This document shows, in pieces, positions 1-64,000 of a DNA stretch of 64,000 nucleotides. The stretch is from positions 144,638-208,637 of the forward strand of contig JBAZKE010000002.1 of the NCBI GenBank assembly GCA_041650915.1, written 5' to 3'. How positions within the stretch are numbered: the first letter of the stretch is position 1; the number at the start of each line of letters is the position of its first letter. The notes below the pieces were generated by a model, which worked only from the letters and a program-made list of their open reading frames with translations, was not told the origin of the DNA and made no database searches. A program made the translations under genes and the position numbers. The DNA is from Patescibacteria group bacterium (lineage in GTDB: Bacteria > Patescibacteriota > Patescibacteriia > UBA10025 > JAHIVO01).

Positions 1-141
1 CTTTTTGCCTCAGGCCGTCCGGCTGGCTCACTTGACTTTTCCACTATGTGCACTACAATAGTGTAAGCTTAAAAAAGTTTCACCGTTATTTGTACCAACA
101 AATAGCACACCTTAACAACCAATCCAACCAAGGAGGACCGC

Positions 142-411
142 ATGTCTGGAACCGAATGGTTCTTAAGCATTTCTCTGTTTCTTGCAAAGCACCTGCTGCT
201 GCAAACCAACCCGCTTACCATGATTATTGTCTTCTTATCGGCAATAATCTTGCTCATGATGCGGATTAAGAAGCCTCGACTGAGCTATACCGTGAAAACG
301 GTCGCGATTATCCTGCTCATCTGGGCTTCGGCCAATGGTGGCTGGTACCTTTGCTACAACGGCTGGGGCGTTGATGTCGTCAATTATGAACGGCTCGAAA
401 AAACCGAGTAG
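142..411 (+). CDS. Small hypothetical membrane protein (89 aa, two hydrophobic segments)
   Basis: ORF preceded by an AGGAGG Shine-Dalgarno about 6 nt upstream of the ATG. Hydrophobic stretches are consistent with TM helices. No recognisable family. Confidence 0.4.
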   Translation: MSGTEWFLSISLFLAKHLLLQTNPLTMIIVFLSAIILLMMRIKKPRLSYTVKTVAIILLIWASANGGWYLCYNGWGVDVVNYERLEKTE

Positions 412-591
412 CTCCATGAATATGCTGGCAGCAGCACAATATCGCTCATTCCGGCAAAAAAGCCAACGATAAAAGTAGTTCCTTCGAACCCTTTCACTCA
501 TTAGGAGACGCTATCATGAGTGATCCGCGCAGTACAACCCCACAATACCCGGTACGACAATCCACCTGTGTCCCGGGTTTTTCTTTTTCTC

Positions 592-2409
592 CTACTCAGC
601 TGCACCAGATAACTCTTCGACGCCAACGAGGCATACCTCTTGCCACGGCTTATAATGGCTCCGGAAGGTTTCTACTTTCTGCTCGCCGGTTACGTACGTG
701 ATCGTACGGGTAAACTCCGCGTCCGCGCCGGTGTGCGCGCGTTCGGTACACTTCTTCTCTCCGGGTGCGAGATCGGTAGTCTCGACGAGCTTCGTATCGC
801 CGGGGCGCACGAGGTTAAAAATGCTGGGCTGCGTCTGCTCCACCGCCCTTCCGTCTGCCGTGCCATAGAATCGGAACGTGAGATCATTGCCGTCAATCTC
901 CGTGGTGAAGAGAACGTAGTGCTCCGTATCGTTGATGAACTTAAAATCCGGCTTGGGATCATATATGGTGGCATCGGTTCCTGCGGGTTCGTAGTACGAA
1001 ACGCGGTACGAGTGGTTTGTGCGCTCGGTAATCGGGAAACCAGCGTCGAGTGCGGCGCGGAAAGCCGTCGTGCCAATCTGGCATAAACCCCCGCCGTACT
1101 CAGGAACGGTCTTATTGCCCTTGATCACGAGCTCCGGGAGGTAGCCGGTCGATGCCTCAATCTTTCCGAGCGCTCCGACGAGCGAAAACTCTTTTCCAGG
1201 CTCGATCAGTATTCCATTCAAGGCGCCTGCGCCAACGGTGATATTGTGCCTCCTGTTCTTCGGGCTGCCGGAAAAATTCGATTGCCCCTCGCCGATGAGC
1301 TCCCGGATCCCGAAATTGTTGACATGCTCGGTCGTCACCACCGGCTCAGTCACCTCGACCATAAGATCAATATCGCCAATGCCTACCTGGCGAATCTTCT
1401 CATTGATGCGCGCGATCGAATCCTCAATCAGCAGCTCCCGGCCGTTCCGCGACGGCTGAAATTCGAGCACCTTGCCGTTTTCCATAGCAAACTTTGCCTC
1501 GCGGGTTTCAATATCAATCTCCGCTGCGATCGGCCCGAGAAAAGTTTCAAGCTCGTCTCGATCCAGCTCGACGGTGACAGCGCTGTCAGCATACGCAAAC
1601 TCGAGCCAGATGCGGACCTGCTCTTCGGTAATAGCCCACCGGTAATCCTCATAGGCAACAACAAACGGTGCGGCATCGAGCGTCTGCTGCACGAGATTCA
1701 TCGCAGATGCAGCCGCCGACTGGGTAATACGCGGAAAGTCCGGCTCGAGCTGAACCGTCACTGTCCTATTGGCGAGCGAACCGAGATTTGCAACGGCTGA
1801 CTGCACGATTGCCTCGTAGTCGAACGCCTGCCCGCCCTGCTCGGGGGTTATTGAAATGTGATCCCCCTCTTCGATGACGAGCGACGCATCCACTGCCGGC
1901 TGCTCATACTTCGCGAGCTCGTGCCGCAGCGTCTCGGCGAGCCGGTCCGTATCAACATCAACCACGGGTGGAACCGCCCATCCCGCCACCGAGTAGTACA
2001 CCTTCTCAGCTTCATTCCAGCCCGCTTGTATTCCCGCGATCTGCTCAATTGTCGCATCGACATCGAATGAGAGGAGCCGGAACGACAGCTCGGGATTTGC
2101 CGTGTCTTCAACCGTCGAGGTGACCGGAAATTCCTCCCCACGGTAACTGAAAGTGATGCCCTCATCGATAATGGCATTCGTGACTTCCTCGAGCTGTTGG
2201 CGGGCGCTGCCGTACGTCATGCCGCCGAGGTCGAGGTACCCAACCTGCGTACCCGGGAAAAATTTCCCCTGGTACGACGCGCTGAAGAAGAAAACAAATG
2301 CAATCGCTGCCGTGCCGACAACGAGCAGGATAATAAAAATTCGCAATGCCAGCCGGTGCGGCGTCGCCTGCGGTACTCGCACATCTTTTTTTTGCCGTGG
2401 AGCTCCCAT
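592..2409 (-). CDS. VanW family protein (YoaR-like), N-terminal membrane anchor
   Basis: 605-aa ORF with an N-terminal TM helix. The C-terminal region has a GGGLCQIGTTAFRAALDAGFPITERTNHSY stretch typical of the VanW domain. Antisense ORFs on the + strand inside it are treated as shadows. Confidence 0.7.
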   Translation of the reverse strand: MGAPRQKKDVRVPQATPHRLALRIFIILLVVGTAAIAFVFFFSASYQGKFFPGTQVGYLDLGGMTYGSARQQLEEVTNAIIDEGITFSYRGEEFPVTSTVEDTANPELSFRLLSFDVDATIEQIAGIQAGWNEAEKVYYSVAGWAVPPVVDVDTDRLAETLRHELAKYEQPAVDASLVIEEGDHISITPEQGGQAFDYEAIVQSAVANLGSLANRTVTVQLEPDFPRITQSAAASAMNLVQQTLDAAPFVVAYEDYRWAITEEQVRIWLEFAYADSAVTVELDRDELETFLGPIAAEIDIETREAKFAMENGKVLEFQPSRNGRELLIEDSIARINEKIRQVGIGDIDLMVEVTEPVVTTEHVNNFGIRELIGEGQSNFSGSPKNRRHNITVGAGALNGILIEPGKEFSLVGALGKIEASTGYLPELVIKGNKTVPEYGGGLCQIGTTAFRAALDAGFPITERTNHSYRVSYYEPAGTDATIYDPKPDFKFINDTEHYVLFTTEIDGNDLTFRFYGTADGRAVEQTQPSIFNLVRPGDTKLVETTDLAPGEKKCTERAHTGADAEFTRTITYVTGEQKVETFRSHYKPWQEVCLVGVEELSGAAE

Positions 2410-2422
2410 TGCTGATGGTACG

Positions 2423-2803
2423 CTAGAGTAAGGTAATGATTAACGTCGGGAAGACCACGAGGCAGAAAATGAAAAACAGGGTCAGCTCGAGGCGCCGTTC
2501 GTCGCGATCAATCTCCTTCGGGTACGGCTTAAGCGAATCGTACATGTACTTGCCGATTGCAAAAACGAGAAAGACAACCGCACCGAAAAAGAGGTACATA
2601 GCGGAAACGATTATCGCATTGACCGTGCCTGCTGACAACGAAAATCCGGGTGTCGAAACAAAAAGCATCACAAAAAAGAGCGGCAAAACCATGAGGGTAA
2701 AAAAGGGCCAGTGCCCGATTGTAATCTCATGCTGAGGCACCGCCGCCCGCTTTTTTGCAGGCGGTTTTTTTTTCCGCTCCGGTAATGTACGCTCCGTTCG
2801 CAT
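2423..2803 (-). CDS. Hypothetical polytopic membrane protein
   Basis: 126-aa ORF with a Lys/Arg-rich N-terminus followed by three or more hydrophobic helices. Tightly packed between neighbouring genes on the same strand. Confidence 0.4.
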   Translation of the reverse strand: MRTERTLPERKKKPPAKKRAAVPQHEITIGHWPFFTLMVLPLFFVMLFVSTPGFSLSAGTVNAIIVSAMYLFFGAVVFLVFAIGKYMYDSLKPYPKEIDRDERRLELTLFFIFCLVVFPTLIITLL

Positions 2804-2804
2804 A

Positions 2805-3038
2805 CTATCCCCTCAATAAGTTATTGAGTACCTCTTTTGCGAGTTCCTTCCGTGCTGCCTCTTCGGTCTCATCGGTCGTTACGGCAATCCTGACTTTACT
2901 GCCGTCCCGAATGCCGTCTGGCAATCTCTTGATCGGCCACCGCACGACCTCCTTTCCCGGAAACGTGATAATCGCGTCGGTACCATCAAAACCGGTAACT
3001 ACGACTTCAAGGTAGCTACTACGTTCTTGGATCCCCAT
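2805..3038 (-). CDS. Small conserved hypothetical protein (DUF3006-like)
   Basis: 77 aa. Pattern GFDGTDAIITFPGKEVVRWPIKRLPDGIRDGSKVRIAV resembles the DUF3006 family (recalled from memory, not searched). Confidence 0.4.
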   Translation of the reverse strand: MGIQERSSYLEVVVTGFDGTDAIITFPGKEVVRWPIKRLPDGIRDGSKVRIAVTTDETEEAARKELAKEVLNNLLRG

Positions 3039-3042
3039 ACTG

Positions 3043-3522
3043 CTACTCCTCCTTTACCTTGACGACGGTCACCTTGCTGACCTTCTTGGCCTTCGGCAGC
3101 ACGACGGTGAGTATCCCGTTCTTCATTGATGCCTGGATGCTGTCGACCTTCACCTCACAGGGCAGGATGATCGACCTCGAAAAGCCGCCCCAATAGCACT
3201 CGCGGTAGAAATAATCGTCATCCGCCACCTCGTGCTCTTTCTCCCGCTTGCCACGGATCGTTATCATGTCATTATTTACGGAGAGGTCGATTGCCTCCGG
3301 CTTGACGCCGGCGATCGTCGACTTGATTACGATATTATCCTCGGTCTGGTATACGTCAACGGCGAGCTGCCCCGCATAATCCTCATCCTCGAGCCAGTCC
3401 TTGCCGTCAGCTCCAGCCGCTCCCTTCGGTGACGGCAACGAGCCATTCGCTTCCGACAGGCCGTTCGAAAATTTGTAATCGTACGTCTCGTCCGGTTCTT
3501 TACCTTTTGTATTTTTAGGCAT
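3043..3522 (-). CDS. Hsp20/alpha-crystallin family small heat-shock protein
   Basis: Alpha-crystallin domain motifs are present (AGVKPEAIDLSVNNDMITIRG ... GGFSRSIILP ... ASMKNGILTVVLPK). Start chosen at the internal Met (MPKNTKG) with an AGGAG SD upstream. The upstream 34-codon extension in the ORF track is rejected. Confidence 0.8.
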   Translation of the reverse strand: MPKNTKGKEPDETYDYKFSNGLSEANGSLPSPKGAAGADGKDWLEDEDYAGQLAVDVYQTEDNIVIKSTIAGVKPEAIDLSVNNDMITIRGKREKEHEVADDDYFYRECYWGGFSRSIILPCEVKVDSIQASMKNGILTVVLPKAKKVSKVTVVKVKEE

Positions 3523-3652
3523 AATACTCCTCTTATTCGTTATGGGTGTGTGCCCCAGTGCTCCTCTAGTATAGTATAAAGCGTTCCCCTCGGCAACGAC
3601 TGGAACATATTGACAGAAACGCACACCTCAGGTACAATTTCCAATCATTCAC

Positions 3653-3727
3653 GCCGCTGTCGTCTAGCCTGGCCTAGGACTCCACGCTTTCAATGTGGCA
3701 ACACGGGTTCGAATCCCGTCAGCGGTA
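3653..3727 (+). tRNA. tRNA-Glu (anticodon TTC)
   Basis: 75-nt cloverleaf read by hand. Acceptor GCCGCTG/CAGCGGT, D-arm GTCT-AGCCTGGCCTA-GGAC, anticodon stem CCACG/TGTGG with loop CTTTCAA (anticodon TTC), T-arm ACGGG-TTCGAAT-CCCGT, discriminator A. No encoded CCA. Confidence 0.8.
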
Positions 3728-3953
3728 TACAACCACGTTTCAAGAAACGATGCCGTGCGTACCATCGGTAGCGGATTTTATGGCAGCCAGGATTCGAACG
3801 GGCAGAAGCGAGCCTGCAGGGGAGCGCCGATGGATGCGAGCTGGCGAAGGATCCAGCGCTGCCCAGGACAAAAATTCAATCGGCGGCATTCTCATCGGGT
3901 GCGCATATCCTAACCGCATTTTTTTTTGCCGCCATACGGAGTATACTAGGTAC

Positions 3954-4601
3954 ATGCCAGATGATTTCCCATACTACTCAAAGAACGAGCGGGCCTTGCT
4001 GCGGGGCATCGCCTCATTCTCAAAAAAAGATCAGCGGCGCATCCAGGCTGCGATCCGAATTGCGAAACAGTACCACGCAGGCCAGGTGCGTGACGAAGCA
4101 GACACCGAAAATGCGGGGTATATCATACACTGCGTACGCGTAGCTCGCTGGCTCGCGGAGCACACCGCTCGTAATCCCGATGCGGTCATTGCCGGCTTGC
4201 TGCACGACAGCCTGGAGGATACACGCCTGACGGCAACGGACATTAAAAAAATATTCGGGCCAAAGGTGCTCAGCCTCGTACGTGCCGTCACGAGACCGCG
4301 TCCGTTCCGCGAAACGGAAGTTGAAAAAATTTTCAACAAGCCGAAGCAGCTAAAAGCGATCCTCAGGGCAAACCGCACCGTGCGCATGATTAAAACTGCG
4401 GACACCCTCGACAACATGCGCTCCTGGCCGTTCATTCCACGGAACCACCCGGTGCAGTACAAATTCCCCCGCTGGTTCAATGAAGCAAAAAAATTTTATA
4501 TCCCCATCGCGCTAACAGTCGATAAACAGGCTGCGGGCGAAATGGAAGGCATCCTCAACCGCAGCATGATCCCACGGCAAGATGAACATACTCGGTATTG
4601 A
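3954..4601 (+). CDS. HD-domain phosphohydrolase (RelA/SpoT-type HD domain protein)
   Basis: Motifs AIRIAKQYHAGQVRD, GYIIHCVRVARWLAEH and LLHDSLEDT match the HD hydrolase domain of ppGpp hydrolase-like proteins. The ORF-track start at 3693 overlaps tRNA-Glu and is rejected. Start set at MPDDF. The 3' end overlaps tsaD by 20 nt. Confidence 0.7.
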   Translation: MPDDFPYYSKNERALLRGIASFSKKDQRRIQAAIRIAKQYHAGQVRDEADTENAGYIIHCVRVARWLAEHTARNPDAVIAGLLHDSLEDTRLTATDIKKIFGPKVLSLVRAVTRPRPFRETEVEKIFNKPKQLKAILRANRTVRMIKTADTLDNMRSWPFIPRNHPVQYKFPRWFNEAKKFYIPIALTVDKQAAGEMEGILNRSMIPRQDEHTRY

Positions 4602-5604
4602 ATCGTCGTGTGATGACACGGCGGTCAGCGTCGTTCACGCGACGCAACGCGAACGCGCAATCCTTTCGCACGTCATCGCATCGCAAATAGCGACACACCG
4701 TCGGTACGGTGGCGTCGTGCCCGAGGTTGCTGCGCGGAAGCACGTCATCAACATTATTCCAGCGGTGGACTACGCACTCAAACAGAGCGGAGTGGCACCG
4801 AAAAAAATCGATGCAATTGCCGTGACGGTCGGACCCGGGCTCGTTACCTCGCTCCGCATCGGCGTCCAGACCGCCAAAGCGCTAAGCCTTGCGTGGGGAA
4901 AAAAAATCATCTCCATTAACCACATGGAGGGCCACCTGTACGCAAACTGGCATGGAAGAAATACTATTCCGCTCCCCGCGCTCTGCCTCGTCGTATCAGG
5001 CGGCCACACGGATCTCATGCTCATCAAACGGCACGGGGCATACAGCCTCATCGGCAGGACGAGAGACGATGCGGCAGGTGAAGCATTCGACAAGGTCGCG
5101 AAGATGCTCAGGCTCAGCTACCCGGGCGGCCCGGAAATACAAAAACTGGGCAAACGGGGCGATCCTGCCGCATTCACCTTTCCGCGACCGATGCTTACGC
5201 ATAGCAGCTACGATTTCAGCTTTTCGGGCCTCAAGACGGCAGTGCTCTACATGGTACGACAAAATCCGCGGCTAGTAAAAACGAACTTACCGGATATCTG
5301 CGCGAGTTTCCAGCGGGCGGTTACCGACGTGCTCATAGCCAAAACAGTCCGCGCGGCACAGGCGCTCTCCGTACGGAGCGTACTGCTCGCTGGGGGGGTC
5401 GCGGCGAATGCTGAGCTGAGGCTGCGTCTCGGCTGCGCGGTCCGCGAAACGCTTGGCCCTCATGCCCTCTTCACTGCCCCGCCGCCCGAATACTGCACTG
5501 ATAATGCGAGCATGATCGCCATCGCCGGGTACTACCGCCGTTCCGGAGCACGGGCCACGCACTGGAAAACGCTCGAAGCAAACCCAAACTGGGAACTGGT
5601 ATAA
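4582..5604 (+). CDS. tsaD: tRNA N6-adenosine threonylcarbamoyltransferase TsaD (Kae1/Gcp family)
   Basis: N-terminus MNILGIESSCDDTAVSVV. Conserved HMEGH and GGVAAN motifs of the Kae1/TsaD family. 340 aa. Confidence 0.9.
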   Translation: MNILGIESSCDDTAVSVVHATQRERAILSHVIASQIATHRRYGGVVPEVAARKHVINIIPAVDYALKQSGVAPKKIDAIAVTVGPGLVTSLRIGVQTAKALSLAWGKKIISINHMEGHLYANWHGRNTIPLPALCLVVSGGHTDLMLIKRHGAYSLIGRTRDDAAGEAFDKVAKMLRLSYPGGPEIQKLGKRGDPAAFTFPRPMLTHSSYDFSFSGLKTAVLYMVRQNPRLVKTNLPDICASFQRAVTDVLIAKTVRAAQALSVRSVLLAGGVAANAELRLRLGCAVRETLGPHALFTAPPPEYCTDNASMIAIAGYYRRSGARATHWKTLEANPNWELV

Positions 5605-5649
5605 AGAGTTGATTTTTGGTAAAATAGCTGCGTCATCAGCTATTTTCTT

Positions 5650-8199
5650 ATGACCACGGAGTTACATAAGGCATACCAACCGAAAGACATTGAATCCGGC
5701 ATCTACGCAAAATGGGAACGGTCCGGTTTTTTTAATCCGGACAAAATGCCGAGCCCCAGAAAAAAATCTTTCACCATATCCATGCCGCCGCCGAATGTCA
5801 CTGGAGAACTGCATCTGGGGCATGCGACCGGCCTGACCATCCAGGACATCATGACCCGCTACCACCGGATGAAAGGGGACCGGACGCTCTGCCTACCGGG
5901 AACCGACCACGCCGGCATCTCCACCCAAGTCATGGTGGAACGCCTTATTGCGTCTGAGGGAGTCAACCGGGACAGCCTCGGACGGGCTGAATTCCTGAAA
6001 CGCGTGTGGCAATGGAAAAAAAAATACGGATCAAGAATTACTACCCAAGTCCGCCAGCTCGGTATATCGTGCGATTGGTCGCGCGAACACTTCACCATGG
6101 ATCCGGCGCTTACTGCCGCAGTGCACAAAGCGTTCATCACGCTTTTCAACGAAGGGCTAATCTACCGCGGGTCGCGCATCGTGAATTGGTGCCCGCGCTG
6201 CGCAACGGCGCTGTCTGACCTAGAAGTCAAGCACGTTGAAACTTCGGGCAAGCTTTGGTTTATCCGCTACCCGCTGTCCGGTTCAACAAAATACATCGTC
6301 GTAGCTACGACCCGGCCGGAAACCATGCTCGGTGATACAGCCGTGGCTGTGAACCCAAAAGACAAACGCTATGCCCAGTATGTCGGAAAAAAAATCATCC
6401 TGCCGATCGTAAACCGGGAAATTCCGATCGTTGCTGATGCGCGCGTGGACATGGAATTCGGCACCGGCGCGGTGAAAGTCACGCCGGCCCACGATGCCGC
6501 CGACTATGCCATCGGACTGGACCACCGCCTGCCAGCCATCAACATCATTGGCCAGGACAATACAATGACGAAAGAAGCGGGTGAGTATTACGGCAAAAGC
6601 GTGCAGGATGCTCGCCACGATATTTTTATCCGGCTGGAGGATGAAGAGCTGGTCGAAAAAACCGTTGACTACATCCACCAGCAGGCGCGGTGCGACCGGT
6701 GCAGCACACCGATTGAGCCGCTCATTTCCAAGCAGTGGTTCCTGAAAATCGCGCCGTTGGCCAAACCGGCGATTTCGGCAGTCAAATCCGGAAAGATCAA
6801 TATTATACCCAAACGCTTTGAAAAGGTTTACTTCCATTGGATGAACAACATCCACGACTGGTGCATTTCCCGCCAGCTATGGTGGGGCCACCAGATACCG
6901 GTCTGGTACTGCCAGAAATGCCAGGAACCTGCTGCCAGCTCTGACAAGCCAAAAGCATGCAAAAAGTGCCGCGGCAAACAGTTTAAGCAGGAAGAAGACA
7001 CGCTCGACACCTGGTTTTCCTCCGGCTTGTGGACGTTCTCAACGCTCGGGTGGCCGAAAAAAACCAAGGATTTAAAACTGTTCCACCCGACGTCGGTCAT
7101 GGAAACCGGCTGGGACCTGCTCTTTTTCTGGGTTGCGCGCATGGTTATGCTGAGCCTGCATTTCACCCATAAGGTGCCATTCAAAACTATTTACCTGCAT
7201 GGCATGGTCCTGGACAAGCACGGGAAAAAAATGTCCAAATCAAAAGGAACCGGCATTGACCCGATCCTGATGACCGAAAAATACGGAACAGACGCCATCC
7301 GCCTTTCGCTCGTGCTCGGCACTGCTCCGGGTTTGGACTATCGGCTGTATGAAGAAAAAATCGCCGGGTACCGCAACTTTATCAATAAACTGTGGAATGT
7401 CGCGCGGTTTACCCTTTCCCAGCCCGCGCCGAAAACCAAAAAGCTTGAGGCAAAAACCCTGGCTGACACATGGATCATGGGCAGGCTGAACCAGCTGGTT
7501 GCAGACGTTACAAAAAATATTGATAATTTTAAATTTTCTGAAGCAGGCACCGCACTCTATGACTTCCTTTGGCATGATTTTGCCGACTGGTACCTGGAAA
7601 TTGCAAAGCATGAAAAAAATTACGGTGTGCTGCGTTCCGTTTTAACCACATGGCTCAAACTGGCCCACCCGTTTATCCCGTTTGTGACGGAAGAGATCTG
7701 GTCACGCCTTGCACATACCGGCAAAAATAACATGCTTATCGTCCAGGCCTGGCCGCACCCTGATAAAAAAACTTCCAACAATACCGCAAAAAAAGAATTT
7801 GCAATGTTGCAAGAATTTGTTACCGCCGCACGCAATATTCGTACTCAAAAAAAAGAACCCGCGAGCGATACAATAACTGCACATATTCAGGGAAAAGGAG
7901 AAAAACTCATTTTAAAAAATAAAAAGATTATCAGTCAACTTGCCAAAATCGACGTGACAACCAAGAATGGTTCTCAAATGACTCACTTTCACGCTGCGGG
8001 CGTAAACTGTTGGCTTGAGCTTTCCCGTGGCTCCGCAGTCGACCTTGAACGTCAAACTCGAGATATTTCTTCCTATATCCAAAGACTGGAGGAAAAACTT
8101 TCCAATAAAAATTTCACCGAACGGGCGCCGAAAGACGTGGTGGATAGGGAACGGCAGAAACTGGCTGAAGCACAGGAAAAGCTTAAAAAACTTTTGTAA
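5650..8199 (+). CDS. valS: Valine--tRNA ligase
   Basis: Class I aaRS with PPPNVTGELHLGHA (a ValRS-type HIGH region) and KMSKSKGTGIDP (KMSKS). The C-terminus is coiled-coil. 849 aa. Confidence 0.92.
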   Translation: MTTELHKAYQPKDIESGIYAKWERSGFFNPDKMPSPRKKSFTISMPPPNVTGELHLGHATGLTIQDIMTRYHRMKGDRTLCLPGTDHAGISTQVMVERLIASEGVNRDSLGRAEFLKRVWQWKKKYGSRITTQVRQLGISCDWSREHFTMDPALTAAVHKAFITLFNEGLIYRGSRIVNWCPRCATALSDLEVKHVETSGKLWFIRYPLSGSTKYIVVATTRPETMLGDTAVAVNPKDKRYAQYVGKKIILPIVNREIPIVADARVDMEFGTGAVKVTPAHDAADYAIGLDHRLPAINIIGQDNTMTKEAGEYYGKSVQDARHDIFIRLEDEELVEKTVDYIHQQARCDRCSTPIEPLISKQWFLKIAPLAKPAISAVKSGKINIIPKRFEKVYFHWMNNIHDWCISRQLWWGHQIPVWYCQKCQEPAASSDKPKACKKCRGKQFKQEEDTLDTWFSSGLWTFSTLGWPKKTKDLKLFHPTSVMETGWDLLFFWVARMVMLSLHFTHKVPFKTIYLHGMVLDKHGKKMSKSKGTGIDPILMTEKYGTDAIRLSLVLGTAPGLDYRLYEEKIAGYRNFINKLWNVARFTLSQPAPKTKKLEAKTLADTWIMGRLNQLVADVTKNIDNFKFSEAGTALYDFLWHDFADWYLEIAKHEKNYGVLRSVLTTWLKLAHPFIPFVTEEIWSRLAHTGKNNMLIVQAWPHPDKKTSNNTAKKEFAMLQEFVTAARNIRTQKKEPASDTITAHIQGKGEKLILKNKKIISQLAKIDVTTKNGSQMTHFHAAGVNCWLELSRGSAVDLERQTRDISSYIQRLEEKLSNKNFTERAPKDVVDRERQKLAEAQEKLKKLL

Positions 8200-8214
8200 A
8201 TCCTACTCAATAAC

Positions 8215-8247
8215 AAAAAACACCCTCGCCAACTAAGGATGTTTTTT
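8215..8247. terminator. Hairpin between convergent valS and downstream minus-strand gene
   Basis: AAAAAACACCCT ... AAGGATGTTTTTT inverted repeat, A/T-rich on both sides, lying between convergent genes. Bidirectional terminator-like. Confidence 0.35.
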
Positions 8248-8255
8248 GGATAAGC

Positions 8256-9113
8256 CTATTTTTTCAATTCAATGCAATCAAGGGTGGCCTGATACATATT
8301 GGCGCTCGTCTCCGTATTCCATTCCATGCTGACGGTATGCGTGCCTGCCGCGACAGAGAATAAAGCCTGTGTGGCCATAGTAGTATGGTTCGTATTGTCA
8401 CCACCGGCCGTTCTCTGTATGCGCACGGTCCGCTGAATCAAAGTGCCATCCAGCAGCATCTGTACCCAAATGAACTCGTTATCATTCATTGTATCGCCAT
8501 AACCACTCCACATGCAGAGCACGGTGCTTGCTCCTGTGGTGATTGACAGGGATTGCAGCGTATCAAATTCAGCCTCGGTTTTTATCGTATTAACGTCGGT
8601 TACCAAGCTGCTCTCCACTCCCTGCGTAACCGCATTGCTGTCAATATCTGCCGTAGTTACGGTGCTGTCGCTGATTTTGGCGCTGTTCACGGCACTATCA
8701 GCCATATCGCCGGTAGCGATTGTCCCATCGAGAATGTTCCCCGTACTCACAATGCCCGTTCCCGATAGTGATGTAGCTGCCAGCGCCCCGGTGGAAAGGG
8801 AATCTGTGGCCAGGGAACCGACCACCTCCATGTTATCATTGACAATCAGGGGCAGGGAATCGGCAGTGCCGGCGGTTGCGCCGCGGTAGATTCGGCCGTC
8901 AATTCTGACGTTGTCGCCGAAAGTGACAGGATTGTCGGCAGTGCCGGCGCCCGTCGTGTCATTTACGATTGTGCCATTGAAATACGTCACGCCTCCCGTG
9001 CCTTGCTTGCCTACGGTCAGGGAATCAAAAGCGCCGCTGGCGGCTTTCACCACACCGGCGGTCAATGCCATTGACGCGATAACTACCAACGCGATTATGA
9101 ACTTCCTTCTCAT
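8256..9113 (-). CDS. Secreted Thr/Gly/Asp-rich repeat protein (signal peptide; beta-helix/fibre-like)
   Basis: Start set at MRRKFIIALVVIASMALTAGVVKA (signal peptide) with a GAGAGGGGGTGAT SD. The body is low-complexity T/G/D/S-rich with repeating TxD/SxT motifs. No catalytic motifs. Confidence 0.5.
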   Translation of the reverse strand: MRRKFIIALVVIASMALTAGVVKAASGAFDSLTVGKQGTGGVTYFNGTIVNDTTGAGTADNPVTFGDNVRIDGRIYRGATAGTADSLPLIVNDNMEVVGSLATDSLSTGALAATSLSGTGIVSTGNILDGTIATGDMADSAVNSAKISDSTVTTADIDSNAVTQGVESSLVTDVNTIKTEAEFDTLQSLSITTGASTVLCMWSGYGDTMNDNEFIWVQMLLDGTLIQRTVRIQRTAGGDNTNHTTMATQALFSVAAGTHTVSMEWNTETSANMYQATLDCIELKK

Positions 9114-9316
9114 AGTATCACCCCCTCTCATACTACGGATACGCGTATAGTATAAATCAATTGCCCCATTCCAGCAAAATGGCGATAAGAAAATCAATGA
9201 AAAAACAACTTGGGATAACTGCTCCCCGCCCGCTTTTTTTGCCCCGTGCCGGTCAACCAGCCAGTCTCGCGTTAACGTTTTAGCCGGAACTATCTACCGG
9301 CGAGCGCAAAAATTCT

Positions 9317-11116
9317 TCACTCTGTCGCTTTAAAAATTTCCTCCGGCGTTGTGATGCCCTGAGAAACCTTGAGAATGCCATCCTGCGCCATCGTCAGCAT
9401 GCCGTGCTTTTTTGATATTGCCTGTATTTGGTACTCCGAAACCTGGCCAGTCAAGATGAGTTTCTCAATTTCTTCATTCATGGTTAAAATTTCAAAGATG
9501 CCGATGCGCCCTCGGTACCCGATTTGGCTGCACTCCACACACCCTTTCCCGCGGTAAAACTTGAACGAATCTCTCGTCAGGCTGCCGCGCAGATTCTCTG
9601 GCAGGGCATCGACCAGCTTGCCGACACGCTCCGCAATTTCAGGCGGCGGCGTATACTGCTCTTTGCAGCGCTCGCATATCTTCCGTACGAGCCGCTGCCC
9701 GACAATAACGTTGAGTGCGGGCGCAAGGAGGAAAGGCTTCACGTCCATTGAGAGCAAACGCGGTATCGCACCAGCGGCACTGTTCGTGTGCAGCGTTGAA
9801 AGCATGAGGTGCCCGGTGAGCGCTGCCTGAATTGATATTTCTGCTGTCTCGTGGTCCCGGATCTCGCCGACCATGACGATGTCCGGGTCCTGCCGGAGGA
9901 CGGCCCGGAGGCCGCCTGCATACGTATAGTGCTTCTTGCCGCCGCTCCCGTCCATAATCATCTGCCGGATATCCTTCTGATCGCTCTCAGCCTGCTCATT
10001 CCCCTCAACCTGGCTCTGTGTAATGCCTTTCACCCGGTACTCAATGGGGTTCTCGAGTGTAATTATTTTCGTTTCCGGCTTATTAAGCTTCTTGACAACA
10101 GCGTAGAGCGTAGTCGTCTTGCCCGATCCAGTCGGTCCCGTCGTTAGAATCATGCCGTTCGGCCGGTCAATCTCTTGCTTAATAATGTCGAGGGCGTGCC
10201 CGACGAGGCCAATATCCTCAAGTTCAAGCCCGGTTGCCGACGACATGAGCAGGCGCATGACGATGCTCTCCCCGTAAGCGCTCGGCACGGTTGAAACGCG
10301 GACATCGATGAACTCGTCTGTCAGGTAGACGGTAAACCGCCCGTCCTGGGGGACATCGGTTACGTTGAGCTTGAGCTTGGCGAGCAGCTTGACGCGGCTG
10401 ATAATCTTAGGCCACAGCTTTTTATCAATGATTGCCACGTCATAGAGCACGCCATCAATCCTGAAACGGACCTTGATGTCATCCTGCTCAGTCTCAATAT
10501 GGATATCGGATGCGTTCGCCTTGAGCGCAGACGCTACCACCATGGTAAATAAATCCGAAGTCGATACGCGCTGTATCTGGTCGTTGAGATCGCGAAATGA
10601 TCCAATCTTGCCGCGGTAGTTTTCGAGGTCCTCTCCTGTCAGCTCAATGCCCCCCTTGAATTCCCGGCGCTTCGGCAGCATGGCGTACAGCCTCAGCGCA
10701 GCCTCGAAGCTCCGCTCGGAGATGAGGTACACCTCTGCGCGGGCTTTTGTATCATTTTCAAGGCGCTGACGGAGGGCGTCGATGCCCCCTGCCCGCGGAT
10801 TAACGCTGCCGATTCGTATCTCGGCATCGCCGAAAAAAAAGCAGACGGCTTTCAGCTCGCGGGCCTCCGCTTCCGGTATCAGTACCAAAGCTTCGGGGCT
10901 CACGGGAAAGCCCTTCAAGCTGATGTAGGGAAATCCTTCCTGGGAAGCGCGCTGCTGGGTAACCTGTTCTACTTTTTTTTCTTGTATGTCGTGAATTTTT
11001 GTTTGCAGCTTTTCCTCAACATCATCGGGACTAACCCGTATCCGTGCGCTTGCATCGTGGGACTGCTGGATGAGATCATCAATGCCCCTGTCAGTTTTAC
11101 TCGTCAGGTCATTCAT
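9317..11116 (-). CDS. Type II secretion / type IV pilus assembly ATPase (GspE/PilB family)
   Basis: Walker A GPTGSGKTTTLYA. Asp box and His box region. Tetracysteine CERC...CVEC motif. GspE-type C-terminus ...GRIGIFEIL. Confidence 0.85.
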   Translation of the reverse strand: MNDLTSKTDRGIDDLIQQSHDASARIRVSPDDVEEKLQTKIHDIQEKKVEQVTQQRASQEGFPYISLKGFPVSPEALVLIPEAEARELKAVCFFFGDAEIRIGSVNPRAGGIDALRQRLENDTKARAEVYLISERSFEAALRLYAMLPKRREFKGGIELTGEDLENYRGKIGSFRDLNDQIQRVSTSDLFTMVVASALKANASDIHIETEQDDIKVRFRIDGVLYDVAIIDKKLWPKIISRVKLLAKLKLNVTDVPQDGRFTVYLTDEFIDVRVSTVPSAYGESIVMRLLMSSATGLELEDIGLVGHALDIIKQEIDRPNGMILTTGPTGSGKTTTLYAVVKKLNKPETKIITLENPIEYRVKGITQSQVEGNEQAESDQKDIRQMIMDGSGGKKHYTYAGGLRAVLRQDPDIVMVGEIRDHETAEISIQAALTGHLMLSTLHTNSAAGAIPRLLSMDVKPFLLAPALNVIVGQRLVRKICERCKEQYTPPPEIAERVGKLVDALPENLRGSLTRDSFKFYRGKGCVECSQIGYRGRIGIFEILTMNEEIEKLILTGQVSEYQIQAISKKHGMLTMAQDGILKVSQGITTPEEIFKATE

Positions 11117-11203
11117 AGTTCACAGTATACCAGCTTTTCAGCATGCCGTAAATTAAAAAATTCCCTCCAACCGATGATCGGGCGCTTGCTTCCTTCCTGC
11201 GAG

Positions 11204-12346
11204 CTATTGGTTTTTTATGAATTCCCGGATGGTCGCCAACACCTCGGCTTCGACCTCAAGCAGCTGCCGGCGGTCAAATTTAAACTTGGTGAAATTCCGG
11301 GTTCCGGCGGGCTTATACTCCTTAAACAAGCGGAGGCCGTCAATTGATTTGATCGTATTAACGATGACCCGGATGCTGCCGCTGTTGCTTTCGTAAATGA
11401 GGACGATGATTTCGGCATCGGGCGTATTAACGATGAGTTCGTCTACAACACCTTCGAGCTCCCTCTCTCCAGCGCCCGATTTTTCAAAATCCTGGTTGTT
11501 GAGCAGAGACCAGACCAGCCTCCCGTCGAGGTCGGTTTTGAGGCGGGCGAGCGCGCGGCCCCAGAGCTTGAGCGTGCTGATCGTCTTCGTGCGGTAGAGG
11601 TGTTTGATGATATCGTCACGGCGCGCGCCGTTTTCAATGAGGAGGCTGCTGATCGCCAGTGACCGCGGCGTTACCGTGGTGCTCTGAAAGCTCTTTGTCT
11701 TCGAGATGATTCCGGTGAGGAGGCTTGTCGCGATATATTCGTCCATAGCGCCTCCATTGAGCTGCCTGATGAGCTCAAAAATAATTTCTGATGTCGAGGT
11801 CGCAACGAGATCCACGGAGTTGATTTCACCGAAGTATTCATTCGACGGATTGTGGTCAATGTTGATGAGTGGCGTATGGTAAAAAAATTCAGTATTGTCG
11901 TCGTAAATTTTCCCGAGGGACTCCAGGTTTGGAGAATCTAGGGTAATGATGAGGTCGTACTCATACGCCGATGCGGAAGTTGAAACGTCGCGTGGCTCGA
12001 AAAAGCCATCTTTCGGAGTTACGTATATGTTGAGCTTGCTGTTGTTACTAATATCGTAGCTCAGCTCACGAACCTTCGTGCGTGATAGGTCGAGGGTGAT
12101 GATGAACTTTCTCAAAGCTGACAAGTCTGAATGGATCTCCCCGCTCTTCGGCAAGAACTGGTGGGAGGGAGGGAGGCTGAATTCATTGCACACGACCCTT
12201 ACCTTTTTATTAACTTTTTCGAGCGCCAGAAAAAGCCCCAACCCTGAAGCAACCGCATCGGTTGAAGGATTTTTTGGCAGCACAATAACAATATTGGCGC
12301 TTTTTTTAATTAAATCAATTGACTGTTGTGCTTCCGTCCGTTCCAT
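11204..12346 (-). CDS. DHH-family phosphoesterase (NrnA-like)
   Basis: 380 aa. N-terminal DHH-like region with NIDHNPS and a C-terminal DHHA1-like region. Assignment by overall pattern, moderate. Confidence 0.55.
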   Translation of the reverse strand: MERTEAQQSIDLIKKSANIVIVLPKNPSTDAVASGLGLFLALEKVNKKVRVVCNEFSLPPSHQFLPKSGEIHSDLSALRKFIITLDLSRTKVRELSYDISNNSKLNIYVTPKDGFFEPRDVSTSASAYEYDLIITLDSPNLESLGKIYDDNTEFFYHTPLINIDHNPSNEYFGEINSVDLVATSTSEIIFELIRQLNGGAMDEYIATSLLTGIISKTKSFQSTTVTPRSLAISSLLIENGARRDDIIKHLYRTKTISTLKLWGRALARLKTDLDGRLVWSLLNNQDFEKSGAGERELEGVVDELIVNTPDAEIIVLIYESNSGSIRVIVNTIKSIDGLRLFKEYKPAGTRNFTKFKFDRRQLLEVEAEVLATIREFIKNQ

Positions 12347-12455
12347 ACCCGTACCGTATCACACGGGTGATCTCAAAATTTAATAGGTTAGTATACTGTA
12401 CGCCGATCCTGCTGTCAAGTTTGGCACCATCAGCAATTTTAAGTACAATGCAAGT

Positions 12456-12899
12456 ATGAAAAAAAATACCTCCTCTGAAAAAGAAACAGAATTATTTGGG
12501 CTTGCCTTAGCCAAAAAAACTCATGGAGGCGCCATATTCGCCCTAACGGGTGACCTCGGTGCCGGCAAAACGTGCTTTGCGAGAGGCTTTGCGCGCGGTC
12601 TCGGCATCACGTCTGCAATCCAGAGCCCAACGTTTATCCTCATGAAAGTGTACCCTGTCCATGCCAGAAGCGCAAAAAAATTCTGCCACGTGGACCTTTA
12701 CCGGCTTAAGCACACTGGCGATGTGATAGACATCGGCCTCGGGGAACACTTAGGAAAACGCGACACCATTACGATCATCGAGTGGGCAGATAAAATCAGT
12801 GCGATGCTCGCGCCTTATCCGCGTACCGAAATCCGCTTCTCGCTCGCTGGCCAGCACACGAGGACGCTCATTATTACAGAAAAGAGCGGCAGAGAATAG
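12456..12899 (+). CDS. tsaE: tRNA threonylcarbamoyladenosine biosynthesis protein TsaE
   Basis: GDLGAGKTCFARGFARGLGI ... SPTFILMKVY. Walker A and the SPTF motif characteristic of YjeE/TsaE. Confidence 0.85.
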   Translation: MKKNTSSEKETELFGLALAKKTHGGAIFALTGDLGAGKTCFARGFARGLGITSAIQSPTFILMKVYPVHARSAKKFCHVDLYRLKHTGDVIDIGLGEHLGKRDTITIIEWADKISAMLAPYPRTEIRFSLAGQHTRTLIITEKSGRE

Positions 12900-12928
12900 C
12901 CGCCCATGCCAAGCACGCTGGCCGGGTT

Positions 12929-13213
12929 CTACGTTGCAGGGACCGCCCGCTTCAGCGGCACTTTTTTTTGGTCCTGAACGCGGACAGTGCCGTCTTCGAT
13001 AACCATCCTCTCATTCGTGATGGAGACAACTTGTTCGCTGTTCACGAGCAACTCGCGCTGCAGTATCCCCCTGATGATATCTCCCGGCCGCACGTGGTAC
13101 CGTACGATGCGCTGCAGCTCCGGATCAACTTCAAAGTCAGCAACCTTGCCGACGTGGTCATCAGACTGCGTATATACCGGAAGCCCTATGATCGTATCTT
13201 TTGAGAGAATCAT
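12929..13213 (-). CDS. PRC-barrel domain protein
   Basis: 94 aa, GLPVYTQSDDHVGKVADFEVD ... pattern typical of a PRC barrel. 4-nt overlap with the yidC stop. Confidence 0.55.
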   Translation of the reverse strand: MILSKDTIIGLPVYTQSDDHVGKVADFEVDPELQRIVRYHVRPGDIIRGILQRELLVNSEQVVSITNERMVIEDGTVRVQDQKKVPLKRAVPAT

Positions 13214-13989
13214 TTCGATATGACAGCGGGAGTTTCACCGTCCGCCGGACTATCCTTTTTCATAACATACCACTGCTGCGCCACCATGAAAAGAGTTGAA
13301 ACGAGCCAATACAGCGTGAGTCCCGCAGGGAATTGAATCCCGAAGAAAACTGTAATGATAGGCATAAAATACAGCATCTGCTTGTTGAGGTTCGCAGCCA
13401 TACCCTCGTCCTTCGCCCCCGGAACCCTTGGGGGCTTTTTTGCCTGAATCATCTTTGCCTGCCAAAACTGCGCTGCCCCCGCGAGAATCGCGAAAATAAA
13501 ATTGCCCTTCTGCGATAGGTCAAAAATTCCTAAAAAAGTCGGGTCAATCGCCTGGGACGTAAAAATATCGCGGAGCGGAGCGTACAGGTGTTCAAGATTT
13601 TCCGCGATCAGTATCCCTGTTGTCGGATCAGTTTGCGCAACGGAAAAAAACACGCGATACAGGGCAATGAGTATCGGCAGCTGGAGCAGGAGCGGAAGGC
13701 AGGAAGAAAAAGGATTTACCTTATTTTCTTTATAAAATTTCATGAGCTGCCTGCCAAGCTCCTCCTTATCATTTTTATACTTCTCCTGGATCGCCTTCAT
13801 CTTTGGCTGAGTCTGTTGCAAATTTTTCTGGGCGCGGATCGACGAACGGGAGGGGATATAGAGCAGGAGTTTAATGAGTACGGTAATAATGATGATGGAA
13901 ACGCCGAGGCTCGGAATGTAATTATAGATATACAGCAACCCATTGAACAGAGGTTCAAATAGAACGAGATAGTAGAGATCAACAATCAT
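13210..13989 (-). CDS. yidC: Membrane protein insertase YidC (short, Gram-positive/CPR type)
   Basis: Multi-TM protein with conserved YidC/Oxa1 core motifs (KMKAIQEKYKNDKEELGRQLMKFYKENKVNPFSSCLP..LLQLPILIALY). Synteny with yidD-rnpA-rpmH. Confidence 0.85.
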   Translation of the reverse strand: MIVDLYYLVLFEPLFNGLLYIYNYIPSLGVSIIIITVLIKLLLYIPSRSSIRAQKNLQQTQPKMKAIQEKYKNDKEELGRQLMKFYKENKVNPFSSCLPLLLQLPILIALYRVFFSVAQTDPTTGILIAENLEHLYAPLRDIFTSQAIDPTFLGIFDLSQKGNFIFAILAGAAQFWQAKMIQAKKPPRVPGAKDEGMAANLNKQMLYFMPIITVFFGIQFPAGLTLYWLVSTLFMVAQQWYVMKKDSPADGETPAVISK

Positions 13990-14001
13990 ACAACGTAATC
14001 G

Positions 14002-14256
14002 TTAAGAAATGGGGTCGTATCCCCCTCGGTTAAACGGATTGCACCGGATGATGCGCCTGATGCCCTTCCAGCTCCCCCGGAAAACACCGAAGCGCTCAAT
14101 GGCTCGGTACGAATACTCCGAACAGGTTGGATGAAAACGGCAGAACCCATAGGGGTGCCGTGCAGAATAAAACCCATGATCTGGCGAGAGCGTTCCCTGG
14201 TACAACCGTATGAGCCGGAGGGCAACGCCGCGGACTACTGCAGCTGTTCGTTTCAT
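14002..14256 (-). CDS. yidD: Membrane protein insertion efficiency factor YidD
   Basis: [19 protein letters not shown] ... [12 protein letters not shown] hallmark motifs. 84 aa. Confidence 0.85.
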
Positions 14257-14594
14257 AAGAGTACCCGTGCTTTTTTTAAAACCTGGACTACTTCATGCTC
14301 CATATTTTCTGAGGACAGCCCAACCAGTGGAGTGCGGGCGATAAAAACCACATCGAGCCCGCTGCGGACGCTATCGACGTACTTTCCGGCAGCCACACGG
14401 AGCTGTCGCTTGATCCGGTTCCGTACGGTAGCCCGCTTGCTGACCTTCGTGCTTATACTGAAGCCAAACCGCGTTGCGGCATTTCTGCTCCTTAGTACCT
14501 TTACGACTATCCCACGCCCGTGAACGGTGCTGCCTGCCGCATGAACGCGCCGCCAGTCCTCAGTGCTCGATAACCGGTGGATGCGGGGCAGCAT
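14253..14594 (-). CDS. rnpA: Ribonuclease P protein component
   Basis: [27 protein letters not shown] ... RNRIKRQLR. The RnpA basic motif. Sits between rpmH and yidD. Confidence 0.85.
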
Positions 14595-14596
14595 TG

Positions 14597-14734
14597 CTAC
14601 AATGAAAGTTTTTTTCTTCCCCGGGCCCTGCGCCGCTTCAGTATCCGCTTACCCCCGGTCGTCCGAGAACGCTTTCTAAAGCCATGCGTCTTTTTTCGGT
14701 ACCGTTTCTTTGGCTGGAGAGTTCTCTTCGGCAT
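14597..14734 (-). CDS. rpmH: 50S ribosomal protein L34
   Basis: Hand-translated 45-codon ORF absent from the ORF track (below its length cutoff): [45 protein letters not shown]. Its stop abuts the rnpA start. Canonical rpmH-rnpA arrangement. Confidence 0.85.
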
Positions 14735-14915
14735 AAGGATTTTTATTGGAGAATAATTGAGTGCCTAGAGTATAGCAACAAACAAACACCCGGTCAACGA
14801 ATTTTTTCTGTCCGCATGCTATGAACATCTTATACACATAATATGTACCTCTACGGTATATGTTCGCCCGTGCCTTTGTGGTAGGATTACTAGTACCAAT
14901 TTTTTAACCAATTCC
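14735..14915. promoter_or_regulatory. Candidate oriC / dnaA promoter region (rpmH-dnaA divergent intergenic)
   Basis: AT-rich divergent intergenic region between rpmH and dnaA, containing one near-consensus DnaA box TTATACACA and AT-rich tracts. A strand switch of the flanking genes occurs here. Confidence 0.4.
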
Positions 14916-16286
14916 ATGGACACTGAACAGCTGTGGAGTGCGGCACTTGGAGAACTTGAGCTAGCACTCAGCAAAGCAAACTTCACAACGTGGTTTAAGA
15001 ATACCTTCATCCTATCCCACGAAGACACGAAGGTTGTTATTGGCGTTCCAAATGCATTTACAAAAACGTGGCTCGAAAATAAATACCACCATAAAGTGCT
15101 CGAAGCGCTGCAGCACGCCACGCAGGGAAAAGTTGCCGAGGTAAGCTATCGGGTCGAATCAAAACAACGGGCTGCGGAAACGCACCGTGCCACCGCCGGG
15201 CCGGCAGAACCAGTTGTAATACCGTCCAAAAAAATGGAATCGGCTCCCCCGAAAAACGGATTTGGGCTGAACGCCCGCTATGTATTCAGCACGTTCGTCG
15301 TCGGAAAAAGCAATGAGCTCGCCCACGCAGCCTGCCAGGCAGTCGCGCAGCGCCCGGGCGAAGTATACAACCCGCTCTTCCTCTACGGCGGCGCCGGGCT
15401 TGGGAAAACCCACCTCCTCCAGGCAATCGCGCACGAGGCGCTCAAGAAGACGCCGGGGAAAAAGGTGATCTATACGACGTGTGAAAAATTTACCAATGAA
15501 TTTATACGGGCAATCAGCCAGGGTGGCAGTGAAAAATTTAAAGACTCATACCGAACTGCTGACATTCTGCTGATCGACGACATCCAGTTCCTCGCGGGAA
15601 AGGAAGGCACGCAGGAGGAATTTTTCCACACCTTCAATACGCTGCACCAGCAGAACAAGCAAATTGTCCTCAGCTCAGACCGCCCGCCGAAAGCGATTCC
15701 TGCACTCGAAAACAGGCTCGTCTCACGGTTCGAGTGGGGGATGATCGCCGATATTGCCCAGCCTGACTACGAAACGCGAATGGCAATTCTCCGTGCAAAA
15801 TGCAAAGAAAAAAAATACTCCCTGCCGCAAGAAATCATTACCCTCATCGCAAATAAAGTGCAAAGTAACGTGCGTGAACTCGAGGGAGCGCTCAACCGCA
15901 TCATCGCATTCCACGAACTCAACAGCGCGGCGCCGACCGCCGATTCAGTCAAGGCAATGCTCTCCAGTATTTCGAGCCAGCAGAAACGGGAGGGCGCAAT
16001 CACCGTTAAACAAATTATCAATACCGTTGCCGATTTTTTCGACATTACCATCGACAATCTGGTTGGCAGCAGCAGAAAAAAAGAACTGGTCGTGCCCCGC
16101 CAGATTACCATGTACCTCATGCGTGAAGAAGCAAAATGCTCTTACCCGACGATAGGGCATGAGCTCGGGGGGCGAGACCACACGACCGCCATGCATGCGT
16201 ATGAAAAAATCAAAAACCTGCTCGAGGAAGATGAAAAGATACGGCAAGACATTAATCTTATCCGGCAGCGGCTGTATAACAAGTAG
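14916..16286 (+). CDS. dnaA: Chromosomal replication initiator protein DnaA
   Basis: AAA+ Walker A GGAGLGKTHLLQAIAHE, Walker B LLIDDIQFL, sensor motifs, and a C-terminal DnaA-box-binding HTH (VPRQITMYLMRE...). 456 aa. Confidence 0.95.
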   Translation: MDTEQLWSAALGELELALSKANFTTWFKNTFILSHEDTKVVIGVPNAFTKTWLENKYHHKVLEALQHATQGKVAEVSYRVESKQRAAETHRATAGPAEPVVIPSKKMESAPPKNGFGLNARYVFSTFVVGKSNELAHAACQAVAQRPGEVYNPLFLYGGAGLGKTHLLQAIAHEALKKTPGKKVIYTTCEKFTNEFIRAISQGGSEKFKDSYRTADILLIDDIQFLAGKEGTQEEFFHTFNTLHQQNKQIVLSSDRPPKAIPALENRLVSRFEWGMIADIAQPDYETRMAILRAKCKEKKYSLPQEIITLIANKVQSNVRELEGALNRIIAFHELNSAAPTADSVKAMLSSISSQQKREGAITVKQIINTVADFFDITIDNLVGSSRKKELVVPRQITMYLMREEAKCSYPTIGHELGGRDHTTAMHAYEKIKNLLEEDEKIRQDINLIRQRLYNK

Positions 16287-16557
16287 CTTGTGTGTTGATA
16301 ATTGATATGGGACCGCTGTACAATGTGTGGACGCGTAAAGCACATATCAACAGCCCCTCCTGCCCCTGTAATAAACCACCCACAATCGGCGCCCAACACA
16401 TACACCGCCCATCACCCCACACCACACACACAGTAAAAAAAATTAAAACTTTTACCCCAACAAGAGCAGCCCTCAATCAACCCTCACGGCAACCTATACA
16501 CTTTTCCACTCCTCTACTATTACTACTACTCTTCTTTAAAAAAATATTATTACTACT
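16287..16557. promoter_or_regulatory. dnaA-dnaN intergenic spacer, strongly C+A-skewed, candidate second oriC module / DUE
   Basis: 270 nt with almost no G on the top strand. Contains a (CA)n-like tract ccacaccacacacaca and degenerate DnaA-box-like words (TGTGGACG, CTATACAC). The end is AT-rich. Confidence 0.3.
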
Positions 16558-17664
16558 ATGAAGGTAATTTGTACACAAGAAAATTTATCCAAAGGGTTGC
16601 AGCTTGTAAGCCACGTCGCGAGCAAGAATGTTTCCCTCCCGATTTTAAGTAACGTACTTCTCCGGGCCGAACGTGGAGGGCTCACCCTCCAAACCACAAA
16701 CCTCGAGCTTGGAGTGACGTGCGTTGTCCGCGGGAAGGTTGAACAAGAGGGCTCTTTTACCGTTCAGGGAAAAACACTTAACGACTACATTAATCTGCTT
16801 CCGAATGAAAATGTAACACTCGAGCTGGCGGAACAAAATTTAAAAATCGGGTGCCGAGATTCAAAAACGGTTATGAAAGGGGTTGATGCTACTGAATTTC
16901 CGCTTATTCCTGAAGTTGAAGCAAAATATACGCACGGAATTGATGCGCAAATTCTCAAAGAGGCGTTGGACTCTGTTGCGTTCGCAGTCGCTTTTGATGA
17001 GACGAGGCCTGAAATCAGCGGCATTTACTTTGATTTCAGTAAAAATACCCTCACGGTTGTGGCAACGGACAGTTACCGTCTGGCGGAGAAAAAAGTTGAA
17101 GTTAAAAATACCAGCGGCATTGATGCTTATCACATCATCGTGCCAATCAAGACGGTGCAAGAGCTCATTCGCGTGCTCGGTGAAGAATCTGGGCCTGTTG
17201 AGATCCAGAGTAACGAGAACCAGGTTCGCTTCTCGCTGAACGGCGTGAATTTAACATCACGGGTGATTGAGGGGCAGTATCCTGATTATGAGCAGATTAT
17301 TCCACGCGAACACCAGACGCAGGCAACGGTTGGCACGAGAGAATTTACCAATACCATTAGGCGGGCGAGCCTTTTCTGCAAGCCCGGCGGGAATGACATT
17401 GTACTCGCTTTTTCACCAGCCAAGTCGGAGATACTCGTATCAGCCACCAACCTGCAGGTCGGGGAGAGTGAGGCGCGGCAGGAGGCGTCGATAAAGGGCG
17501 GGGAGAACAGCATTATCTTTAATTATCGGTTTTTACTCGACGGGCTGCAGAACATTAAAAGTAGCGAGGTAATACTTGAGCTCAACACGAACGCAACACC
17601 AGGGTTGCTTAAGCCGAAATCTGGCGGAGACTATACCTATATCATTATGCCGATCAAGCAGTAG
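16558..17664 (+). CDS. dnaN: DNA polymerase III subunit beta (sliding clamp)
   Basis: N-terminus MKVICTQENLSKGLQLVSHVASKNVSLPILSNVLL typical of DnaN. 368 aa. Lies downstream of dnaA. Confidence 0.9.
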   Translation: MKVICTQENLSKGLQLVSHVASKNVSLPILSNVLLRAERGGLTLQTTNLELGVTCVVRGKVEQEGSFTVQGKTLNDYINLLPNENVTLELAEQNLKIGCRDSKTVMKGVDATEFPLIPEVEAKYTHGIDAQILKEALDSVAFAVAFDETRPEISGIYFDFSKNTLTVVATDSYRLAEKKVEVKNTSGIDAYHIIVPIKTVQELIRVLGEESGPVEIQSNENQVRFSLNGVNLTSRVIEGQYPDYEQIIPREHQTQATVGTREFTNTIRRASLFCKPGGNDIVLAFSPAKSEILVSATNLQVGESEARQEASIKGGENSIIFNYRFLLDGLQNIKSSEVILELNTNATPGLLKPKSGGDYTYIIMPIKQ

Positions 17665-17685
17665 AAGAATAGTACGAACCATATA

Positions 17686-17712
17686 CAACAGGCCCCTCAC
17701 GGGGCCTGTTGT
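17686..17712. terminator. Bidirectional intrinsic terminator hairpin
   Basis: CAACAGGCCCC-tcac-GGGGCCTGTTG perfect 11-bp stem between convergent dnaN (+) and the PBP gene (-). Confidence 0.6.
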
Positions 17713-17730
17713 TAGTGGTTGGGGCGCAAT

Positions 17731-20373
17731 TTAATCTGAGGTGTTCGTGTTCACGGTATTCGTATTGATTGTCGTGCCGGAAGCGCTCGGGAGATAATTG
17801 ATGGTGATGGTATCGGAGCGCGTGTTGCTGATGTCATCGAAGATGTCGGCTTTGATATCATGGAATCCAGCCTTTGTATTCTCGGGAAGCGTGAGGGTCA
17901 GCGTATAGGGGCTCGTTTTTGTGGATCCAATCAGCTTGCCGTCGAGCGAAAAGGTGATTTCCTTGATTGTCCGCGGTGAGGTTGCTTTCGCCGACACCGT
18001 CACCGTTACGTTTCGTGCAGTGAGAGTTGCATTTTTTTTTGGAGCAGTGATGCTGACTGTTGGTTTATTTTTGTCAGAACGCAAGTTGCAATCTTCTTCG
18101 GCAGGGATGTTTTCGACGTAGCCATTTTCTGCCGCCCAGCGGGCAACGGGTTCTTCCCAGCGGACGTATTGCGGATCGACGGTCGGATCTGCCGGCACAG
18201 GACCGAGCGGGTTATTGCGGTCAACGTAGTGGAGTATCGTGTGCACGGTGCGGAACGTTTTCTCTTCTTGAAATTCTTTGGGGTAGGTATCGAGGCACGA
18301 GTTGGGAATTACCTTGCCGGTTGTGGAATCTACCGTCAGGGTGACTCCGCCTTCCAGTTCGCCCCGTAGGATTGGCTTATCCGGCTGCGTGATGGTGGGG
18401 CTATTGAAGGGTTCTGCCGGGCCGCCGACCGTCCGTTTCATGAATTCGCGCCAGATCGGTGCGGCAACGATGGATCCGTCGGCGCCGCGCCTCATTTCTG
18501 AGTTATCATTGTTCCCCACCCATACGCCCGTAGCTATGGACGGCGTGTACCCGAGCGTCCAGGCATCTCGGTAATCGTTTGTTGTGCCGGTCTTGGCCGC
18601 AACTGGCCGATCAGGAAGCGTGAGGTAGTTGCTGGAGCCGAAGATGTAAGCGCGCGCGCCGTTGTCTGACAGTACGTTGTTGAGCGTCCGGACGGCTTCT
18701 TTGTCGAACACCTCCTCCTCGCGCTCCTCGTACTCCTCAAGTATCTTGCCGCCGCTATCCTCAACGCTGAGGATAGCGGAAACAGGGTGGCGTATCCCCT
18801 CGCGGGCAAAGGTTGCGAATGCTGATGTATGTTCGAGCAGCGTAACCTCACCGCCTCCGAGTACGAGGGAGAGCCCGAAACGGCTGCGGTCCTGGAAGGT
18901 GCTGTATCCAAACCGTTCTGCGATGTCGAGCACGTTATCAATGCCGGCGAGGTAGAGCGTTTTCACGGCTGGAATGTTGAGCGAGCCTGCCAGGGTGTTC
19001 CGCATGGAGAGCGGGCCGTGTTCCACGAGGTCGTAGTTTTTCGGTTCGTAATCCTGTGCGTCTGTCTTAAACTTCGTCACGAGGTCGAATAAGATGGTGT
19101 CCGGCGTATATCCCTTTTCAAATGCGGCAAGGTAGACGAGCGGTTTGAGTGAAGACCCCGGTTGGCGGGGCCGCAGCGTGACATTGACATTGCCGTCGAT
19201 GGTGTCGTCAAAGTAGTCTTTTGAACCGACCATCGCCAGGATCTGACCCGTTTTGGTATCGAGGCTCACGAGCGCGGCATTGCTTGCATTATAGTTGAGG
19301 TAGTTTTTTTCGGCATACTCGCGGATTACCTCTTCGGCAACCCGCTGTTTGTCGATATTGAGCGTGGTGATCACCTTGAGGCCCCCCTGTTCAATAACCT
19401 TTTCCCCGTACCGAGTGCTGAGCTGTTCCCGGACGTACATGACAAAGTGGGGCGCCGTGATATTCTCGTATTGAGGCCTCATGCGTTCAAGTATGTTGTC
19501 CTTTTTGGCTTCTTCCGCCTCCTCGGCAGTTATGAATCCCATTTCTACCATCTCGTTGAGCACGAGGTGCAGCCGAGTGGAGAGCTCTTCGGTATGGTTT
19601 CCGTACGGGGAGTAGTACGTCGGGCGGTTCGGGATCGCAGCGAGGAATGCCGCTTCAGAGAGCGTAACGTCATGAATCGACTTGCCGAGGAATGTCTGGG
19701 CAGCGGCCTCCACCCCGTAGAGCGTTGATCCGAAGGGGATCTCATTGAAGTAGAGCTGGAGTATTTCGTCTTTGGTGAGCTTTTGCTCGAGCTGGTAGGA
19801 GAGTACGAGCTCTTTGATTTTTCTCGTGTATGAGTGCTCAGAGGTGAGGATCGCATTCTTTACGAACTGCTGGGTGATGGTAGAGCCGCCGCGCTGTGGG
19901 CAGAGGCCGCCGAGATTTCCGAAGATCTCATGGCAACCCGCCTTGATAATTCCCGGGAGGTCAAAGCCCTTATGCTCGTAAAAGTCCTGGTCTTCCATGG
20001 CGATTGTTGCCTGCCTCATAAGCTCGGGGATGTCCTCGAGCTGGATGAGCGTGCGTTTTTCGTCGCCGTGAATTTCGTAGAGGAGCGTCACGCCGTCGCG
20101 GGCATAGATTTTTGTGCTCTCGGCAACCGTCCGCTCGATTATTTTATCGGGATCGGGAAGATCGCGTGAGTACCACGCAAAGACGCCGATGCCGCCGATG
20201 ATTCCGGCTCCAACGAGTATGCCGCACACCATGAGCGTGCGTTTTGCTACGCGTTTCCACTTCGGTCCGGACGGTTTCCGAGCCGCATCCTGCCTGCGCC
20301 GGACACGGCCGGCGGCGCGTTCACCGATTTTTCGAATGCGGAAAGTTGGTTCCTTGAGGTGTGGGATCGGCAT
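17731..20373 (-). CDS. Class A penicillin-binding protein (PBP1A-type transglycosylase/transpeptidase) with C-terminal extension
   Basis: N-terminal TM anchor. GT51 motifs (EDQDFYEHKGFD, GGSTITQQ). Transpeptidase SxxK (PGSSLKP), SLN and KTGTTND. Extra C-terminal roughly 150-aa Ig-like/Thr-rich region. Confidence 0.85.
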   Translation of the reverse strand: MPIPHLKEPTFRIRKIGERAAGRVRRRQDAARKPSGPKWKRVAKRTLMVCGILVGAGIIGGIGVFAWYSRDLPDPDKIIERTVAESTKIYARDGVTLLYEIHGDEKRTLIQLEDIPELMRQATIAMEDQDFYEHKGFDLPGIIKAGCHEIFGNLGGLCPQRGGSTITQQFVKNAILTSEHSYTRKIKELVLSYQLEQKLTKDEILQLYFNEIPFGSTLYGVEAAAQTFLGKSIHDVTLSEAAFLAAIPNRPTYYSPYGNHTEELSTRLHLVLNEMVEMGFITAEEAEEAKKDNILERMRPQYENITAPHFVMYVREQLSTRYGEKVIEQGGLKVITTLNIDKQRVAEEVIREYAEKNYLNYNASNAALVSLDTKTGQILAMVGSKDYFDDTIDGNVNVTLRPRQPGSSLKPLVYLAAFEKGYTPDTILFDLVTKFKTDAQDYEPKNYDLVEHGPLSMRNTLAGSLNIPAVKTLYLAGIDNVLDIAERFGYSTFQDRSRFGLSLVLGGGEVTLLEHTSAFATFAREGIRHPVSAILSVEDSGGKILEEYEEREEEVFDKEAVRTLNNVLSDNGARAYIFGSSNYLTLPDRPVAAKTGTTNDYRDAWTLGYTPSIATGVWVGNNDNSEMRRGADGSIVAAPIWREFMKRTVGGPAEPFNSPTITQPDKPILRGELEGGVTLTVDSTTGKVIPNSCLDTYPKEFQEEKTFRTVHTILHYVDRNNPLGPVPADPTVDPQYVRWEEPVARWAAENGYVENIPAEEDCNLRSDKNKPTVSITAPKKNATLTARNVTVTVSAKATSPRTIKEITFSLDGKLIGSTKTSPYTLTLTLPENTKAGFHDIKADIFDDISNTRSDTITINYLPSASGTTINTNTVNTNTSD

Positions 20374-20376
20374 AGT

Positions 20377-21288
20377 CTATGCGGTTACCTTGTGTTGCGT
20401 CAGGAGCGCTGCTCCGATAACGCCAGTGCCGTACCCGAGCTCGGATACGGTGATGGGTATTTTTTTCAGTTCAGGGTAGATGAGGCATTTCCTGGCAGAA
20501 CGGATGGCTGGATGTATGAGCGGCCGGATGCTCGACAGCCCGCCGGTAAGCACAAGGATATCGGGGCTGAATAGGTGCAGTGTGTTTGCAATGCCGATGC
20601 CGAGATCGTGGGCCATGGCGGCGAGTATGGCGTTCGCATGGCGGTTGCCAGCACGCGCCCGTGCAACGATTTCGTATGAGGTGAGGGTTTTTCCGGTGCG
20701 TTTGCGGTACAGTTTTACCATTGCAGTGCCGGAGGCGAGCGCTTCAAAGTGGCCGCGCTGACCGCAGCTGCACCACGGCGATGTTGCTGCAATAGCTATA
20801 TGCCCGAGTTCAGTTGTATTGCAACCAGTCCGGTAGAGCCGCTTGTCAATTACGAGGCCGAATCCGATGCCGGTGCCGATTGCCATGACGGCGACGGTGC
20901 GGAATTTTTTTCCGGCCCCGACCGTCGCTTCGGCGAGCGCGCTCGCATGGACGTCGTTATCGATTGCTACGGTAACCCTGTACTTCTTTTCGAGGAGCTG
21001 TTTCAGGCGGACACCGTGCCAGTCCCGCGCTAGGTTATGCCCCCGCGTGACAACACCTTTTTCAGCATTGACGAGCCCTGTTGTGCCGATCCCGATTGCC
21101 CGCACCCGGTTCGAAAAAAAATAATCGATGCTCGTGCCCATGCATTTGAGGATGTTCTTTTTGGTTTTTTTGCCGATTAAAAATTGTTTGCTCTGCCTGA
21201 GCACACCGTTTGGGCCAACAAGCCCCGCCTGAATTTTTGTTCCGCCTACGTCGACGCCGATCGTGTACGTACCCATAGCGTAAAGCAT
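20377..21288 (-). CDS. ROK family glucokinase
   Basis: N-terminal IGVDVGGTKI. ROK zinc motif CSCGQRGHFE. 303 aa. Confidence 0.75.
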   Translation of the reverse strand: MLYAMGTYTIGVDVGGTKIQAGLVGPNGVLRQSKQFLIGKKTKKNILKCMGTSIDYFFSNRVRAIGIGTTGLVNAEKGVVTRGHNLARDWHGVRLKQLLEKKYRVTVAIDNDVHASALAEATVGAGKKFRTVAVMAIGTGIGFGLVIDKRLYRTGCNTTELGHIAIAATSPWCSCGQRGHFEALASGTAMVKLYRKRTGKTLTSYEIVARARAGNRHANAILAAMAHDLGIGIANTLHLFSPDILVLTGGLSSIRPLIHPAIRSARKCLIYPELKKIPITVSELGYGTGVIGAALLTQHKVTA

Positions 21289-21346
21289 TTAACCTTCCTA
21301 TTATAACAAAAAGCGGGTATAATAGGAATGCACTAAACGTTATTTT

Positions 21347-22546
21347 ATGAATCAGAAGGAAAAGAATCAAGAGCTGCTCACGCGAGGCGTTGCTGAAGTG
21401 ATCGTCAAGAAAAGTTTGCAGAAAAAGATCGAGAGCGGCGCAAAGCTCCGCGTTAAGCTCGGCGTCGATCCGACCGCACCGCATCTGCACCTCGGGCATA
21501 CCGTCGTCCTCAGAAAGCTCAAGCAATTCCAGGAGCTCGGGCACCAAGTCATTTTTTTAGTGGGCGATTTTACCGCCCGCATTGGAGATCCATCGGACAA
21601 GTTATCGGCACGCAAGCCGCTCGAGGGGAAGGAAATACAGAAAAACTGGGAAACGTACAAGGAGCAGGTCGGGAAGGTGCTCGACCTCCGGGAAGTCGAA
21701 ATACGGTTTAACAGCGAGTGGCACCAGAATATGGATTTTGCCGAACTCTTTCAGCTCACGAGCTTGTTTACGGTTAACCAGATGCTTGAGCGTGATATGT
21801 TTGAAAAGCGGATGGAGGCCGGTAAACCGCTGTGGATCCATGAGATGCTGTACCCGATACTGCAGGGGTATGATTCGGTTGCGCTCAGTGCGGACGTCGA
21901 GCTCGGCGGGACGGACCAGACGTTCAATATGCTCGCCGCACGGACGATACAGCCGACGTACGGGCAAGACCCGCAGGATATTATGACCGTTGACTTGCTT
22001 GAGGGAACCGACGGTAGTGAGAAAATGAGCAAGAGTATTGGCAATACGATCGATCTTACTGATACGGCGGGTGAGATGTTCGGGAAGACCATGTCGATTC
22101 CTGACAGCCTCATCGTGAAGTATTTTACGCTCTGCACCGGCGTGCCGCTCACGGAGATTAACTCAATTGCACAGGAGATGAAACGGGGGGCAAATCCGCG
22201 CGACTATAAGGTACGGCTCGCCCGCGAGCTGATCGCGATGTACCACGGCATCGCGGCTGCCGATAAGGCGGAAGCGGAATTCACCCGCGTATTCAAGGAA
22301 AAAAAAGCGCCCCGGTCAATGCCCGCGTACCAGCTGAAAAAAGAGGGCAGCTATTCGCTTATCGATATTATCACTGAAACGGGGCTCGCCCCATCGAAGA
22401 GCGAGGCGCGGCGCTTGATTGAGCAGGGTGGGGTCCAGTTCGACGGCATGCAGATTACGGATTGGAAGAAGAAGGTGCGCGTCACGGGCGGAATGGTACT
22501 GCAGGTTGGCAAGCGCAAGTTTCTCAAATTTACCTCTGGGGAGTAG
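21347..22546 (+). CDS. tyrS: Tyrosine--tRNA ligase
   Basis: GVDPTAPHLHLGH (HIGH) and KMSKSIGN (KMSKS). C-terminal S4-like domain. 399 aa. Confidence 0.9.
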   Translation: MNQKEKNQELLTRGVAEVIVKKSLQKKIESGAKLRVKLGVDPTAPHLHLGHTVVLRKLKQFQELGHQVIFLVGDFTARIGDPSDKLSARKPLEGKEIQKNWETYKEQVGKVLDLREVEIRFNSEWHQNMDFAELFQLTSLFTVNQMLERDMFEKRMEAGKPLWIHEMLYPILQGYDSVALSADVELGGTDQTFNMLAARTIQPTYGQDPQDIMTVDLLEGTDGSEKMSKSIGNTIDLTDTAGEMFGKTMSIPDSLIVKYFTLCTGVPLTEINSIAQEMKRGANPRDYKVRLARELIAMYHGIAAADKAEAEFTRVFKEKKAPRSMPAYQLKKEGSYSLIDIITETGLAPSKSEARRLIEQGGVQFDGMQITDWKKKVRVTGGMVLQVGKRKFLKFTSGE

Positions 22547-22731
22547 CGGAAGCATGCAACTACATCCAGCCTGTCGGTCTTGACGCGAAGTTTTGCGTAC
22601 GGCGGGAAGGGCGACTGAACGGCGGACACAGGGCGAAGATGGGCAATGCTTCCGTATGCAGCGCCACCGGGCAGGAGAGTGTGCAAGCTGCAGTCTTATT
22701 CATTGCGGTGTTAATTTGGTATACTGAGCGC

Positions 22732-23337
22732 ATGAATAATACGGCGAAAACATACACCAAGCTCGGGAAGCAGTATCTCGATGATATCGCAGACCTTGCA
22801 CCCGCCGAGCGCGAAGAGTTTATTCGGCGCCTGCCGAGAGGCAGTGCGGTGCTCGACGTCGGGTGCGCCGGAGGAAGAGACAGCGGAGCGTTTGTTGAGA
22901 GCGGTTTTCAGGTCGTTGGCATTGATTTGGTCGGTTTGTTTTTATCGGAAGCGCGCAAGCGCGTGCCTGCGGCAACGTTCCGCATGATGGATGTTTGTAA
23001 ACTCGACTTTCCGGATGAATCGTTCAACGCCGTGTGGGCGAATGCGATTCTTATGCACGTGCCTAAAAGAGACACCCTACGGGCACTCAAGGAGCTGCAG
23101 AGGGTGTGTAAGCCGTCCGGCTTGCTCCTCGTACGGGTGAAGCATGGGCAGGGGGAGAGAGCAGTGGCAGATAAACTGTCACGGGGCGTGAACCGCCTGT
23201 TCAGCTTTTTTACCGAGGATGAGCTGTCTCAATTAAGTGAGCAAGCGGGATTTACGGTTGAGTCGGCTGCGCTTGTTGAAGACGGCGCTGGCAGGGACGG
23301 AGTGCGGTGGGTCAGTGTGTGGGCGGTGAAGCGGTAG
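22732..23337 (+). CDS. Class I SAM-dependent methyltransferase
   Basis: Motif I VLDVGCAGGRD, post I, and motif II/III pattern (LLLVRVKHGQG). The ORF-track start at 22462 overlaps tyrS and is rejected. Start set at MNNTAK. Confidence 0.65.
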   Translation: MNNTAKTYTKLGKQYLDDIADLAPAEREEFIRRLPRGSAVLDVGCAGGRDSGAFVESGFQVVGIDLVGLFLSEARKRVPAATFRMMDVCKLDFPDESFNAVWANAILMHVPKRDTLRALKELQRVCKPSGLLLVRVKHGQGERAVADKLSRGVNRLFSFFTEDELSQLSEQAGFTVESAALVEDGAGRDGVRWVSVWAVKR

Positions 23338-23380
23338 CGCAGAGAGGGTTTATTTTTTCATGGTGGGTTTGTCTGTAAAA

Positions 23381-23417
23381 AAATGCAGCCCCCGACAGGT
23401 GCCGGGGTTGTTTCTCT
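23381..23417. terminator. Hairpin between convergent methyltransferase and GalT-like genes
   Basis: CCCCG-acaggtgc-CGGGG stem flanked by an A-run and a T-rich tract. Confidence 0.35.
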
Positions 23418-23435
23418 CTGCTGGTAAATGGCACG

Positions 23436-24434
23436 TTACTTGCCTCGGTAGAATTTTGCGGCGTCTTCAGGAGCCACTGAGTTGATGATAATCCTCGAGC
23501 CGAGCTCTACGCCAGCCCAGGTGTCACGGCGCGGGCACACCCGAAGGTAGAAGTACTCTCCTTGGTCGGTGATCGTCTGGTGCATGTAGTAGTTGTACGG
23601 CAGGCCGAGCTGGTTTACTTTTTTGATGATGTGGCGAAGCGCGTGCGCCACGGACTTGAGCTCTTCTTCTTCGAGCAGGGAGATGTTGTCAACCTGCCGC
23701 TTCGGCACGATCCACGCTTCATAGTTGTATGAGGAGGCGTACGGGCAGAATGCCGTGATGTACTTGTTGCTGAAAATGTTCCGCGGCCCCTTCGCCTCAT
23801 CGCGGGCAAGTTTTGCGTAGTATGAGGTGCCGTGGAGGATGCTATACTTTCGGGCGCGCGCCAGCTTATTGACGATGTGGCTCGGTACAAAACCTGCCGC
23901 TAAGATCTGTGAGTGTGCGTGCACGAGCGAAGCGCCAGCCTTACCGCCGTGATTCTTGAAGATAATGATGTACTTGACCTTTGGATCTTTTGAGAGCGCT
24001 TGTGTCCGCGCCACATAGGATTTCAGCACGCGGTACACGTGTGGCTCAGAGAATTCCGCCATCTCCTTGTTGTGGTGGGGTGTCTCGATAATGACTTCCT
24101 GGTGGCCGTACGCATTCGGATTTTTTTCGTGCACGAATGGAAAAATATTTTTGATGACCTTGATTTCCCACCACTGGTCGGGGCCCTCTTGGTACAGCGG
24201 CGGCTGGGACATCATTACCGTTTCCTGGCAAAAGGGGCAGTCTTTGGACTTGACCGGGACATCGTGGGGTTTTGCGGTGTCGTGCGGGCGTTTCGTCCGC
24301 TTCGGGGCGATGATAATGAAGCGGTCATGGATTTCATCAACGCGGATTTCACTGCGGATAAGCGGCACCTCAACCTCGCGGAGTTTGGGGCGTTTTGGAA
24401 TTGTTGTCTTTTTTACAGCTTTTTTTCTAGGCAT
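23436..24434 (-). CDS. Galactose-1-phosphate uridylyltransferase family (GalT-type HIT superfamily nucleotidyltransferase)
   Basis: CPFC zinc motif, HQEVIIETPHH, and HAHSQI (HxHxQ active site of the GalT branch). Lys-rich N-terminal extension. Last gene of the glucan operon. Confidence 0.65.
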   Translation of the reverse strand: MPRKKAVKKTTIPKRPKLREVEVPLIRSEIRVDEIHDRFIIIAPKRTKRPHDTAKPHDVPVKSKDCPFCQETVMMSQPPLYQEGPDQWWEIKVIKNIFPFVHEKNPNAYGHQEVIIETPHHNKEMAEFSEPHVYRVLKSYVARTQALSKDPKVKYIIIFKNHGGKAGASLVHAHSQILAAGFVPSHIVNKLARARKYSILHGTSYYAKLARDEAKGPRNIFSNKYITAFCPYASSYNYEAWIVPKRQVDNISLLEEEELKSVAHALRHIIKKVNQLGLPYNYYMHQTITDQGEYFYLRVCPRRDTWAGVELGSRIIINSVAPEDAAKFYRGK

Positions 24435-25905
24435 CTGGGTTAACTAAATGAGTATAGAGCTTGATGTACGCACTGGCGGAGTGGTCCCACGAAAAGTCCT
24501 TTTGCATGATCCGTTTGACCACAGTGTACCACGATTTTCGGTCGCTATACAGTTTAATGGCGCGCGTGAGCGCGGCGAGAAAGTCTTTCGTATCGTACGG
24601 GCCGAATACGAAGCCTTCGCCGCCGCTGGAGCCGCCGTTCCAGTCAGCGACGGTATCCTTGAGCCCCCCGGTCGCCCTGACGATGGGCAGCGTGCCGAAC
24701 CGCATTGCAATCATCTGCCCGAGCCCGCACGGCTCGAAGCGGGACGGCATGAGGAATGCGTCTGATCCGGCGTATATCTGCTGGGCGAGCGCGGCGTTGA
24801 ATTCGATATGCACGGACGTTTTCTCGGGGAATTGTTTTGCGATCGACAGCATCATATTTTCGTACTTTTTTTCGCCGGTGCCCAGCACGACGAACTGCAC
24901 GTCGTGTTCAAAGAATTTTTCAGCTACTTCGTAGATGAGGTCGACGCCCTTCTGGTCGACGAGCCGTGAGACAATGCCGAAAAGCGGCACGTCACCGCGT
25001 ACGGGCAGTGCGCAATGTTTCTGGAGCGCAGCCTTGCACTTTGCTTTTCCGGAAAGGTCTCCGGATGAGTACGGCACGGCGATTCGTTTATCGGTTTCCG
25101 GATTGAAGCTGTCGACATCGATTCCGTTGAGGATTCCAGTGAGGTCGTCAGCGCGTTCGTTTAAGTCGTTGTTGAGGCCGCATCCGTATTCCTCCGTGAG
25201 AATCTCCCGTGCGTACGTCGGGCTGACCGTATTGATGTAGTCGCTCGCGAGGATTGCCTGGCGTAAGCTGGAAATGTGCCCGTCCTGCTGGCGCTGCAGC
25301 GTGGGATAATCGCCAGCCGTGATTCCGAGAATGTGAAATATCGTTTGGGCTTCGTGCCATCCCTGGTGGGCGAGATTGTGAATCGTGAGGAGTGTCTTAA
25401 TGTTTTTCAGCTTCGGGTCGTTTCGTGCGAGGATTTTCAGCAGGACGGGGATCATGCCCGTGTGCCAGTCGTTGCAGTGGATGAGATCGGGGTACCAGCC
25501 AAGCGACTCAAAGAGCGAAAAGCATGACCGCGCGAAAAACGTAAAACGTTCGGCTTCCCGATTCGGGTTGTCGGACGGCCCTGCGGTATCAAAGTATACC
25601 CCGTTCTGGCCGAGGTAGTGATAGTTGTCGATGAGGTAGATTGGGACGTCGCTCCCGGGCAGCGGCGTTTGGAATATGCCGATCGATTCTTCCGTGCCAT
25701 TGAATGGAACCGGGATGCCCTCGGCGATTGGCGTTGATGGGTACTTTGTGTTATCAATGCTCCCGTATTTCGGTAGCGCAATCCGCACATCGATCCCTCC
25801 GTGCTTGAGCGCTTTTGGGAGCGCGCCGACGACATCGCCGAGGCCGCCCACCTTGGCGAGCGGGTTGAGCTCGGCGCCGACAAAGAGAACTTTGAGCTGT
25901 TTCAT
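24427..25905 (-). CDS. glgA: Glycogen/starch synthase (GT5 family), copy 1
   Basis: N-terminal LFVGAELNPLAKVGGLGDVVGALPKAL (the KxGGL motif). GT-B C-terminal motifs. 492 aa. Confidence 0.85.
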   Translation of the reverse strand: MKQLKVLFVGAELNPLAKVGGLGDVVGALPKALKHGGIDVRIALPKYGSIDNTKYPSTPIAEGIPVPFNGTEESIGIFQTPLPGSDVPIYLIDNYHYLGQNGVYFDTAGPSDNPNREAERFTFFARSCFSLFESLGWYPDLIHCNDWHTGMIPVLLKILARNDPKLKNIKTLLTIHNLAHQGWHEAQTIFHILGITAGDYPTLQRQQDGHISSLRQAILASDYINTVSPTYAREILTEEYGCGLNNDLNERADDLTGILNGIDVDSFNPETDKRIAVPYSSGDLSGKAKCKAALQKHCALPVRGDVPLFGIVSRLVDQKGVDLIYEVAEKFFEHDVQFVVLGTGEKKYENMMLSIAKQFPEKTSVHIEFNAALAQQIYAGSDAFLMPSRFEPCGLGQMIAMRFGTLPIVRATGGLKDTVADWNGGSSGGEGFVFGPYDTKDFLAALTRAIKLYSDRKSWYTVVKRIMQKDFSWDHSASAYIKLYTHLVNPDA

Positions 25906-25920
25906 ATTTTTAAATAATTG

Positions 25921-26805
25921 TTAGATGGCAGGTACCTGTTCTTTGAGTTTTTCGTAGATTGAGTACGGCACTGAGAAGTAGTCCCACTGGCACCGGATTG
26001 CCTCGTGCTTGGTAAAATTAATGTCTCCATGGTAGTCGCTGCCGCCTGTGATGAGGAGCCCATGGGCGAGTGCGAAGCTCTGGTAGTGTTCAATCTGGTG
26101 CCAGCTATGGTATGGGGAGAGCACCTCAATGCCTTCGAGGCCGGCATCAATGAGCTCGCGTATCAGCTTATCCCCGTCGTAGTTGAGCTGCTGTCCCGGG
26201 TGGGCGAGCACAGCGAATCCTCCTGATTTTCGTACGATCGCTATTGCTTCATCGGTCGGCAGTTCTGATACGCGGAGTGCGGCGGGTTTGTCATAACCCA
26301 TGAAGTATTTCACTTTTCCAAAGAAATCCTGCTTGTCCGGGGGGAGCTCTCGCTGCATTTTTTTGATATTTTTTTGGTACCGCTCGAGCTCCCTGATGAC
26401 GTGCAATACGCCGCGGTTTACCGCGGGACCGTTAAAGATAGCGGTTTCATCGAGCGTGAAGCCCTGCTCCTGGAGGCTGTGAATCGACTGTCGCACATTG
26501 TGTTCATTATCTTCCTGGAGTTTCCGGAGCGCACGGGAGAGCTCCGTGTCGCCGAGTTCAAAACAGTAGCCGAGCAGGTGGAGGTTTTGGTTACGGTACC
26601 GGGTGTATATCTCAACTCCCGGAACAACGTGGATGCCGAATTCATCCGCGCATTCGATTGCCTCATCGATGCCATTGATTCCATTGTGGTCGGTCAGCGA
26701 AAGTACCGCAGTGCCGTTCTCTTCCGCACGCTTCATGAGGCTGCTGCATGAGCGGTCGCCGTCCGAGTAGTGTGAGTGGGTATGGAGATCAATTGTTTGT
26801 TCCAT
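25921..26805 (-). CDS. PHP-domain metal-dependent phosphoesterase
   Basis: IDLHTHSHYSDG ... LSLTDHNGINGIDEA. PHP family His/Asp motifs. 294 aa. Confidence 0.7.
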   Translation of the reverse strand: MEQTIDLHTHSHYSDGDRSCSSLMKRAEENGTAVLSLTDHNGINGIDEAIECADEFGIHVVPGVEIYTRYRNQNLHLLGYCFELGDTELSRALRKLQEDNEHNVRQSIHSLQEQGFTLDETAIFNGPAVNRGVLHVIRELERYQKNIKKMQRELPPDKQDFFGKVKYFMGYDKPAALRVSELPTDEAIAIVRKSGGFAVLAHPGQQLNYDGDKLIRELIDAGLEGIEVLSPYHSWHQIEHYQSFALAHGLLITGGSDYHGDINFTKHEAIRCQWDYFSVPYSIYEKLKEQVPAI

Positions 26806-26807
26806 AG

Positions 26808-27797
26808 TTATGGCTTACGGTATCGTTTTTTGAGCATCGCCGTCAGCGTAACGCCGGAAAAGCGTGCGAGCTCCCTGAAGTCCCGTTTATCCGGGTAGTA
26901 GTTGAACCCGATGACGTTGAATACGGCTTGGACAAACACGGTCGCATTCCACAGCTCGTCAAAGTTTTTAAAACCGCGGTACTGCCGTTTAAATTTACTG
27001 TGGAGGGAACGCTGCCAAGCGGAATGGCGTGAAGCGCGCATCCAGACGGTCACCACGTCCTTCATGATTGAAGCCCAGCCGACGTTTTCCCAGTCGATAA
27101 TTTTTGGCCGTCCGCCGGCTTCGAGCATGTGGGGTGCATACAGCTCCTGGTGCGCGAGGACCCGGCGGGTAGTGCGGTACACCGGCCCGTACCGCTTGAA
27201 TTCCCGCCGGATGAGCAAACCGGCGTTCGGCCACCGGATAAACGATTCCACCAACGGGAGGTTCGGGCCGATGAACTGCCAGAGGTAGTTCAGCGTCTGC
27301 GGCGCGTACAGGAGCCTCTTGAAGTTTGACGGAAGGTCTTTTTCCCGGATGCTGTGGAGTTCCCTGAGGAGATTGAGCAGCCACCGCTGCCGGTCTTCCG
27401 TGAAGAAGGAAGGGACGAAGCGGATGTTGCCGCCGTTAATATTTTGCGGCTTACCGCCGACGTATTCGCGTATGTACCAGGCTCGCGGGCCGATCTCTGA
27501 GCTTAAAATGAGAGGAGCGCTTTGCCGGAGGAGCTTGTGCGGCGAGCTATTGATGTAGCGCAGGAAAAGGATCTCGCGGGCGAACTTCTGGTTAGTCAGG
27601 TGGTCGCAGGAGCGGGGGTATATGCTGGTTTTGAACAGCGCTTGTTGCCCGTCTTTTTTCCCGACCGCAATGTAGTACCGGCTTCCGAACTTGATTTTTT
27701 TGATGGGGATAAAACGTTCGCCCCTGTGCAGTTCCCTGATTACCCGGCGTGCGCGTTCACGGTGCCGGCGTTTCGTAGCGGTAGTGCCTTTGATCAT
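26808..27797 (-). CDS. Phosphotransferase-family (APH/ChoK-like kinase fold) protein, divergent
   Basis: C-terminal region AHQELYAPHML ... KIIDWENVGW resembles the APH catalytic loop and IDWE motif, but with an atypical HQE in place of HxD. Basic N-terminus. 329 aa. Confidence 0.4.
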   Translation of the reverse strand: MIKGTTATKRRHRERARRVIRELHRGERFIPIKKIKFGSRYYIAVGKKDGQQALFKTSIYPRSCDHLTNQKFAREILFLRYINSSPHKLLRQSAPLILSSEIGPRAWYIREYVGGKPQNINGGNIRFVPSFFTEDRQRWLLNLLRELHSIREKDLPSNFKRLLYAPQTLNYLWQFIGPNLPLVESFIRWPNAGLLIRREFKRYGPVYRTTRRVLAHQELYAPHMLEAGGRPKIIDWENVGWASIMKDVVTVWMRASRHSAWQRSLHSKFKRQYRGFKNFDELWNATVFVQAVFNVIGFNYYPDKRDFRELARFSGVTLTAMLKKRYRKP

Positions 27798-27799
27798 AG

Positions 27800-29179
27800 C
27801 TATTTTCTGGTGATCAGGTCTTTCTTTTCCTTGAGCTCTTTGATCCGGTTCCGAATCTGCGCGGCGCGTTCATACTCCTGCGTCCTTGCCGCCTCGTGCA
27901 TTTGTTTTTCCAAGTTGCCGACCATGCTATTGAATTCAGCTTCGGGTATGTAGGGTATGTCGGTCGTTATGCGCTGCGTCACGTCCTCGTCTGCAAGTTT
28001 TGCGAGCGTGTCAACCTTGCCCGACCGCTGCCAATCGAATGCGGTGAAAATGATGCGCCGGTAAAGCTCCTCGGCGCGTTTTTTTTCAGCCGGGCCTACC
28101 GCCGCGGCCTGTACGACGAGGTTGAGATCCCGCGCGCCCGCCTCAATCATTTCGATGCTCCACCACGGCATCGCCGAAGCCCACCAGTACTGGTCTGAAT
28201 GGAGCGCACGGTCGAGCAGGGAACGCGTCGTCGGGTAGCTTTTCGCGGTTTTTTTCATCGCATCGACGCTCTGTATCGCGAGATTCGTGAGTTCCCACTG
28301 CATCGCGTGGATTTCATTATCTTTATCCTGCCATCTGGAAAACGGAGTATTGCGTTCAATGTCCCGCTTCATGAGAGCCCATGAGGACGGCCGCGGATCC
28401 ACTGAAGATCGTTTGGTGAAGTGGTCTGGCAGCTCTGAGAGCGTGACGGAGGTGAGTTTTTTATTTTCATACAGGTCAAAAAGGAGCTGCTCGAGCCCGG
28501 GACGGTGGTGTCCAAACGTTTCGCCGTCCATTGCGGTTACGAGATATTCATTACCGCCAACGCGGGTTCCGAGGAGCTGGATGAGCATGTCACTCGTGAA
28601 TACGCTCATGCCGATTTCAGCGGAGAGGATCCTGAAGCTCGCTTCACGTTCACGGAAAAAAATGAAGAAATCATCGTGGCCTCTGAGCGTGTAGATTTGC
28701 GACCAGTCGATTTTTTTTAGATCGCCGGAATGTGCGAGCTCGTCGAGGATGAGCCATCGGAAACCCATGGAGGCGGCGATATCGCCGACTTTTCTGTCGT
28801 ACGCCATCTCGGGCGGGAAGAATCCAGCCGGAGCGTACGCCGCGCCGAAGAACTTTTTATTTGTTTCCGTGTTGAGCTCAATTTGCCGGATGATTTCTTT
28901 TTTCGGCATGAGGGGGAGAAAGGGGTGGTACTTTGCGCTGCCGGTGAGCTCTACCTGGCCGCGTTCGGCGAGGAGCTTGAGATCGGCAATCACATCGAGG
29001 CAGCCGTACTGGTTGAAGAGTTCGGTGAGGCCGGCATTGATATTGATCGTCGCCCGGGCGTCAGGGCGTTGCTTTAAGCCCGCGAGCACCTTCCGATAGC
29101 TCTCGTTTGCAATCTTTCTGACCCAGTACTCTTTCTGGGTCGGAGGCTGGTAGATGTGGAGGAAGTTTGCCCAGTACAT
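27800..29179 (-). CDS. Glycoside hydrolase family 57 protein (alpha-glucan-active), with C-terminal UVR-like motif
   Basis: GH57 signature regions are present: HIYQPP (HQP), FFPPEMAY (nucleophile Glu), AMDGETFGHH (acid/base Asp). C-terminus has EYERAAQIRNRIKELKE resembling a UvrB/C UVR motif. 459 aa. Confidence 0.7.
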   Translation of the reverse strand: MYWANFLHIYQPPTQKEYWVRKIANESYRKVLAGLKQRPDARATININAGLTELFNQYGCLDVIADLKLLAERGQVELTGSAKYHPFLPLMPKKEIIRQIELNTETNKKFFGAAYAPAGFFPPEMAYDRKVGDIAASMGFRWLILDELAHSGDLKKIDWSQIYTLRGHDDFFIFFREREASFRILSAEIGMSVFTSDMLIQLLGTRVGGNEYLVTAMDGETFGHHRPGLEQLLFDLYENKKLTSVTLSELPDHFTKRSSVDPRPSSWALMKRDIERNTPFSRWQDKDNEIHAMQWELTNLAIQSVDAMKKTAKSYPTTRSLLDRALHSDQYWWASAMPWWSIEMIEAGARDLNLVVQAAAVGPAEKKRAEELYRRIIFTAFDWQRSGKVDTLAKLADEDVTQRITTDIPYIPEAEFNSMVGNLEKQMHEAARTQEYERAAQIRNRIKELKEKKDLITRK

Positions 29180-29199
29180 TGGTGTTGGTGGTGTTAGTA

Positions 29200-30453
29200 T
29201 TAAGCTGAAATTTTTTTGCCGCCGAGGAACCGTACGGCAGCCCCCTCATTCGTAGCGAGGTAACTGTCCGCAGTCGACCTAAAGGTCATTTTTTGCTGCC
29301 ACGTTCGTGCGAGCGAAATGATCGTCGACGCGAGCTTTACGGCTTGTGGATCGCGCGGGCTGACCAGGTCTGCAGCTGAGAGCAGCTCACCCGTTTTTTT
29401 TGAAATGATCTCGAGGCTCCACCACGGCTTTGCGGACGCCCACCAGAATTGGTCAGATGCATACCGCCTGTCGAGCAGTTCTCGTGCCGTCGCGTAGTTC
29501 TCGTGCGCCTTATGCCGTTCGATGAGGGCAGTGACGCGCCTGAGCAGCTCCCACTGGTTTTTATGGATGTCATTATGCGGGTCATTCCACAGCACGTACG
29601 GGTTGCCGCGCCTCATTTCACGTTCCTGTGTTGACCAGCTTGCCTTTCGGGGGCTGATAACCTCATTCTTCGTGTAGGTATGGAGAAGTTCGCTCATTGT
29701 CACCGTACGGATATTGTGGGAGGTGACAAGCCGTTTCCAGTAGGAGTCCCAGCCCTTCCGGTGGTGTCCGAGATTTTCGCCGTCCATGGCCGTAATGAGG
29801 GCTGTTCCGCTTCTGCTGTCTTGCCTAATCGTTTCCCAGAAACTCTCGAGCCGTTTCGGATTGCCATGAAAGGAAAAGTAGTCGCTAATCACTCTGTTTC
29901 GGAATACGATATTGAGCTGAGTGTTTTTAATGCGGTAGCGAGCGTTGAATAAGGTTGTGCTGAGTGTTCCGTTTTTAGATATTTCATCGGCGATAAGCCA
30001 CCGGTAGCCGAGTTTTTCGATCACCGGCGCAATTTTTCCTCCGTACGCCATTTCGGGCGGAAAAAATCCACGCGGGCGGTATACGGGGCCGAAGTGCAGG
30101 CGGTTGACCCGGGCGTTGAGTTTGACTTGCCGTCTGATTTCATGGGCTGGGATGAGCGGCAGGATCGGGTGGTACTGCGCAGAGCCGGTGAGTTCGATCT
30201 GCTTCCTCTTGGCGAGCCGTGCAATCCGGCCGATGATATCCGCCTGCCCGCACTCGGCGAGCTGCTCGGTCAGGGAGCCGGTGACATTGAGGGTGATTTT
30301 TATGCGGGGGTTTTTCGTGAGGATCGCGCAGAGCGGGCGGTAGCTTTCACGAGCTACCTTGCGGACGATTGCAGGCGACCAGTTTGGAGGCTGGTATACG
30401 TGGAAGAAGTTTGCCCAGCGAAGCGGTTGGCGCTTAGTGCTTTGATTGTGCAT
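29200..30453 (-). CDS. Glycoside hydrolase family 57 protein, paralogue 2
   Basis: Clear paralogue of the preceding gene: FFHVYQPP, FFPPEMAY, AMDGENLGHH. No UVR tail. 417 aa. Confidence 0.7.
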   Translation of the reverse strand: MHNQSTKRQPLRWANFFHVYQPPNWSPAIVRKVARESYRPLCAILTKNPRIKITLNVTGSLTEQLAECGQADIIGRIARLAKRKQIELTGSAQYHPILPLIPAHEIRRQVKLNARVNRLHFGPVYRPRGFFPPEMAYGGKIAPVIEKLGYRWLIADEISKNGTLSTTLFNARYRIKNTQLNIVFRNRVISDYFSFHGNPKRLESFWETIRQDSRSGTALITAMDGENLGHHRKGWDSYWKRLVTSHNIRTVTMSELLHTYTKNEVISPRKASWSTQEREMRRGNPYVLWNDPHNDIHKNQWELLRRVTALIERHKAHENYATARELLDRRYASDQFWWASAKPWWSLEIISKKTGELLSAADLVSPRDPQAVKLASTIISLARTWQQKMTFRSTADSYLATNEGAAVRFLGGKKISA

Positions 30454-31909
30454 CGTGCTTATTTTTAATGGCGCGACCGTAGAGCTGCACGTATTTTTTA
30501 GCGGGGAGCTCCCACGAGTACGACTGCTGCATCCCTCTCCACGTCAGGTATTCCCATGCCTGCGTGTATTTATAGTTTTCGAGTGCACGGGTCAGCGCGA
30601 TGAGGAACGCATCGCGCGCGTACTGCCGGAAAACGAATCCGTTTCCCTTCCTCGTTTTCGGATTGTAGTTCATGATCGTGTCAGAGAGCCCTCCCGTTTC
30701 GTGGACGATGGGTATTGAACCGTACCGGAGGCTCTTGAGCTGGGAGATGCCGCAGGGCTCAAACCGGGATGGCATGAGAAACATATCTGAGCCGGCATAC
30801 ACTTTGGATTCCATCTCTTCCGTGAAGGGGGTATAGATGGCGAGTTTCTTGGGGTACCGGCGCGCTACCTTTTTGAAGAAAATGACATACTCCCTGAAAC
30901 CGCTGCCAACGATGGCGATTTGCAGGTTCATGCGCATGAGCGTATCGATTGTTTCCATGATGAGCTTGAAGCCCTTTTGTTCGGTAAGGCGGTTAACCAC
31001 GCCGATCACTGGGATATCCGGGTTTTTTTCGAGGTTCAACTTTTTTTGGAGCACGAGCTTATTTTTCTTTTTGCGGCTGAGCGTATTCCAGTCGTATTTG
31101 AATTCAATGTTACCGTCGAATGCCGGATTATGGACGGTGTAGTCGATCCCATTGATGATTCCGTGCAGGTAATCTTTACGGTCGCTGAGGTACTTTTCGA
31201 GGCCTTGGCCGAATTCAGGCGTCGTGATTTCTTCCGCATACCGTTCGCTGACCGTATTGATGGCGTCTGCGTGGAGAATGCCGCGCTTGGAAAAATTGAG
31301 ATATTTCAATTTGCCGATACGCTGCAGCGGATTGCCTTTCCCGTCATCGGCGTAGTATTTTTTCAGTTTCCACCAGTCTCCGCCCGACTGAAAGGTGAGG
31401 TTGTGTATCGTAAAAACTGATGCCGTATTCCGCAGCGAGGGGTACTTGGAACCCTCAAACCGCATCATATTTGGAATGAGTCCGGCTTGCCAGTCGTGGC
31501 AGTGGATGACGTCGGGCTTCAGCCTCTTAAGCTCAATCAGTTTGAGCGCTGCAATGCTGAACGTGCAAAATCGGAGGTTATCGTCCGGGTGCCCGTATAT
31601 TTTTGACCGCCCCGTGAAGAGCTTTTCGTTGGCTACGAAGTAGATCCGGAGGTTCTTGCTGAAGTCGAACGCGTAGTAGGAAATTGGAAATTTATTCCTG
31701 CCGACGACGACCGTCGATTTAACGTTCAGTTTTTCGAGTGGGAGGCCCTGCTGCTTTATGAAGCTATAGTACGGAGTAATAATCGAAACCATGTGCCCGA
31801 TGTTCGCGAGCGCTTTCGGCAGTGCCTTGGCGACGTCGCCGAGGCCGCCCGTTTTAGAGTAGGGAGCGACTTCTGAGGCGATACTCGCAATGTGGAGGCT
31901 GGAAGTCAT
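30434..31909 (-). CDS. glgA: Glycogen/starch synthase (GT5 family), copy 2
   Basis: IASEVAPYSKTGGLGDVAKALPKAL KTGGL motif. 491 aa. 20-nt overlap with the GH57 paralogue. Confidence 0.85.
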   Translation of the reverse strand: MTSSLHIASIASEVAPYSKTGGLGDVAKALPKALANIGHMVSIITPYYSFIKQQGLPLEKLNVKSTVVVGRNKFPISYYAFDFSKNLRIYFVANEKLFTGRSKIYGHPDDNLRFCTFSIAALKLIELKRLKPDVIHCHDWQAGLIPNMMRFEGSKYPSLRNTASVFTIHNLTFQSGGDWWKLKKYYADDGKGNPLQRIGKLKYLNFSKRGILHADAINTVSERYAEEITTPEFGQGLEKYLSDRKDYLHGIINGIDYTVHNPAFDGNIEFKYDWNTLSRKKKNKLVLQKKLNLEKNPDIPVIGVVNRLTEQKGFKLIMETIDTLMRMNLQIAIVGSGFREYVIFFKKVARRYPKKLAIYTPFTEEMESKVYAGSDMFLMPSRFEPCGISQLKSLRYGSIPIVHETGGLSDTIMNYNPKTRKGNGFVFRQYARDAFLIALTRALENYKYTQAWEYLTWRGMQQSYSWELPAKKYVQLYGRAIKNKHDAQSKH

Positions 31910-31918
31910 GTATGCTTG

Positions 31919-32383
31919 TTAGAAGATTTTTGTCTGCGCGCAGCAGATCGCCACCGCCAGTGCGTCAGCCGCGTCGTCGGGCTTCGGTATGCTCTCGAGG
32001 TTGAGCTGGCGCTGAACCATTTTTTGTATCTGGGTTTTCGTAGCGAGGCCGTAGCCGGTGAGTGCCTGTTTGATCTGCATGGGGGTGAATTCACGCATCG
32101 GCACGCGGTGCTGCCATACGGTGAGCACGGCGACGCCTCGCGCCTCACCGACGGAGAGGGCGGTCTTTACGTTTTTTGAAAAGAAGAGCTTCTCAATGCC
32201 AACGGTCGCTGGATGGTATTTCCGGAGGAGCTTCGAGAGCTCACGGCTGATGGTATCGATGCGGCTCCCGAACGCTTCGCGGGGACCCGAGGTAATGACC
32301 CCGTACGCTACGGCTTTGAGGCGCGATGGCGTGTGTTCGATGATGCCATAGCCCGTAATCGCGAGCCCAGGGTCGATGCCCAT
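31919..32383 (-). CDS. ruvC: Crossover junction endodeoxyribonuclease RuvC
   Basis: MGIDPGLAITGYGIIEH N-terminus and RuvC acidic residues. Start set at the internal Met; the ORF-track N-extension is rejected. Lies downstream of yebC, a common arrangement. Confidence 0.85.
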   Translation of the reverse strand: MGIDPGLAITGYGIIEHTPSRLKAVAYGVITSGPREAFGSRIDTISRELSKLLRKYHPATVGIEKLFFSKNVKTALSVGEARGVAVLTVWQHRVPMREFTPMQIKQALTGYGLATKTQIQKMVQRQLNLESIPKPDDAADALAVAICCAQTKIF

Positions 32384-32396
32384 GGTCAGGCGTTTT

Positions 32397-33122
32397 TTAG
32401 AGGCTCGCATTGGTGGAGCAGTTACCCACGTCATCATTTTCCTCAAGCTCTTCGAGCAGTCCAGATATCCGGTCGCGGACTTTTTGCTCTTCGATTGCCA
32501 CCATATTCTGTGGAATCAGCTCGGCTTCAGCTGACTCGGCGGCGAAGCCGCCCTGCTCGAGCTTCTGCTTGATCGCGGGCAGCTCTTCCACCTTGGTTGT
32601 GATGGTAAAACCGTCTTCGTCCTCGGAAAAATCTTCTGCACCAGCATCAATAACCGCGAGCTCGAATGTTTCACGGTCCGGTACGGCCTTTTTCGCGACG
32701 CGTATAATGCCCCGTTGATTGAACATCCACAGGACACTACCGGTACTCCCGAGCTTGCCGCCGTACTTTGCGAGCGTACTGCGAATGGTATTCGCCGTCC
32801 GGTTCTTGTTATCCGTTGCCGCCTCAATGACGATTGCAACGCCGTTGGGGCCGTATGCCTCGTACGTCACTTCTTCGATGCTTTCGCCTTCGAGCTCGCC
32901 CGTGCCACGCTTGATGGCGCGGTCGATATTGTCATTCGGCATGTTTGATGAGCGAGCTTTGTCAATCGTCATCCGCAACCGGAAGTTCATTTCGGGATTG
33001 CCGCCCCCATGCTTCGCTGCGAGCGTGATCGCATTCGCCAGTTTGGTAAAGAGGTTGCCCCTTCGCTGGTCCGAGACTCCTTTTTGTCGTTTTATCTGTG
33101 ACCACTTTGAGTGCCCTGACAT
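32397..33122 (-). CDS. yebC: YebC/PmpR family DNA-binding transcriptional regulator
   Basis: MSGHSKWSQIKRQKGVSDQRRGNLFTKL... N-terminus is diagnostic. 241 aa. Confidence 0.9.
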   Translation of the reverse strand: MSGHSKWSQIKRQKGVSDQRRGNLFTKLANAITLAAKHGGGNPEMNFRLRMTIDKARSSNMPNDNIDRAIKRGTGELEGESIEEVTYEAYGPNGVAIVIEAATDNKNRTANTIRSTLAKYGGKLGSTGSVLWMFNQRGIIRVAKKAVPDRETFELAVIDAGAEDFSEDEDGFTITTKVEELPAIKQKLEQGGFAAESAEAELIPQNMVAIEEQKVRDRISGLLEELEENDDVGNCSTNASL

Positions 33123-33162
33123 TGTAGCGTTTTTTTAATAAAAAAAATAAAGGTACCGCTAC

Positions 33163-33191
33163 ATTATAGCATATTTTGGCAAAAAATTCAA
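33163..33191 (-). promoter_or_regulatory. Sigma70-like promoter for yebC-ruvC-glucan operon (TTGAAT-17-TGcTATAAT)
   Basis: On the minus strand, a -35 TTGAAT, a 17-nt spacer and an extended -10 TGCTATAAT lie about 40 nt upstream of yebC. Confidence 0.5.
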
Positions 33192-33192
33192 T

Positions 33193-33221
33193 TTGAACAG
33201 ATGGCGTTTTTTAACTATACT
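33193..33221 (+). promoter_or_regulatory. Sigma70-like promoter for SIS isomerase gene (TTGAAC-17-TATACT)
   Basis: -35 TTGAAC, a 17-nt spacer and a -10 TATACT, about 27 nt upstream of the ATG at 33248. Divergent from the yebC promoter. Confidence 0.5.
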
Positions 33222-33247
33222 GTAGGTACGCTACTGACAAAATATAT

Positions 33248-34330
33248 ATGAAAAAAAAGAGTATGGCGCTCGACAGCCCCAAGAGGGTCGAGCAGCTCGA
33301 TACGCAGGGCATGGTACAGTCCATTGAGTCGCTCGCGCTGCAGTGCGAGCAAGCGTGGAATGATGTGAAGCGGATCCGCGTACCGCGGCAGTACCGCACG
33401 GTGGAAAATATTGTCATCAATGGCATGGGGGGTTCGGCGCTCGGAGGGCATATCATTGCGGCACTTTTTGAGCGCGAGCTCAAGAAGCCGCTCCACGTGG
33501 TCAATAGCTATACGGTTCCGGGCTTTGTGAGCAGGAGTACGCTGTATGTCATTTCGAGCTACTCAGGCACAACCGAGGAGCCGGTTTCGACATTCCGCGA
33601 AGCTCGGAAGCGGGGAGCGAAAGTCATGTTTATCGGCGCAGGGGGGACGATCGCGGCGTACGCGAAACGGTATCGGATCCCTGCTTACATTTTTGAACCC
33701 CAGTTTAACCCGTCGGGCCAACCGCGGATGGGGCTCGGGTATTCAATCGTCGGCCAGGTTGCGCTCTTCAGGCGGCTAGGGCTGCTCTCGGTGAGCGATG
33801 CGGCAATGCGAAGTGTTGTAGAGCGTATTATTAAGCTGCACCACGAGTACGGAGTGAGGGTTCCGGCAAGCCGTAATGCCGCAAAGGAAGCGGCCCTCGC
33901 ACTCCACGGGGCGATACCGGTATATGTCGGCGCGCAGCACCTCGCCGGCAACGCGCACGTCTGCGCGAACCAGACGAACGAGAATGGCAAGACATTTGCG
34001 GCATACTTTACCGTATCAGAGCTCAATCACCACCTCATGGAGGGGCTGCGGTATCCGGCATCAAATCCACGCAACCTTCATTTCGTGTTTTTTGAATCGG
34101 GCAGGTACCTGCCGAAGATACAGAAACGCTTTACCATCACACAGAAGGTGCTCCGAAAGAGCGGGATTCCGTTCGAGGCGGTGAGGGTGCGTTCGACAAG
34201 CGCGCTCGAGCAGGTTTTTGAGGTACTGGTATTTGGCAGCTACCTCAGCTTTTACCTCGCACTCCTACGCGGCATTGACCCTTCTCCGATTCCATTCGTC
34301 GATTACTTTAAGAAGCAGCTGCAGCAGTAG
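33248..34330 (+). CDS. Bifunctional phosphoglucose/phosphomannose isomerase family (SIS domain, archaeal-type PGI/PMI)
   Basis: Two SIS-like segments (INGMGGSALGGH ... VISSYSGTTEE). Overall length and pattern match the PGI/PMI family. Confidence 0.65.
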   Translation: MKKKSMALDSPKRVEQLDTQGMVQSIESLALQCEQAWNDVKRIRVPRQYRTVENIVINGMGGSALGGHIIAALFERELKKPLHVVNSYTVPGFVSRSTLYVISSYSGTTEEPVSTFREARKRGAKVMFIGAGGTIAAYAKRYRIPAYIFEPQFNPSGQPRMGLGYSIVGQVALFRRLGLLSVSDAAMRSVVERIIKLHHEYGVRVPASRNAAKEAALALHGAIPVYVGAQHLAGNAHVCANQTNENGKTFAAYFTVSELNHHLMEGLRYPASNPRNLHFVFFESGRYLPKIQKRFTITQKVLRKSGIPFEAVRVRSTSALEQVFEVLVFGSYLSFYLALLRGIDPSPIPFVDYFKKQLQQ

Positions 34331-34416
34331 CATTCCGTACACAGCAAAAAAGTTCCCGCATCCATGCTTGGCGGGGACTTTTTTAGTACGGAGGTGAGAA
34401 GTGGTATACTGATGGT

Positions 34417-35997
34417 ATGCAATTGTGCCGCCGCATCGTACAGTTTTTTATGCAACACTGGTGGTTTGTATCGTACCTCCTGCTGTTTGCTGTTGCGATT
34501 TCGTTCCTCGCTTATTTCCAGACAACACCGGCGTTTCCGGACCCGGATTCGTTTTACCACGCGAAGATGGCACTGCTCATCGCCGATGAAGGTTTGCCGA
34601 CGAGTTTCCCCTGGCTGCAGGCAACCGTGCTCCGCGACAGCTTTATAGACCAGCACCTCCTGTACCACGTTTTTTTAATTCCATTCGTCAAGCTCATGGA
34701 TCCACTGCAGGGGGCAAAGTTTGCAAATGTGCTCATCGGGACTGCGCTCATCGTTTTTTTCTACCACCTTCTCAGGTCGCAGAAGGTGAAGTTCGCTTTT
34801 TGGTTTAGTGCTGCCCTGCTCGCCACGATGCCGTTTACCTTCCGGATCAGCCTCGTGAAAGCTCCCGGCTTTTCAATCCTGCTTTTGCTCGTGGGGCTGT
34901 ACTGCATACTCAAACACCGCCACCGGGCGCTATTTTTGCTCAGCATGCTGTACGTGTGGGCATACGGCGGATTCCTGCTCATCACCGTTCTCGCCGGTTC
35001 GTACGCATTCATTTCCGTGCTGTGGAACTGGGCTGAGCGCAGGCCGCAGAACTCGCTCTGGAGGATTGCGAGCCACAGCCATGAAGTTAAACTTTTCCTG
35101 TCCGCAGCGGGGGGCGTCATCGCAGGCCTCGTCATCAATCCGTATTTTCCCCAGAACCTTACCTTCTACTGGCACCAGCTCGTTAAAATCGGCATCGTTA
35201 ATTACCAAAATGTGATCTCGGTTGGCAATGAGTGGTACCCGTATAAGTTCGTAGATCTCATGGCGAGCACGACGATCGTCTCGATAATTCTGCTGCTCGG
35301 GCTCTACCTGTTTTTTTTACGGTACCGCAAGCCAACGAAAAAGCTCATCACGAGTTTTGTGCTCTTCCTCTTCTTTATGTTCATTACGCTTAAATCGCGC
35401 CGCTACGTAGAGTACTACGTTCCGTTCGCGATCATCTTCGATGCGTTCCTCGTTAGCCACCTCATTAGGTCGGTCGACTGGAGAGAGCTCTGGCGGTCTA
35501 TCGCCGGCTTTTACCAGAAACGCCGGGTTATTTCGACGCTGCTTATCGTATACGTGCTCGTCATGCTCCCGACCGTCATTATCCGGGATGTCAAGAAGAC
35601 GTATGCGGATTTTAAAAACGGCATTTCGGTGCACCGGTTTGAGGATGTCTCCGTGTGGCTCATGCGCTACAGCAGTCCCGGAGACGTGGTATTCCATTCG
35701 AGCTGGGATGAGTTTCCGATACTGTTCTACCACAATGCCCAGAACTACTATACCGCAGGGCTCGATCCGACGTTTACTTACGAGTACAGTGAAGAATTGT
35801 ACCGAAAAATGGTCGATATAACGGTCGGTACCCAGAAGTCGAACTTGCATGAAGATATTGCCGGCAAGTTTGGAGCGTCGTTCGTGTTCGTAGAAGCAAA
35901 TCACGGGCAGATGGACGGCAATATCCAACGCAGCCCGGGATTCCGGCGCGTGTACCATGATGACGAGGCAACAATTTATGAGGTTCTTAGCTTATGA
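34417..35997 (+). CDS. GT-C-like polytopic membrane protein (putative membrane glycosyltransferase)
   Basis: 526 aa with 12 or more predicted TM helices. First extracytoplasmic loop has an FPDPDSFYH acidic motif reminiscent of GT-C DxD loops. Start uncertain (poor SD). Confidence 0.45.
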   Translation: MQLCRRIVQFFMQHWWFVSYLLLFAVAISFLAYFQTTPAFPDPDSFYHAKMALLIADEGLPTSFPWLQATVLRDSFIDQHLLYHVFLIPFVKLMDPLQGAKFANVLIGTALIVFFYHLLRSQKVKFAFWFSAALLATMPFTFRISLVKAPGFSILLLLVGLYCILKHRHRALFLLSMLYVWAYGGFLLITVLAGSYAFISVLWNWAERRPQNSLWRIASHSHEVKLFLSAAGGVIAGLVINPYFPQNLTFYWHQLVKIGIVNYQNVISVGNEWYPYKFVDLMASTTIVSIILLLGLYLFFLRYRKPTKKLITSFVLFLFFMFITLKSRRYVEYYVPFAIIFDAFLVSHLIRSVDWRELWRSIAGFYQKRRVISTLLIVYVLVMLPTVIIRDVKKTYADFKNGISVHRFEDVSVWLMRYSSPGDVVFHSSWDEFPILFYHNAQNYYTAGLDPTFTYEYSEELYRKMVDITVGTQKSNLHEDIAGKFGASFVFVEANHGQMDGNIQRSPGFRRVYHDDEATIYEVLSL

Positions 35998-37229
35998 TAC
36001 AGCGCATTCCATTCAGCAAGCAGATGGTCCCGCTTTTCATTGCGGTAATCGCCGTCGCCGTCGCTGCAGCCATCGCGATCGCCGCCCCCGACAAGCTGCT
36101 GATTCCAGCGGATAATGCCGATGCGGGAGTACGCATGCTGCGGGATGATTTTGAGCTGAGCGTTTTTTACAACCGCGGCAGCTGGCTCCTGAACGGTTCA
36201 ACTCCGTACGACCCCGAATTGTTTCAGGAGTATCCCCAGCTCGGGCTCATGTATGTTTCGCTGCCGCACGTTTTTAGCAGTTCGTACGCGGGCTACCGTA
36301 CCGCGCTGATCGTCATGAACCTGCTGGCGTATGGTGTGCTGATCGTCGTCACCTACCTCATACTCAAAAAACTCGGCAGGAGCAGCTGGCTTCTCCTCCT
36401 TTTTGCGCTGCCTTCAATGCTGTATTTTGCGATGAACAGGTTTGATATTTTCGTTGTACTGCTCGCGCAGGTCAGCCTGTACTTGCTTCTGTCAAAGCGG
36501 TATACGGCGTCCTGCGTCCTGCTTGCGGCCGCTGTGCTGACGAAGTGGTACCCGATTATCTTTGCGCCCGCGTATGCGCTCTACATGTACGCCCAGCTTG
36601 GCCCGGTTCAGTATCGGGCAGCATTGAAGCGGGGCATGATCGCGTTTTGTGCGATCGTTGTGGGTGTTATGGGATTAAGCTTTATGGTAGACGGAGTCCA
36701 TTCACTCGTGCCGTACCTTTTTCACTCTTCCCGGCCTGCTGGCGTTGGCAGTTTCTACTTCCATGTTGTGCAGCAATTTTTGCTCGGGCTCGGCCTTGAG
36801 CAGGTGAACTATTTCGGCATCGCAGTTTTTTTCTTCCTGCAGTTTATGATTCCGCTGCTCCTCCTCGTACGATTCAAGAAGCTTTCCGCTGCCCCCAGAG
36901 GTGATCGTTCATTGGTTTTATGGCTGACATTAGCAGTTTTTACGTTTATTCTTTTCTCTCGGTTTTATTCGCCGCAGTGGGTTCTGTGGTTCTTGCCGCT
37001 GCTCGTGCTCGTTGCGAGGACAAAGCTCGAGGTGTTCCTTATCATTATTTTTGATATCATTAATTACCTCGCATTCCCGGTGATCTGGCAATCGCTTGGG
37101 CACCAGTCAAGCTTGTTTACCGCATCGTCGCTCTCGCTGGTCGCGATCCTCGTCATTCTCACCGCCCTCGCGGCGAGGCAGGCCATCTCAGCGGGCCGCT
37201 TGCCGCCGCCAGTGCGGAGTAAGCTATAG
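35994..37229 (+). CDS. DUF2029/GT87-like polytopic membrane protein
   Basis: 411 aa with 9 or more TM helices. Pattern (AMNRFDIF ... LTKWYPIIFAP) resembles DUF2029 (glycosyltransferase 87-like) proteins. 4-nt overlap with the upstream gene. Confidence 0.4.
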   Translation: MIQRIPFSKQMVPLFIAVIAVAVAAAIAIAAPDKLLIPADNADAGVRMLRDDFELSVFYNRGSWLLNGSTPYDPELFQEYPQLGLMYVSLPHVFSSSYAGYRTALIVMNLLAYGVLIVVTYLILKKLGRSSWLLLLFALPSMLYFAMNRFDIFVVLLAQVSLYLLLSKRYTASCVLLAAAVLTKWYPIIFAPAYALYMYAQLGPVQYRAALKRGMIAFCAIVVGVMGLSFMVDGVHSLVPYLFHSSRPAGVGSFYFHVVQQFLLGLGLEQVNYFGIAVFFFLQFMIPLLLLVRFKKLSAAPRGDRSLVLWLTLAVFTFILFSRFYSPQWVLWFLPLLVLVARTKLEVFLIIIFDIINYLAFPVIWQSLGHQSSLFTASSLSLVAILVILTALAARQAISAGRLPPPVRSKL

Positions 37230-38668
37230 TGCCTATGCGAATTTTCACTGATCAGGAAAAAAAGCTGGCGTTTTACGGGTTCTTGTTTGTGGGGCTCTAT
37301 CTATACTTTTTCTTTTTTTCGCTTGTCGTACTCCGTTGCCTTCCGTTTATCAGGGAGCTGTACCTCGTAAAAATGGTAGCAGTTGAAATGGGCAGGTGGA
37401 CTCCGGCCGTTTTTTTGGTGCTACTCGGCCTCGTATACTATGTGGTGGCAAAAAAATTTAGCTCTCAGCACATCTCCAGGCAGTCGGTTCCGGTCGTGCT
37501 ATTTTTTGCGGTTATTTTTCACCTCCTTCTTTTGCTCAGCTTTCCGACCCTCTCGGCGGACATCACGGGCTACATAGCGCGTTCGACGATTGTGACTGAA
37601 CACCACCAGAATCCGTACCGGGTGACGCCAGACGAGGTTGATCCCTCGCTCTACACAAACTGGAGCGACACAAAGATGGCGTACGGCCCGCTCTGGACGC
37701 TTATCGGCTCCTACACCCGAATTTTTAGTGGCGATCAGGGAGCAAACTTTTTTATTTTCAAGCTCGTGACAGTAGCATTCAGCGCCGGATGTGCCGTACT
37801 CGTATATGGGATTGTCCGCCGCCTCAAGCCGGGGCGCGAGCGGCTCGCGCTGCTCCTGTATCTCTGGAATCCGCTCATCCTTGTCGAAACGGTCGGGAGC
37901 GGCCACAATGACGTCGTGCTCGCCTTCTTCTTGCTCCTTGCCGTTTATTGCGCCGTAAGCGGGCGCCGGCTTCTGTCATTTGTCGCGCTCGCCTTGTCTG
38001 CGCTCGTGAAGTATGTCACGGTCGTTGCGGTACCGTTTTTCCTGCTCCTGTATTGGTGGCAGGGCGGCAAGCGCAGTGAACGTGCCGTTTTTTCACTGAA
38101 GGGCGCATTCATCATGGTCGTGACGGCCGTTGCGGTCGTGTTTCCGTTCTGGGGGGATGGGTTTCTCGAGGGCATTTTTCAGCACTCGCAGTCGCTCGGC
38201 GGCACCTTGCTGTTTGGGGGCATAGCAAATACGCTGGCGTACTTTATCATCGTCATCCTCATGGGTTCCCCATTTGATTCGGCAGCCGTCCACAGCGTAG
38301 TCAGCAATGCAAATGCCGCATTTCTGGCCGTAGCGCTTATGGTACTGTTATCCGTTTACCTGTACCGGCAGAAAAAATCGTATGTTGATTGCATTGCCAT
38401 GCTGCTGCTCGTGCTGTTTGCAATCGCGGTGTTGAGCCCGTTCTTTTTCCAGCCCTGGTACTACGTGTGGGGGCTCGGGCTCCTCATCGTCTGGGGCGCC
38501 GTTGTTCGGGACGGGCGGTACCTGACGCTCGCTGCACTCGCTTCATTCGCAGGTCTGTTTACCTACACAATTTTCAGCATTGTCTCTATACTGATAGGTA
38601 TCGCGCTGTTTACGATGGAGCGGCTCTCGGGGGACGTAAAAGGTTTTTTTAAGCAGCTGCGGGCTTAA
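37229..38668 (+). CDS. DUF2029/GT87-like polytopic membrane protein, paralogue
   Basis: 479 aa, multi-TM. GHNDVVLAFFLLLAV ... KYVTVVAVPFF resembles the preceding gene. 1-nt overlap with the upstream stop. Confidence 0.4.
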   Translation: MPMRIFTDQEKKLAFYGFLFVGLYLYFFFFSLVVLRCLPFIRELYLVKMVAVEMGRWTPAVFLVLLGLVYYVVAKKFSSQHISRQSVPVVLFFAVIFHLLLLLSFPTLSADITGYIARSTIVTEHHQNPYRVTPDEVDPSLYTNWSDTKMAYGPLWTLIGSYTRIFSGDQGANFFIFKLVTVAFSAGCAVLVYGIVRRLKPGRERLALLLYLWNPLILVETVGSGHNDVVLAFFLLLAVYCAVSGRRLLSFVALALSALVKYVTVVAVPFFLLLYWWQGGKRSERAVFSLKGAFIMVVTAVAVVFPFWGDGFLEGIFQHSQSLGGTLLFGGIANTLAYFIIVILMGSPFDSAAVHSVVSNANAAFLAVALMVLLSVYLYRQKKSYVDCIAMLLLVLFAIAVLSPFFFQPWYYVWGLGLLIVWGAVVRDGRYLTLAALASFAGLFTYTIFSIVSILIGIALFTMERLSGDVKGFFKQLRA

Positions 38669-38684
38669 TATTCATTGTTACGGT

Positions 38685-40310
38685 ATGGGCATTGCGGCGT
38701 ATGTGAAGAGTTTCACGAAAGGGGAATGGTGGTTTTTGGTTGCCATCGCCATCGGAGTCATTGCTGTCACCGGTTTGCCATACGTGTACGGCTGCATGAC
38801 AGCCCCCGCGGGGACGGTTTATACCGGCCTGCACCACCTGACCCCTGGCGACACGAATGTTTTCCTGTCGATGATTGAGCAGACTAAACAGGGGGAGAAC
38901 GTTTTCATCAATCTCTATACATCGGAGCCACAGGAGCGGCTCTTTGTGAATCCGCTTTGGCTCTCCGTCGGATGGATCGGCAGGCTGCTCGGGGCTTCAG
39001 GCTTGCTCGCGCTCCACATTGCCCGTTCGCTGCTCATCGCGGGATTTATTTTTGTCGCATACCTCTTCATTGCTTATTTTATTGAGAAGCGGAGCTACCG
39101 CCGCTGGGCGCTCCTTTTGCTCGTTTTTTCATCGGGACTCGGGGTATTTTTTAATCCATTTTTGTTTGATACGAGCAATATCTACGAACACCCGACCGAT
39201 ATCTGGGTCGCTGAGAGCATAACGTTTTTGACGCTGTACCACTCGCCGCACCTCGTCGCTTCACTGATGCTGATTATACTCGTTTTCCTGCTGATGCTTT
39301 TTGCGTTCAGCACAGGCAAGTTCCGCTACAGCGCCGGCGCAGGGGCGGCATGTCTGCTGCTCGTTTGGTTCCACCCGTTCAACGGACCGACTGTATTTGC
39401 GGTGCTCGGGATATACATTTTCGCTTATTCAATAGTAAAGCGAAAAATAGTGTGGTCGTTCGTGCGGCACTACGTTGTTCTCGGTTTGTTTGCCGCGCTT
39501 CCGGTCGCGTACCTGTACTGGCTGTACCGGGCCGACTGGGTAATCCGCAGCTGGTCATCACAGAATATACTTCCGTCGCCGAGCGTCTGGATGTACCTCA
39601 TCGGTTTTGGCGCTGTTCTGCTTTTTGCCATCGTCGGGGCGTGGCGCGTATTGAAAAAACAGGGCTCGAAGCAGCTCTTTATCGTGTGTTGGGCTGCAAC
39701 TTCAGCGGTATTACTCTACGTGCCGGTTGATTTCCAACGGCGGCTGTCGGAAGGCCTGCACGTGCCGCTCGCGCTGCTCGCCTTCCTCGGCATCAGCTAC
39801 GCTGTCGGGCGGTTGCGGGAGACGTACGGCGCGGATACCGCTCGCGTGTACATCCTCATGATGCTCCTCATCGTATTTTTACCGCTGACAAACATACAGA
39901 TACTCGGACAGGATCTGTACATGTATTCCACCAAGAAGACCCTTCCGTACTACCTGTACGAAGGCGAAGTCGAGGCGATGCACTGGCTCCGCGATAACGC
40001 GGCCGAGCGCGAAATCACCTTTTCGAGCTACTATATGGGCAATTTTATTCCGGCGTATTCAGGAAGGATCGTGTGGATCGGGCACGGGCCGCAGACGATC
40101 GACCTTCCCCGAAAAAAAATTGCTTCGGATTGGTTCTGGGAAGCGGATGCCGAGATTTCAGAAAAGCGGCAGTTCCTGTACGATGAGGGGATCAGCTTCG
40201 TTTTCTACGGGCGCAAGGAGGAGGAAATTGGCACGTTTGATCCGGATACCAAGCCATTTCTCGAGCAAGTTTTCCGGAATGAGGATGTATCAATTTATCG
40301 CGTTCAGTAG
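38685..40310 (+). CDS. Polytopic membrane protein with C-terminal extracytoplasmic domain (GT-C-like)
   Basis: 541 aa with an N-terminal multi-TM core and a roughly 150-aa soluble C-terminal domain. Architecture is like ArnT/PMT-type GT-C enzymes. No definitive motif. Confidence 0.35.
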   Translation: MGIAAYVKSFTKGEWWFLVAIAIGVIAVTGLPYVYGCMTAPAGTVYTGLHHLTPGDTNVFLSMIEQTKQGENVFINLYTSEPQERLFVNPLWLSVGWIGRLLGASGLLALHIARSLLIAGFIFVAYLFIAYFIEKRSYRRWALLLLVFSSGLGVFFNPFLFDTSNIYEHPTDIWVAESITFLTLYHSPHLVASLMLIILVFLLMLFAFSTGKFRYSAGAGAACLLLVWFHPFNGPTVFAVLGIYIFAYSIVKRKIVWSFVRHYVVLGLFAALPVAYLYWLYRADWVIRSWSSQNILPSPSVWMYLIGFGAVLLFAIVGAWRVLKKQGSKQLFIVCWAATSAVLLYVPVDFQRRLSEGLHVPLALLAFLGISYAVGRLRETYGADTARVYILMMLLIVFLPLTNIQILGQDLYMYSTKKTLPYYLYEGEVEAMHWLRDNAAEREITFSSYYMGNFIPAYSGRIVWIGHGPQTIDLPRKKIASDWFWEADAEISEKRQFLYDEGISFVFYGRKEEEIGTFDPDTKPFLEQVFRNEDVSIYRVQ

Positions 40311-42331
40311 GAGAGTTCGTACGGTTTTCCGACTTCATCCCTCTCGGTGATTGAAATTGCCGCAGAGCGGATGCCGTTTAGTTGCATGGTTCCGTGTATA
40401 CGGACGATCTGGATGCTGACATGGTAGCTGCTGGCCGAATACTCGCGTGGTATGAGAAACCAGTGGTTTGTTTTTACCGTGCTGCCGTTTTCCCACGAGC
40501 TCGTCGGATACAGTCCGTATCCGAGCTGGTACAGCTTCTCGTATACGTTATTGCCAGAGCCGTCGCGGATGGCGAGCTCGATTTGGTAATCATCAGTAAG
40601 AATTCCATGGACTTGCCAGTAGAGTGCAATTGGCAGGAGTCCGTACGGCGTCGTGCTGCCGTCCTGTTCGATTGGTTCCATGCCGACGAGGCTCAGCGGG
40701 CTGCTGGCGTTATTGGAGGTGCGCCGCACGTTTACAGGAAGCTGTTCAACGGATTCATACAGCGTAACGGCTGGCTGGATGCCGCGGCGGTAGAGGGCGA
40801 TATCGTCAATGATTTTTACTATTCCAAAGCCCCGTTCCTCGATCAGGCGTACGATCCGTTCGCTTCCGGTCGGGTACTGCTCGCTGTATGAGGTGATGGT
40901 TTCGGATTGAATGTTGTATACGATGAAATCACTGAAGTCGATGAGGAGCGTGTCCGCTGTATCCGGTATCGCGTATGGTTCGTCTGAGAATTGTTTTTTC
41001 CCCAGGAATGCATAGTGCAGGGAGTAGAGCTCAGGCCGCTGGGAAAGGTGTGGAAGAAACGAAAAGCTGGACACGACGCGGTCGGCACCATCGATGTGGT
41101 CAATAAATTCGCGGCAGAGGGCGCGGTATTCGCCCGCTGCTCCATTGTGGACCAGTGCCCTGGCAGAACCGATGAGCGGGCTGAACGTTACGAATGAGTA
41201 CAGTATCGCCGCTCCGAGAATGATGTATCCGATCGGCTGTTGCTTTGTAAAGAAACTGGTGAGCTTCCGTTTTTTGTACGCACCGCCGCGGATTGACCCG
41301 AGTCCGGCTGCTGCGGCGATGTAGAGAAATGGCACGATGAGCGCGGCGTAGTGTGTTTGCAGGATGACGGTGCTGCTGACGCCGGTCAAGAAGAGCTGGC
41401 CGGCGGTGAGGGCAACCGGGATTAGGTACCGCAGCTTGAGGATCGGGAGGAAGATAAGCGGCATGAGCAGCCCGACAGCCAGCAGAATGTTGTTGAAGCT
41501 GATAACTTGCTTGAGCACAAGGTGCGGTTTCAGAAAAAAGTTTTTAACGATCTCGCCGGGCGTTTCCCCGAGCCAGGAGTAGAAGCTCAGGAATTTATTG
41601 GAACCCGATACGTTGAAGTAACCCGTGAGCTGCAGGGCAGCAGCGAACCAGAGGATGCCCGCGGCGATCGGGACGAGCGCCCAACGCATCGGCCGCCGGT
41701 CGATGAGCGCGAGTACGCCGAACATCACGACGACGAGCGCGACATCTTCACGTACAAGCAACGACAGCAGAAGGAATGCGGTGAAGGGGATGAAGCGCTT
41801 TTCTGTGTAGAACAAGAATGCGAATACGAGCAGCGGAACGGCGAAGGTGAGTATGTGGAATTCAAAAAAGAGCATGTTGAGCACGAACGGGCACAGCAGG
41901 AATGACACCGCCGCTGCAAGTGACAGCCCAGCCGGGAGCCAGCGGCGTACAATGAGGTAGAGCGGCCACGCGGTGAGTGTAACGGCTGCCGTCTGAAGGA
42001 AGAGCAGCGTCAGCGGAGACTTGACGGCGGCGAAGAAGGGGACGAGTGCGAGGATGAAGAGCTCAAAGTGGTCGCCGAGGTACAGGTGGGGGTGGACGGT
42101 AAATTCGAAGAGCTGGCCGCCTGCCGTGTTGAAAAAAACCTGGCCGTAAATGCCGAGGTCAATCGCGTTGTAGCCGAAGCTGCCGTACTTGTCCATGAGC
42201 GCGAAAAAAATTCCGCACGTCGCCAGTACGATGGCTGCCCAGAGCGCCTTTTTACTGGTGCGGTCGCGGTCGAGGCAGCGCATGAGTTCCAGAACAGCTT
42301 TTTTCATAGGGTAATTGTATCGCATGCGCAC
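40304..42331 (-). CDS. DUF2079 family membrane protein (GT-C-like)
   Basis: YGQVFFNTAGGQLFEFTVHPHLYLGDHFELFILALVPF matches the conserved DUF2079 N-terminal signature. 675 aa with a large C-terminal soluble domain. Confidence 0.6.
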   Translation of the reverse strand: MRMRYNYPMKKAVLELMRCLDRDRTSKKALWAAIVLATCGIFFALMDKYGSFGYNAIDLGIYGQVFFNTAGGQLFEFTVHPHLYLGDHFELFILALVPFFAAVKSPLTLLFLQTAAVTLTAWPLYLIVRRWLPAGLSLAAAVSFLLCPFVLNMLFFEFHILTFAVPLLVFAFLFYTEKRFIPFTAFLLLSLLVREDVALVVVMFGVLALIDRRPMRWALVPIAAGILWFAAALQLTGYFNVSGSNKFLSFYSWLGETPGEIVKNFFLKPHLVLKQVISFNNILLAVGLLMPLIFLPILKLRYLIPVALTAGQLFLTGVSSTVILQTHYAALIVPFLYIAAAAGLGSIRGGAYKKRKLTSFFTKQQPIGYIILGAAILYSFVTFSPLIGSARALVHNGAAGEYRALCREFIDHIDGADRVVSSFSFLPHLSQRPELYSLHYAFLGKKQFSDEPYAIPDTADTLLIDFSDFIVYNIQSETITSYSEQYPTGSERIVRLIEERGFGIVKIIDDIALYRRGIQPAVTLYESVEQLPVNVRRTSNNASSPLSLVGMEPIEQDGSTTPYGLLPIALYWQVHGILTDDYQIELAIRDGSGNNVYEKLYQLGYGLYPTSSWENGSTVKTNHWFLIPREYSASSYHVSIQIVRIHGTMQLNGIRSAAISITERDEVGKPYELSY

Positions 42332-42345
42332 CCGGAAAACAAACC

Positions 42346-42372
42346 CCCCCGTCCGAAACGGACGGGGGGGGA
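42346..42372 (-). terminator. Strong intrinsic terminator hairpin
   Basis: CCCCCCCGTCCG-aaa-CGGACGGGGGGG 12-bp GC stem. On the minus strand it is followed by TTTGTTTTCC, downstream of the pilin-like gene. Confidence 0.6.
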
Positions 42373-42393
42373 GATATGTAGAATTACTTTGCT

Positions 42394-42756
42394 TTATGCA
42401 CCCGTTACGTTCTTAGTTTGCGAGACAACGAATATGACGATTGCCCACGCAAGTAAGATAACGATGAGACCAATGACAGCCGCTGAGATGATTTTTTTTG
42501 CTGAAGCAACTTTCTCTTCGTTACCGCCAGCAGTCATCCACTGGAAGCCGCCAATGAGGATCATGATAACAGCTACGAGTCCGAGGAATCCGAGTACCCA
42601 CTGTACGATATTGATCACGGTTGCCTCGAGGTCAGCGGTACCGAGACCAAAGGTCGGACCGAGATCTCCTGTGCCAACCTGAGCTGCCGCAGCCATAGGG
42701 AGTGCGAGTAGACCGATAGCAAGTAAACCAGTTGTGATTTTTTTCATTGTATTCAC
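42394..42756 (-). CDS. TrbC/VirB2-like (T4SS-pilin-like) small membrane protein, copy 1
   Basis: Signal peptide plus two hydrophobic helices flanking IGGFQWMTAGGNEEKVASAKK, the conserved core of the T4SS_pilin/TrbC family. AAAGGGGGTGAATA SD. Confidence 0.55.
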   Translation of the reverse strand: MNTMKKITTGLLAIGLLALPMAAAAQVGTGDLGPTFGLGTADLEATVINIVQWVLGFLGLVAVIMILIGGFQWMTAGGNEEKVASAKKIISAAVIGLIVILLAWAIVIFVVSQTKNVTGA

Positions 42757-42887
42757 CCCCTTTCCGTAAGGTTGTTACAACTAAATTAAATGATATTTTT
42801 ACTATATATCAGTGCAGTATATGCCCCTTATCGCATTATGTCAAGGGTAACGGCTCTATTATACACTTAAATTAAAAATTTGTCAAA

Positions 42888-43283
42888 TTAGCTGGCAATG
42901 CCCCGAATAACGCCTTCGAAAACGAACTTGAGTACAGAGTAGCTGAGCGTAATGACGAGTATCCCAAGCGTCGCCCAGACGAGTGTATCCTTCGCCTTCT
43001 TGATGAGCGTCGGGTTGCCTGCTGAGATAAGGAATTCGAAACCTCCGAGAATAAACATAAAGAGGGCGAAAATATCAACGCAAGCCAGGCAGAGCTGCAT
43101 CGCGCGGATCATAATAGAGATGAGATCCATGTTTTTCCCGAGGATATTCGGCAGCTTTACACTGCTCGTACTATCATCGCCGCCATCATCCTGCCCCATG
43201 GCAACCGCCGGCAATAGCAACATGCCTGCCGCGAATAGTGCGATGCACAGGGTTACGGAAATGGTAAGGTAATATTTTGCCAT
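42888..43283 (-). CDS. TrbC/VirB2-like small membrane protein, copy 2
   Basis: LGGFEFLISAGNPTLIKKAKD core. Same architecture as copy 1. Acidic stretch after the signal peptide. Confidence 0.5.
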   Translation of the reverse strand: MAKYYLTISVTLCIALFAAGMLLLPAVAMGQDDGGDDSTSSVKLPNILGKNMDLISIMIRAMQLCLACVDIFALFMFILGGFEFLISAGNPTLIKKAKDTLVWATLGILVITLSYSVLKFVFEGVIRGIAS

Positions 43284-43323
43284 AGGGGAAAACTCAATAG
43301 GTTAAGTATAGCACACTCGTTTA

Positions 43324-44094
43324 CTATGGGGTGGAATTACACTGGGCGATATTTTGGCAGGTATTGGCGCTCCACAGGTGGGTAGCGGGAGACCCGAGGC
43401 ACCCGGTCGACGAAGTCACCGGGAAACAGCCATTGCTGCCGTCTTTTGGCACGCAGCACGTGTTGGTGTTTGCATACTGGTCACACGCAGCTGCGTAAAT
43501 ATCACACGAGCGCGCTTCGTGGAAGGCGGCATCAATGCCGGAGCGCGCTTCGTACTCAGCGCATACGGTCTCATTGACGTAGGCGCAGCCAAGATTGGTA
43601 AGCGTGCAGCACCCCTCGATCGGCGTTACGATTTCACCTTCACCGCCGCCCCACCACTCTTTTTGCCAGACATCGTACTCAGGGAAAACGTTTGGGCTGC
43701 CGGTCAGCACGAACACGACGAAATAAGACCACGCCCATGCCATGAAGAGGATGATGATGATGCCGAGCACGATCGAGCCGACCATCTTCTTGCCTTCTTG
43801 GATTTTTGTCGGGTTACCGCCTGCCATGATGAGGTTGAATCCCGCCCAGATCATCATGATCATGGTAATGTACGGAAGCACCTTAAGGCCGACGGATGCA
43901 ACATTCACAAACATCTGGATGAAATCATCCGCATTGCAGTTGCCCTCATCGAGCGCGCAGTCGGGCAGGATCTGGAATCCGCTGTCGTACCGTTCGTATT
44001 CGTACGCGTTTGCGGTACGCGGCGGCAGTGTGGCTGCGCAAGAGACTGAGATCGCTATCGCGAGCAGGATGATGATTTTTTTCCGGTGAGACAT
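43324..44094 (-). CDS. TrbC/VirB2-like membrane protein with Cys-rich C-terminal extension, copy 3
   Basis: WAGFNLIMAGGNPTKIQEGKK core, then a second TM and a roughly 100-aa extension with about 14 Cys (CCTLTNLGCAY...C..C..CC). Confidence 0.5.
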   Translation of the reverse strand: MSHRKKIIILLAIAISVSCAATLPPRTANAYEYERYDSGFQILPDCALDEGNCNADDFIQMFVNVASVGLKVLPYITMIMMIWAGFNLIMAGGNPTKIQEGKKMVGSIVLGIIIILFMAWAWSYFVVFVLTGSPNVFPEYDVWQKEWWGGGEGEIVTPIEGCCTLTNLGCAYVNETVCAEYEARSGIDAAFHEARSCDIYAAACDQYANTNTCCVPKDGSNGCFPVTSSTGCLGSPATHLWSANTCQNIAQCNSTP

Positions 44095-44097
44095 AGG

Positions 44098-45489
44098 CTA
44101 GTATCCCTGTTGGATTTTATTTGCGGCGAGATCGATTGCATCCTTGATTCCGGCGGTGCCCGCTGCAACGGTCTCAACCATGATGCCGAAGTACTCATCG
44201 GCTTCTTCGGGGCTCCGGCCGTGGTACCAGCTCCGTGCGGTGAGCGCCTGCTGTGCGAAGACCGCAAGCTCGGGATCCTGGAGCTGTTCATTGATGACCG
44301 CTCTCAGCGCGCTCACCTGGCCGGTATTGGCAAGGTACGGGCGTACCTGCTGGTTGCTCGCCGCGTACTGGACGAAATTCCACGCGAGCTCGGAGCGCGG
44401 GGACTGCCGGGCTACCGTGTAGAGCCAGTAGTTCGCCACGCTGATCGGGGTTTGCGCATTGACCTGCGGCACCGGCGCGATCGCGTAGTCTATTCCGCTC
44501 GCCTTGGAGCGGATTTCCTCGTCCTGGTACCGGTATCCGAGGAAGAAGGCGAGCCGCCCGTCCGCAAAGGAATCGAGCGCATTCGGCATGGTACTGTTCC
44601 AGGTGTAGACTGATTTGGAGTTTTTTGCAAAGTCCGTATAGAATCTGAGCGCCTCCTGGCCGGGGAAGTATGTTCCATCGCTGCCGGAAGCCGTATTGAA
44701 GTAGACGCCCTTGCCGTCGGACATATTCGTGCCGTTCTGCATCATGAGGAGCGTCACGATATCGCTCGCCCGGGGGATATTGTCATACGTGCCGAGCGCA
44801 GCGCCTGCCCTGATGATATTGTCTTCGGCATCGAGGACTGCGATGCGCGTTACGACTCCGGTGAATTCATCCCACGTCACGGGAGGTTCGGCGACTCTCG
44901 CGTAGCCCAGAAGGGTCCGGTTGTAGTACATTGAGAGAGAGTCCATGGCGAGCGGGAGTGCGTATATCTGGTCGTTGAAAACGACGTCGCCGTATACCAC
45001 GTCGACAAAGTCACTTTTAATCCTCGCGGGGGTGAGTGACGGCTCTGTCGCGGGGGTGATCTCCGTCTGTTCCTGGAAGAGCACCTTTTTTGTCGTATAG
45101 TAGTATACGTTTGTTGCAACCGGCATTGGCGCGATGAATTCATCCGACCGGAATTTGTTTACCCACGAGTGGGGCAGCATGTAGATATCGGGGCCGGTAT
45201 TTTTTGCCCACGCCTTGATGAGCATGTCCTCGTATTCTTCGAACCTGACCTTCACGTAGTTTACCGTTACGTACGGGTGGAGGAATTGGTACCCATCGAT
45301 GATCTCCCGTAAGTCGCTCGTATCATCCCATACGCCCCATACGGTCAGCGTCTGCTTCGCCGGCGGCGTTACCGGATTCTGGAAAAGCATGATGAAAACG
45401 ACGCCGAGTATGACAAGGGCGATGAAGCCGAGCACCATAACGATAAAAAGCTTCGACAGGCCGGTCCTCTTTAAAATTTCCGCAGTCAT
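44098..45489 (-). CDS. ABC transporter extracellular solute-binding protein (family 1, carbohydrate type)
   Basis: N-terminal TM/signal anchor followed by the SBP_bac_1 pattern (LTVWGVWDD...). 463 aa. Confidence 0.75.
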   Translation of the reverse strand: MTAEILKRTGLSKLFIVMVLGFIALVILGVVFIMLFQNPVTPPAKQTLTVWGVWDDTSDLREIIDGYQFLHPYVTVNYVKVRFEEYEDMLIKAWAKNTGPDIYMLPHSWVNKFRSDEFIAPMPVATNVYYYTTKKVLFQEQTEITPATEPSLTPARIKSDFVDVVYGDVVFNDQIYALPLAMDSLSMYYNRTLLGYARVAEPPVTWDEFTGVVTRIAVLDAEDNIIRAGAALGTYDNIPRASDIVTLLMMQNGTNMSDGKGVYFNTASGSDGTYFPGQEALRFYTDFAKNSKSVYTWNSTMPNALDSFADGRLAFFLGYRYQDEEIRSKASGIDYAIAPVPQVNAQTPISVANYWLYTVARQSPRSELAWNFVQYAASNQQVRPYLANTGQVSALRAVINEQLQDPELAVFAQQALTARSWYHGRSPEEADEYFGIMVETVAAGTAGIKDAIDLAANKIQQGY

Positions 45490-46371
45490 CTACGTGCGTT
45501 GTTTAGTGATTGAGCGCAGGTATTGCAGGAGCTCGACTGACAGGTCGTCCCGCATAAGGGCAAAATCAATGTTTGCCTTGAGGTATTCGAGCTTGCTGCC
45601 CGTATCGTAGTATGTGCCGTTTATAATTTCACAGGCGTATACCGGTTCATCTTTCATCAATTTTTGGACGGCATCGACGAGCCAGAGCTCGTTATCTCTG
45701 CCAGGGGCCAGATTGGTGAGGTGCGGCATGATGCCCGGGGTAAAGACATACCCGCCGTGCGTCGCGAGGTTCGAGGGGGCGGATCCGGGTTTCGGTTTTT
45801 CGACAATTGATTTTATTCGAAAAATATTATCCCTGACCGGCGTTACGTCCGCGATGCCGTACTTTGAAACATCCTTTTTATTTGGGATGCGGACGGCGCT
45901 AATGACTGATTTTCCAAACTCTCCGTAGACATCAATGAGCTGCTTGAGCCGCGGCGGGGCGCTGTAAATGAATTCATCGCCCCACAGGACGGCGAATGGC
46001 TCGTCGTCGAGCAGGTGGCTCGCCGAGAGAATGGGCGTCCCGTTGCCGTAGCAGCCTTTTTGCCGCACATAGATAAAATTGGCCATCTCAGCAATGTCCC
46101 TCATCTGCCGCAGGAGCTCTGTTTTTCCGGTTTGCTCCAGTTGCCGCTCGAGCTCGTACGAATGGTCAAAGTGGTCTTCGAGTGACCGTTTTTGCCAACT
46201 CGTAACGATGATAATGTCTTTGATGCCCGACTGTACCGCTTCCTCGACCACGTACTGGATTATCGGCTTGTCGACAATCGGCAGCATTTCTTTCGGCTGT
46301 GCTTTTGTGGCAGGCAGAAAGCGCGTCCCGAAGCCTGCAGCGGGTATGATGACTTTGTGGATTTTTTTCAT
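45490..46371 (-). CDS. galU: UTP--glucose-1-phosphate uridylyltransferase
   Basis: KVIIPAAGFGTRFLPATKAQPKEMLPIVDKPIIQY, the GalU N-terminal signature. Confidence 0.85.
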   Translation of the reverse strand: MKKIHKVIIPAAGFGTRFLPATKAQPKEMLPIVDKPIIQYVVEEAVQSGIKDIIIVTSWQKRSLEDHFDHSYELERQLEQTGKTELLRQMRDIAEMANFIYVRQKGCYGNGTPILSASHLLDDEPFAVLWGDEFIYSAPPRLKQLIDVYGEFGKSVISAVRIPNKKDVSKYGIADVTPVRDNIFRIKSIVEKPKPGSAPSNLATHGGYVFTPGIMPHLTNLAPGRDNELWLVDAVQKLMKDEPVYACEIINGTYYDTGSKLEYLKANIDFALMRDDLSVELLQYLRSITKQRT

Positions 46372-46413
46372 ACGGCCAGTGGGTGTTGTGCGTCTGATTT
46401 TACCATAAAAACG

Positions 46414-47478
46414 CTAAAAAGTAAAATTTATCATGCGTTCAATGATGTGTTGCCCGTCTTCAGGAGAGAGTACCTGCGGCTGGGCGTAATCGCGTATCCG
46501 TACGGGCGTGATTGAGTACTCAAGTACCCCGCCCTCTGAGAGGGTAACCGAGGCGACAGCGCCCTCGGTCGTCTCATCCGACCACATCTGGTCGAATACG
46601 AAGTTTCCGAGGCTGTACAGGATGAGGCCGTTTCCGTACTCTTCAATTGGCTGAACGACGTGCGGGTGGTGCCCGATGACGACACGCGCACCGCTGTCGA
46701 TCGCAGTCCGGGCAAGGTCCTGCTGGTACTCGCGTGGAGTGTCTTCGTATTCGACCCCGGCGTGCAGCGATACGACCACGATATCAACGGCTGCACTGAG
46801 CCCAGCAACATCTCGGGCGAGCGAGTCCTCATCGAAAAAAGCCACTCCGGCCCGCTCTTCCGATGCCCGGTCGCCTGCTGAAGTGAAGCTGCCATCAGTA
46901 TACGCGAGATAGCCGACGGTATAGCCGGATGCTTCCACTATTGCGGGCAGCGCCGCTTCGCCGGCATTCAAGCCTGCGCCAGCGTGGGCAATGCCGGCAG
47001 CATCAAGCACTTCAAGCGTGCGCGCTATTCCAGGCCTGCCCTGGTTGCCCACGTGGTTATTTGCGAGGGATACAACGTCAAAACCGCCGAGGGTGAGGCC
47101 TTCGACCGATTGCGGGTCTGCGCGGAAGGACATTTCGTACGGGTTAACGGGCGAGCCTTCGATAAGCGGGCATTCGAGGTTGCCGAACGTGATATCCCCG
47201 CTCTCGGTGAGGATGTGCGTTTCCCGAAACGGGTACGCCCAGTCGCCGTATTGGAGCATTTTTTTTTCGACTGTCCGCGATAGCATAATATCACCCACCG
47301 CGATGAGCGTAATTGGCTCTTTTTCGGATGCGTGCGCTCCCGGAGCCAGAGCGTAGGGCGCGGGACCCCGGTCAGGCTGCGCCAGGAAGCCGTACCACGT
47401 AAGCAAGCCCATTGCCGCCAGTGAAGCGCCCGCGAGCAGCACGCAGCTGAGTGCGTACCTTTGATTCTTTTTTTCCAT
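46414..47478 (-). CDS. CapA family (poly-gamma-glutamate/capsule biosynthesis, metallophosphatase fold) protein
   Basis: LIAVGDIMLSR ... GNLECP ... ANNHVGNQG ... GHHPHVVQP motifs of CapA/PGA_cap. N-terminal signal anchor. Confidence 0.75.
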   Translation of the reverse strand: MEKKNQRYALSCVLLAGASLAAMGLLTWYGFLAQPDRGPAPYALAPGAHASEKEPITLIAVGDIMLSRTVEKKMLQYGDWAYPFRETHILTESGDITFGNLECPLIEGSPVNPYEMSFRADPQSVEGLTLGGFDVVSLANNHVGNQGRPGIARTLEVLDAAGIAHAGAGLNAGEAALPAIVEASGYTVGYLAYTDGSFTSAGDRASEERAGVAFFDEDSLARDVAGLSAAVDIVVVSLHAGVEYEDTPREYQQDLARTAIDSGARVVIGHHPHVVQPIEEYGNGLILYSLGNFVFDQMWSDETTEGAVASVTLSEGGVLEYSITPVRIRDYAQPQVLSPEDGQHIIERMINFTF

Positions 47479-47487
47479 CGAAATTCG

Positions 47488-48417
47488 TTAAAAAGTTCCG
47501 ATAGTTTGAATTTCCATTTTAAGCGCAACGCCGAATTGTCCGACTACCTCCTTCTGGATGAGCTCGATGAGCGCAAAAACGTCTCTCGCCGTAGCGCCGC
47601 CGCGGTTGATAATGTAGTTGGGGTGCATCGGGCTCGCTTCCGCGCCGCCGATCACCGTTCCCCTGAGCCCCGCCTTATTGATAAGCCATCCCGCCGGCAC
47701 CCTGCCCCCGTGCGATGCGGCGTTTGTTTCTTGCTCGAAGAGCTTTCGGACATGCTCGCTGACTTCAGGATTGATAAAGCACGAGCCTGCGCTTTGGATG
47801 TTTTGGATATGTTTTTTTTCCCGCTGCTCTATCGTCTCGCGTCCCTGGCGTTCGATGATTTTCCGGTCGCCGGCACGGAGAGCCAGCTGCGCCCGTACGA
47901 TAATCCACTCAGGATTCTCTTTAAAAAAACTGTTCCGGTAACCGAATGAGCACGCAGCTGCTGAAAAGGTGTCAGTCGTAAGTTTGTGCGTATTGAGTGC
48001 CGTGATCGACTCGATCGCATCCCGCATCTCACTTCCGAACGCACCCGCATTGCCGCGGATGGCACCGCCGACGGTGCCGGGGATGCCGGCGAGGCGCTCG
48101 AGTCCCGTGAGGCCGTGGCGGGCGGCAGCTGCGACCAGGTCACATAACGCCGCACCTGCATCGGCCCTGACCGTCGTGCCGCGGACGTCGACGGCTGCCG
48201 CTCCGAGCTTGATGATTGCACCTTCGAACCCGGCGTCCGAAATGAGCACGTTGCTGCCACCCCCGAGCATACAGGCAGGGAGGTTGCGGGTTTGCGCCCA
48301 ACGAACCGCTTCGGCAAGCTCACTGGCGTTGTCCGCTTCAATAAAAAAGCGCGCACGCCCGCCGATATTGAATGTCGTGTATGGCTTGAGCAGAACGTTT
48401 TTTTTGGGCCTCATCAC
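47488..48417 (-). CDS. murB: UDP-N-acetylenolpyruvoylglucosamine reductase
   Basis: FAD-binding PCMH domain (FNIGGRARFF ... GGGSNVLISD) and MurB C-terminal motifs. 309 aa. Confidence 0.85.
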   Translation of the reverse strand: MMRPKKNVLLKPYTTFNIGGRARFFIEADNASELAEAVRWAQTRNLPACMLGGGSNVLISDAGFEGAIIKLGAAAVDVRGTTVRADAGAALCDLVAAAARHGLTGLERLAGIPGTVGGAIRGNAGAFGSEMRDAIESITALNTHKLTTDTFSAAACSFGYRNSFFKENPEWIIVRAQLALRAGDRKIIERQGRETIEQREKKHIQNIQSAGSCFINPEVSEHVRKLFEQETNAASHGGRVPAGWLINKAGLRGTVIGGAEASPMHPNYIINRGGATARDVFALIELIQKEVVGQFGVALKMEIQTIGTF

Positions 48418-48445
48418 GCTTGTGGCACTCAGTGGGCGGCGCCCG

Positions 48446-48886
48446 CTACTTTCGTATGCTCGCGACTGTCACGAAATTGCTCCCGGACTCACGAGTCCCC
48501 TCGACGGTTACGGTATCGCCATCGACGAAAATGCCGTTTGTGATTGCATCAGCGCACGGTTGCGTCCCGTCGGCCGTGGTGCACTGGGCACGGAAGTCAT
48601 CAATGAAGAGCGTGGCGCTCTCATCCGCACCTTCGGCCGTGGTGTACGTGAGGCTGAAACCGGATTCAATCGTTCCGGTCAGCGTTCCCTCCTGGGTAAA
48701 CTGGTCTGGGTTTTGTTCCCGTGCCGCTTCGCTGAGGCCGCCCGACTGGGTATTCGTAGCGTTGGATGGAGTCTCGTCACGTTCACTCTGGTACCACCAC
48801 GCCGCCCCGGCCATGAGGAGCGCGATTGCCACTATGGTAATGAGCACCGACGTGCTGATCATGTTTGCTGTATTGTTTTTTTGCAT
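48446..48886 (-). CDS. Hypothetical membrane-anchored Thr-rich protein
   Basis: Start uncertain (ORF track to 48925). N-terminal TM then a T/G/E-rich region. No family recognised. Confidence 0.3.
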   Translation of the reverse strand: MQKNNTANMISTSVLITIVAIALLMAGAAWWYQSERDETPSNATNTQSGGLSEAAREQNPDQFTQEGTLTGTIESGFSLTYTTAEGADESATLFIDDFRAQCTTADGTQPCADAITNGIFVDGDTVTVEGTRESGSNFVTVASIRK

Positions 48887-48946
48887 AAAATTGTACGTTA
48901 CGTTTTTGTGAATAGAGTATACCACTGAATGGCCGAAGAGGGGAGA

Positions 48947-49537
48947 TCATCCGAGTACTCGAACACCGGCACGCTCAAGCATGGCGGCGAGCTTGTACAG
49001 CGGCAGTCCGACAACGTTATAGTAGCAACCGCTGATTTTTTTTACGAGCAGCGCACCGTGCCGCTCGACGGCGAAGCCGCCGGCGCGGTCGAGCGATTCG
49101 CCGAGCCGTACGTACTGTTCAGCCAGGTCGCTTGAAATCGCGGCCATCGAGAGCAGCGTTATCTCACGGTCGAGCAGCGTTACCCCCTCATGGCGGTTGA
49201 CGAGTGCAACGCCGGTCAGGCATTCGACCGTTGCCCCGCTGATACGCTTGAGCATGCCAATCGCATCCTGTTCGGTATGCGGTTTGCCGAGGATCATCCC
49301 CCTGTGCACGATGACCGTATCGGCGCCGATCACGTACGCGCGTGCGTCCTGTTCGGCCACCTGGAGGGCTTTACCGAGCGCGTGCCGGGTGACGAGCTCG
49401 GGCGGTTCGACATTTTGGCTGTTGTCTTCTTGATAGGAGCTCGGAATTACCGAAAAACGTTTTCCGATGAGCTGCTCAAGGAGTTTTCTCCTCCGCGCGG
49501 AGCCTGATGCCAGCACAATGGTAGGGTATGCGCCCAT
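48947..49537 (-). CDS. maf: Maf-like nucleoside triphosphate pyrophosphatase
   Basis: IVLASGSARRRKLL ... GADTVIV ... GKPH Maf motifs. 196 aa. Confidence 0.85.
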   Translation of the reverse strand: MGAYPTIVLASGSARRRKLLEQLIGKRFSVIPSSYQEDNSQNVEPPELVTRHALGKALQVAEQDARAYVIGADTVIVHRGMILGKPHTEQDAIGMLKRISGATVECLTGVALVNRHEGVTLLDREITLLSMAAISSDLAEQYVRLGESLDRAGGFAVERHGALLVKKISGCYYNVVGLPLYKLAAMLERAGVRVLG

Positions 49538-49548
49538 ATGCCTCGCGC

Positions 49549-50049
49549 TCAGAGTTCTCTAAATTTTATCACCCCGCATTTTTGGCCGGTGTTGAACAGC
49601 ACTTTTTTATTCCTACTCCGGTGGGCAGCCTCGACCCTCCCGATGAAGATGTAGTGGTCTCCCGCATCGACTTCCCTGGCAAGGCTGCACTCGAGGTTGA
49701 TCGTCGCGTCGGCGAGCAGCGGCGTTCGCGTGAACCGCGCTGGAATTGTTTTGAGCTTCGATTTCCTAAACTTATCTACTTCGTTTCCATGGATTGAGCC
49801 GAAGAGCCTCACCGCGCGCTCGAGCTTTTTATTGGCCACGGCGACCACGAATTCTTTCGATTGTTGGATGAGCTTGTGCGTGAAGCCCTCCTTAGACAGG
49901 GCAACTGCGTAGAGTGGCGGCTCAAACGAGCACTTCATGTGCCATCCGGCAATCATTCCGCTGGGGGCTCCCTTTCCGTCTACGGAGAGCACAAAAATGC
50001 AGCTTTCCGGCTTGAACGCGGCGAATCCGTCCTGTGGTGTAACTCGTTT
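49549..50049 (-). CDS. Flavin reductase-like (FMN-binding split-barrel) domain protein
   Basis: Flavin_Reduct-like pattern. Start set at MKRVTPQ; the ORF-track N-extension is rejected. Confidence 0.55.
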   Translation of the reverse strand, partial: KRVTPQDGFAAFKPESCIFVLSVDGKGAPSGMIAGWHMKCSFEPPLYAVALSKEGFTHKLIQQSKEFVVAVANKKLERAVRLFGSIHGNEVDKFRKSKLKTIPARFTRTPLLADATINLECSLAREVDAGDHYIFIGRVEAAHRSRNKKVLFNTGQKCGVIKFREL

Positions 50050-50062
50050 CATGGGTGTTGGG

Positions 50063-50857
50063 CTATAGTCCGTTCCACCAGTCACTGCCGCCGGTAACGC
50101 GGACGGTTTCCGGCACGGTACCCTCGAATACGTCGTACCCATCGTGGTATTCGAGCGTTTTGATGGAGAAGCCGGGATTCTGTGCCATGCGGCTGTTCAC
50201 GAGGTCTTCAAGGTAGTCTTCCGCCATCTGGAGGTACTTCTCAGAAACCGGCAACCGCCCGATTTCTGCTTTTTCAAGCGTTAAATCAATTGATTTTTCC
50301 GATACCTTTGTGATGCCAGCCCGTACGTACACCGGCGCGTTAACGTATTTTTTGACCATTCCGGAAGCTTCAATGCCCCCCTCAACCATTTTTACCTGGA
50401 CATTCGAAACGTACGGATCGTTCTGCAGGTACTCATTGAGGAATGAGGTAAGTTCCTCCGACGTGAGCTGGTGGTCGATATTCACGGAGCCGATAAACTC
50501 TTTACGGTTGAAGATCGTATAGTCGGCGGGATCGCCTTCGAGCGTCCACGGAGTTTTTTCAAGTGTGCTCGCCAGCCCTTCTGAGCTCGCCTGCACGCCG
50601 AGATCCCTCGGTGAATCAGTCCCGAGGAGCGCAGAGACGCCCGGGACGGCATAGACGCCCGTTGCAGCGGCAGCGATGGCCACGCCGGCAATGATGATCG
50701 CGAGCACGATGAGGGTCGTGCGCAGGCGGTGGCGCTGCTTCGGCTTTTCTATTGCGTGTTTTCCTTCTTCAGGCTTGAGGATGTCTTCAGGCAGTGCGCC
50801 TATTTTTTCCTCTTGGCCAGTGCGGTCCGTTCCTCCTCCTGTCGCTTCTTCACCCAT
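50063..50857 (-). CDS. Hypothetical membrane-anchored protein
   Basis: Charged N-terminus, a single TM (LIVLAIIIAGVAIAAAATGVYAV) and a soluble extracytoplasmic domain. No motifs. Confidence 0.4.
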   Translation of the reverse strand: MGEEATGGGTDRTGQEEKIGALPEDILKPEEGKHAIEKPKQRHRLRTTLIVLAIIIAGVAIAAAATGVYAVPGVSALLGTDSPRDLGVQASSEGLASTLEKTPWTLEGDPADYTIFNRKEFIGSVNIDHQLTSEELTSFLNEYLQNDPYVSNVQVKMVEGGIEASGMVKKYVNAPVYVRAGITKVSEKSIDLTLEKAEIGRLPVSEKYLQMAEDYLEDLVNSRMAQNPGFSIKTLEYHDGYDVFEGTVPETVRVTGGSDWWNGL

Positions 50858-51001
50858 ACTTTTTTAGACGTTAGCTGATCGTATGCCTCTATTGTATCGT
50901 CCAAAACGCAAAAAGACAAACAGCCCTTTGATCCGCTCACGCTCACTGCGGCCCGCAGTACAGTACCGCCCACCGCCTGCCCTGGCAGGCTTTTATCCGT
51001 T

Positions 51002-51466
51002 CTAGAAGTAAATATTTTTGCCGGTAACGAGCCGCGCCGTTCTGGTTATGATACTAACAATCACTCCGAAGATGCCGATGCCGAATCCGATCCGTGCAAC
51101 GGTGTTGAGCCAGCCAATACCGATTGTGGTGAAATCAAACGGGAAGACGGTGATGAGCCGGTACAGCACTATGATGCCGATCACATCGAGCGCCATGCGC
51201 GCTGCATAGTAAAATCGACGCTCATCGTAGAAGATACATACGGCGTAGCAGATGGCGCTGAGCGCGAGAGAGAGGTTGAGTATGCCGAGTACGTCCTCCC
51301 AGCGGCCGGTGAGTGCTTCGGAAACGTACGGGATATTCCATTCAATGGCATAGTTTGCGATCACGAGCGCGGCGATGTTTCCGATCATGGCACCGACGTA
51401 GCTGGGAATTCTGGAGCGTTCTATTTTTTCTTTTATTTGTTCTTGTTTTATCGATTGCTGAATCAT
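51002..51466 (-). CDS. Hypothetical small polytopic membrane protein
   Basis: 154 aa with four hydrophobic helices. Confidence 0.4.
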   Translation of the reverse strand: MIQQSIKQEQIKEKIERSRIPSYVGAMIGNIAALVIANYAIEWNIPYVSEALTGRWEDVLGILNLSLALSAICYAVCIFYDERRFYYAARMALDVIGIIVLYRLITVFPFDFTTIGIGWLNTVARIGFGIGIFGVIVSIITRTARLVTGKNIYF

Positions 51467-51470
51467 AGGC

Positions 51471-52091
51471 TCATACGTGGCTGATGCGGGCCATCGGTTT
51501 GTTAATGGTAAAGAATGAAAATAAAACTGCCGTGAAGTTGAGCGCCATGTGCGCGAGCGAGCTCACGATGAGGTTGGGAAACGACAGGTACATGGTTGTT
51601 AGGGCGATGCCTCCGATGAATGCGAGCGGAAAATCGACACGGGCGTCTTTGTAGATGAAGTGCAGCGCGCTGAAGAGGAGTGCGCTGGCTACTACCGCGA
51701 GAACGGTGCCCGGCAGCGCTTCAGTGAGCCGGGGGAGCAGGAAGCCCATAAAAATAAATTGCTGTGCGGCGCTGATCGGCATGAACCAAAAGAGGAAGTG
51801 GTCGTCTCTCCACCACGTTGTGGCTGATTTTTTTCCGACTGCGTGGGCATATCCGGCGATCGCGGCGATTCCGGCGGCGGTGAACAGGAGGTACGGCATG
51901 AGCGAACTGCCAACCGTATCAGTGCGGATGCCCATTGCCACGAGCGGGGTCCCTTCACAGGCTGAGACGAGCACGCATCCGGCCAGAACGGCACCGAGGA
52001 CCCACAGGCGGAATCGTACCGGCACAACTCGGCAGTAGAGCAGCGTGAGCGGGAGAATGAAGAGCAAGATTATTTGTATGAGTAATGCCAT
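51471..52091 (-). CDS. CPBP (CAAX protease/Abi) family membrane protein, motif-1 variant
   Basis: Motif 2 FSALHF and motif 3 HMALNF are present. The motif-1 position reads AAQQFIFMG rather than the canonical EExxFRG. Confidence 0.6.
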   Translation of the reverse strand: MALLIQIILLFILPLTLLYCRVVPVRFRLWVLGAVLAGCVLVSACEGTPLVAMGIRTDTVGSSLMPYLLFTAAGIAAIAGYAHAVGKKSATTWWRDDHFLFWFMPISAAQQFIFMGFLLPRLTEALPGTVLAVVASALLFSALHFIYKDARVDFPLAFIGGIALTTMYLSFPNLIVSSLAHMALNFTAVLFSFFTINKPMARISHV

Positions 52092-52413
52092 GCCACTGTT
52101 TTAATGTATTCTATGCCAAGGCTCGACACGCCGTTAGTATAGCAGAGCGCAGCGGGATTACGGAATGTCTCTATTTCTATTGCGTATTGCTGCCAATGGG
52201 CCAATCAGTGTCATTTGAGAATGGTTATTTTCATTGGCATTGGATTCAAGCAGCGGCAGGCGGGCAACGATCAAGCGAGGCGTCGGTTGCCCGTCTTTCA
52301 GATGATGGCTATGCTATTTGCGTTGAGGTAGTTGCATTGCATGGACGATCCATCCGGGTTGGCTTGTCTATCCGCTTTTAGTATACTGTAAGCATAACAA
52401 CCTAACGCATACG

Positions 52414-52629
52414 GTGATGAATGGCTACGACGACGAAAATCCCGAATCTATGTTTCAAAAGCTGTCCGAGCATGCCAGGGAGCTCAAGGACAAGTACCAC
52501 AAGATGGATTCGGATACGAAAAAGAAGATCCTAACCGGCGTGGGCGGCGCACTCGCGTTGCTCGCGAGCATCGGCATCATGCGCAAGCTCAAGCCGAAGG
52601 GCAAGAGCAAGGACGACGTTGAGGAGTAG
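52414..52629 (+). CDS. Small hypothetical protein with C-terminal TM helix
   Basis: 71 aa with a charged N-terminal half and a C-terminal hydrophobic helix. Convergent with the QueC-like operon end. Confidence 0.3.
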   Translation: MMNGYDDENPESMFQKLSEHARELKDKYHKMDSDTKKKILTGVGGALALLASIGIMRKLKPKGKSKDDVEE

Positions 52630-52647
52630 TGCGCTGCCGCTGGGCCG

Positions 52648-54024
52648 TTACGAAGGCAGGTTTTTGCGGAGTTGTTTAAGCACGCTGCTAAAGAGGCGCA
52701 GCAGGCGTTTTTCGTACGGCGGCGGCAGGTTGCGCGCCGGCTTGAGCGTCGTGTAAAAATTGCGGTAGTGCTGCCACGGCTTGAGGTGCGGCAGCTTTTT
52801 CATTTTGAAATCTCGGTCAAAGGGGGTCTGCACCTTCCGCCTCCACAGGCTGTAGAAGCCAAAGTCGAGCTCCTGGTTTGATCCCGTTTCCCGGTCCCGC
52901 CCGAAGTAGTGGCTGAAGATTCCCGGCTCCCTGAAGGGATCGCCGACAAATCCCACCGCGGCAGGGTCGATGCCGAACGCCCGTGCGAAGAGGTACATCC
53001 GCGCGCACTTGTAGCACCGGTGGCACCACGCGGACCCCCGGCGGAGCGGATGCTGTGCGCTGCATGAGAATTGGAATCTGCCGATTTCCGGGTAGCGCGT
53101 ATGGAGAAAGTAAAAGATGGCGCTCTCCTCGAGCGGCTCGAGCGAGCTGTGGACGCTGCACTGGCCGCGCGTCAGCAAACGGGCCATGTTGCTCTGTGCG
53201 CCAGTCCACCCGCTCGTCTGGTCAAAGCCCGACGGGTACAGCTTCCACCCGCGGTACTGTTCGGTATCGTTATTCGAGTGTTCGTTCCCGAACAGCATGT
53301 ACCGCGCGCCGTAGCGGTAGACGAATGGCATGAGCAGCAGCACGAGCAGCGTCGTCTGTGCGCCCCACCCAAGCTCGGTCTTGGGGATTCCCCTGAATGC
53401 AGCCCCGTACCGGAACAGGCCCGATTCGTGTGAAATGTAGTGGGTGCGCACCTTAAACTGCCGGCTGAACGTTTCCAGGGCCCGCAGCTTATAGTCGCGT
53501 TCGAACGGGTGCGCCGGCTCCTCGCAGTATATGAGCACCGGCTCGATCCCGAGCTCTCTGCAGAGTGCAACCGTCAGTAAGCTTTCCTTGCCAAACGTAA
53601 ACGGCACGATTGCCACATCGCGGCGCGACCTGAATTGTGGGACGTCCCCGCCTTCGAGCCATGTGCTGCCGCCCGTTTTAAACGTGCACTCGAGGTTGTA
53701 GAATGCCTGTATGAGCGAGAGGTGCTTGCGGCGGTCCGACCGTTCGACATCAATCATGTCGTACAGCTGGTTTTTGAAAAAAATCGGCTCAAATACCGGC
53801 GCAGGAAAATTGTACGTTACGGCGGATGTGTTGAGGATGAGCGGCACGAAATTGGTGCTCGCATACGCGATATTTTCCGACAGCACGCGCCGGAGGTTCG
53901 GTGACAGCTCACGCCATACGGTAGCGGGGTATGACGTGCTAAATGCGCGCCGGCCGATGCGGATGTCGAATCCGGAGCGGGTAACCTGTACGCTAATGGG
54001 GGGCAGCTTCTCGCGACGTCGCAT
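52648..54024 (-). CDS. QueC-like PP-loop ATP pyrophosphatase superfamily protein with N-terminal extra domain
   Basis: Variant PP-loop AIVPFTFGKESL. A downstream FGNEHSNND segment. C-terminal SCSAQHPLRRGSAWCHRCYKC...FGIDP parallels the QueC CxnCxxCxxC zinc motif and tail. The ORF-track start at 54168 overlaps the upstream gene. Start set at an internal Met. Confidence 0.5.
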   Translation of the reverse strand: MRRREKLPPISVQVTRSGFDIRIGRRAFSTSYPATVWRELSPNLRRVLSENIAYASTNFVPLILNTSAVTYNFPAPVFEPIFFKNQLYDMIDVERSDRRKHLSLIQAFYNLECTFKTGGSTWLEGGDVPQFRSRRDVAIVPFTFGKESLLTVALCRELGIEPVLIYCEEPAHPFERDYKLRALETFSRQFKVRTHYISHESGLFRYGAAFRGIPKTELGWGAQTTLLVLLLMPFVYRYGARYMLFGNEHSNNDTEQYRGWKLYPSGFDQTSGWTGAQSNMARLLTRGQCSVHSSLEPLEESAIFYFLHTRYPEIGRFQFSCSAQHPLRRGSAWCHRCYKCARMYLFARAFGIDPAAVGFVGDPFREPGIFSHYFGRDRETGSNQELDFGFYSLWRRKVQTPFDRDFKMKKLPHLKPWQHYRNFYTTLKPARNLPPPYEKRLLRLFSSVLKQLRKNLPS

Positions 54025-54035
54025 GGGTTTGTGAA

Positions 54036-56447
54036 TTACGTTTTTGTTGCTTTCGACTTGTACCGCTCGATGCTCAGGCGGATGATTTCCTCGAGCAGGT
54101 TTTCGAACGAAATGCCGGCGAGTTTTGCAGCGGACGCCAGGCCGTGGGGATCGGAATAGTTGAGCCACGGCGCGGGGTTGACCTCGAGCACGTATGGATT
54201 ATCGTCCCGGTCCACCTTGACGTCTACTCTGCCGTAGTCTTTGCAGTTGAGTATATTATACGTATCGAGCGCGATTTCGGTAATGAGGGATTCGATTTTT
54301 TTGCTGATGTTCTTTGGCGGCAGCTGGCGCGTTACCATGGCCTGATCGCCGCGCTGGAGCCACTTCGACTCGTACGTATTGATGTGCCAGGGCTTCTGCG
54401 TGCCGCCGTGGAAGATCGTGCGGCAGAGCGGCAGCACCCTGAGGTTTTCTTCACCGTTGCCGAGAATGTACACTTCGTATTCATCTCCGTCGATGTATTC
54501 CTCAATGAGGGCCGGCCGTTTCATCGTTCGGATGATCCGCTCGAGCTCCCGCTGCAATTCTTTCCTGTTGGTGACGATTGATTGGTCCGTGATGCCGAGG
54601 CAGTAATCGGTGCTCGAGGGCTTGACGATCAGCGGAAATTCAAGCTCGTCGTCAATTTCGTCTTCGAGCTCGTACGCGTAGTCCCACGCGGGCGTGGGAA
54701 TTTCATGGTACGCAAGCAGCTTCTTAAACCGTATCTTGTCGGCAGCGAGCGAGTGGGTAAAAACATCCGATCCCGTATAGGGGATTTGGAGCGCATCGAC
54801 GATCGCCGTTATCTGCGGCTTGAAACTGTCATCGTCGTAGAGCCGTTCCCCCAGGTTGAAGATGAGGTCGATTTCTCCCTTCCGGAGCACATCAAGCGAG
54901 CCCAGGAAATTATTGAGGTTGATCGTCGATACGTGGTATCCGATTGTTTCGAGCGTTTTTTGGACTGCAGTCGCCGATTCGGTAATGTTTTTTGCGATGG
55001 GATCCGACGTCTCTTTGTAGATATTGGCGAGTATGCCGATCTTGAGGTTTTTTATGTCATCCGATTCCCCTCGGTTGATCGCCTTGAGGCGCGCGGTCCT
55101 GATGAGCAGATTTTTGTTGAGGACGGCAGCAGACGTGCGGCTCTTTCGCTCTGTCTTGCCGAGTGAAGATTCCGGGTCGAACTTAACCACCTTGTACGAA
55201 ATCCGGGTGAGTATATCCTCGAGGTTATCCTGCGCGTCAATGGTATTTTCACCGGTCACCGTCAGCCATCCGAGGTGCTCAAAACCCTCCGGGGGAACGA
55301 GGATGGGGTCTCCGATGTGCTTGTAGATTTCGACCTCTTCTACGTATTTGAGTTTTTTGAGCGTGTCGGGATTATCGAGCTCGACGAGCATGCCCGATTC
55401 GTCAGGGTGGAGGTCCCACCCGATGATGTACTTTTTGGGAGTCTCCGGCGCGTGGATTTTCGGTATGTACTGGCCGATTGCGATTTTAACCGCGTACTCG
55501 ATCAGGTCAATGCCCCACGCGCTCTTCGTGTATGAGTACACGTAGTCGCCGCCCATCCTGAGGTTTACCTCAATCGGGAAAAAGCCTTTCTTCGAGTGCT
55601 TCGCCTCGAAATGAATGCACGCGTTCTGTATGCCGAGCTTCTCGACCGTCATCTCCGCCATCTCGAGTATATAGCTCTGTACGTTTGCCGGCAGGCTCGA
55701 GGGAATTGCCTGGCCGCTGTCGACAAAGAACAAACCCTTGTCCTTGTTGAAGTTGTCCGATATCGAATAAAATTTAATCCTTCCGTTCTGCAGGAGGATG
55801 TCAATATCGACCTCATCGCCATCGATGTACTCTTCTGCGAAGATGTCGAGCCCGTCTGACAGCGCGGACTCGATGCTCGTCGAGAGGTTGTTTTTAACGT
55901 AGCGGTAGAGGTCGGTGAGGCCTTCTTTTTTTTCAACCTTGACGACGTATGCGCTGCTCGATCCGTACGCCGGCTTGATGACGATCGGAAAAGCAAATTG
56001 GTCCCGCAGGTACTGCAGGTCTGACTCGTGCTTGACGAGGAGGTGCTGGGGGGTCGGAATATCGTGCGTGCGGCAGAACTCTCGGAAGAGGAATTTGTTC
56101 CGCACATTCTTGGCGATGCCGTACGGCACGCCAGTCAGATTGAATTTATCGACAATCCGCGAGGTGAGGAGTACGTCATCTTCCCAAAAGGTAAGCGCCC
56201 CGTCGAGCTTGATGTGGGGATTGGCGCTCAGGAATTCTTTGATTGCGGAGATCGCTTCATTGTAGTTGGTATTGTCGGCGATGATCCAGTGGTCAACATA
56301 CTGCTGCGCCCAGTTTTTTTCCCGGTTGAGGACGACAATCGTCAGGCCGAGCCGTTTGAGGCGCTGGATGATGAAGCGTTTTTTAATGGATCCGGTATTG
56401 ACGAGCAGGATCGTTTTGCCCTGCAGCGGGCTGTCATGCTGCCTCAT
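54036..56447 (-). CDS. Fused double ATP-grasp ligase (N-terminal amino-acid-ligase-like ATP-grasp + C-terminal D-Ala-D-Ala-ligase-like ATP-grasp)
   Basis: 803 aa. First half: FPIVIKPAYGSSSAYVVKV ... EEYIDGDEVDID ATP-grasp. Second half: FPLIVKPSSTDYCLGI ... EEYIDGDEYEVYILG ... DYGRVDVKVDRDDNPYVLEVNPAPW, typical of the Ddl family. Confidence 0.75.
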   Translation of the reverse strand: MRQHDSPLQGKTILLVNTGSIKKRFIIQRLKRLGLTIVVLNREKNWAQQYVDHWIIADNTNYNEAISAIKEFLSANPHIKLDGALTFWEDDVLLTSRIVDKFNLTGVPYGIAKNVRNKFLFREFCRTHDIPTPQHLLVKHESDLQYLRDQFAFPIVIKPAYGSSSAYVVKVEKKEGLTDLYRYVKNNLSTSIESALSDGLDIFAEEYIDGDEVDIDILLQNGRIKFYSISDNFNKDKGLFFVDSGQAIPSSLPANVQSYILEMAEMTVEKLGIQNACIHFEAKHSKKGFFPIEVNLRMGGDYVYSYTKSAWGIDLIEYAVKIAIGQYIPKIHAPETPKKYIIGWDLHPDESGMLVELDNPDTLKKLKYVEEVEIYKHIGDPILVPPEGFEHLGWLTVTGENTIDAQDNLEDILTRISYKVVKFDPESSLGKTERKSRTSAAVLNKNLLIRTARLKAINRGESDDIKNLKIGILANIYKETSDPIAKNITESATAVQKTLETIGYHVSTINLNNFLGSLDVLRKGEIDLIFNLGERLYDDDSFKPQITAIVDALQIPYTGSDVFTHSLAADKIRFKKLLAYHEIPTPAWDYAYELEDEIDDELEFPLIVKPSSTDYCLGITDQSIVTNRKELQRELERIIRTMKRPALIEEYIDGDEYEVYILGNGEENLRVLPLCRTIFHGGTQKPWHINTYESKWLQRGDQAMVTRQLPPKNISKKIESLITEIALDTYNILNCKDYGRVDVKVDRDDNPYVLEVNPAPWLNYSDPHGLASAAKLAGISFENLLEEIIRLSIERYKSKATKT

Positions 56448-56557
56448 AGTGCCGGGGCGACAATTGCAAAGATGCCTCGTTCGTGGACGCGGTAACCGAA
56501 TAGTACTTTTTTCATTGGCACGTAAATCGTTAGTGGCAAGGTTTATCTACGCTAAAA

Positions 56558-56585
56558 AGTATACCGCTTTTTATGCGGATGTCTA
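56558..56585 (-). promoter_or_regulatory. Sigma70-like promoter (TAGACA-16-TATACT) upstream of micro-ORF/ATP-grasp gene
   Basis: Read on the minus strand in the 160-nt gap between the ABC-2 permease and the ATP-grasp gene. Confidence 0.4.
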
Positions 56586-56609
56586 TAGACGGCCGGGAGG
56601 TGTGGAAAA

Positions 56610-57746
56610 CTAATTAGTGAACTTGAACGATTTCCAGGCGAGCGCGAAGGATACGACGATCCATCCTCCAATGAAGGCAAGCTGCGTGTAGATGTTCTGT
56701 ATTCCGCCGCCGTTGATCGCGACTTCGCGGAGCGCTTCGATCATCGGCGTGAGCGGCAGGTACTGCACGATTCCCGCAATCGCCTTCGGCAGGGTTTCCG
56801 ACGGGAAGAACACGCCGGAGAAGAACATCATCGGCATGGTCACGACCTGGGACAGCGCTTCCGCGGTCTTCGTGTTTTTCGAATACCCCGCGACCGCGAA
56901 TCCGATGTTCAGGAACACGACGCTTCCGAGGATGCAGATGAGGTAGAGGAGGAGGTAATTGCCGTACACGTTGACGCCGAAGGCGAGCTGTGCGAGCAGT
57001 ATGATGAGCGAGATCTGTATGATGTTCACAAAGAGGTATGAGAGCACTTCGGCCGCAAGAAAATTGCGTATTTTAATCGGGGTTGCGGACAGCCGCTTCA
57101 AGAGTTTTTGTTCACGGTATCTGCTGATGCCCGTTGCGATGCCGATCACTGCTGACATCATGATTGCCATGCCGAGTATGCCCGGCATGATGATGTCTAT
57201 GTACTTGATGTTTTTTGATTGGATGTTTTCGGTCGTGTATGAAAACAGTGTCGGTGCGCCTGCGGCCTGCAGGTTCATTTGGTCGATAAACTTATCGACG
57301 ACGCTCAGTGCGATTTGGTTCGTAGTGATGTTGCTCTCATCATAGTATACCTCGATGGGCGAGAGGCTTGGCAAGGCTTGGGACGGCGGGACTGCCGTAT
57401 CGCCCGCGCGGTCCTCCGGCATCTCAGCGGCTTCCGGAACGCTGAAATCTTCCGGTACGACGATGATGGCCTGGATGTCGCCATCGGCGAGCTGCTGCTT
57501 TGCCGCATCAAGCGTTTCGGGGGCATCCTGCTTCTTGAGGAACTCCAGTTTGTCAAAACCAGCCTGGAAGCTTGCCGAGAGTTCGCTCTCCGCGTGGTCG
57601 AATAGAATGTATTTCATGTCTCCCATCCGCTCAAAATCGAACAGCCCGAAGATGACGATGAACATGAGCGGGAACAGGAGCGACCAGAAGATCGCCTGCT
57701 TATCGCGGAAGGTCATTTTGATGTTGGCGACGAAAAGTTTTAACAT
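56610..57746 (-). CDS. ABC-2 type transporter permease
   Basis: 378 aa. N-terminal TM, a large extracytoplasmic loop and 5 C-terminal TM helices: the ABC-2 family architecture. 4-nt gap to the ATPase gene. Confidence 0.75.
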   Translation of the reverse strand: MLKLFVANIKMTFRDKQAIFWSLLFPLMFIVIFGLFDFERMGDMKYILFDHAESELSASFQAGFDKLEFLKKQDAPETLDAAKQQLADGDIQAIIVVPEDFSVPEAAEMPEDRAGDTAVPPSQALPSLSPIEVYYDESNITTNQIALSVVDKFIDQMNLQAAGAPTLFSYTTENIQSKNIKYIDIIMPGILGMAIMMSAVIGIATGISRYREQKLLKRLSATPIKIRNFLAAEVLSYLFVNIIQISLIILLAQLAFGVNVYGNYLLLYLICILGSVVFLNIGFAVAGYSKNTKTAEALSQVVTMPMMFFSGVFFPSETLPKAIAGIVQYLPLTPMIEALREVAINGGGIQNIYTQLAFIGGWIVVSFALAWKSFKFTN

Positions 57747-57749
57747 ACG

Positions 57750-58682
57750 TTACTCGCGGAGTTTTTTGCCGGTTAGGTCGAGGAATACGTCCTCGAGGTC
57801 AGCGGAGATTACTTCGAGATCCTGCATGAAGACGTTTGTCTTTTCAGCCCATTGGTACAGTTTGGGCAGGACCTCATTGCTCTTCGTTACCTTGAGGTGG
57901 TATACGTTATCCCCGTTTTTTTCCGTATTGAGGACGCCGTCGATGCGCTCGAGCTGGGCAAGGTCAAACCGCTCTTCTGCGCGGAAGTGGATTCGAGCGG
58001 ATGACTTGAGCTGGCGGACGAGGTTTTTGGGCGTATCAAGCGCGATAATCCTGCCCTCATCCATGATGCCGACGCGGTTGCACAGGTACTCGGCCTCTTC
58101 CATGTAGTGGGTGGTCAGTATTACCGTTTTGCCCTGCGCATTAATTTTTTTGATAAATTGCCACATGAGGTGCCGGGCCTGTGGGTCGAGCCCGGTCGTC
58201 GGCTCATCAAGGAAGACGATCTTCGGGTCATTGACGAGCGCCGCGCAGATCGAGAAGCGCTGCTGCTGCCCGCCGGAGAGCTGCTTGATGAGCGCCTTCT
58301 TTTTATCTTTCAGCTGTACGATTTCAAGGAGCCCGTCGGGATCGACCGCTTTTTCATAGAAGCTGCCGAAGAGCTTGAGGATTTCCCCGAGCCTGAGGTA
58401 TTCGTAGTACGCTGATGACTGGAGCTGGATGCCGATGAGGTTTTTGACCTTGTTCAGCTCGCGCTGCGTACTCTTGCCCTCGATGAGCGTCTCGCCGCCT
58501 GTCGGCTGCTGCAGCCCTTCGATGATTTCGAGGGTCGTGGTCTTGCCGGCGCCGTTCGGGCCGAGCAAGCCGAAAATTTCCCCCCGGTGCACTGAAAAAG
58601 AGACGGCGTCCACGGCAACGAGGTCCGTTTTATCCGGTTCTTTGAACTTTTTTGTTAATTTTTTTACCTCAATGACGTCCAT
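57750..58682 (-). CDS. ABC transporter ATP-binding protein
   Basis: Walker A GPNGAGKTTT, signature LSGGQQQR, Walker B IVFLDEPTTGLD, H-loop. 310 aa. Confidence 0.9.
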   Translation of the reverse strand: MDVIEVKKLTKKFKEPDKTDLVAVDAVSFSVHRGEIFGLLGPNGAGKTTTLEIIEGLQQPTGGETLIEGKSTQRELNKVKNLIGIQLQSSAYYEYLRLGEILKLFGSFYEKAVDPDGLLEIVQLKDKKKALIKQLSGGQQQRFSICAALVNDPKIVFLDEPTTGLDPQARHLMWQFIKKINAQGKTVILTTHYMEEAEYLCNRVGIMDEGRIIALDTPKNLVRQLKSSARIHFRAEERFDLAQLERIDGVLNTEKNGDNVYHLKVTKSNEVLPKLYQWAEKTNVFMQDLEVISADLEDVFLDLTGKKLRE

Positions 58683-58730
58683 AGGCAGTTTTGTGACCTA
58701 TAGTGTAGCACAGGTGTGCGGCAATGAAAA

Positions 58731-58982
58731 TCATCTCCCCGCGGCCAGGATCAGCTGCAGCTTGTCGATTCGCGAGAGCTGCTTGATGCGGGCTTCTTCT
58801 CTTGAGGCAGTAGTGCGGGTCCGGTATTTTTTTGAGTATACCAACGCGAGCGGCCGCCGGGTACGTGTGTATTGTGCTCCGAGCGTTCCCGCGGTGTGCT
58901 CCCTGAGCCTCCGCTGGAGATCGGTTGTGATTCCGGTATAAAGTGTTCCGTCTTTGCACCTGAGCATGTAGACGCTGTACAT
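58731..58982 (-). CDS. GIY-YIG nuclease family protein (UPF0213-like)
   Basis: YSVYMLRCKDGTLYTGITTDLQRRLREH: GIY-YIG motifs. 83 aa. Confidence 0.8.
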   Translation of the reverse strand: MYSVYMLRCKDGTLYTGITTDLQRRLREHTAGTLGAQYTRTRRPLALVYSKKYRTRTTASREEARIKQLSRIDKLQLILAAGR

Positions 58983-58988
58983 ATCGTA

Positions 58989-59411
58989 CTACTCAATTCC
59001 TTTTCCAAATCTCCAGAAGAAGGTGGTAATGTTCGGGTAGCCGTCGAGATACCGGATGGCGCGCCTGAGCTCGTACTGCGACAGCCCGTTGCTCAGGGAG
59101 ATTCTTTCGCCCCCGTACCCCGTGTACCATTTTTCAAGCACGGTACGCGAGCGTTCATCGCCGAGCTGCCCGAGCGCCCACACTGCCGAGTTCCGGCTCC
59201 GGAAGCTGTTCGTTGTGTCGTCGAGGTACGAGCAGAGCGCCGCCACGCAGTCGCCCGCATACTTCGCCTGCGCGATCTGGCACTGCTGCTTCACGCTGTA
59301 GCCGATGATGGTTACGCTGATCAGGAAAATGAGCATGAACGTTGCGAATCCGATGCCGGCTCCATACAGGATCGCATCTTTGAGTGTGATGTTTGGGAGT
59401 ATTTTTTTCAT
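58989..59411 (-). CDS. Membrane-anchored HEAT-repeat (PBS-lyase-like) protein
   Basis: N-terminal TM. SAVWALGQLGDERS resembles HEAT_PBS repeats. Confidence 0.4.
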   Translation of the reverse strand: MKKILPNITLKDAILYGAGIGFATFMLIFLISVTIIGYSVKQQCQIAQAKYAGDCVAALCSYLDDTTNSFRSRNSAVWALGQLGDERSRTVLEKWYTGYGGERISLSNGLSQYELRRAIRYLDGYPNITTFFWRFGKGIE

Positions 59412-59417
59412 AGACTG

Positions 59418-59621
59418 TTACTCAGCAAAGGTGAATATTTTTTCTATGTGTTTGTTGAATACGCGGGCGATCTTATAGGCGAGCTCAAGCGAGGGGACGT
59501 AGCCGCCCTTCTCGATGGCGATGACGGTCTGGCGGGTGACGCCGATTTTTACCGCGAACTCCTCTTGTGTCAGGCCGCGCTGCTTCCGCAGCTCTCTGAT
59601 GCTATTCTCGAGTGCCGCCAT
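59418..59621 (-). CDS. XRE-family helix-turn-helix transcriptional regulator (short)
   Basis: MAALENSIRELRKQRGLTQEEFAVKIGVTRQTVIAIEKGGYVPSLELAYKIARVF, a Cro/C1-type HTH. Start at the internal Met; the ORF-track N-extension is rejected. Start coordinate is accurate to about +/-1 nt. Confidence 0.7.
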   Translation of the reverse strand: MAALENSIRELRKQRGLTQEEFAVKIGVTRQTVIAIEKGGYVPSLELAYKIARVFNKHIEKIFTFAE

Positions 59622-60000
59622 ACTTTTTATTGAAGTAGTGGAAAAAGATCGCGTACAGCGTGATGTTGAACAGCGCGACGTAGCTGATAACGACGCCGAG
59701 CGACTCAACATAGAATTCATCGTTCTGCTGCCCCGAGAAGATGAGAAACAGCGCAACGATCCCCAGCAGGAGCGTCGAACTGAGGTGGGTCAGCCGGGCG
59801 GCGTGGCCGCTCACGTTGAGCACGCGCTCGTCAATGATAACGTGTTTGTACTGTTGCCGGACGAGGAATACGAAGAGGGCGCCGATGAGCAGGCCGGCGA
59901 TGGCCAGAAAAAGGTTGCCGATGACGAATGCTACCGCGGTGGTTATGCCGATGAGGAGGACGATTGCGAGGCGAATGATCGAAAAGCCTTTCAGCGTCAT
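59602..60000 (-). CDS. DUF2178-like membrane protein (partner of short HTH regulator)
   Basis: 132 aa, 4 TM. The gene pair (small membrane protein immediately upstream of a roughly 65-aa XRE HTH) is a recurrent module. Confidence 0.45.
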   Translation of the reverse strand: MTLKGFSIIRLAIVLLIGITTAVAFVIGNLFLAIAGLLIGALFVFLVRQQYKHVIIDERVLNVSGHAARLTHLSSTLLLGIVALFLIFSGQQNDEFYVESLGVVISYVALFNITLYAIFFHYFNKKYGGTRE

Positions 60001-60123
60001 ACTGTTTCGTGGTAAATTGTGTATAGGTATAATGTAAAGTCTACTTTACATATTGTCAATACGAGTTATCCACATGGGCATTAAAAAAACGCTTATATAA
60101 GCGTTTTCTGTTGATACTGTTCG

Positions 60124-61239
60124 TCAAATTTTCAGATCATACATCCGGTATGTTTTGTAGATTTGCGCGCCGATCCGTTCAAGCACCGTGCGCATCGGTT
60201 TGTTCGATTCGTTGATCAGGGACATCTCTGTCCAGCGGTAGCCTTTTTTCCTGCCCTCTTCAAATGTTCTTTTGTAGAATACGTTGTCAAAACCGCGGTG
60301 GCGGTGCTCTTTGAGCACGCCCATCGCGAACGCGCGGAACGCATCAATGCTCCGCTTCTTAAGCAGTAGCTTGATGAGACCGACGGGAAGCAGCCTTCCG
60401 TTCGCTCGCTTGATCGCCTGGTTGATGTCCGGCAGGAACAGGGAGAAGCCGATCGGCTCGCCGTCGAGCTCAGCCACGAAGGTGATATCTTCATCGATCA
60501 CCATCTTGAGTTCCTTGGCGAGCGCCATGATCTCCTTCTCGTTCAGGGGGACCGCGCCCCAGTTCTCGTCCCACGCTTCGGTGTAGATTTTATGCACGAT
60601 CTTCGCTTCGCGCTCAATATACTTGAGATTCATTTTCCGTACGTGGAAGTTTTCGTATTTTTTTTCCACCTCATCTGCTTTTTTCAATACCGTATCGGGC
60701 AGCCCAATGCTGACATCCATCCGGTACGCGTACATGTCCTGCGAGCCTTTGAACCCGTATTGCTCGATGAGGCTGCCGTAGTAGGGCGGGTTGTGCGCCA
60801 TCATGACCATCGGCGGATGCTCGAAGCCGTCGACGAGCAGGGCGTACTCGCCGTTGATCGAGAAGCTGAACGGCCCGCGCATTGTCGAGTATCCCTTGTC
60901 CCGCAGCCACGCGGATGCGTAGTCGAAGAGCTTGTTCGCAACCGCACGGTCGTCGATGCATTCGAAAAATCCGAAGAATCCCGCTTTCTCATTGTGCCTC
61001 GTGACGTGCGGGATGTTTTCGTGCACGGACAGGCGGCCGGCCGGCTCGCCGTCGCACAGCGCCGTGATGAGCTGCACGCGCGAGTGGCGGTAGTACGGAT
61101 TCTTTTTCGGGTTGAGGAAGTCCATCCGCTCGGAGATGAGCGGCGGAACCCACGCAGGGTCATCTTTATAAATCGGCCAGGGGAGCTTCACGAACTGCTT
61201 GCGGTCCCGCTTGGTGCGGACTTCCTTGATAGTGATCAT
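60124..61239 (-). CDS. Putative GNAT-fold N-acetyltransferase family protein (about 370-aa type)
   Basis: N-terminal KQFVKLPWPIYKDDPAWVPPL pattern, recalled as typical of a family annotated as GNAT N-acetyltransferase. Not verified. Confidence 0.4.
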   Translation of the reverse strand: MITIKEVRTKRDRKQFVKLPWPIYKDDPAWVPPLISERMDFLNPKKNPYYRHSRVQLITALCDGEPAGRLSVHENIPHVTRHNEKAGFFGFFECIDDRAVANKLFDYASAWLRDKGYSTMRGPFSFSINGEYALLVDGFEHPPMVMMAHNPPYYGSLIEQYGFKGSQDMYAYRMDVSIGLPDTVLKKADEVEKKYENFHVRKMNLKYIEREAKIVHKIYTEAWDENWGAVPLNEKEIMALAKELKMVIDEDITFVAELDGEPIGFSLFLPDINQAIKRANGRLLPVGLIKLLLKKRSIDAFRAFAMGVLKEHRHRGFDNVFYKRTFEEGRKKGYRWTEMSLINESNKPMRTVLERIGAQIYKTYRMYDLKI

Positions 61240-61344
61240 ATGGCACTAGTGTATCAGAAAAACGGTTTCAAGGCGATTGCGTTGCTGGCTGCCCGTGCCC
61301 CGTATGCGGAGAGTTTCCCGGCTGGCAGGTTCTTTGCATTGGCC

Positions 61345-61776
61345 TTATCCCAGGGCCTTTTTCAGCCGCATTGTGACTTCTTGCAGCAGCGCTTCCGATG
61401 TTACGAAATCGCGGTTGGTTTTGTAAAGATGCCCGTAGCAGGCATCCGTAAAAGTTATGCCCATAAACTTTTTCGGTTGTGCGTATCGGGGAACGAGGTG
61501 CGCGTGGAGGTGCCGGGTTTCATTGCCTAGGAACGCATAGTTGAACCAGTCCGGGTTAAAGCAGGCCAGCACGGCGCGCCGCAGCGTTTTTAGTATAGCG
61601 AAGAGCTCTTTCCATTCATCTTCCGTCGCATGAGTGAGGTCGAGCGCATTTTTTCTCGTGCACCAGATAACGCAGCGGCCGAGATACCCTTGATTTTCAT
61701 GGGCATACACCGACCAGTGCCTGAATTCTTTTATTAAAAATTTTGAGTAGTCTCGCTTCATAGTATAAGGACGCAC
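61345..61776 (-). CDS. HIT family hydrolase
   Basis: HLHAHLVP histidine triad motif. 143 aa. Confidence 0.8.
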   Translation of the reverse strand: MRPYTMKRDYSKFLIKEFRHWSVYAHENQGYLGRCVIWCTRKNALDLTHATEDEWKELFAILKTLRRAVLACFNPDWFNYAFLGNETRHLHAHLVPRYAQPKKFMGITFTDACYGHLYKTNRDFVTSEALLQEVTMRLKKALG

Positions 61777-61967
61777 GGCTGTGTGATATTACGTTCCACG
61801 GCGGAGAAAAAGGCCCCTGCGTATCGCCGTTCAATCATTCGTTGTGGCATAACGTTTATATATCATGCGCTACCCGCCGTAGCCTTTTTGAATAACGTAC
61901 CTTTAGCGAAGTGGGTGGCGAAGGCTGGGTGGCGTATATACGCTGTTGTCCGATGTGCGCCATTTTT

Positions 61968-62378
61968 TTAATTTTTTTGACAATACTTTTGATTAAAATC
62001 ATTCTTATCACCGTATTCAGAAAAAGCCTCTTGATGTTTGGGTGGAAATAAATCTCGGTCCTTTTCATGTTTAATGCCACACCAATAGAGCTCGGTTTCG
62101 GCGCCCATTTTTGCCCAGTAATGAATCACTCCGTTTGCATAGCCGCAATACATGCAATAAAGCTTTTGAAATAAAGAAAGGTACGGTAATTTCGCACGGT
62201 CGGTAATCTTGATATAGTCTCTGCGTTTGACATACGGAATCCGCATCAGTGGAAAGCAGATTCTATGGTAGATTTCCGCCCAAATATCCAGTAGTAACAC
62301 CGGTAGTACAACTGTTGAGATAATCGGTGTAACAATCATATGTTTGAGCATCCTATGAGAATTTTTCAGATAAATCAT
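61968..62378 (-). CDS. Hypothetical protein (AT-rich block), Cys/His/Tyr-rich
   Basis: 136 aa. N-terminal TM then YCMYCGYANGVIHYW...WCGIKH. No family recognised. Flanked by palindromic 17-mers. Confidence 0.35.
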   Translation of the reverse strand: MIYLKNSHRMLKHMIVTPIISTVVLPVLLLDIWAEIYHRICFPLMRIPYVKRRDYIKITDRAKLPYLSLFQKLYCMYCGYANGVIHYWAKMGAETELYWCGIKHEKDRDLFPPKHQEAFSEYGDKNDFNQKYCQKN

Positions 62379-62503
62379 ATAGATAACAATTAGTACATTT
62401 TATATAACGTTTGAGTCTCATGCGCAGTCCCGTCGAATGACCGGATGGCGTATATACGCTGTTAGGTGAAGTTAGCCCATGAATAATAAGAGTGAAAACA
62501 AAA

Positions 62504-62914
62504 TTAGTTTATTGTAATACTGTCCGTTGTTTCGCCAATTGTATATGGGTACACTCCTTTATTATTGAAGGTGTATGAATACGTATTGTTCGGCTTAATA
62601 ATTATATCGATGCCCTGACCTGTAAAATCAGCGCGGAATACAACATCGTGATCTGTTAAATTGTTCCATACGATTGTATTAGGATTTGAACAGTTGCCCC
62701 GAGTCACCATAAAATTTTGCATCGACAGACCATCCTTCAAATATAAATTGGTATTTTTATATTCATCCGAGTTGAGAGTTTTATAGTCGATCGTAAACCG
62801 TTCGGTTCCTGAGCACCCACCGTCGTCAGTAATAACTAACCATATAAAAAAAGCAATCACGATAACAACTACTGGTAAACCTAGCTTTACTAGTCGAGAT
62901 TTTGTAGTGGTCAT
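62504..62914 (-). CDS. Hypothetical membrane-anchored protein (AT-rich block)
   Basis: 136 aa. N-terminal TM anchor and an Asn/Thr-rich beta-rich domain. Confidence 0.35.
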   Translation of the reverse strand: MTTTKSRLVKLGLPVVVIVIAFFIWLVITDDGGCSGTERFTIDYKTLNSDEYKNTNLYLKDGLSMQNFMVTRGNCSNPNTIVWNNLTDHDVVFRADFTGQGIDIIIKPNNTYSYTFNNKGVYPYTIGETTDSITIN

Positions 62915-62935
62915 ATTTATATATTATGGGTTAAT

Positions 62936-63100
62936 GTCACCTAACGTTTGTGATAACCGAAATCCCGAGTGACGAAGCGAATCGTGATTTAGGGAAATGT
63001 CGAGCCGAGGCATTTTCCGGTTATCACTTGTTAGGCGTCCTGAGCGTAACGAAGTGAAGCTCAAGCGCAGCGGGGTCGAAGCGATAGCGGAGAAGTTTAA
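62936..63100. repeat. Short intergenic repeat element with 20-bp inverted-repeat arms (copy A)
   Basis: Arms CACCTAACGTTTGTGATAACCG (62938-62960) and CGGTTATCACTTGTTAGGCG (63017-63038). Contains CCCGAGTGACGAAGCG and CCTGAGCGTAACGAAGTG words shared with copy B. Confidence 0.4.
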
Positions 63101-63101
63101 A

Positions 63102-63887
63102 TTAATAATGCCCTAAAATTTTTTTTACTTGCTCCATACCTTTTTCGGAAACCAGTTCCAAATTAATCGGGGTTATTGATATTTTTTCCTCGGCTAAAGC
63201 ATGTAAATCGGTGCCTGGTTTAGTTTTGGAAAAATCAATTGGCGGAGAAACGTATTTATAGACCTCTTCGGTTTTATGAAATAGTTTTCCATACGGATCT
63301 CTATGGGGGCGAGTAACAACAATTTCTGCATCTAATTTAACGTTGAATGGTATGTTTATGTTTAACAGGTCAGTTTCGCCAAGGGGTTTATCAAAAAATA
63401 TCTTTATTATATCCACGGTGATTTTAGCAGCATTATGGAAAACAATTTCATCTACCTCGGAATGATTGACTCCGTTCGGAATGTGAATTGAGGCCGCTAT
63501 CGATTTTAGCCCATCAATTGAGGCTTCCATCGAGGCGCCGATTGTCCCTGAGCTCAAGATACGGCCGTGCCCAGTGTTTAGACCAGTGTTTATTCCTGAA
63601 ACTACTAGCTTCGGTCTTTCTTTTAAAATATCATACAGACCGATTTGGACACAATCAGCCGGTGTACCGTTTAAGGAAAAAATTTCAAATTCTTTTAGTT
63701 TGATAGGAGTTATTGAAAGAGCGTTAGCCTGAGAAATGGATTTCCCAATCCAACTTTGTTCCGTTGAGGGTGCGATGGCGGTAACGGAAAAATGTTTTGA
63801 AAGCTCCTTCAATAACGGGTAAAAACCGACAGACTGAAAGCCATCATCATTTGTTAGTAATATATCGGTCATAAAATTTTGGGACAT
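63102..63887 (-). CDS. surE: 5'/3'-nucleotidase SurE
   Basis: MTDILLTNDDGFQSVGFYPL N-terminus (the TNDDG motif). 261 aa. AT-rich codon usage unlike the rest of the window. Confidence 0.8.
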   Translation of the reverse strand: MSQNFMTDILLTNDDGFQSVGFYPLLKELSKHFSVTAIAPSTEQSWIGKSISQANALSITPIKLKEFEIFSLNGTPADCVQIGLYDILKERPKLVVSGINTGLNTGHGRILSSGTIGASMEASIDGLKSIAASIHIPNGVNHSEVDEIVFHNAAKITVDIIKIFFDKPLGETDLLNINIPFNVKLDAEIVVTRPHRDPYGKLFHKTEEVYKYVSPPIDFSKTKPGTDLHALAEEKISITPINLELVSEKGMEQVKKILGHY

Positions 63888-63900
63888 TATTAATTTAAAT

Positions 63901-63960
63901 TACGCCTAACGTTGCGGGCTAGCCGATGTCCCGAGCGTAGCGAAGGATATGGGTGAGTGG
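63901..63960. repeat. Short intergenic repeat element (copy B, related to 62936-63100)
   Basis: ACGCCTAACGTT ... CCCGAGCGTAGCGAAGG shares the CCTAACGTT and CCYGAGYGWMGCGAAG words with copy A. Lies on the other side of surE. Confidence 0.35.
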
Positions 63961-64000
63961 GTAATGTTTGTTGCTATAAAATTTCTTCTATACGTTTCTG

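Follow-up and report, generated by a model that had tools for sequence, protein, structure and literature searches.

The Patescibacteria (CPR) contig analysed here carries nine close-packed genes, all on the minus strand and in the 5'->3' order yebC, ruvC, glgA2, GH57b, GH57a, kinase-fold, PHP, glgA1 and GalT-like, within the 64-kb stretch of DNA that we call the window. On balance, we read this locus as the extended form of a Patescibacteria-wide operon for cytoplasmic alpha-glucan storage, one that would follow the logic of archaeal amyA-glgA more than that of bacterial glgBXCAP and would carry a sugar-1-phosphate/NDP-glucose accessory set. The alpha-glucan (glycogen-type) operon itself is widely conserved across these tiny symbiotic bacteria. 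A previous sequence-only reading had proposed a close-packed alpha-glucan operon running from yebC to GalT-like; the coordinates of all nine genes were confirmed, and the underlying GT5 and GH57 family assignments are strong. The features are as follows, in window positions.

20377 to 21288, minus: ROK-family sugar kinase (glucokinase-like), a syntenic neighbour in related loci, outside the transcription unit
23390 to 23407, minus: terminator-like GC-rich hairpin, 29 nt past the GalT-like stop (consensus match only)
23436 to 24434, minus: GalT-branch HIT nucleotidyltransferase (DUF4931/GalT-like), 332 aa; PF01087, DUF4931
24427 to 25905, minus: glgA1, GT5 ADP-glucose-type glycogen synthase; TIGR02095, 551 bits against a cut-off of 328
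25921 to 26805, minus: PHP-domain phosphoesterase, TrpH/YciV type, 294 aa, optional member; PF02811, 56 bits
26808 to 27797, minus: APH-fold (kinase-like) protein, 329 aa, variant subfamily; PF01636, 25.1 against 23.2
27129 to 27152, minus: codons of the variant catalytic loop HQELYAPH (residues 216-223) within the kinase-fold gene
27800 to 29179, minus: GH57a, 459 aa; GH57 catalytic domain with Glu124 and Asp218, C-terminal UVR hairpin
27827 to 27922, minus: UVR (UvrB/UvrC-type) motif, GH57a residues 420-451; PF02151, 41.9 bits against a cut-off of 21.5
29200 to 30453, minus: GH57b, 417 aa; GH57 catalytic domain only, predicted nucleophile Glu134 and acid/base Asp224
30434 to 31909, minus: glgA2, GT5 ADP-glucose-type glycogen synthase; TIGR02095, 490.6 bits against a cut-off of 328
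31919 to 32446, minus: ruvC Holliday-junction resolvase; NF000711, 210 bits against a cut-off of 163
32397 to 33122, minus: yebC/pmpR-family regulator, first gene of the unit; NF001030, 305 bits against a cut-off of 243
33163 to 33191, minus: promoter-like site, TTGAAT, 17-nt spacer, TATAAT with upstream TG (consensus match only)
33248 to 34330, plus: bifunctional phosphoglucose/phosphomannose isomerase, a conserved neighbour divergent from the operon promoter region
45490 to 46371, minus: GalU-like UTP-glucose-1-phosphate uridylyltransferase; TIGR01099, 324 bits against a cut-off of 326.8

Organization of the locus

Intergenic distances within the nine-gene unit range from -50 to +20 nt. The promoter-like sequence TTGAAT-17-TGcTATAAT lies 41 nt 5' of the yebC start codon and, with 10 of 12 matches, has the top sigma-70-like score on the minus strand of the region. 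At the other end, the hairpin 3' of GalT-like (7 pairs, 6 of them G-C) is stronger than any other terminator-like hairpin there. Overall site counts showed no excess over shuffled sequence. It is plausible that yebC through GalT-like form a single transcription unit. The linkage of yebC-ruvC to the glucan genes had been called odd. The linkage stands, as part of this plausible unit, but the oddness does not: it is best explained as inherited synteny, since in Saccharimonadia the glucan cluster, there on the opposite strand, sits between yebC-ruvC and ruvA-ruvB. In ruvC the family match opens only at residue 21-22, so the TTG start of the reading frame has probably been set too far upstream.

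No GlgB-, GlgC- or GlgP-type protein was present among the 39 ORFs screened in the 64-kb window, a set that takes in all non-operon ORFs of 400 aa or longer; the classical enzymes had likewise not been visible to the sequence-only reading. Our view here is of 64 kb; the genome may carry glgC, pgm or glgB in another region.

Conservation of the operon

We compared 115 related loci and evaluated a sample of 80 metagenome loci picked by GH57a alone; co-occurrence is given as raw locus counts, with kinship of the loci ignored. The near-universal core among the 115 loci is glgA plus GH57a. In the GH57a-picked sample, 52 of 59 loci have glgA upstream and 36 of 68 have an APH-fold gene directly downstream, and the ten previously unknown downstream ORFs that were tested all belong to PF01636. 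Since roughly half of the GH57a loci lack a kinase, the core does not depend on the kinase-fold gene. The second glgA and the second GH57 recur in related genomes, accompanied by the kinase in 21/24 and 14/15 such loci, respectively; the kinase is also present in 17/19 loci with GalT. Thus, the tandem GT5-GH57 modules proposed earlier hold as duplicated, divergent genes but not as a two-module plan: the ancestral core is glgA-GH57a, to which the extended form adds GH57b, the kinase and the glgA1-GalT pair.

All ABY1/Kerfeldbacteria-like loci that span the unit keep yebC-ruvC-glgA2-GH57b-GH57a-kinase-(PHP)-glgA1-GalT, with kinase identities of 39-56%. Saccharimonadia and WWE3 loci keep glgA-GH57-GH57a/UVR-kinase with changed flanks and kinase identities of 22-29%, and GT4-based sister clusters have the kinase and/or the GalT-like gene beside retaining glycosyltransferases. 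The association of the kinase with glgA and GH57 is therefore conserved beyond the window's lineage; the PHP gene, which the earlier reading had placed on the same footing, is only optional. No protein of the cluster is better conserved than GH57a, the near-universal partner of glgA; with GalT-like, it ranks among the most conserved of the neighborhood, comparable to TyrRS and PBP.

Duplicated synthases and GH57 enzymes

The two paralogous GT5 synthases recognized earlier both pass the ADP-glucose-type GlgA model TIGR02095. glgA2, the copy preceding the GH57 genes, starts 9 nt past ruvC, and the end of glgA1 overlaps the start of GalT-like by 8 nt. The motifs KTGGL and EPCG are found in the GlgA alignment, and both enzymes are predicted to be catalytically intact and of the ADP-glucose type. 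At 36% identity, they are ancient paralogs.

PF03065 recognizes the two GH57 proteins above its cut-off, at 144 and 103 bits. Their paralogy had also been noted; their identity of 40% is not that of near-identical recent copies and points to ancient paralogs. GH57a comprises a catalytic domain, a helical region, a flexible linker (disordered at 397-408) and the C-terminal UVR motif, predicted as a two-helix hairpin at 413-451. GH57a is misannotated as "UvrB/UvrC motif-containing protein". The predicted catalytic Glu/Asp are kept in both proteins, which by our placement match no characterized GH57 subfamily: they are equidistant from every characterized class, with TM scores of 0.56-0.64 to each, at which branching, disproportionation and hydrolysis are indistinguishable. 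Read against PMC6037648, the motif fingerprint of the CPR GH57 proteins is mixed. Neither copy fits the characterized branching-enzyme or 4-alpha-glucanotransferase subfamilies, the two roles that had been suggested for them.

Kinase-fold, PHP and GalT-like proteins

The kinase-fold protein only narrowly passes PF01636, and its AlphaFold model (pLDDT 92.4) resembles APH/macrolide phosphotransferase structures. The earlier description of a divergent APH-fold protein was thus correct as to fold. The maltokinase analogy was not borne out, as searches of NCBIfam, of PDB sequences and by fold gave no maltokinase match. No kinase of this slot gave an above-noise match to any family of anomeric sugar kinases. 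The loop H216-Q-E218-L-Y-A-P-H223 stands in place of HxDxxxxN; Lys56, Glu75 and Asp235 (in IDWEN) are retained and invariant. Across related loci, the slot after GH57a is occupied by canonical kinases (HxDxxxxN) or by the variant (H-x-E-x-Y-x-x-H, with IDWEN kept), and the two types are connected by bridging loops (HGDLYPNN, HGEVYPNN and HGEVYPPH) and by tandem or fused kinase pairs. In our reading, the kinase-fold protein of the window derives from the canonical same-slot kinases of sister lineages by replacement of the catalytic Asp with Glu and of Asn with His; it is an undescribed type with altered catalytic residues. With the canonical catalytic Asp and Asn absent, the protein may be something other than a kinase altogether.

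The PHP protein has NF041577 as its top NCBIfam match, and its best sequence matches, near full length, are Cv1693, a 3',5'-bisphosphonucleotide (pAp) phosphatase (PDB 2YB1), and E. coli RNase AM (PDB 7UG9). It thus belongs to the nucleotide-directed TrpH/YciV subfamily, although its score is far below the equivalog cut-offs (140 versus 400) and its gene sits inside a glucan operon. It is a sporadic addition, not core: TrpH-type PHP genes occur in 27/115 loci and are missing from many otherwise identical ones that retain the kinase (L013, L017, L019, L033, L034 and others). A second PHP type occurs in 7/115 loci, including Saccharimonadia, where it lies beside a GT35 gene and has no detectable similarity to the window's PHP.

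The GalT-like protein has the motifs Cys66-x-x-Cys69 and His172-x-His174-x-Gln176. Its nearest solved structure is the Arabidopsis ADP-glucose phosphorylase At5g18200 (PDB 1Z84/2H39), matched at 129 bits (E 2e-36 over residues 28-330) versus 59 for E. coli GalT. The HxHxQ motif and Cys-x-x-Cys zinc site are common to both proteins, but the match is distant and under the NCBIfam GalT cut-offs, and the overlap of the window's gene with that of a glycogen synthase has no described counterpart for the plant enzyme. GalT-like is accompanied by a second glgA in 19/19 loci, and it is never found in one locus with a GT35 phosphorylase (39 versus 17 loci, 0 with both).

Proposed pathway and alternatives

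In the reading that we favor, GlgA would extend alpha-1,4 chains from NDP-glucose, GH57a would perform the chain-transfer or branching step required for polymer accumulation, and GH57b would be a specialized paralog. The substrate of the kinase-fold protein would be a small sugar or an oligosaccharide connected with GH57a, and its product most likely a sugar-1-phosphate; the HIT enzyme would serve GlgA1 by interconverting glucose-1-phosphate and an NDP-glucose that is probably ADP-glucose. Given these putative roles, the extra genes could constitute an accessory route: sugar -> sugar-1-P -> NDP-glucose -> glucan. Formation of ADP-glucose from ADP and glucose-1-phosphate is unfavorable, as estimated from textbook standard free energies.

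The closest precedent is the archaeal amyA-glgA module. In Sulfolobus acidocaldarius, both amyA (GH57) and glgA are needed for glycogen, and amyA deletion abolishes it (PMC8158581); the role of the missing branching enzyme has been proposed for GH57 "amylases" (PMC11046441). As there, the window's GT5 adjoins a small GH57 (~400-460 aa) with an intact catalytic dyad, no GH13 branching enzyme is found in the 64-kb window or related loci, and some relatives add GH15 glucoamylase-like and TIGR02094-type phosphorylase genes to the cluster. The likeness to archaeal AmyA is one of gene type and context, the motif fingerprint being mixed. The window's operon differs in being bacterial, in its duplicated glgA and GH57, in the UVR hairpin of GH57a, and in its kinase-fold gene and GalT-branch HIT enzyme. 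With the classical GlgC-GlgA-GlgB pathway it shares the synthase type, but no GlgC, GH13 GlgB, GlgX or GlgP was found in the window, and GH57 enzymes occupy the place where GlgB is expected. An APH-fold anomeric sugar kinase and a nucleotidyltransferase form the AmgK-MurU salvage pair. Similarly, NahK pairs with a class II GalT in the bifidobacterial GNB/LNB pathway (bioRxiv 10.64898/2026.09.13.751320). Like these salvage pairs, the CPR loci combine a kinase-fold gene and a GalT-family or nucleotidyltransferase gene in one cluster with glycosyltransferases expected to consume the product. However, the window's kinase-fold protein is no sequence-level member of NahK, AmgK or Mak, with Glu and His replacing the catalytic Asp and Asn, and its gene adjoins GH57a, not GalT-like.

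The sequence-only reading had suggested possible glucan phosphorylation-dephosphorylation. In a dedicated couple of this kind, the kinase-fold protein would phosphorylate glucan and the PHP protein would remove the phosphate to control solubility and turnover, as with plant GWD/SEX4 and animal laforin. The PHP gene is indeed in the operon, the kinase directly follows the glucan-acting GH57a (gaps of 2-10 nt), two PHP-superfamily subtypes recur, and the APH fold phosphorylates hydroxyls of oligosaccharide-like aminoglycosides. Nevertheless, the couple is weakly supported at best, because the PHP protein is optional, even where the kinase is kept, and of a nucleotide-directed subfamily; moreover, the PHP proteins of Saccharimonadia and the window are dissimilar, and we found no carbohydrate-binding module, GWD-type dikinase domain or dual-specificity phosphatase. 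We consider such a cycle unlikely. Very improbable is a GlgE-like route, with the kinase as a maltokinase analogue and GH57 polymerizing maltose-1-phosphate. Maltokinase is itself a kinase-fold enzyme, the window's kinase adjoins GH57a and no GlgC was seen in the window, but the searches yielded no maltokinase, neither the window nor the 115 related loci have a GlgE (GH13_3) or a TreS, and the genuine GT5 synthases, always present, explain polymerization.

A regulatory role for the kinase-fold protein, which would act on GlgA or GH57 as a protein kinase or pseudokinase, possibly docked on the UVR hairpin of GH57a, seems slightly less likely still than a phosphorylation cycle. The window's type has lost the canonical catalytic residues, and some family members have Gln there instead; tandem and fused canonical-variant pairs look like kinase/pseudokinase pairs; the protein is weakly similar to CotS, Bud32 and YihE-type protein kinases; and it is among the least conserved proteins of the neighborhood, evolving much faster than its neighbors. 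On the other hand, the invariant Lys56, Glu75 and Asp235 suggest that nucleotide and metal binding are retained, and the top fold matches are small-molecule phosphotransferases. We also doubt, rather more strongly, that glgA and GH57 alone are functionally linked, with the kinase-fold, PHP and GalT-like genes as passengers of small CPR genome synteny. PGI, TyrRS, ROK and PBP synteny is also kept across the window's lineage, unrelated genes follow the minimal glgA-GH57a pair in many loci, and a related kinase lies outside any glucan cluster in L020 and L021. However, the kinase slot survives where flank synteny is lost (Saccharimonadia, WWE3, Nomurabacteria and GT4-based clusters), two highly divergent kinase types fill it, and GalT-like comes with a second gene for a glycosyltransferase in 19/19 loci.

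As to the nucleotide sugar of the favored pathway, UDP-glucose could be the donor, and GalT-like an ordinary Leloir-type transferase, because a GalU-like gene is present in the window. This gene, absent from the sequence-only reading, lies 13.6 kb from the operon; its product is a possible source of NDP-glucose.

A non-classical nine-gene glucan operon

Nine minus-strand ORFs lie between positions 33122 and 23436, spaced at -50 (overlap) to +20 nt, and our ORF calls and Pfam and NCBIfam searches agree with the gene order given in the sequence-only reading: yebC-ruvC-glgA2-GH57b-GH57a-kinase-fold-PHP-glgA1-GalT-like. The first two genes encode a YebC/PmpR regulator and RuvC by both profile sets. 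The strongest sigma-70-like match on the minus strand, TTGAAT-17-TGcTATAAT, precedes the start of yebC by 41 nt, and the strongest terminator-like hairpin on that strand follows the last operon gene. Both are consensus matches, and such sites are no more numerous overall than in shuffles; their positions would fit one transcription unit, and co-transcription with yebC-ruvC is likely in the window's lineage. No Rfam element, riboswitches included, was found in window 20000-36000. A protein identical to the kinase-fold protein is encoded on a 229-kb Patescibacteria MAG contig, and close relatives are labelled Kerfeldbacteria. Flanking genes encode a ROK sugar kinase, tyrosyl-tRNA synthetase, a class A penicillin-binding protein and a divergently transcribed bifunctional phosphoglucose/phosphomannose isomerase. 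The main features are:

13210-17664, yidC (minus strand), dnaA and dnaN, with the cumulative GC-skew minimum at 14-16 kb
23436-33122, minus strand, the nine-gene operon
23436-24434, minus strand, GalT-like gene (HIT enzyme, DUF4931)
26808-27797, minus strand, kinase-fold gene (APH fold)
45490-46371, GalU-like UTP-glucose-1-phosphate uridylyltransferase gene (324 bits; cut-off 326.8)

Given yidC, dnaA, dnaN and the skew minimum at 13.2-17.7 kb, the distance from the operon to the replication origin is about 6 kb; the origin is probably in the ~0.9-kb gap at 13990-14915.

The description of this operon as a non-classical glucan operon was borne out. No GlgB-, GlgC- or GlgP-type protein was detected among 39 screened ORFs, including every non-operon ORF of at least 400 aa, and GlgX was not found in the window. 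The GalU-like gene, missed in the earlier reading, means that a source of NDP-glucose exists nearby. It adjoins a gene for a carbohydrate ABC substrate-binding protein with weak MalE/GanS similarity (window 44098-46371).

Both synthases match TIGR02095, the ADP-glucose-type GT5 model, over their full length (GlgA1 551 bits, GlgA2 490.6 bits, cut-off 328), and both carry the K-x-G-G-L and E-P-C-G catalytic motifs of GT5 glycogen/starch synthases. The donor of each may be ADP-glucose. The two synthases share 36% identity and the two GH57 proteins 40%, so the copies are not near-identical; these values, together with the presence of both paralog pairs already in Saccharimonadia, rule out a recent duplication.

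GH57a and GH57b form a GH57 subfamily of their own

GH57a (459 aa) and GH57b (417 aa) match the glycoside hydrolase family 57 profile PF03065 (144.5 and 103 bits; cut-off 21.2). The Glu nucleophile (CSR-3) and the Asp acid/base (CSR-4) are invariant in alignments of both, distant homologs included, and GH57a has a UvrB/UvrC (UVR) motif at its C-terminus. Scores, length and motifs rule out membership of either protein in the classified branching-enzyme or 4-alpha-glucanotransferase subfamilies, the roles first suggested for them: the branching-enzyme equivalog models give 23-33 bits against cut-offs of 920-1000 and cover ~70 residues, there is no DUF1957 match, both proteins are shorter than the usual 520-550 aa or so, and CSR-3 reads FPPEMA against the W-L-P-E-C type. 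The best PDB sequence match is the 4-alpha-glucanotransferase of Thermococcus litoralis, at 31-40 bits and in the catalytic domain only; enzymes of that class are about 650 aa long with a C-terminal beta-sandwich, a domain absent from both window proteins. Lys at fingerprint position 23 marks 4-alpha-glucanotransferases (PMC6037648). In our reading of the alignment against those fingerprints, position 23 is Thr in GH57a and Asn in GH57b, and the fingerprint is mixed, CSR-3 starting with Phe and CSR-5 ending in Trp-Trp. The AlphaFold model of GH57a (pLDDT 86.4) agrees in fold with all GH57 structures and does not discriminate between GH57 classes in a structure search, with TM scores of 0.56-0.64 to a glucanotransferase, branching enzymes and amylopullulanases alike. 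We conclude that GH57a and GH57b constitute their own GH57 subfamily, whose reaction type is not readable from sequence.

GH57a belongs to a very large and highly conserved family, with more than 3,700 clusters of relatives, the best 120 all at least 57% identical, and GH57a and the GalT-like protein are among the most conserved proteins of the neighbourhood, about level with tyrosyl-tRNA synthetase. NCBI names them "UvrB/UvrC motif-containing protein" and "DUF4931 domain-containing protein", respectively, and both names hide a likely role in glucan metabolism.

The kinase-fold protein has an altered catalytic loop

The kinase-fold protein (329 aa) barely passes the APH profile PF01636 (25.1 bits, cut-off 23.2), and a sequence search of solved structures returned nothing meaningful. 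Its structural model (pLDDT 92.4) matches macrolide and aminoglycoside phosphotransferases with a Foldseek E value of 1e-8 and also resembles other small-molecule phosphotransferases, at TM scores of only 0.5-0.65 and with no family prominent. Beta3 Lys56, alphaC Glu75 and the Mg-binding Asp235 (IDWEN) are invariant in an alignment of 15 homologs; the fold and these three residues place the protein in the APH/eukaryotic-like kinase fold. The Brenner motif H-x-D-x-x-x-x-N is absent, the loop reading H216-Q-E-L-Y-A-P-H223, and Saccharimonadia homologs at 20-25% identity show the same Glu/His pattern. Among 1.84 billion cluster representatives searched exhaustively with a profile there were just 274 relatives, 112 of them with E values of 1e-10 or better; the best ~60 have almost all Glu (a few Gln) plus His, with the canonical Asp/Asn only among weaker matches. 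The variant is a small, fast-evolving subfamily with an altered active site, apparently restricted to Patescibacteria (CPR), and the Gln forms argue for caution in assuming phosphate transfer by it. No named kinase family is supported for the variant or for the canonical kinases found in the same slot, directly after GH57a, in related loci. Maltokinase (Mak/Pep2), an identity floated in the sequence-only reading, had no match in NCBIfam, in PDB sequences or among the 50 fold matches listed.

Variant and canonical slot kinases are barely alignable, and bridging loops occur (HGDLYPNN, HGEVYPNN and HGEVYPPH). Some loci carry two kinases after GH57a: a canonical and a Glu/His copy in L050 (10011-12047), a Glu/Asn and a canonical copy in L073 (5836-7769), a tandem pair in L069 (8319-10403), and a fused 677-aa double kinase in L070 (1370-3403). 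The simplest reading would be that the slot kinase duplicated and diverged in place and that each lineage kept a single copy.

The kinase slot is conserved with glgA and GH57a

A first sample of 27 loci came from a scan with the kinase as query, one genome per GTDB species. The Kerfeldbacteria-like loci spanning the region all keep the order yebC-ruvC-glgA2-GH57b-GH57a-kinase-(PHP)-glgA1-GalT. Nine further loci, from Saccharimonadia, WWE3 and others, have a kinase of only 22-29% identity and different flanks and still keep glgA-GH57-GH57a/UVR-kinase; after the kinase they carry an unknown gene, another GH57-like gene, a second copy of glgA and a bona fide alpha-glucan phosphorylase gene (TIGR02094, 570 bits). 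Two Parcubacteria loci (L020 and L021) encode a relative of the kinase away from any glucan cluster, and this restricts how far the association can be generalized.

A second sample was drawn with GH57a as sole query, so that the kinase played no part in the selection; it comprises 80 metagenome loci, annotated with our own ORF calls and profiles. Among loci with room, glgA is directly upstream of GH57a in 52 of 59 and a kinase-fold gene directly downstream in 36 of 68. By motif, these 36 kinases comprise 11 Glu/His, 18 canonical Asp/Asn, 1 Glu/Asn and 6 unclear cases. "Unknown" ORFs in the downstream position proved to be APH-fold by Pfam in 10 of 10 tested. The other GH57a loci have a minimal glgA-GH57a pair followed by unrelated genes. 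Co-occurrence was counted in loci with at least 5 kb downstream and is uncorrected for shared ancestry: the kinase is present in 17/19 loci with the GalT-like gene, 21/24 with a second glgA and 14/15 with a second GH57 gene, and the GalT-like gene goes with a second glgA in 19/19. The extended cluster recurs, with a canonical kinase, in a closed Nomurabacteria genome, and sister clusters with GT4 in place of GT5 still have the kinase and/or the GalT-like gene. Hence the kinase association with glgA/GH57 is conserved, as the sequence-only reading supposed, and that of the PHP gene only partly so.

The linkage to yebC-ruvC, to which the earlier reading attached significance, is better explained by inherited synteny. 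Along the ruv strand of L026 (Saccharimonadia), yebC and ruvC come first and then a PHP-like gene; next is the glucan cluster, which is encoded on the opposite strand, and after it come ruvA and ruvB. A glucan cluster inside this widespread yebC-ruvC-ruvAB neighbourhood points to an inherited position and not to a tie with recombination, and we set functional coupling aside.

Several smaller variations were seen. A GH15 glucoamylase-like gene is inserted after ruvC in some relatives. Two recurrent proteins of ~300-316 aa in Saccharimonadia-/WWE3-type clusters (L025 10847-11797 and L026 7533-8435) are without a Pfam match, one lying after the kinase and the other taking the place of GH57b. L118 (819-7918) and L116 (1-7814) have GT4 (and GT2) in place of GT5, and in both the GalT-like gene is still the last; an APH-fold gene is present as well in L118, which adjoins GDE_C and sucrose-phosphatase-like genes.

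The GalT-like and PHP proteins

The GalT-like protein has the Cys66-x-x-Cys69 zinc site and His172-x-His174-x-Gln176. Its best relative of solved structure is the Arabidopsis ADP-glucose phosphorylase At5g18200 (1z84, 129 bits), against 86 bits for an archaeal GalT and 59 bits for E. coli GalT, and it scores below the cut-offs of the class I GalT models TIGR00209 (88.6 against 102.1) and NF008724 (103.5 against 448). By sequence proximity it is a candidate ADP-glucose phosphorylase of the At5g18200 type; a literature search on that activity gave mostly plant papers. The GalT-like gene (39/115 loci) and a GT35 phosphorylase gene (17/115) never occur in one locus.

The PHP protein matches PF02811 (56 bits), and its DLHTHS motif aligns to 2yb1. 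Scores of 140 bits for NF041577 (cut-off 400) and 98 for RNase RNM (cut-off 375) suggest that it belongs to the TrpH/YciV group, whose solved members are a 3',5'-bisphosphonucleotide phosphatase and RNase AM. The gene is absent from many otherwise identical loci (L013, L017, L019, L033, L034 and others), which rules it out as a core member; where present, it is found with either kinase type. A second, unrelated PHP-type gene occurs in some loci and beside the Saccharimonadia clusters, where homology to the window PHP is not detectable. A DHH-family protein with weak similarity to NrnA (oligoribonuclease/pAp phosphatase) is encoded at window 11204-12346, so the operon PHP may be redundant for pAp or nanoRNA turnover.

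A proposed glycogen-type pathway and its alternatives

GT5 plus GH57 glycogen metabolism is already known as a pathway type. Literature searches on such an operon, covering Patescibacteria, CPR and Saccharibacteria, turned up only generic mentions of GH57 or glycogen genes, and the searchable literature held no description of the UVR-bearing GH57 subfamily or the Glu/His kinase-fold subfamily. We infer that glgA and GH57a together make up the working core of a glycogen-type pathway in the cytoplasm; no N-terminal signal sequence was obvious by eye. The pair resembles the archaeal amyA-glgA pair, both genes of which are required for glycogen accumulation in Sulfolobus acidocaldarius (PMC8158581), and GH57 "amylases" have been proposed as the missing branching enzyme where the classical one is absent (PMC11046441). 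Around this core, GH57b, the kinase, GlgA1 and the GalT-like enzyme would form an accessory supply or remodelling route centered on glucose-1-phosphate and NDP-glucose. There is precedent in sugar salvage for an APH-fold kinase with a GalT-family transferase, namely NahK with class II GalT (bioRxiv 10.64898/2026.09.13.751320). The mutual exclusion of GalT-like and GT35 genes suits two alternative connections from glucan to glucose-1-phosphate.

A more specific version, which we regard as improbable, is a route that needs no GlgC and spends one ATP on each glucose. Here the kinase-fold enzyme would phosphorylate glucose or the GH57a product at C1, and the HIT enzyme, made with GlgA1, would run as an ADP-glucose phosphorylase in reverse and pass ADP-glucose straight to the synthase. 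Formation of ADP-glucose from ADP and glucose-1-phosphate is unfavorable by roughly 10-13 kJ/mol (our estimate from standard free energies), so a synthetic role of the HIT enzyme would need coupling to the synthase. GlgA1 and the HIT enzyme together would be a reversible, ADP-catalyzed stand-in for glucan phosphorylase, and such a substitute would explain why GalT-like and GT35 never share a locus.

Other readings assign the accessory genes differently. A cycle of glucan phosphorylation and dephosphorylation by the kinase and the PHP protein is possible, with PHP as the pathway partner that the sequence-only reading made it; it is weakened by PHP being optional and nucleotide-type, and no PPDK-like dikinase domain of the GWD/PWD kind, dual-specificity phosphatase of the SEX4/laforin kind or carbohydrate-binding module was found in any operon protein. 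For a GlgE-like maltose-1-phosphate route all the defining components are missing, neither GlgE (GH13_3) nor TreS occurring in the window or the related loci. The kinase-fold protein as a regulatory kinase or pseudokinase is compatible with both the altered active site and the tandem pairs. The view of the accessory genes as pure passengers is weakened, since the kinase slot persists where flanking synteny is lost. Overall, the original observation holds and its interpretation is partly supported: the non-classical glucan operon and its conserved kinase-fold partner stand, and the PHP partner, the maltokinase and branching-enzyme identities and the weight given to the yebC-ruvC linkage are not supported.

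Patescibacteria account for a large part of the diversity of bacteria and are energy-poor symbionts almost untouched by biochemistry. Branching without GH13 in these operons would be the bacterial counterpart of the open archaeal question of how glycogen is branched without the classical enzyme. The accessory genes offer a candidate alternative for NDP-glucose supply or recycling, and the slot kinases a natural series in which Asp/Asn is swapped for Glu/His with the genomic slot kept. Were the accessory genes passengers, an improved annotation of a core CPR storage pathway would remain.

Other features of the window

Just past the phosphoglucose/phosphomannose isomerase gene, window 35994-42331 holds a membrane glycosyltransferase-type cluster (GT87-like and DUF2079) with unannotated ORFs of 526 and 541 aa; its GT87 genes and a 525-aa ORF are syntenic in L001, and a DUF2079 gene flanks L033. 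GC content in window 62001-64000 is 0.39, against about 0.54 elsewhere, and this stretch may be foreign or intergenic-rich DNA. Window 54036-56447 encodes an 803-aa protein with two ATP-grasp modules (D-Ala-D-Ala ligase-like and ATP-grasp_4), an unusual fusion.

Follow-up and report, generated by a model that had tools for sequence, protein, structure and literature searches.

Linkage of GT-C-type glycosyltransferase genes to VirB2-like genes in a conserved gene module of Patescibacteria

The DNA stretch analyzed here (64 kb of a Patescibacteria genome, referred to as the window) encodes five polytopic GT-C-type glycosyltransferases between positions 34417 and 42331, directly followed by three VirB2-like genes. 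The best explanation is that the locus represents one copy of a widely conserved envelope module of Patescibacteria. The arrangement of GT-C, VirB2-like and sugar-type substrate-binding protein (SBP) genes is carried by about 100 related genome fragments and appears to be undescribed, as we did not find the module in the literature that we searched.

Gene set and enzyme families

The locus consists of two convergent gene sets, pgi-g1-g2-g3-g4 on the plus strand and (capA)-galU-SBP-p3-p2-p1-g5 on the minus strand. The genes g4 and g5 meet with a tail-to-tail overlap of 7 nt, and beyond g5 lie p1, p2 and p3, then the SBP gene, galU and capA. A sequence-only reading had described five consecutive GT-C paralogues. 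Its gene boundaries were exact and all five genes were confirmed, but they are distributed over two strands (g1 to g4 on plus, g5 on minus) and represent three subfamilies (g1 and g4, g2 and g3, g5) rather than one family.

For g3 (37229..38668, plus strand), GT-C identity follows from a Pfam GT87 match above threshold (9e-9, 35.8 bits). PMT_2 matched weakly, and the MptA equivalog model TIGR03459 matched at 3e-13, so that the predicted product is MptA-like. Residue D111 in the first outer loop was kept in 16 of 25 sequences. The gene is missing from several close relatives (L006-L010) and is an accessory gene of the module. The preceding gene, g2 (35994..37229, plus strand), overlaps g1 by 4 nt, indicating translational coupling. 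Its product resembles GT87 (4.4e-5) and PIG-M (1.4e-3) enzymes, with a GT87 score of 23.8 bits, just under the cut-off of 25, and is assigned to the GT-C enzymes by its homology to g3 (hhalign, 99%, E 2.9e-18).

The products of g1 (34417..35997, plus strand, probable start 34450) and g4 (38685..40310, plus strand) had no Pfam or NCBIfam matches. Their AlphaFold2 models (pLDDT 93.4 and 95.5) were compared with the PDB by Foldseek, and all matches at E<1e-3, 24 for g1 and 23 for g4, were GT-C proteins. The best match of g1 was STT3 (1.4e-9, TM 0.66); g4 matched AglB (1.5e-9), then STT3, PglB, DPY19 and AftA. The modelled folds identify both as GT-C enzymes of an unnamed, oligosaccharyltransferase (OST)-like family, and profile comparison indicates that they are homologous to each other (97.7%). 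Transporter folds appeared solely at E>0.1 with TM-scores of at most 0.15, speaking against the transporter or other non-glycosyltransferase identity that the sequence-only reading had named as refuting its proposal.

Similarity to STT3, AglB and PglB (GT66; E ~1e-9, TM 0.5-0.66) extends to the first outer loop, which carries a D-x-D or Asp motif, and to a soluble C-terminal domain. The g1 protein has about 12 TM helices followed by a C-terminal alpha/beta domain, with D42-x-D44 after TM1, E272 and W430-D431 invariant; g4 has the same type of C-terminal domain and an invariant D56 after TM1. Unlike OSTs, g1 and g4 do not match Pfam STT3, their C-terminal domains are much smaller, and the WWDYG motif is absent, g1 having an invariant S-W-D-E-F and g4 no equivalent.

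The remaining enzyme, g5 (40304..42331, minus strand, probable start 42307), belongs to DUF2079 (3.4e-50). We regard it as a GT-C candidate on account of this match, weaker links to GT87-like profiles (hhalign, 72-84%) and the Pfam clan assignment, which we take to be that of GT-C enzymes. D58 after TM1 and R194-E195-D196 are invariant, so that acidic residues in the first outer loop are invariant in three enzymes (g1 D42/D44, g4 D56, g5 D58). With an extracytoplasmic C-terminal domain of about 230 aa in g5, three members (g1, g4 and g5) carry soluble C-terminal domains, not two as originally noted.

Among the flanking genes, profile searches confirmed the SBP, galU and CapA assignments of the sequence-only reading. 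The first gene of the plus-strand operon (33248..34330) encodes a sugar-phosphate isomerase with a bact-PGI_C/SIS domain (Pfam bact-PGI_C, 8e-32), which suggests a bifunctional glucose/mannose-6-phosphate isomerase and a probable source of hexose phosphates; most related loci have this gene upstream of g1. On the minus strand, a membrane-anchored, MalE-like binding protein (44098..45489; SBP_bac_1, 1.4e-22) ends 3 nt from the p3 start. It is an orphan, since an ABC sugar permease or ATPase is absent from the cluster. Its gene directly abuts galU (45490..46371, minus strand; UTP-glucose-1-phosphate uridylyltransferase, TIGR01099, 7.6e-97). In most loci, galU is located upstream of the SBP gene. 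GT-C enzymes do not use UDP-glucose directly as donor. The CapA/PGA_cap family gene (46414..47478, minus strand; PGA_cap, 6.9e-73) adjoins galU in closer relatives only and is peripheral to the module.

The VirB2-like genes

The products of p1, p2 and p3 are mutual paralogues (BLASTP, 5e-12 to 4e-6), in agreement with the original description of three T4SS-pilin-like genes, and their sequences identify them as VirB2-like. For p1 (42394..42756, minus strand), the match to PF18895 (T4SS_pilin) was clearly above threshold (6.9e-14, 52 bits), and some of its homologues also match TrbC (PF04956). The true start is the ATG at 42747, giving a protein of 117 aa with a signal peptide and two hydrophobic helices; an identical protein carries the NCBI name "pilin". 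The p2 product (42888..43283, minus strand), a putative minor subunit, is related to p1 by BLASTP (5e-12) and matched PF18895 below threshold (4e-4). In p3 (43324..44094, minus strand; BLASTP to p1 4e-10), likewise a putative minor subunit, a VirB2-like module is joined to a Cys-rich extracytoplasmic C-terminal domain. It scored under the PF18895 threshold, which an orthologue of p3 exceeded. Orthologues of p3 can be as long as 560-660 aa and contain 56-66 Cys; some loci have PG_binding_1 at the p3 position in place of the Cys-rich domain.

Upstream of p1, two tandem sigma-70-type promoters were identified (42816..42886, minus strand), TTGACA-17-TATAAT (12/12 consensus positions) and TTGACA-17-TATACT (11/12); the 12/12 match recurs in 10 of 14 related loci. 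An intrinsic terminator follows the gene (42344..42370, minus strand), with a 12-bp stem containing 11 G-C pairs, then TTTGTTTT. This strong terminator separates p1 from g5 and makes p1 a separate transcription unit. The hairpin is kept in 14 related loci although stem sequences differ, and among 66 arrays, 61% of last pilins were followed by a hairpin of the terminator type, versus 2% of other pilins. Median identity of the mature part across 14 relatives was 87%, the maximum of the neighbourhood (GalU 72%). The perfect promoter, strong terminator and top conservation suggest that p1 is the putative major structural subunit.

We considered whether p1-p3 might be VirB2-fold membrane hairpins that anchor or organize an envelope complex rather than filament subunits. 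In that case, the hairpins and the orphan SBP would be parts of an apparatus for sugar capture or glycan handling. Glycan that is captured or exported would be modified by the GT-C enzymes, while Cys-rich repeats and PG_binding_1, as variable extracellular domains, would make contact with the cell wall or the host surface. This would be in line with the absence of virB4, virB6 and other T4SS genes from the 64-kb window, with genes at the p3 position that join Cys-rich repeats or a peptidoglycan-binding domain to the VirB2-like module, and with the translational coupling of an SBP lacking an in-cluster permease or ATPase to the array. In addition, sequence searches of solved structures with the pilin profile did not find VirB2 or TraA. 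Nevertheless, we consider such a role unlikely, as the PF18895 and TrbC matches speak for pilins, and the very strong promoter, the terminator and the extreme conservation fit an abundant polymerizing subunit. Moreover, T4SS genes occur in most Patescibacteria, and many assemblies place them away from the pilin genes (PMC12102498).

Conservation of the module

The sequence-only reading had made its proposal dependent on a conserved linkage between the GT-C and pilin-like genes. This linkage is kept across about 100 loci, rearranged ones among them. In genome loci anchored on g4, the pilin array adjoins g5 in 22 of 23 cases, including the inverted loci L019 and L022. VirB2-like ORFs were located directly upstream of g5 in 61 of 62 metagenome loci anchored on the DUF2079 gene; the distance to the last pilin was about 100 nt or less in 61/62, at g5 identities of 31-51% and with rearranged loci included. 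This makes g5 the GT-C candidate with the tightest link to the array. The count of 61/62 argues against an adjacency of DUF2079 and PF18895 genes that would be no commoner than among envelope genes paired at random. Three of seven pilin-anchored look-ups returned the same module. Of 58 loci, 53 have a GT-C gene convergent with g5, and in 47 a convergent g4-like gene follows g5. The arrays comprise 3 to 12 VirB2-like genes. An SBP gene bounds 28 complete arrays; in 20 of these, no more than 10 nt separate its stop from the first pilin.

The adjacency could also reflect a gene order inherited within a single lineage, the GT-C cluster and the pilin array being functionally unrelated. Close relatives do have the entire 25-kb neighbourhood in common, including glycogen genes and yebC, and a terminator separates p1 from g5. 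However, the core of SBP, array, DUF2079 gene and convergent GT-C gene persists with different flanks, array sizes and inversion and at 30-35% protein identity, and its junctions are tight, both between SBP and pilin genes and in the g5/g4 overlap. This explanation is already disfavoured, and we consider it very improbable.

Candidate acceptors and comparison with known systems

We tentatively favour glycosylation at the outer face that is coupled to a surface structure of the VirB2-like type, with the co-encoded VirB2-like proteins as candidate acceptors, but would stop short of calling it probable. What we infer is the use of lipid-linked donors, the identity of the acceptor, the formation of filaments and the role of the SBP. 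GalU and the isomerase would supply UDP-Glc and hexose phosphates for cytoplasmic sugar nucleotides, and GT2 synthases would load sugars onto polyprenyl phosphate, which would then be flipped across the membrane. On the outer face, the five GT-C enzymes, with active sites facing outward, would pass these sugars on, most likely to the exposed N-terminal segments and Thr-rich C-terminal tails of the VirB2-like proteins and to the extracellular domains found in p3-type members. Among the enzymes, g5 has the tightest linkage; elongation or diversification of the glycan would fall to g1, g4 and the GT87-like enzymes. A surface filament or surface layer carrying glycans would result, with the SBP as a glycan-binding partner. 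If this is correct, an ultrasmall bacterium probably builds a sugar-coated surface structure.

The clusters of relatives contain GT2 genes with a Dpm1/Ppm1-type N-terminal motif, which look like polyprenyl-phosphate-sugar synthases, together with additional PMT_2 GT-C, GT4 and LPG_synthase_TM flippase-like genes. The presence of GT2, PMT_2 and LPG_synthase_TM genes fits glycosylation driven by lipid-linked sugars. The absence of both a GT2 synthase and a flippase from the 64-kb window weakens this reading; such genes are in-cluster in relatives and would have to be located elsewhere in this genome.

The original proposal, glycosylation of the pilin-like proteins or synthesis of a cell-surface glycan, is partly supported, by GT-C identity, by conserved linkage and by the GT2 and flippase genes of relatives, but sequons do not support the acceptor. 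The exposed pilin segments showed no excess of N-x-S/T sequons (28 observed versus 28.7 expected), and the Cys-rich domains were not enriched (75 versus 65 expected, p ~0.1). Ser/Thr-rich candidate acceptor segments, which the sequence-only reading had suggested looking for, are present, although the enrichment is modest. The short C-terminal pilin tails contain 27% Ser+Thr, versus 8-14% in neighbouring proteins, and some pilins have Pro/Thr mucin-like tails. The p2 protein has Ser/Thr-rich N-terminal inserts; the N-terminal segment that it exposes is short here and rich in Ser/Thr, and in relatives of low complexity and rich in Ser/Thr/Gly/Asn. Only short stretches of p1 are exposed. Together with the lack of sequon excess and the terminator between p1 and g5, this weakens the case for pilins as acceptors. 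The case is weakened further by a solitary conserved p1 paralogue (64-71% identical), located between dnaB/Band_7 and a P-type ATPase gene with GT-C genes absent nearby, and by homologues of g4 outside Patescibacteria, which occur in pilin-free GT-C or uppS contexts, either beside uppS-cdsA and a GT87-like gene or among six consecutive large membrane proteins. Characterized GT87 enzymes, to our knowledge, also act on lipoglycans rather than proteins, and this points in the same direction.

These observations suit a serious, if somewhat doubtful, alternative, in which the GT-C enzymes act in series on a lipid- or wall-anchored glycopolymer (lipoglycan- or teichoic-acid-like), and the VirB2-like proteins are not acceptors. 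A shared role in one envelope structure would then explain why the pilin-like genes lie next to the enzyme genes, and the SBP might, like LpqW in the case of mycobacterial lipomannan, pass on glycan intermediates or bind them. The clustering of three GT-C subfamilies suggests a polymer made in several steps, and the MptA match of g3 and the variable cluster content, with extra PMT_2, GT2 and GT4 genes, agree with this, as do the missing sequon excess, the separate transcription of p1, its solitary paralogue and the pilin-free g4 contexts. A glycopolymer leaves unexplained, however, why the DUF2079 gene stays so close to the last pilin and why the SBP gene is translationally coupled to the first, and a pathway for a lipoglycan anchor is not evident in the window.

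A known system of this kind is the actinobacterial lipomannan/lipoarabinomannan and arabinogalactan pathway (PimE, the GT87 enzymes MptA/B/C, Emb/Aft, Ppm1 and the SBP-like lipoprotein LpqW), in which PimE, MptA, MptB, Emb and Aft act in series at the outer face. As in our proposal, several GT-C enzymes use polyprenyl-phosphate sugars, and an SBP-fold protein accompanies them. Further similarities are the MptA and GT87 matches of g3 and the Dpm1/Ppm1-type motif of the relatives' GT2 genes. In contrast to the present locus, acceptors are PIM-anchored lipoglycans and wall polysaccharide, the genes are not clustered with pilin-like genes, and the window shows no evident PIM pathway. The logic of OSTs and lumenal ALG GT-C enzymes, in which several enzymes build a glycan before an OST-like transfer, would also fit, although the candidate acceptors at the present locus are not enriched in sequons.

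With regard to glycosylation of the VirB2-like proteins, a close parallel is TfpW, a GT-C arabinosyltransferase that Kus et al. in 2008 reportedly found encoded beside the group IV type IV pilin PilA in Pseudomonas aeruginosa Pa5196. TfpW is presumed to use polyprenyl-phosphate sugar at the outer face and to O-glycosylate exposed Ser/Thr residues. In both cases a gene for a GT-C-fold enzyme lies immediately beside that of the major (here, putative) pilus subunit. The present subunits, however, are VirB2/TrbC-like (PF18895) instead of type IV pilins, five GT-C genes of three subfamilies replace a single one, the CPR host is monoderm-like, the module includes SBP and galU genes, and glycosylation is a prediction.

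Tandem arrays of 2-11 divergent PF18895/VirB2-like genes have been reported from hundreds of assemblies of Patescibacteria, and Southlakia epibionticum requires them (Microb Genom 2025, PMC12102498; Cell 2023, PMC10633639); a search of the text of both papers did not find the stem "glycosyl". Like these arrays, the one described here is tandem and lies within about 30 kb of dnaA. It differs in being flanked by the SBP and DUF2079 GT-C genes rather than by virB4/T4SS genes, and in that its last gene is highly conserved, not variable.

GT-C-type membrane proteins and their gene layout

Open reading frame listing and translation reproduced exactly the coordinates of the sequence-only reading. On the + strand, a sugar-phosphate isomerase gene (pgi, 33248-34330) is followed by genes for four polytopic membrane proteins, g1 (34417-35997, 526 aa), g2 (35994-37229, 411 aa), g3 (37229-38668, 479 aa) and g4 (38685-40310, 541 aa). 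Since the junctions overlap or nearly abut, pgi, g1, g2, g3 and g4 probably form one operon. The opposing set on the - strand comprises capA, galU, the gene for a membrane-anchored substrate-binding protein (SBP), the VirB2-like genes p3, p2 and p1, and a fifth polytopic protein gene, g5 (40304-42331, 675 aa), and converges on g4 with an overlap of 7 nt.

Hydropathy scans of all five proteins indicated about 8-13 transmembrane helices in a polytopic N-terminal membrane module. The g3 protein scored above the cut-off of the GT87 model (PF09594, 35.8 bits against 25) and also matched the MptA model of NCBIfam, and g2 scored just below the cut-off (23.8 bits). The g5 protein matched DUF2079 (3.4e-50), which we take to be a member of the GT-C clan in Pfam. 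Neither g1 nor g4 matched any Pfam or NCBIfam model. Homologue searches placed both in large families, almost entirely from Patescibacteria and without Pfam annotation. Across the homologue searches for the locus, many named homologues were from Candidatus Kerfeldbacteria.

AlphaFold2 models of g1 and g4, built on homologue alignments, reached pLDDT values of 93.4 and 95.5, respectively, with 11-13 membrane helices. Foldseek searches of the PDB at E<1e-3 returned 24 matches for g1 and 23 for g4, and 100% of these were GT-C glycosyltransferases. STT3, AglB and PglB ranked first, followed by ArnT, ALG9/12, DPY19 and AftA/AftD. We rejected a transporter identity of g1 and g4, as the fold searches brought up transporters at E>0.1 only and with TM-scores of at most 0.15. 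When the PDB was searched by sequence, neither single-protein queries nor family profiles gave anything meaningful for g1, g4, g5, g2/g3 or the pilin-like proteins, and the GT-C identity of g1 and g4 came to light by fold comparison alone.

The proposal that the membrane proteins are GT-C enzymes and not transporters was borne out by a profile match for g3, by homology to g3 for g2 and by structure prediction for g1 and g4; g5, with its DUF2079 match, is a candidate GT-C enzyme. The accompanying claim of five paralogues had to be abandoned. BLASTP found no similarity among g1-g5, and profile comparison resolved three subfamilies, namely g1 with g4 (97.7%, E 1.9e-12), g2 with g3 (hhalign, 99%, E 2.9e-18), and g5. 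We therefore regard the five as probably all of GT-C type, but not as simple paralogues of one family. With a weak hhalign tie to GT87-like profiles (72-84%), g5 is the member for which the evidence of its predicted GT-C identity is weakest. Acidic residues in the first outer loop were invariant in g1 (D42 and D44), g4 (D56) and g5 (D58), and D111 of g3 was kept in 16 of the 25 g2/g3 sequences. The g5 protein also has an invariant R194-E195-D196 motif.

Conserved linkage to VirB2-like arrays

Anchoring on g4 in contigs from one genome per species recovered 43 loci. Wherever Patescibacteria loci had enough flanking sequence, the order pgi-g1-g2-(g3)-g4 facing g5-pilins-SBP-galU recurred. It was kept in inverted or rearranged layouts (L019, L022, L026 and L033), with arrays of 3 to 9 pilin genes. 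In L019, deposited under the name Saccharibacteria, the genes are ordered galU-SBP-6 pilins-DUF2079-g4. An independent search anchored on g5 in metagenome contigs yielded 80 loci with 31-51% identity. VirB2-like ORFs lay directly upstream of g5 in 61 of the 62 loci with at least 600 nt of upstream sequence, which established that the suspected linkage of GT-C and pilin-like genes is conserved. The SBP gene bounded 28 complete arrays of 3-12 genes, and its stop codon was at most 10 nt from the first pilin gene in 20 of them. In 53 of the 58 loci whose downstream sequence reached at least 1.8 kb, a GT-C gene converged on g5, usually in tail-to-tail overlap. The overlap of g5 and g4, 7 nt in the window (40304-40310), measured 3-30 nt in most of the loci L052-L131; its conservation is unusual for convergent genes.

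The core, in which galU, SBP, a variable number of minor VirB2-like genes, a separately expressed, putatively major VirB2-like gene and the DUF2079 gene face OST-like and GT87-like genes and pgi, is a widespread Patescibacteria module. The GT-C/pilin locus was confirmed, and more strongly than could be known from the single stretch of sequence. In TfpW-PilA pilin glycosylation, a glycosyltransferase gene likewise adjoins the pilin gene and the linkage is conserved; the module shares this feature, with the DUF2079 gene directly downstream of the last pilin gene in 61 of 62 loci. As the best explanation of the module, we tentatively favor glycosylation at the outer face of the membrane that is coupled to a surface structure of VirB2-like type; the pilin-like proteins would be the likely acceptors.

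The chief competing explanation is a pathway for a surface glycopolymer or lipoglycan whose genes are simply organised together with those of the pilins, a possible reading which we consider somewhat doubtful. Outside Patescibacteria, g4 homologues occurred without pilin genes. Some adjoined uppS-cdsA together with a GT87-like gene, and others belonged to a series of large membrane proteins. In a Dehalococcoidia chromosome (OZ244809.1, L041:9935-20540), a g4 homologue heads six consecutive large polytopic proteins of 497-763 aa with GT-C-like N-terminal motifs, suggesting that such multi-GT-C clusters exist outside Patescibacteria too.

Anchoring on p1 homologues revealed two conserved locus types. 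The first is the module itself (L046, L049 and L050). The second holds a solitary paralogue that is 64-71% identical to p1 and lies between dnaB/Band_7 and genes for a P-type cation ATPase and AspRS (L044, L047, L048 and L051), with no GT-C, SBP or T4SS gene nearby. L044 stems from the same MAG as the window, and its solitary p1-like gene is located on contig k141_1347418 (10001-10354). In L051, the solitary-type pilin gene is duplicated.

Pilin-like proteins, candidate sugar donors and candidate acceptors

The mutually paralogous proteins p1, p2 and p3 are VirB2/TrbC-like, as seen from their signal peptide, a pair of hydrophobic helices with a short polar loop in between, and the family profile. 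The T4SS_pilin model (PF18895) matched p1 with 52 bits; p2 and p3 scored below the threshold, the p3 orthologue of L008 reached 31.5 bits, and some homologues also matched TrbC (PF04956). The signal peptide of p1 ends in AAAQ, and the mature N-terminus is VGTGDLGPTFGLGTADLE. Two long hydrophobic helices are separated by a GGNEEK loop and followed by a Thr-containing C-terminal tail (SQTKNVTGA).

The p3 protein bears a Cys-rich extracytoplasmic extension. Its counterparts in relatives have 560-660 aa and 56-66 Cys in GCC[VI]-type repeats, which match no Pfam family, or carry a PG_binding_1 domain instead. In the first gene of the array (43324-44094 in the window), a VirB2-like module is joined to extracytoplasmic domains that vary between loci, and the same type of fusion occurs in L008:14572-16557, L001:12700-14388, L017:14672-16429, L022:3717-4955, L046:7455-8270 and L050:8-736. 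The Cys-rich repeats, with up to 66 Cys, are C-terminal, except in L022, where they are N-terminal. The 64-kb window has no virB4, virB6 or other T4SS gene among its ORFs, and the flanking regions of the related loci showed none either. We rejected the reading as a T4SS locus on the lack of virB4 and virB6 in the window.

Two tandem promoters, one of them a perfect TTGACA-17-TATAAT, precede p1, and between p1 and g5 lies a G+C-rich hairpin of 12 bp followed by a T tract, just before g5. Promoter and hairpin both recur in 14 related loci, with differing stem sequences. Across 66 arrays, a strong terminator-like hairpin followed 61% of the last pilin genes versus 2% of the others, and a near-perfect promoter preceded 37% versus 4%. 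The median identity across relatives was 87% for mature p1, 72% for GalU and 55% for g4. Such a pattern marks an abundant major subunit under strong constraint and is unlike that of a variable antigen. The expression and conservation signals fit an abundant structural protein that putatively polymerizes into a pilus. The locus points to p1 as a candidate major subunit with high expression and strong constraint, and to g5 as the enzyme that may modify it.

Both galU and an isomerase gene are present in the window, which lacks a GT2 gene. Relatives carry further genes between g3 and g4, or between g4 and g5, namely GT2 genes with a Dpm1/Ppm1-type N-terminal motif, a GT4 gene, additional PMT_2 GT-C genes and flippase-like LPG_synthase_TM genes, the last of which were not found in the window. 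In L003, for example, a GT2 synthase gene lies at 5448-6401 and an LPG_synthase_TM gene at 9018-9971. Such genes are the equipment expected for outer-face glycosylation with lipid-linked sugars and point indirectly to polyprenyl-phosphate sugars as candidate donors of g1-g5.

ABC sugar importers have a binding protein encoded together with a permease and an ATPase, whereas SBP (SBP_bac_1) has neither a sugar permease nor an ATPase in its cluster, here or in related loci. The window's only ABC genes, about 11 kb away, belong to the ABC-2 type. A more elaborate, and in our judgment unlikely, possibility is a CPR-specific surface filament of p1 as VirB2-like major subunit and 2 to about 11 minor subunits with adhesin-like extracellular domains, glycosylated by dedicated GT-C enzymes. 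The orphan SBP would then bind glycans for host recognition, and a neighboring conjugation-type T4SS might not be needed.

With regard to acceptors, the expectation of Ser/Thr-rich segments held in part. Exposed pilin segments contained 16.6% Ser/Thr at the N-terminus and 27% in the short C-terminal tails, versus 8-14% in neighboring proteins. The C-terminus of some pilins is a mucin-like tail rich in Pro/Thr, and p2 orthologues have Ser/Thr/Gly/Asn-rich inserts. N-x-S/T sequons in the pilins, the Cys-rich domains and SBP were not enriched over composition-preserving shuffles. Because Ser/Thr is moderately rich and sequons are not enriched, O-linked modification of the pilins appears plausible and OST-type N-glycosylation is not supported by the sequences. 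The fold of g1 and g4 resembles that of GT66 oligosaccharyltransferases (STT3/AglB/PglB), but the WWDYG motif and a match to the Pfam STT3 model are missing, and the pilins and SBP show no sequon excess. The g1 protein has an invariant SWDEF, which g4 does not share. In view of the missing sequon excess and WWDYG motif, we rejected N-glycosylation by g1 and g4 and did not file them as oligosaccharyltransferases. The pilin-like proteins are proposed as the acceptors.

Significance and genomic context

Patescibacteria (CPR) account for a large share of bacterial diversity. To our knowledge, every member in culture lives attached to a host cell, and the building and decoration of their surface structures is largely unknown. 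VirB2-like arrays of 2-11 genes have been documented in Patescibacteria (PMC12102498, PMC10633639), and in Southlakia epibionticum, the one CPR species tested, they are essential within a T4SS cluster (PMC10633639). Text searches found the stem 'glycosyl' nowhere in these two papers, and a preprint describes glycosylation in Saccharibacteria as unexplored (PMC11623550). Our literature search retrieved no paper that mentions DUF2079 and none in which the pilin arrays of CPR are tied to glycosylation, to GT-C enzymes or to oligosaccharyltransferases.

The locus connects the arrays with an orphan sugar-binding protein and with five putative outward-facing glycosyltransferases, which include DUF2079 and two families without a Pfam model. 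This connection is concrete, open to testing and widely conserved. If the pilins do form a glycosylated filament, DUF2079 and these two families would gain a first function, and the pilins would be the first glycosylated members of the VirB2 family, to which pilin glycosylation would then extend. For three uncharacterised GT-C families, as for CPR surface biology, the locus supplies a hypothesis that can be tested.

Beyond the module, the window looks like ordinary chromosomal sequence from Patescibacteria, with genes for tRNA synthetases and a class A PBP, glycogen-type genes and murB. The presence of yidC, dnaA and dnaN (13210-17664, with dnaA and dnaN at 14.9-17.7 kb) and a cumulative GC-skew minimum at about 14-16 kb place the replication origin within the window, about 20-30 kb from the GT-C/pilin module. 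A published survey reported T4SS genes near dnaA in some Patescibacteria. A PilB-like T2SSE/type IV pilus assembly ATPase is encoded at 9317-11116, indicating that type IV pilus machinery, which is distinct from the VirB2-like genes, is present in the genome as well.

A compact group of alpha-glucan genes immediately upstream of the module (23436-31909) encodes two GlgA-like starch synthases (GT5), two GH57 proteins, a GalT-like/HIT protein, a PHP-domain protein and an APH-type kinase. Close relatives show the same synteny of this group with the module. On the - strand, an 803-aa protein with two ATP-grasp/Ddl-like modules (54036-56447) overlaps by about 130 nt a 506-aa ORF without Pfam match (52648-54168). 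The G+C content falls from about 54% to 37-41% across the last 2.2 kb (61800-64000), where surE and three small ORFs are located; this segment could be foreign or reflect an assembly join.

Follow-up and report, generated by a model that had tools for sequence, protein, structure and literature searches.

In a 64-kb stretch of a Patescibacteria genome (64,000 nucleotides, hereafter the window), the minus-strand gene at 52648-54024 encodes a 458-aa protein, Q, with a QueC-type PP-loop fold, which profile comparisons place in the MurL superfamily as a divergent member. The functional unit at this locus is the pair formed by Q and the adjacent fused double ATP-grasp ligase (54036-56447), not the set of four genes proposed in the initial annotation. 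We consider the chances about even that the two proteins are a ligase-epimerase pair analogous to MurD2-MurL, whose product would be a short D-amino-acid-containing peptide.

Gene layout and recurrent neighbours of Q

ORF calling in the window recovered all four (4/4) of the co-directional minus-strand genes described previously. These genes, together with the domains and sites discussed below, are as follows.

57750-58682, minus strand: ABC ATPase, DrrA-type, 310 aa (ABC_tran, 9.8e-30; TIGR01188 drrA, 7.3e-77)
56610-57746, minus strand: ABC-2 permease, 378 aa (ABC2_membrane_3, 2.5e-48)
56558-56585, minus strand: promoter-like site TAGACA-16-TATACT, 10/12 matches (consensus match only)
54036-56447, minus strand: fused double ATP-grasp protein, 803 aa (ORF call and domain models)
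55128-56447, minus strand: LAL-type N half of the 803-aa protein, approximately residues 1-440 (Pfam and PDB matches)
54036-55040, minus strand: Ddl-like C half of the 803-aa protein, approximately residues 470-803 (Dala_Dala_lig_C, 3.8e-34)
52648-54024, minus strand: Q, 458-aa MurL-like protein with a QueC-fold PP-loop (ORF call, fold and profiles)
53581-53598, minus strand: variant PP-loop motif TFGKES of Q, residues 143-148 (alignment of homologues)
53005-53064, minus strand: four-cysteine cluster of Q, C321 to C340 (alignment of homologues)

The genes had been called tightly spaced, which holds at the ATPase/permease (3 nt) and ligase/Q (11 nt) junctions but fails between the permease and the ligase, because this gap is 162 nt. 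The start at 52414 given earlier for the 458-aa gene is wrong; 52414-52647 holds a convergent plus-strand ORF of 70 aa. A Patescibacteria MAG already has an identical 458-aa sequence on record, annotated as a hypothetical protein.

Conservation of the neighbourhood was counted in CPR bacteria and DPANN archaea, over 77 related loci in which Q had been called as a gene. A GRASP2-family ATP-grasp gene adjoins Q in 39 of the 77 loci and lies at most two genes away in 45, with the fused double ligase present in 27 of these. The loci come from numerous CPR lineages as well as from DPANN archaea, and the identity of Q falls as low as approximately 30%. The ligase and the PP-loop protein are thus conserved as a module, as the initial annotation had supposed.

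Other genes also recur next to Q in related genomes. They encode an enolase-superfamily protein closest to L-Ala-D/L-Glu epimerase (1.1e-50), which is a frequent operon partner in other CPR genomes, a LysA-like PLP decarboxylase (3.7e-45), a third ATP-grasp protein and, in archaea, a DgcN-like protein. These neighbours share a theme of D/L-amino-acid chemistry on N-blocked residues. The enolase-type epimerase, the PLP decarboxylase and the third ATP-grasp protein are absent from the 64-kb window. Enolase-superfamily L-Ala-D/L-Glu dipeptide epimerases (YcjG, YkfB and the Thermotoga type) invert the C-terminal residue of a short peptide, as is proposed here for Q, but their fold is unrelated to that of Q and their mechanism is metal-assisted, reversible and ATP-independent.

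A graspetide or other RiPP cluster was also considered and rejected. No conserved precursor peptide gene was found, a 23-codon upstream ORF being present in this genome only; the N-terminal domain of Q resembles RNase H and not an RRE; and the ATP-grasp modules are of the LAL and Ddl type. The locus therefore shows no signs of a graspetide cluster, in line with what had been stated before.

Protein Q, its MurL relatives and its ligase partner

The Q protein of the window has no match in Pfam, none in NCBIfam at E ≤ 0.01 and no PDB sequence match. A confident AF2 model (pLDDT 94.5, pTM 0.93) comprises, in order, an RNase H-like N-terminal domain, a PP-loop Rossmann domain, a four-cysteine ribbon and a C-terminal helical domain. 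The N-terminal domain covers approximately 130 aa instead of the roughly 170 aa previously assigned to it. The QueC architecture ascribed to the protein stands as regards the PP-loop fold and the four-cysteine site, and does not account for the C-terminal helical domain of approximately 110 aa, which QueC lacks. Both the TFGKES PP-loop and the zinc-ribbon-type cysteine motif reported earlier are present. TFGKES takes the place of SGGxDS in classical PP-loop enzymes and of GGGKDS in MurL, with Phe replacing the second Gly of the classical motif, a position at which MurL has Gly as well; across 46 homologues G145 and K146 never vary, and S148 is kept in 98%. Because this Gly is replaced, ATP binding by Q is only assumed. 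The cysteines (C321-x12-C334-x2-C337-x2-C340, with K339 between C337 and C340) presumably form a putative Zn site, by analogy with QueC, and all four are invariant in the same 46 homologues, as are W333 and K339.

MurL is the ATP-dependent epimerase of an alternative peptidoglycan pathway; it requires ATP and Mg, forms AMP and converts a terminal L-Glu to D-Glu in one direction only (PMC5808125, PMC8788868), by a mechanism that these papers give as a hypothesis. The reference pair for this D-Glu route is MurD2-MurL of Xanthomonas oryzae (XOO_1320/XOO_1319), and MurL is represented by NCBIfam NF041275 and the Pfam domains MurL_N (PF26299) and MurL_epimerase_C (PF26298). The initial annotation had missed MurL as the specific known relative of Q.

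Several lines of profile evidence tie the two families together. NF041275 gave collinear matches in distant Q-family members, with E values down to 6.3e-7, and a profile built from these members, searched against 5.8 billion sequences, found MurL-type proteins at E 2e-13 and 1.5e-12. The two retrieved proteins scored 8e-104 and 3e-102 on NF041275, and one of them is fused to a MurD-type ligase. Using hhalign, the Q alignment matched one MurL-type protein at E 7e-15 and a 24-sequence MurL alignment at E 9e-23 (99.5% probability, 294 columns), spanning residues 134-445 of Q and 123-433 of MurL. The same residue occupies 24 of the 35 columns conserved in both families; among the 24 are G145, K146, S148, E248, E300, S320, C321, W333, C334, C337, K339, C340 and E385. 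G145, K146 and S148 of Q align to G134, K135 and S137 of MurL, and the cysteine region aligns to S296-C297, W311-C312, C315, K317 and C318. Furthermore, some Q-family proteins carry precomputed matches to PF26298. The relationship is distant: identity between Q and MurL is approximately 18%, a plain MurL HMM run on the ORFs of the window gives Q an E value of only 1.4e-4, the NF041275 equivalog cut-off of 700 bits is not reached, with the best Q-family member at 28 to 30 bits, and the Q of the window does not match this model.

Q and MurL are also alike in general layout, both being approximately 450 aa long with an N-terminal domain, a PP-loop, cysteines of the SC...WCxxCxKC type and a C-terminal helical domain, and in both systems a ligase gene adjoins the epimerase-like gene. 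What differs is the partner. Canonical CPR MurL adjoins a Mur ligase in a cell-division/cell-wall cluster or is fused to a MurD-type ligase, whereas the Q pair lies outside such a cluster, its ligase is of the ATP-grasp kind (LAL and Ddl-like), and no member of the Mur-ligase family occurs among the annotated neighbour families of Q loci. Each epimerase-like protein thus has its own kind of ligase. Another difference from MurD2-MurL is that the Q family reaches DPANN archaea.

The 803-aa partner consists of two unlike ATP-grasp halves, which bears out its earlier description as a fused double ATP-grasp protein. Pfam models assign the N half to ATP-grasp_4 (1.3e-25, 90.3 bits with a cut-off of 27), ATPgrasp_N and LAL_C2 (5e-10, 40 bits with a cut-off of 29.4), and its PDB matches are the L-amino acid ligase BL00235 (3vot, 1.8e-23), RizA (2.1e-13) and BacD (2.5e-8). 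The C half, recognised by Dala_Dala_lig_C, scores 189.9 bits on the Ddl model NF002378, below the cut-off of 243, with the first 24 model positions unmatched. Compared with E. coli DdlB, it keeps K97, K144, E180, K215, R255, D257, E270 and N272, while the D-Ala-binding positions are replaced (E15 by I, S150 by Y, Y216 by W and S281 by H). As far as sequence can tell, this half is Ddl-like, with the ATP/Mg and catalytic Arg/Lys residues kept and the D-Ala-binding residues missing; calling it clearly D-Ala-D-Ala-ligase-like was justified for the ATP/Mg residues and went too far for D-Ala binding and the NF002378 cut-off. Known LALs (BL00235, RizA and BacD) and Ddl each resemble one half, but the fusion in a single chain sets the 803-aa protein apart.

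A proposed ligate-then-invert reaction and its alternatives

Under the reading in which the pair is analogous to MurD2-MurL, the 803-aa ligase would make a di- or tripeptide from amino acids by way of acyl-phosphate intermediates. Q would then activate the C-terminal alpha-carboxylate of this peptide by ATP-dependent adenylation, with PPi as the by-product, and the acyl-adenylate would acidify the C-alpha proton. The C-terminal residue could then be inverted from L to D, after which hydrolysis would free AMP and the D-terminated peptide. An L-amino acid would thus be joined first and epimerised in place afterwards, an ATP-grasp counterpart of MurD2-MurL. It is by analogy that we infer epimerase chemistry, a peptide as substrate and ligation as the first step. 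Given that the partner is not a Mur ligase and that the pair lies outside a cell-division/cell-wall cluster, Q probably acts on a free short peptide and not on a UDP-MurNAc-peptide. That the product might serve as a cell-wall stem-peptide building block is suggested only by the kinds of genes found around Q in related genomes, and the occurrence of the family in DPANN archaea speaks against a role confined to peptidoglycan.

Structurally, Q matches the QueC fold best, and this fold would fit amidation, nitrile formation or conjugation chemistry just as well. Q might accordingly be a QueC-style amidating or ligating enzyme that adenylates the ATP-grasp product and passes it to ammonia or an amine, so that the product would be a peptide-like metabolite that is amidated at its C-terminus, bears a nitrile or is extended. 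Apart from the exporter, this chemistry is the one first proposed for the locus, and we grade it weaker than the epimerase reading, as a possible but doubtful alternative. It draws on the structural matches, which include the QueC-like Cap9, QatC, YcfA and the nitrile synthetase ArtA, and on a Komeilibacteria operon in which Q belongs to a biosynthetic-looking cluster of eight to nine genes with a methyltransferase and a decarboxylase. The missing glutaminase domain is no obstacle to it, since QueC uses free ammonia. However, the Q alignment is far closer to MurL than to E. coli QueC (E 0.12 by hhalign, against E 9e-23), Pfam QueC (PF06508) does not match Q even at E ≤ 10, and the C-terminal helical domain is common to Q and MurL. 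Q shares with QueC the PP-loop Rossmann fold and a C-terminal four-cysteine site, and differs from it in the extra N- and C-terminal domains and in TFGKES for the canonical SGGxDS. The recurrent neighbours are of the epimerase/racemase type, with no amine-donor or glutaminase genes seen among them. As the specific relative of Q is MurL, inversion of the C-terminal residue is judged likelier than the amidation assumed at first. Among QueC-like enzymes, Cap9 and QatC target the C-terminal carboxylate of a polypeptide and not a base; QatC is also close to Q in overall length and aligns along most of it. That Q is a QatC- or Cap9-like defence component which conjugates a deazaguanine base to the C-terminal end of a partner protein is nevertheless highly improbable. 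Although Q and these proteins of type IV CBASS and QatABCD all have the QueC fold, their gene context and phyletic distribution differ: neither Q nor the ligase matched any PADLOC defence model, which agrees with the earlier exclusion of a Qat operon, no Qat-, CBASS- or deazaguanine-related genes were seen among the annotated neighbours, and the Q family has a broad, housekeeping-like spread over reduced CPR and DPANN genomes that does not resemble a defence island. The queuosine pathway had likewise been set aside, and no queuosine/deazaguanine genes (QueD, QueE, QueF or TGT) were seen among the called neighbours with Pfam annotation or among the neighbour families annotated in 80 loci. A further reading, also quite improbable, gives Q a role in RNA or tRNA modification like that of the PP-loop enzymes TilS, ThiI or TtcA, in which case its link to the ATP-grasp genes would be indirect.

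The remaining alternative concerns the transporter, which the initial annotation had placed in the module. If all four genes formed one synthesis-and-export operon, the peptide made by the pair would leave the cell through the ABC-2 transporter; the genes are indeed co-directional and neighbouring here, and no terminator-like site was found on the minus strand of the 162-nt gap. Against this, not one of the 77 loci has an ABC-2 permease homologue near Q, just two have an ABC ATPase at most four genes away, DrrA/DrrB-type ABC-2 pairs are common general exporters, and the gap upstream of the ligase gene holds the promoter-like site. Being a consensus match only, this site lends weak support to separate transcription of the ligase-Q pair and the ABC genes. 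We regard such an operon as improbable; the DrrA-type ABC-2 transporter is an independent neighbour outside the conserved module.

Implications for CPR bacteria and DPANN archaea

The pairing of Q with ATP-grasp partners, read as ligation followed by inversion, tentatively raises a broader and rather unlikely possibility, namely that the Q family and these partners provide reduced-genome CPR bacteria and DPANN archaea with a racemase-independent route to D-amino-acid peptide building blocks. Each L-amino acid would be added by ligation, and an ATP-driven, MurL-type epimerase would then invert it as the new C-terminal residue. In the fuller operons the partners add the dipeptide-epimerase-like enzyme, the LysA-like decarboxylase and the third ATP-grasp protein, and the products might be units of the L-Ala-D-Glu or D-Ala-D-Ala type, or a whole stem-peptide-like oligopeptide. 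If true, this would extend the logic of MurD2-MurL from one peptidoglycan step to free peptides and to archaea.

Gene layout and the fused ATP-grasp ligase

The initial annotation had described four minus-strand genes as one ligase and exporter module, and all four were confirmed as intact open reading frames (ORFs).

Genes of the four-gene region (window positions)
57750-58682, minus strand: ABC ATPase, 310 aa, intact gene
56610-57746, minus strand: ABC-2 permease, 378 aa, intact gene
54036-56447, minus strand: double ATP-grasp protein, 803 aa, intact gene
52648-54024, minus strand: Q, a PP-loop protein with the QueC fold, 458 aa, intact gene

The longest ORF for Q extends 48 codons beyond the ATG at 54024, to an upstream GTG; the ATG is backed by the alignment of homologues and by a 458-aa database protein of identical sequence, encoded in a Patescibacteria (CPR) metagenome-assembled genome. 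From the ATPase to Q, the genes are separated by 3, 162 and 11 nt, so the description of the set as tightly spaced holds for the two short junctions and not for the 162-nt gap between the permease and the 803-aa gene, which contains a promoter-like site by sequence match only (TAGACA-16-TATACT). The ATPase and permease form an ordinary DrrA/DrrB-type ABC-2 pair according to Pfam and NCBIfam. The module start had been misplaced at 52414 because of a convergent 70-aa ORF on the plus strand (52417-52629), to which this end belongs rather than to Q. That ORF is an annotated gene of the public contig, has a hydrophobic stretch (GVGGALALLASIGIM) near its C-terminus followed by a Lys-rich tail, and had no match in Pfam or PADLOC. 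Furthermore, a 23-codon ORF (MKKVLFGYRVHERGIFAIVAPAL; 56444-56515, minus strand) lies inside the 162-nt gap, and its stop codon (TGA) and the start codon of the ligase gene overlap as ATGA. In 30 related loci, the region ahead of the ligase gene showed no comparable conserved peptide, so this ORF may be due to chance or may encode a lineage-specific leader. A RiPP reading of the locus was tested and dropped.

Residues 1 to approximately 440 of the 803-aa protein match the Pfam families ATP-grasp_4, ATPgrasp_N and LAL_C2, and among solved L-amino-acid ligases this half matches BL00235 (1.8e-23), RizA and BacD. In the second half, the stretch between residues 490 and 800 (approximate limits) is similar to D-Ala-D-Ala ligase models (Dala_Dala_lig_C, 3.8e-34), in line with the earlier description of this half as D-Ala-D-Ala-ligase-like, but scores below the NCBIfam Ddl cut-offs (189.9 versus 243 bits). 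In an alignment with E. coli DdlB, the ATP/Mg and catalytic residues K97, K144, E180, K215, R255, D257, E270 and N272 are kept and the residues that hold D-alanine are changed (E15 to Ile, Y216 to Trp and S281 to His), a pattern that recurs in relatives of this half. Judged from these residues, the C-terminal half looks like an active ligase but not like a genuine Ddl, and the latter reading was rejected on them.

Elsewhere in the window, the minus-strand block at 23.4-32 kb was considered as a cell-wall cluster and rejected, being devoted to glycogen metabolism. This glycogen-type cluster (23436-32000, minus strand) contains two GlgA paralogues (492 and 491 aa), two proteins with weak similarity to branching enzyme, a GalT-like uridylyltransferase and a PHP-family phosphatase. 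GC content is 0.39 at 62001-64000, compared with approximately 0.54 in the remainder of the window; the low-GC stretch carries a SurE gene (63102-63887), and two ORFs of equal length (136 aa; 61968-62378 and 62504-62914) without a family match are located there.

Relationship of the Q family to MurL

Direct family searches with Q returned no match in Pfam, NCBIfam, PDB sequences or PADLOC. A sequence search found at least 100 relatives, and a profile search extended the family to approximately 1,650 representative clusters (50% identity, E ≤ 1e-3), hosted mainly by CPR bacteria and DPANN archaea. G145 and K146 are invariant within the motif F-[TS]-F-G-K-[ED]-S, as are E248, Q318, S320, C321, W333, C334, C337, K339 and C340. 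The QueC architecture attributed to Q was correct as a structural observation. The extra N-terminal domain spans approximately 130 aa, less than first thought, and a C-terminal helical domain of approximately 110 aa, which QueC lacks, had been overlooked.

Low-scoring members of the family gave repeated, collinear, sub-threshold matches to NF041275, the NCBIfam model of the ATP-dependent epimerase MurL (best 6.3e-7). A profile of these members, searched against 5.8 billion sequences, retrieved two MurL-type proteins (2e-13 and 1.5e-12) which themselves match NF041275 at 8e-104 and 3e-102, one of them being a fusion with a MurD-type ligase. In profile-profile comparisons, an alignment with the window protein as its first row matched one MurL-type protein at E 7e-15 and a 24-member MurL alignment at 99.5% probability (E 9e-23, 294 columns), whereas E. 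coli QueC reached only E 0.12 in the same test. The match joins residues 134-445 of Q to residues 123-433 of MurL and covers the PP-loop domain, the Cys ribbon and the C-terminal domain. Of 35 columns conserved in both families in a merged alignment, 24 hold the identical residue, including the PP-loop G-K-x-S, E248, E300, S320-C321, W333-C334-x2-C337-x-K339-C340 and E385, together with a few positions in the N-terminal domain. In addition, precomputed Pfam matches on some Q-family proteins are to PF26298, named MurL_epimerase_C. The Q family is a large, unannotated and uncharacterised sister family of MurL, a kinship missed by the initial annotation.

When canonical MurL was sought within the window, Q was the sole scoring protein, and it scored weakly. 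The MurL-type family is itself abundant in CPR: a search gave more than 6,000 proteins (E ≤ 1e-5), and every named source among the 120 best matches is a member of the Patescibacteria. Canonical members in CPR (loci L084-L086, protein P0271) have the Pfam domains MurL_N and MurL_epimerase_C, and in those three loci the gene lies directly upstream of a Mur ligase in a cell-division and cell-wall cluster, adjoining ftsW, murG and ftsA as well in L084. Two reviews name certain Gamma- and Alphaproteobacteria, along with rare actinobacteria, as hosts of MurD2/MurL and do not mention CPR among them (PMC5808125, PMC8788868). The same papers describe MurL in one setting alone, working with the MurD2 ligase to form peptidoglycan D-Glu, report that it requires ATP and Mg, releases AMP and has no known conserved domains, and leave its mechanism open (PMC5808125, PMC8788868).

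Conserved gene neighbourhood of Q

We sampled 80 genomic loci with Q relatives, ranging from 51% down to 28% identity, and called and clustered the ORFs approximately 10 kb to each side of the match; 77 loci had a called Q gene. A ligase of the 803-aa protein's family is immediately adjacent to Q in 39 of these 77 loci and within two genes in 45, comprising 27 fused double ligases, 4 LAL-type halves alone and 14 single Ddl-like ligases. Adjacency occurs in Peregrinibacteria, Kerfeldbacteria, Magasanikbacteria, Komeilibacteria, Falkowbacteria, Roizmanbacteria, Andersenbacteria, Jacksonbacteria and others, and in DPANN archaea with the single Ddl-like ligase. The conserved unit is ligase plus Q. 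The exporter does not belong to it: none of the 77 loci has an ABC-2 permease homologue, and an ABC ATPase lies no more than four genes from Q in only 2.

In many loci the pair is extended to a compact operon. In one locus from Komeilibacteria, the order is ligase, Q, a second Q, an enolase-superfamily protein (closest to L-Ala-D/L-Glu epimerase, 1.1e-50), a 366-aa unknown protein, a third ATP-grasp protein, a LysA-like PLP decarboxylase (3.7e-45) and a methyltransferase. The approximately 366-aa protein is conserved, being encoded in 14 loci (for example L087, 13815-14915, and L019, 13806-14906), and had no match in Pfam or NCBIfam; in the extended operon its gene is placed between those for the enolase-type epimerase and the third ATP-grasp protein. 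With tblastn, neither the enolase-type epimerase, the 366-aa protein, the third ATP-grasp protein and the PLP decarboxylase nor the operon partners NIF3 and a spermidine-synthase-like methyltransferase were found in the 64-kb window.

In archaeal loci, a DgcN-like gene replaces the extra operon genes. This DUF1611-type gene comes after Q in L047, L073 and L030; L047 and L073 have tandem Q pairs, and MgtE- and NRAMP-like transporter genes follow the DgcN-like gene there. The DPANN archaea of these loci are not known to make peptidoglycan, so a MurL-like enzyme is unexpected in this context. Convergent paralogue pairs of Q relatives, plus then minus strand, occur in Gottesmanbacteria and other Microgenomates (L038-L067, for example L039, L044, L054 and L057). 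These pairs adjoin secA and the gene of a spermidine-synthase-like methyltransferase, and SerRS and LysRS genes or a single Ddl-like ligase are often close by.

Proposed chemistry and its implications

MurL has the same architecture as the Q family, which is paired with ATP-grasp peptide ligases instead. Ligase plus Q is a parallel of MurD2-MurL, in that each of the MurL-type paralogues is accompanied by a ligase class of its own. The earlier picture of an unnamed module of ligase and PP-loop protein stands, shorn of the exporter and with the MurL link added. What is new here is the coupling of a MurL-superfamily enzyme to ATP-grasp ligases; our literature search found no paper describing the Q family or this pairing and, on MurL, only two reviews from the Dairi group.

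Our analysis establishes the fold of Q, its homology to MurL, the residues that both share and the synteny with the ligase; the chemistry, the substrate and any link to the cell wall we infer. In the most economical scheme, the ATP-grasp modules would join L-amino acids, Q would adenylate the new C-terminal carboxylate, and the C-terminal residue would then be epimerised to D and the adenylate hydrolysed. D/L interconversion is a theme among recurrent neighbours of Q (the dipeptide epimerase-like and DgcN-like proteins), which fits an epimerase. Nevertheless, amidation or conjugation like that carried out by QueC, Cap9 or QatC is a real alternative, because the fold permits it and no residue is known to be diagnostic for epimerisation. 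Roles for Q in tRNA modification or defence find little support.

The Q family is of interest as a large, uncharacterised family concentrated in CPR and DPANN, and it places MurL among QueC-type PP-loop adenylating enzymes. If Q amidates or conjugates, it would still add a new peptide-tailoring activity to a lineage of which very few enzymes have been characterised. If Q is an epimerase, ATP-driven chemistry of the 'ligate, then invert' type would reach past UDP-MurNAc substrates, the pairing may explain how ultra-small symbionts are supplied with D-residues, and MurL, seen as a QueC-type PP-loop adenylating enzyme, would gain a structural and mechanistic frame.
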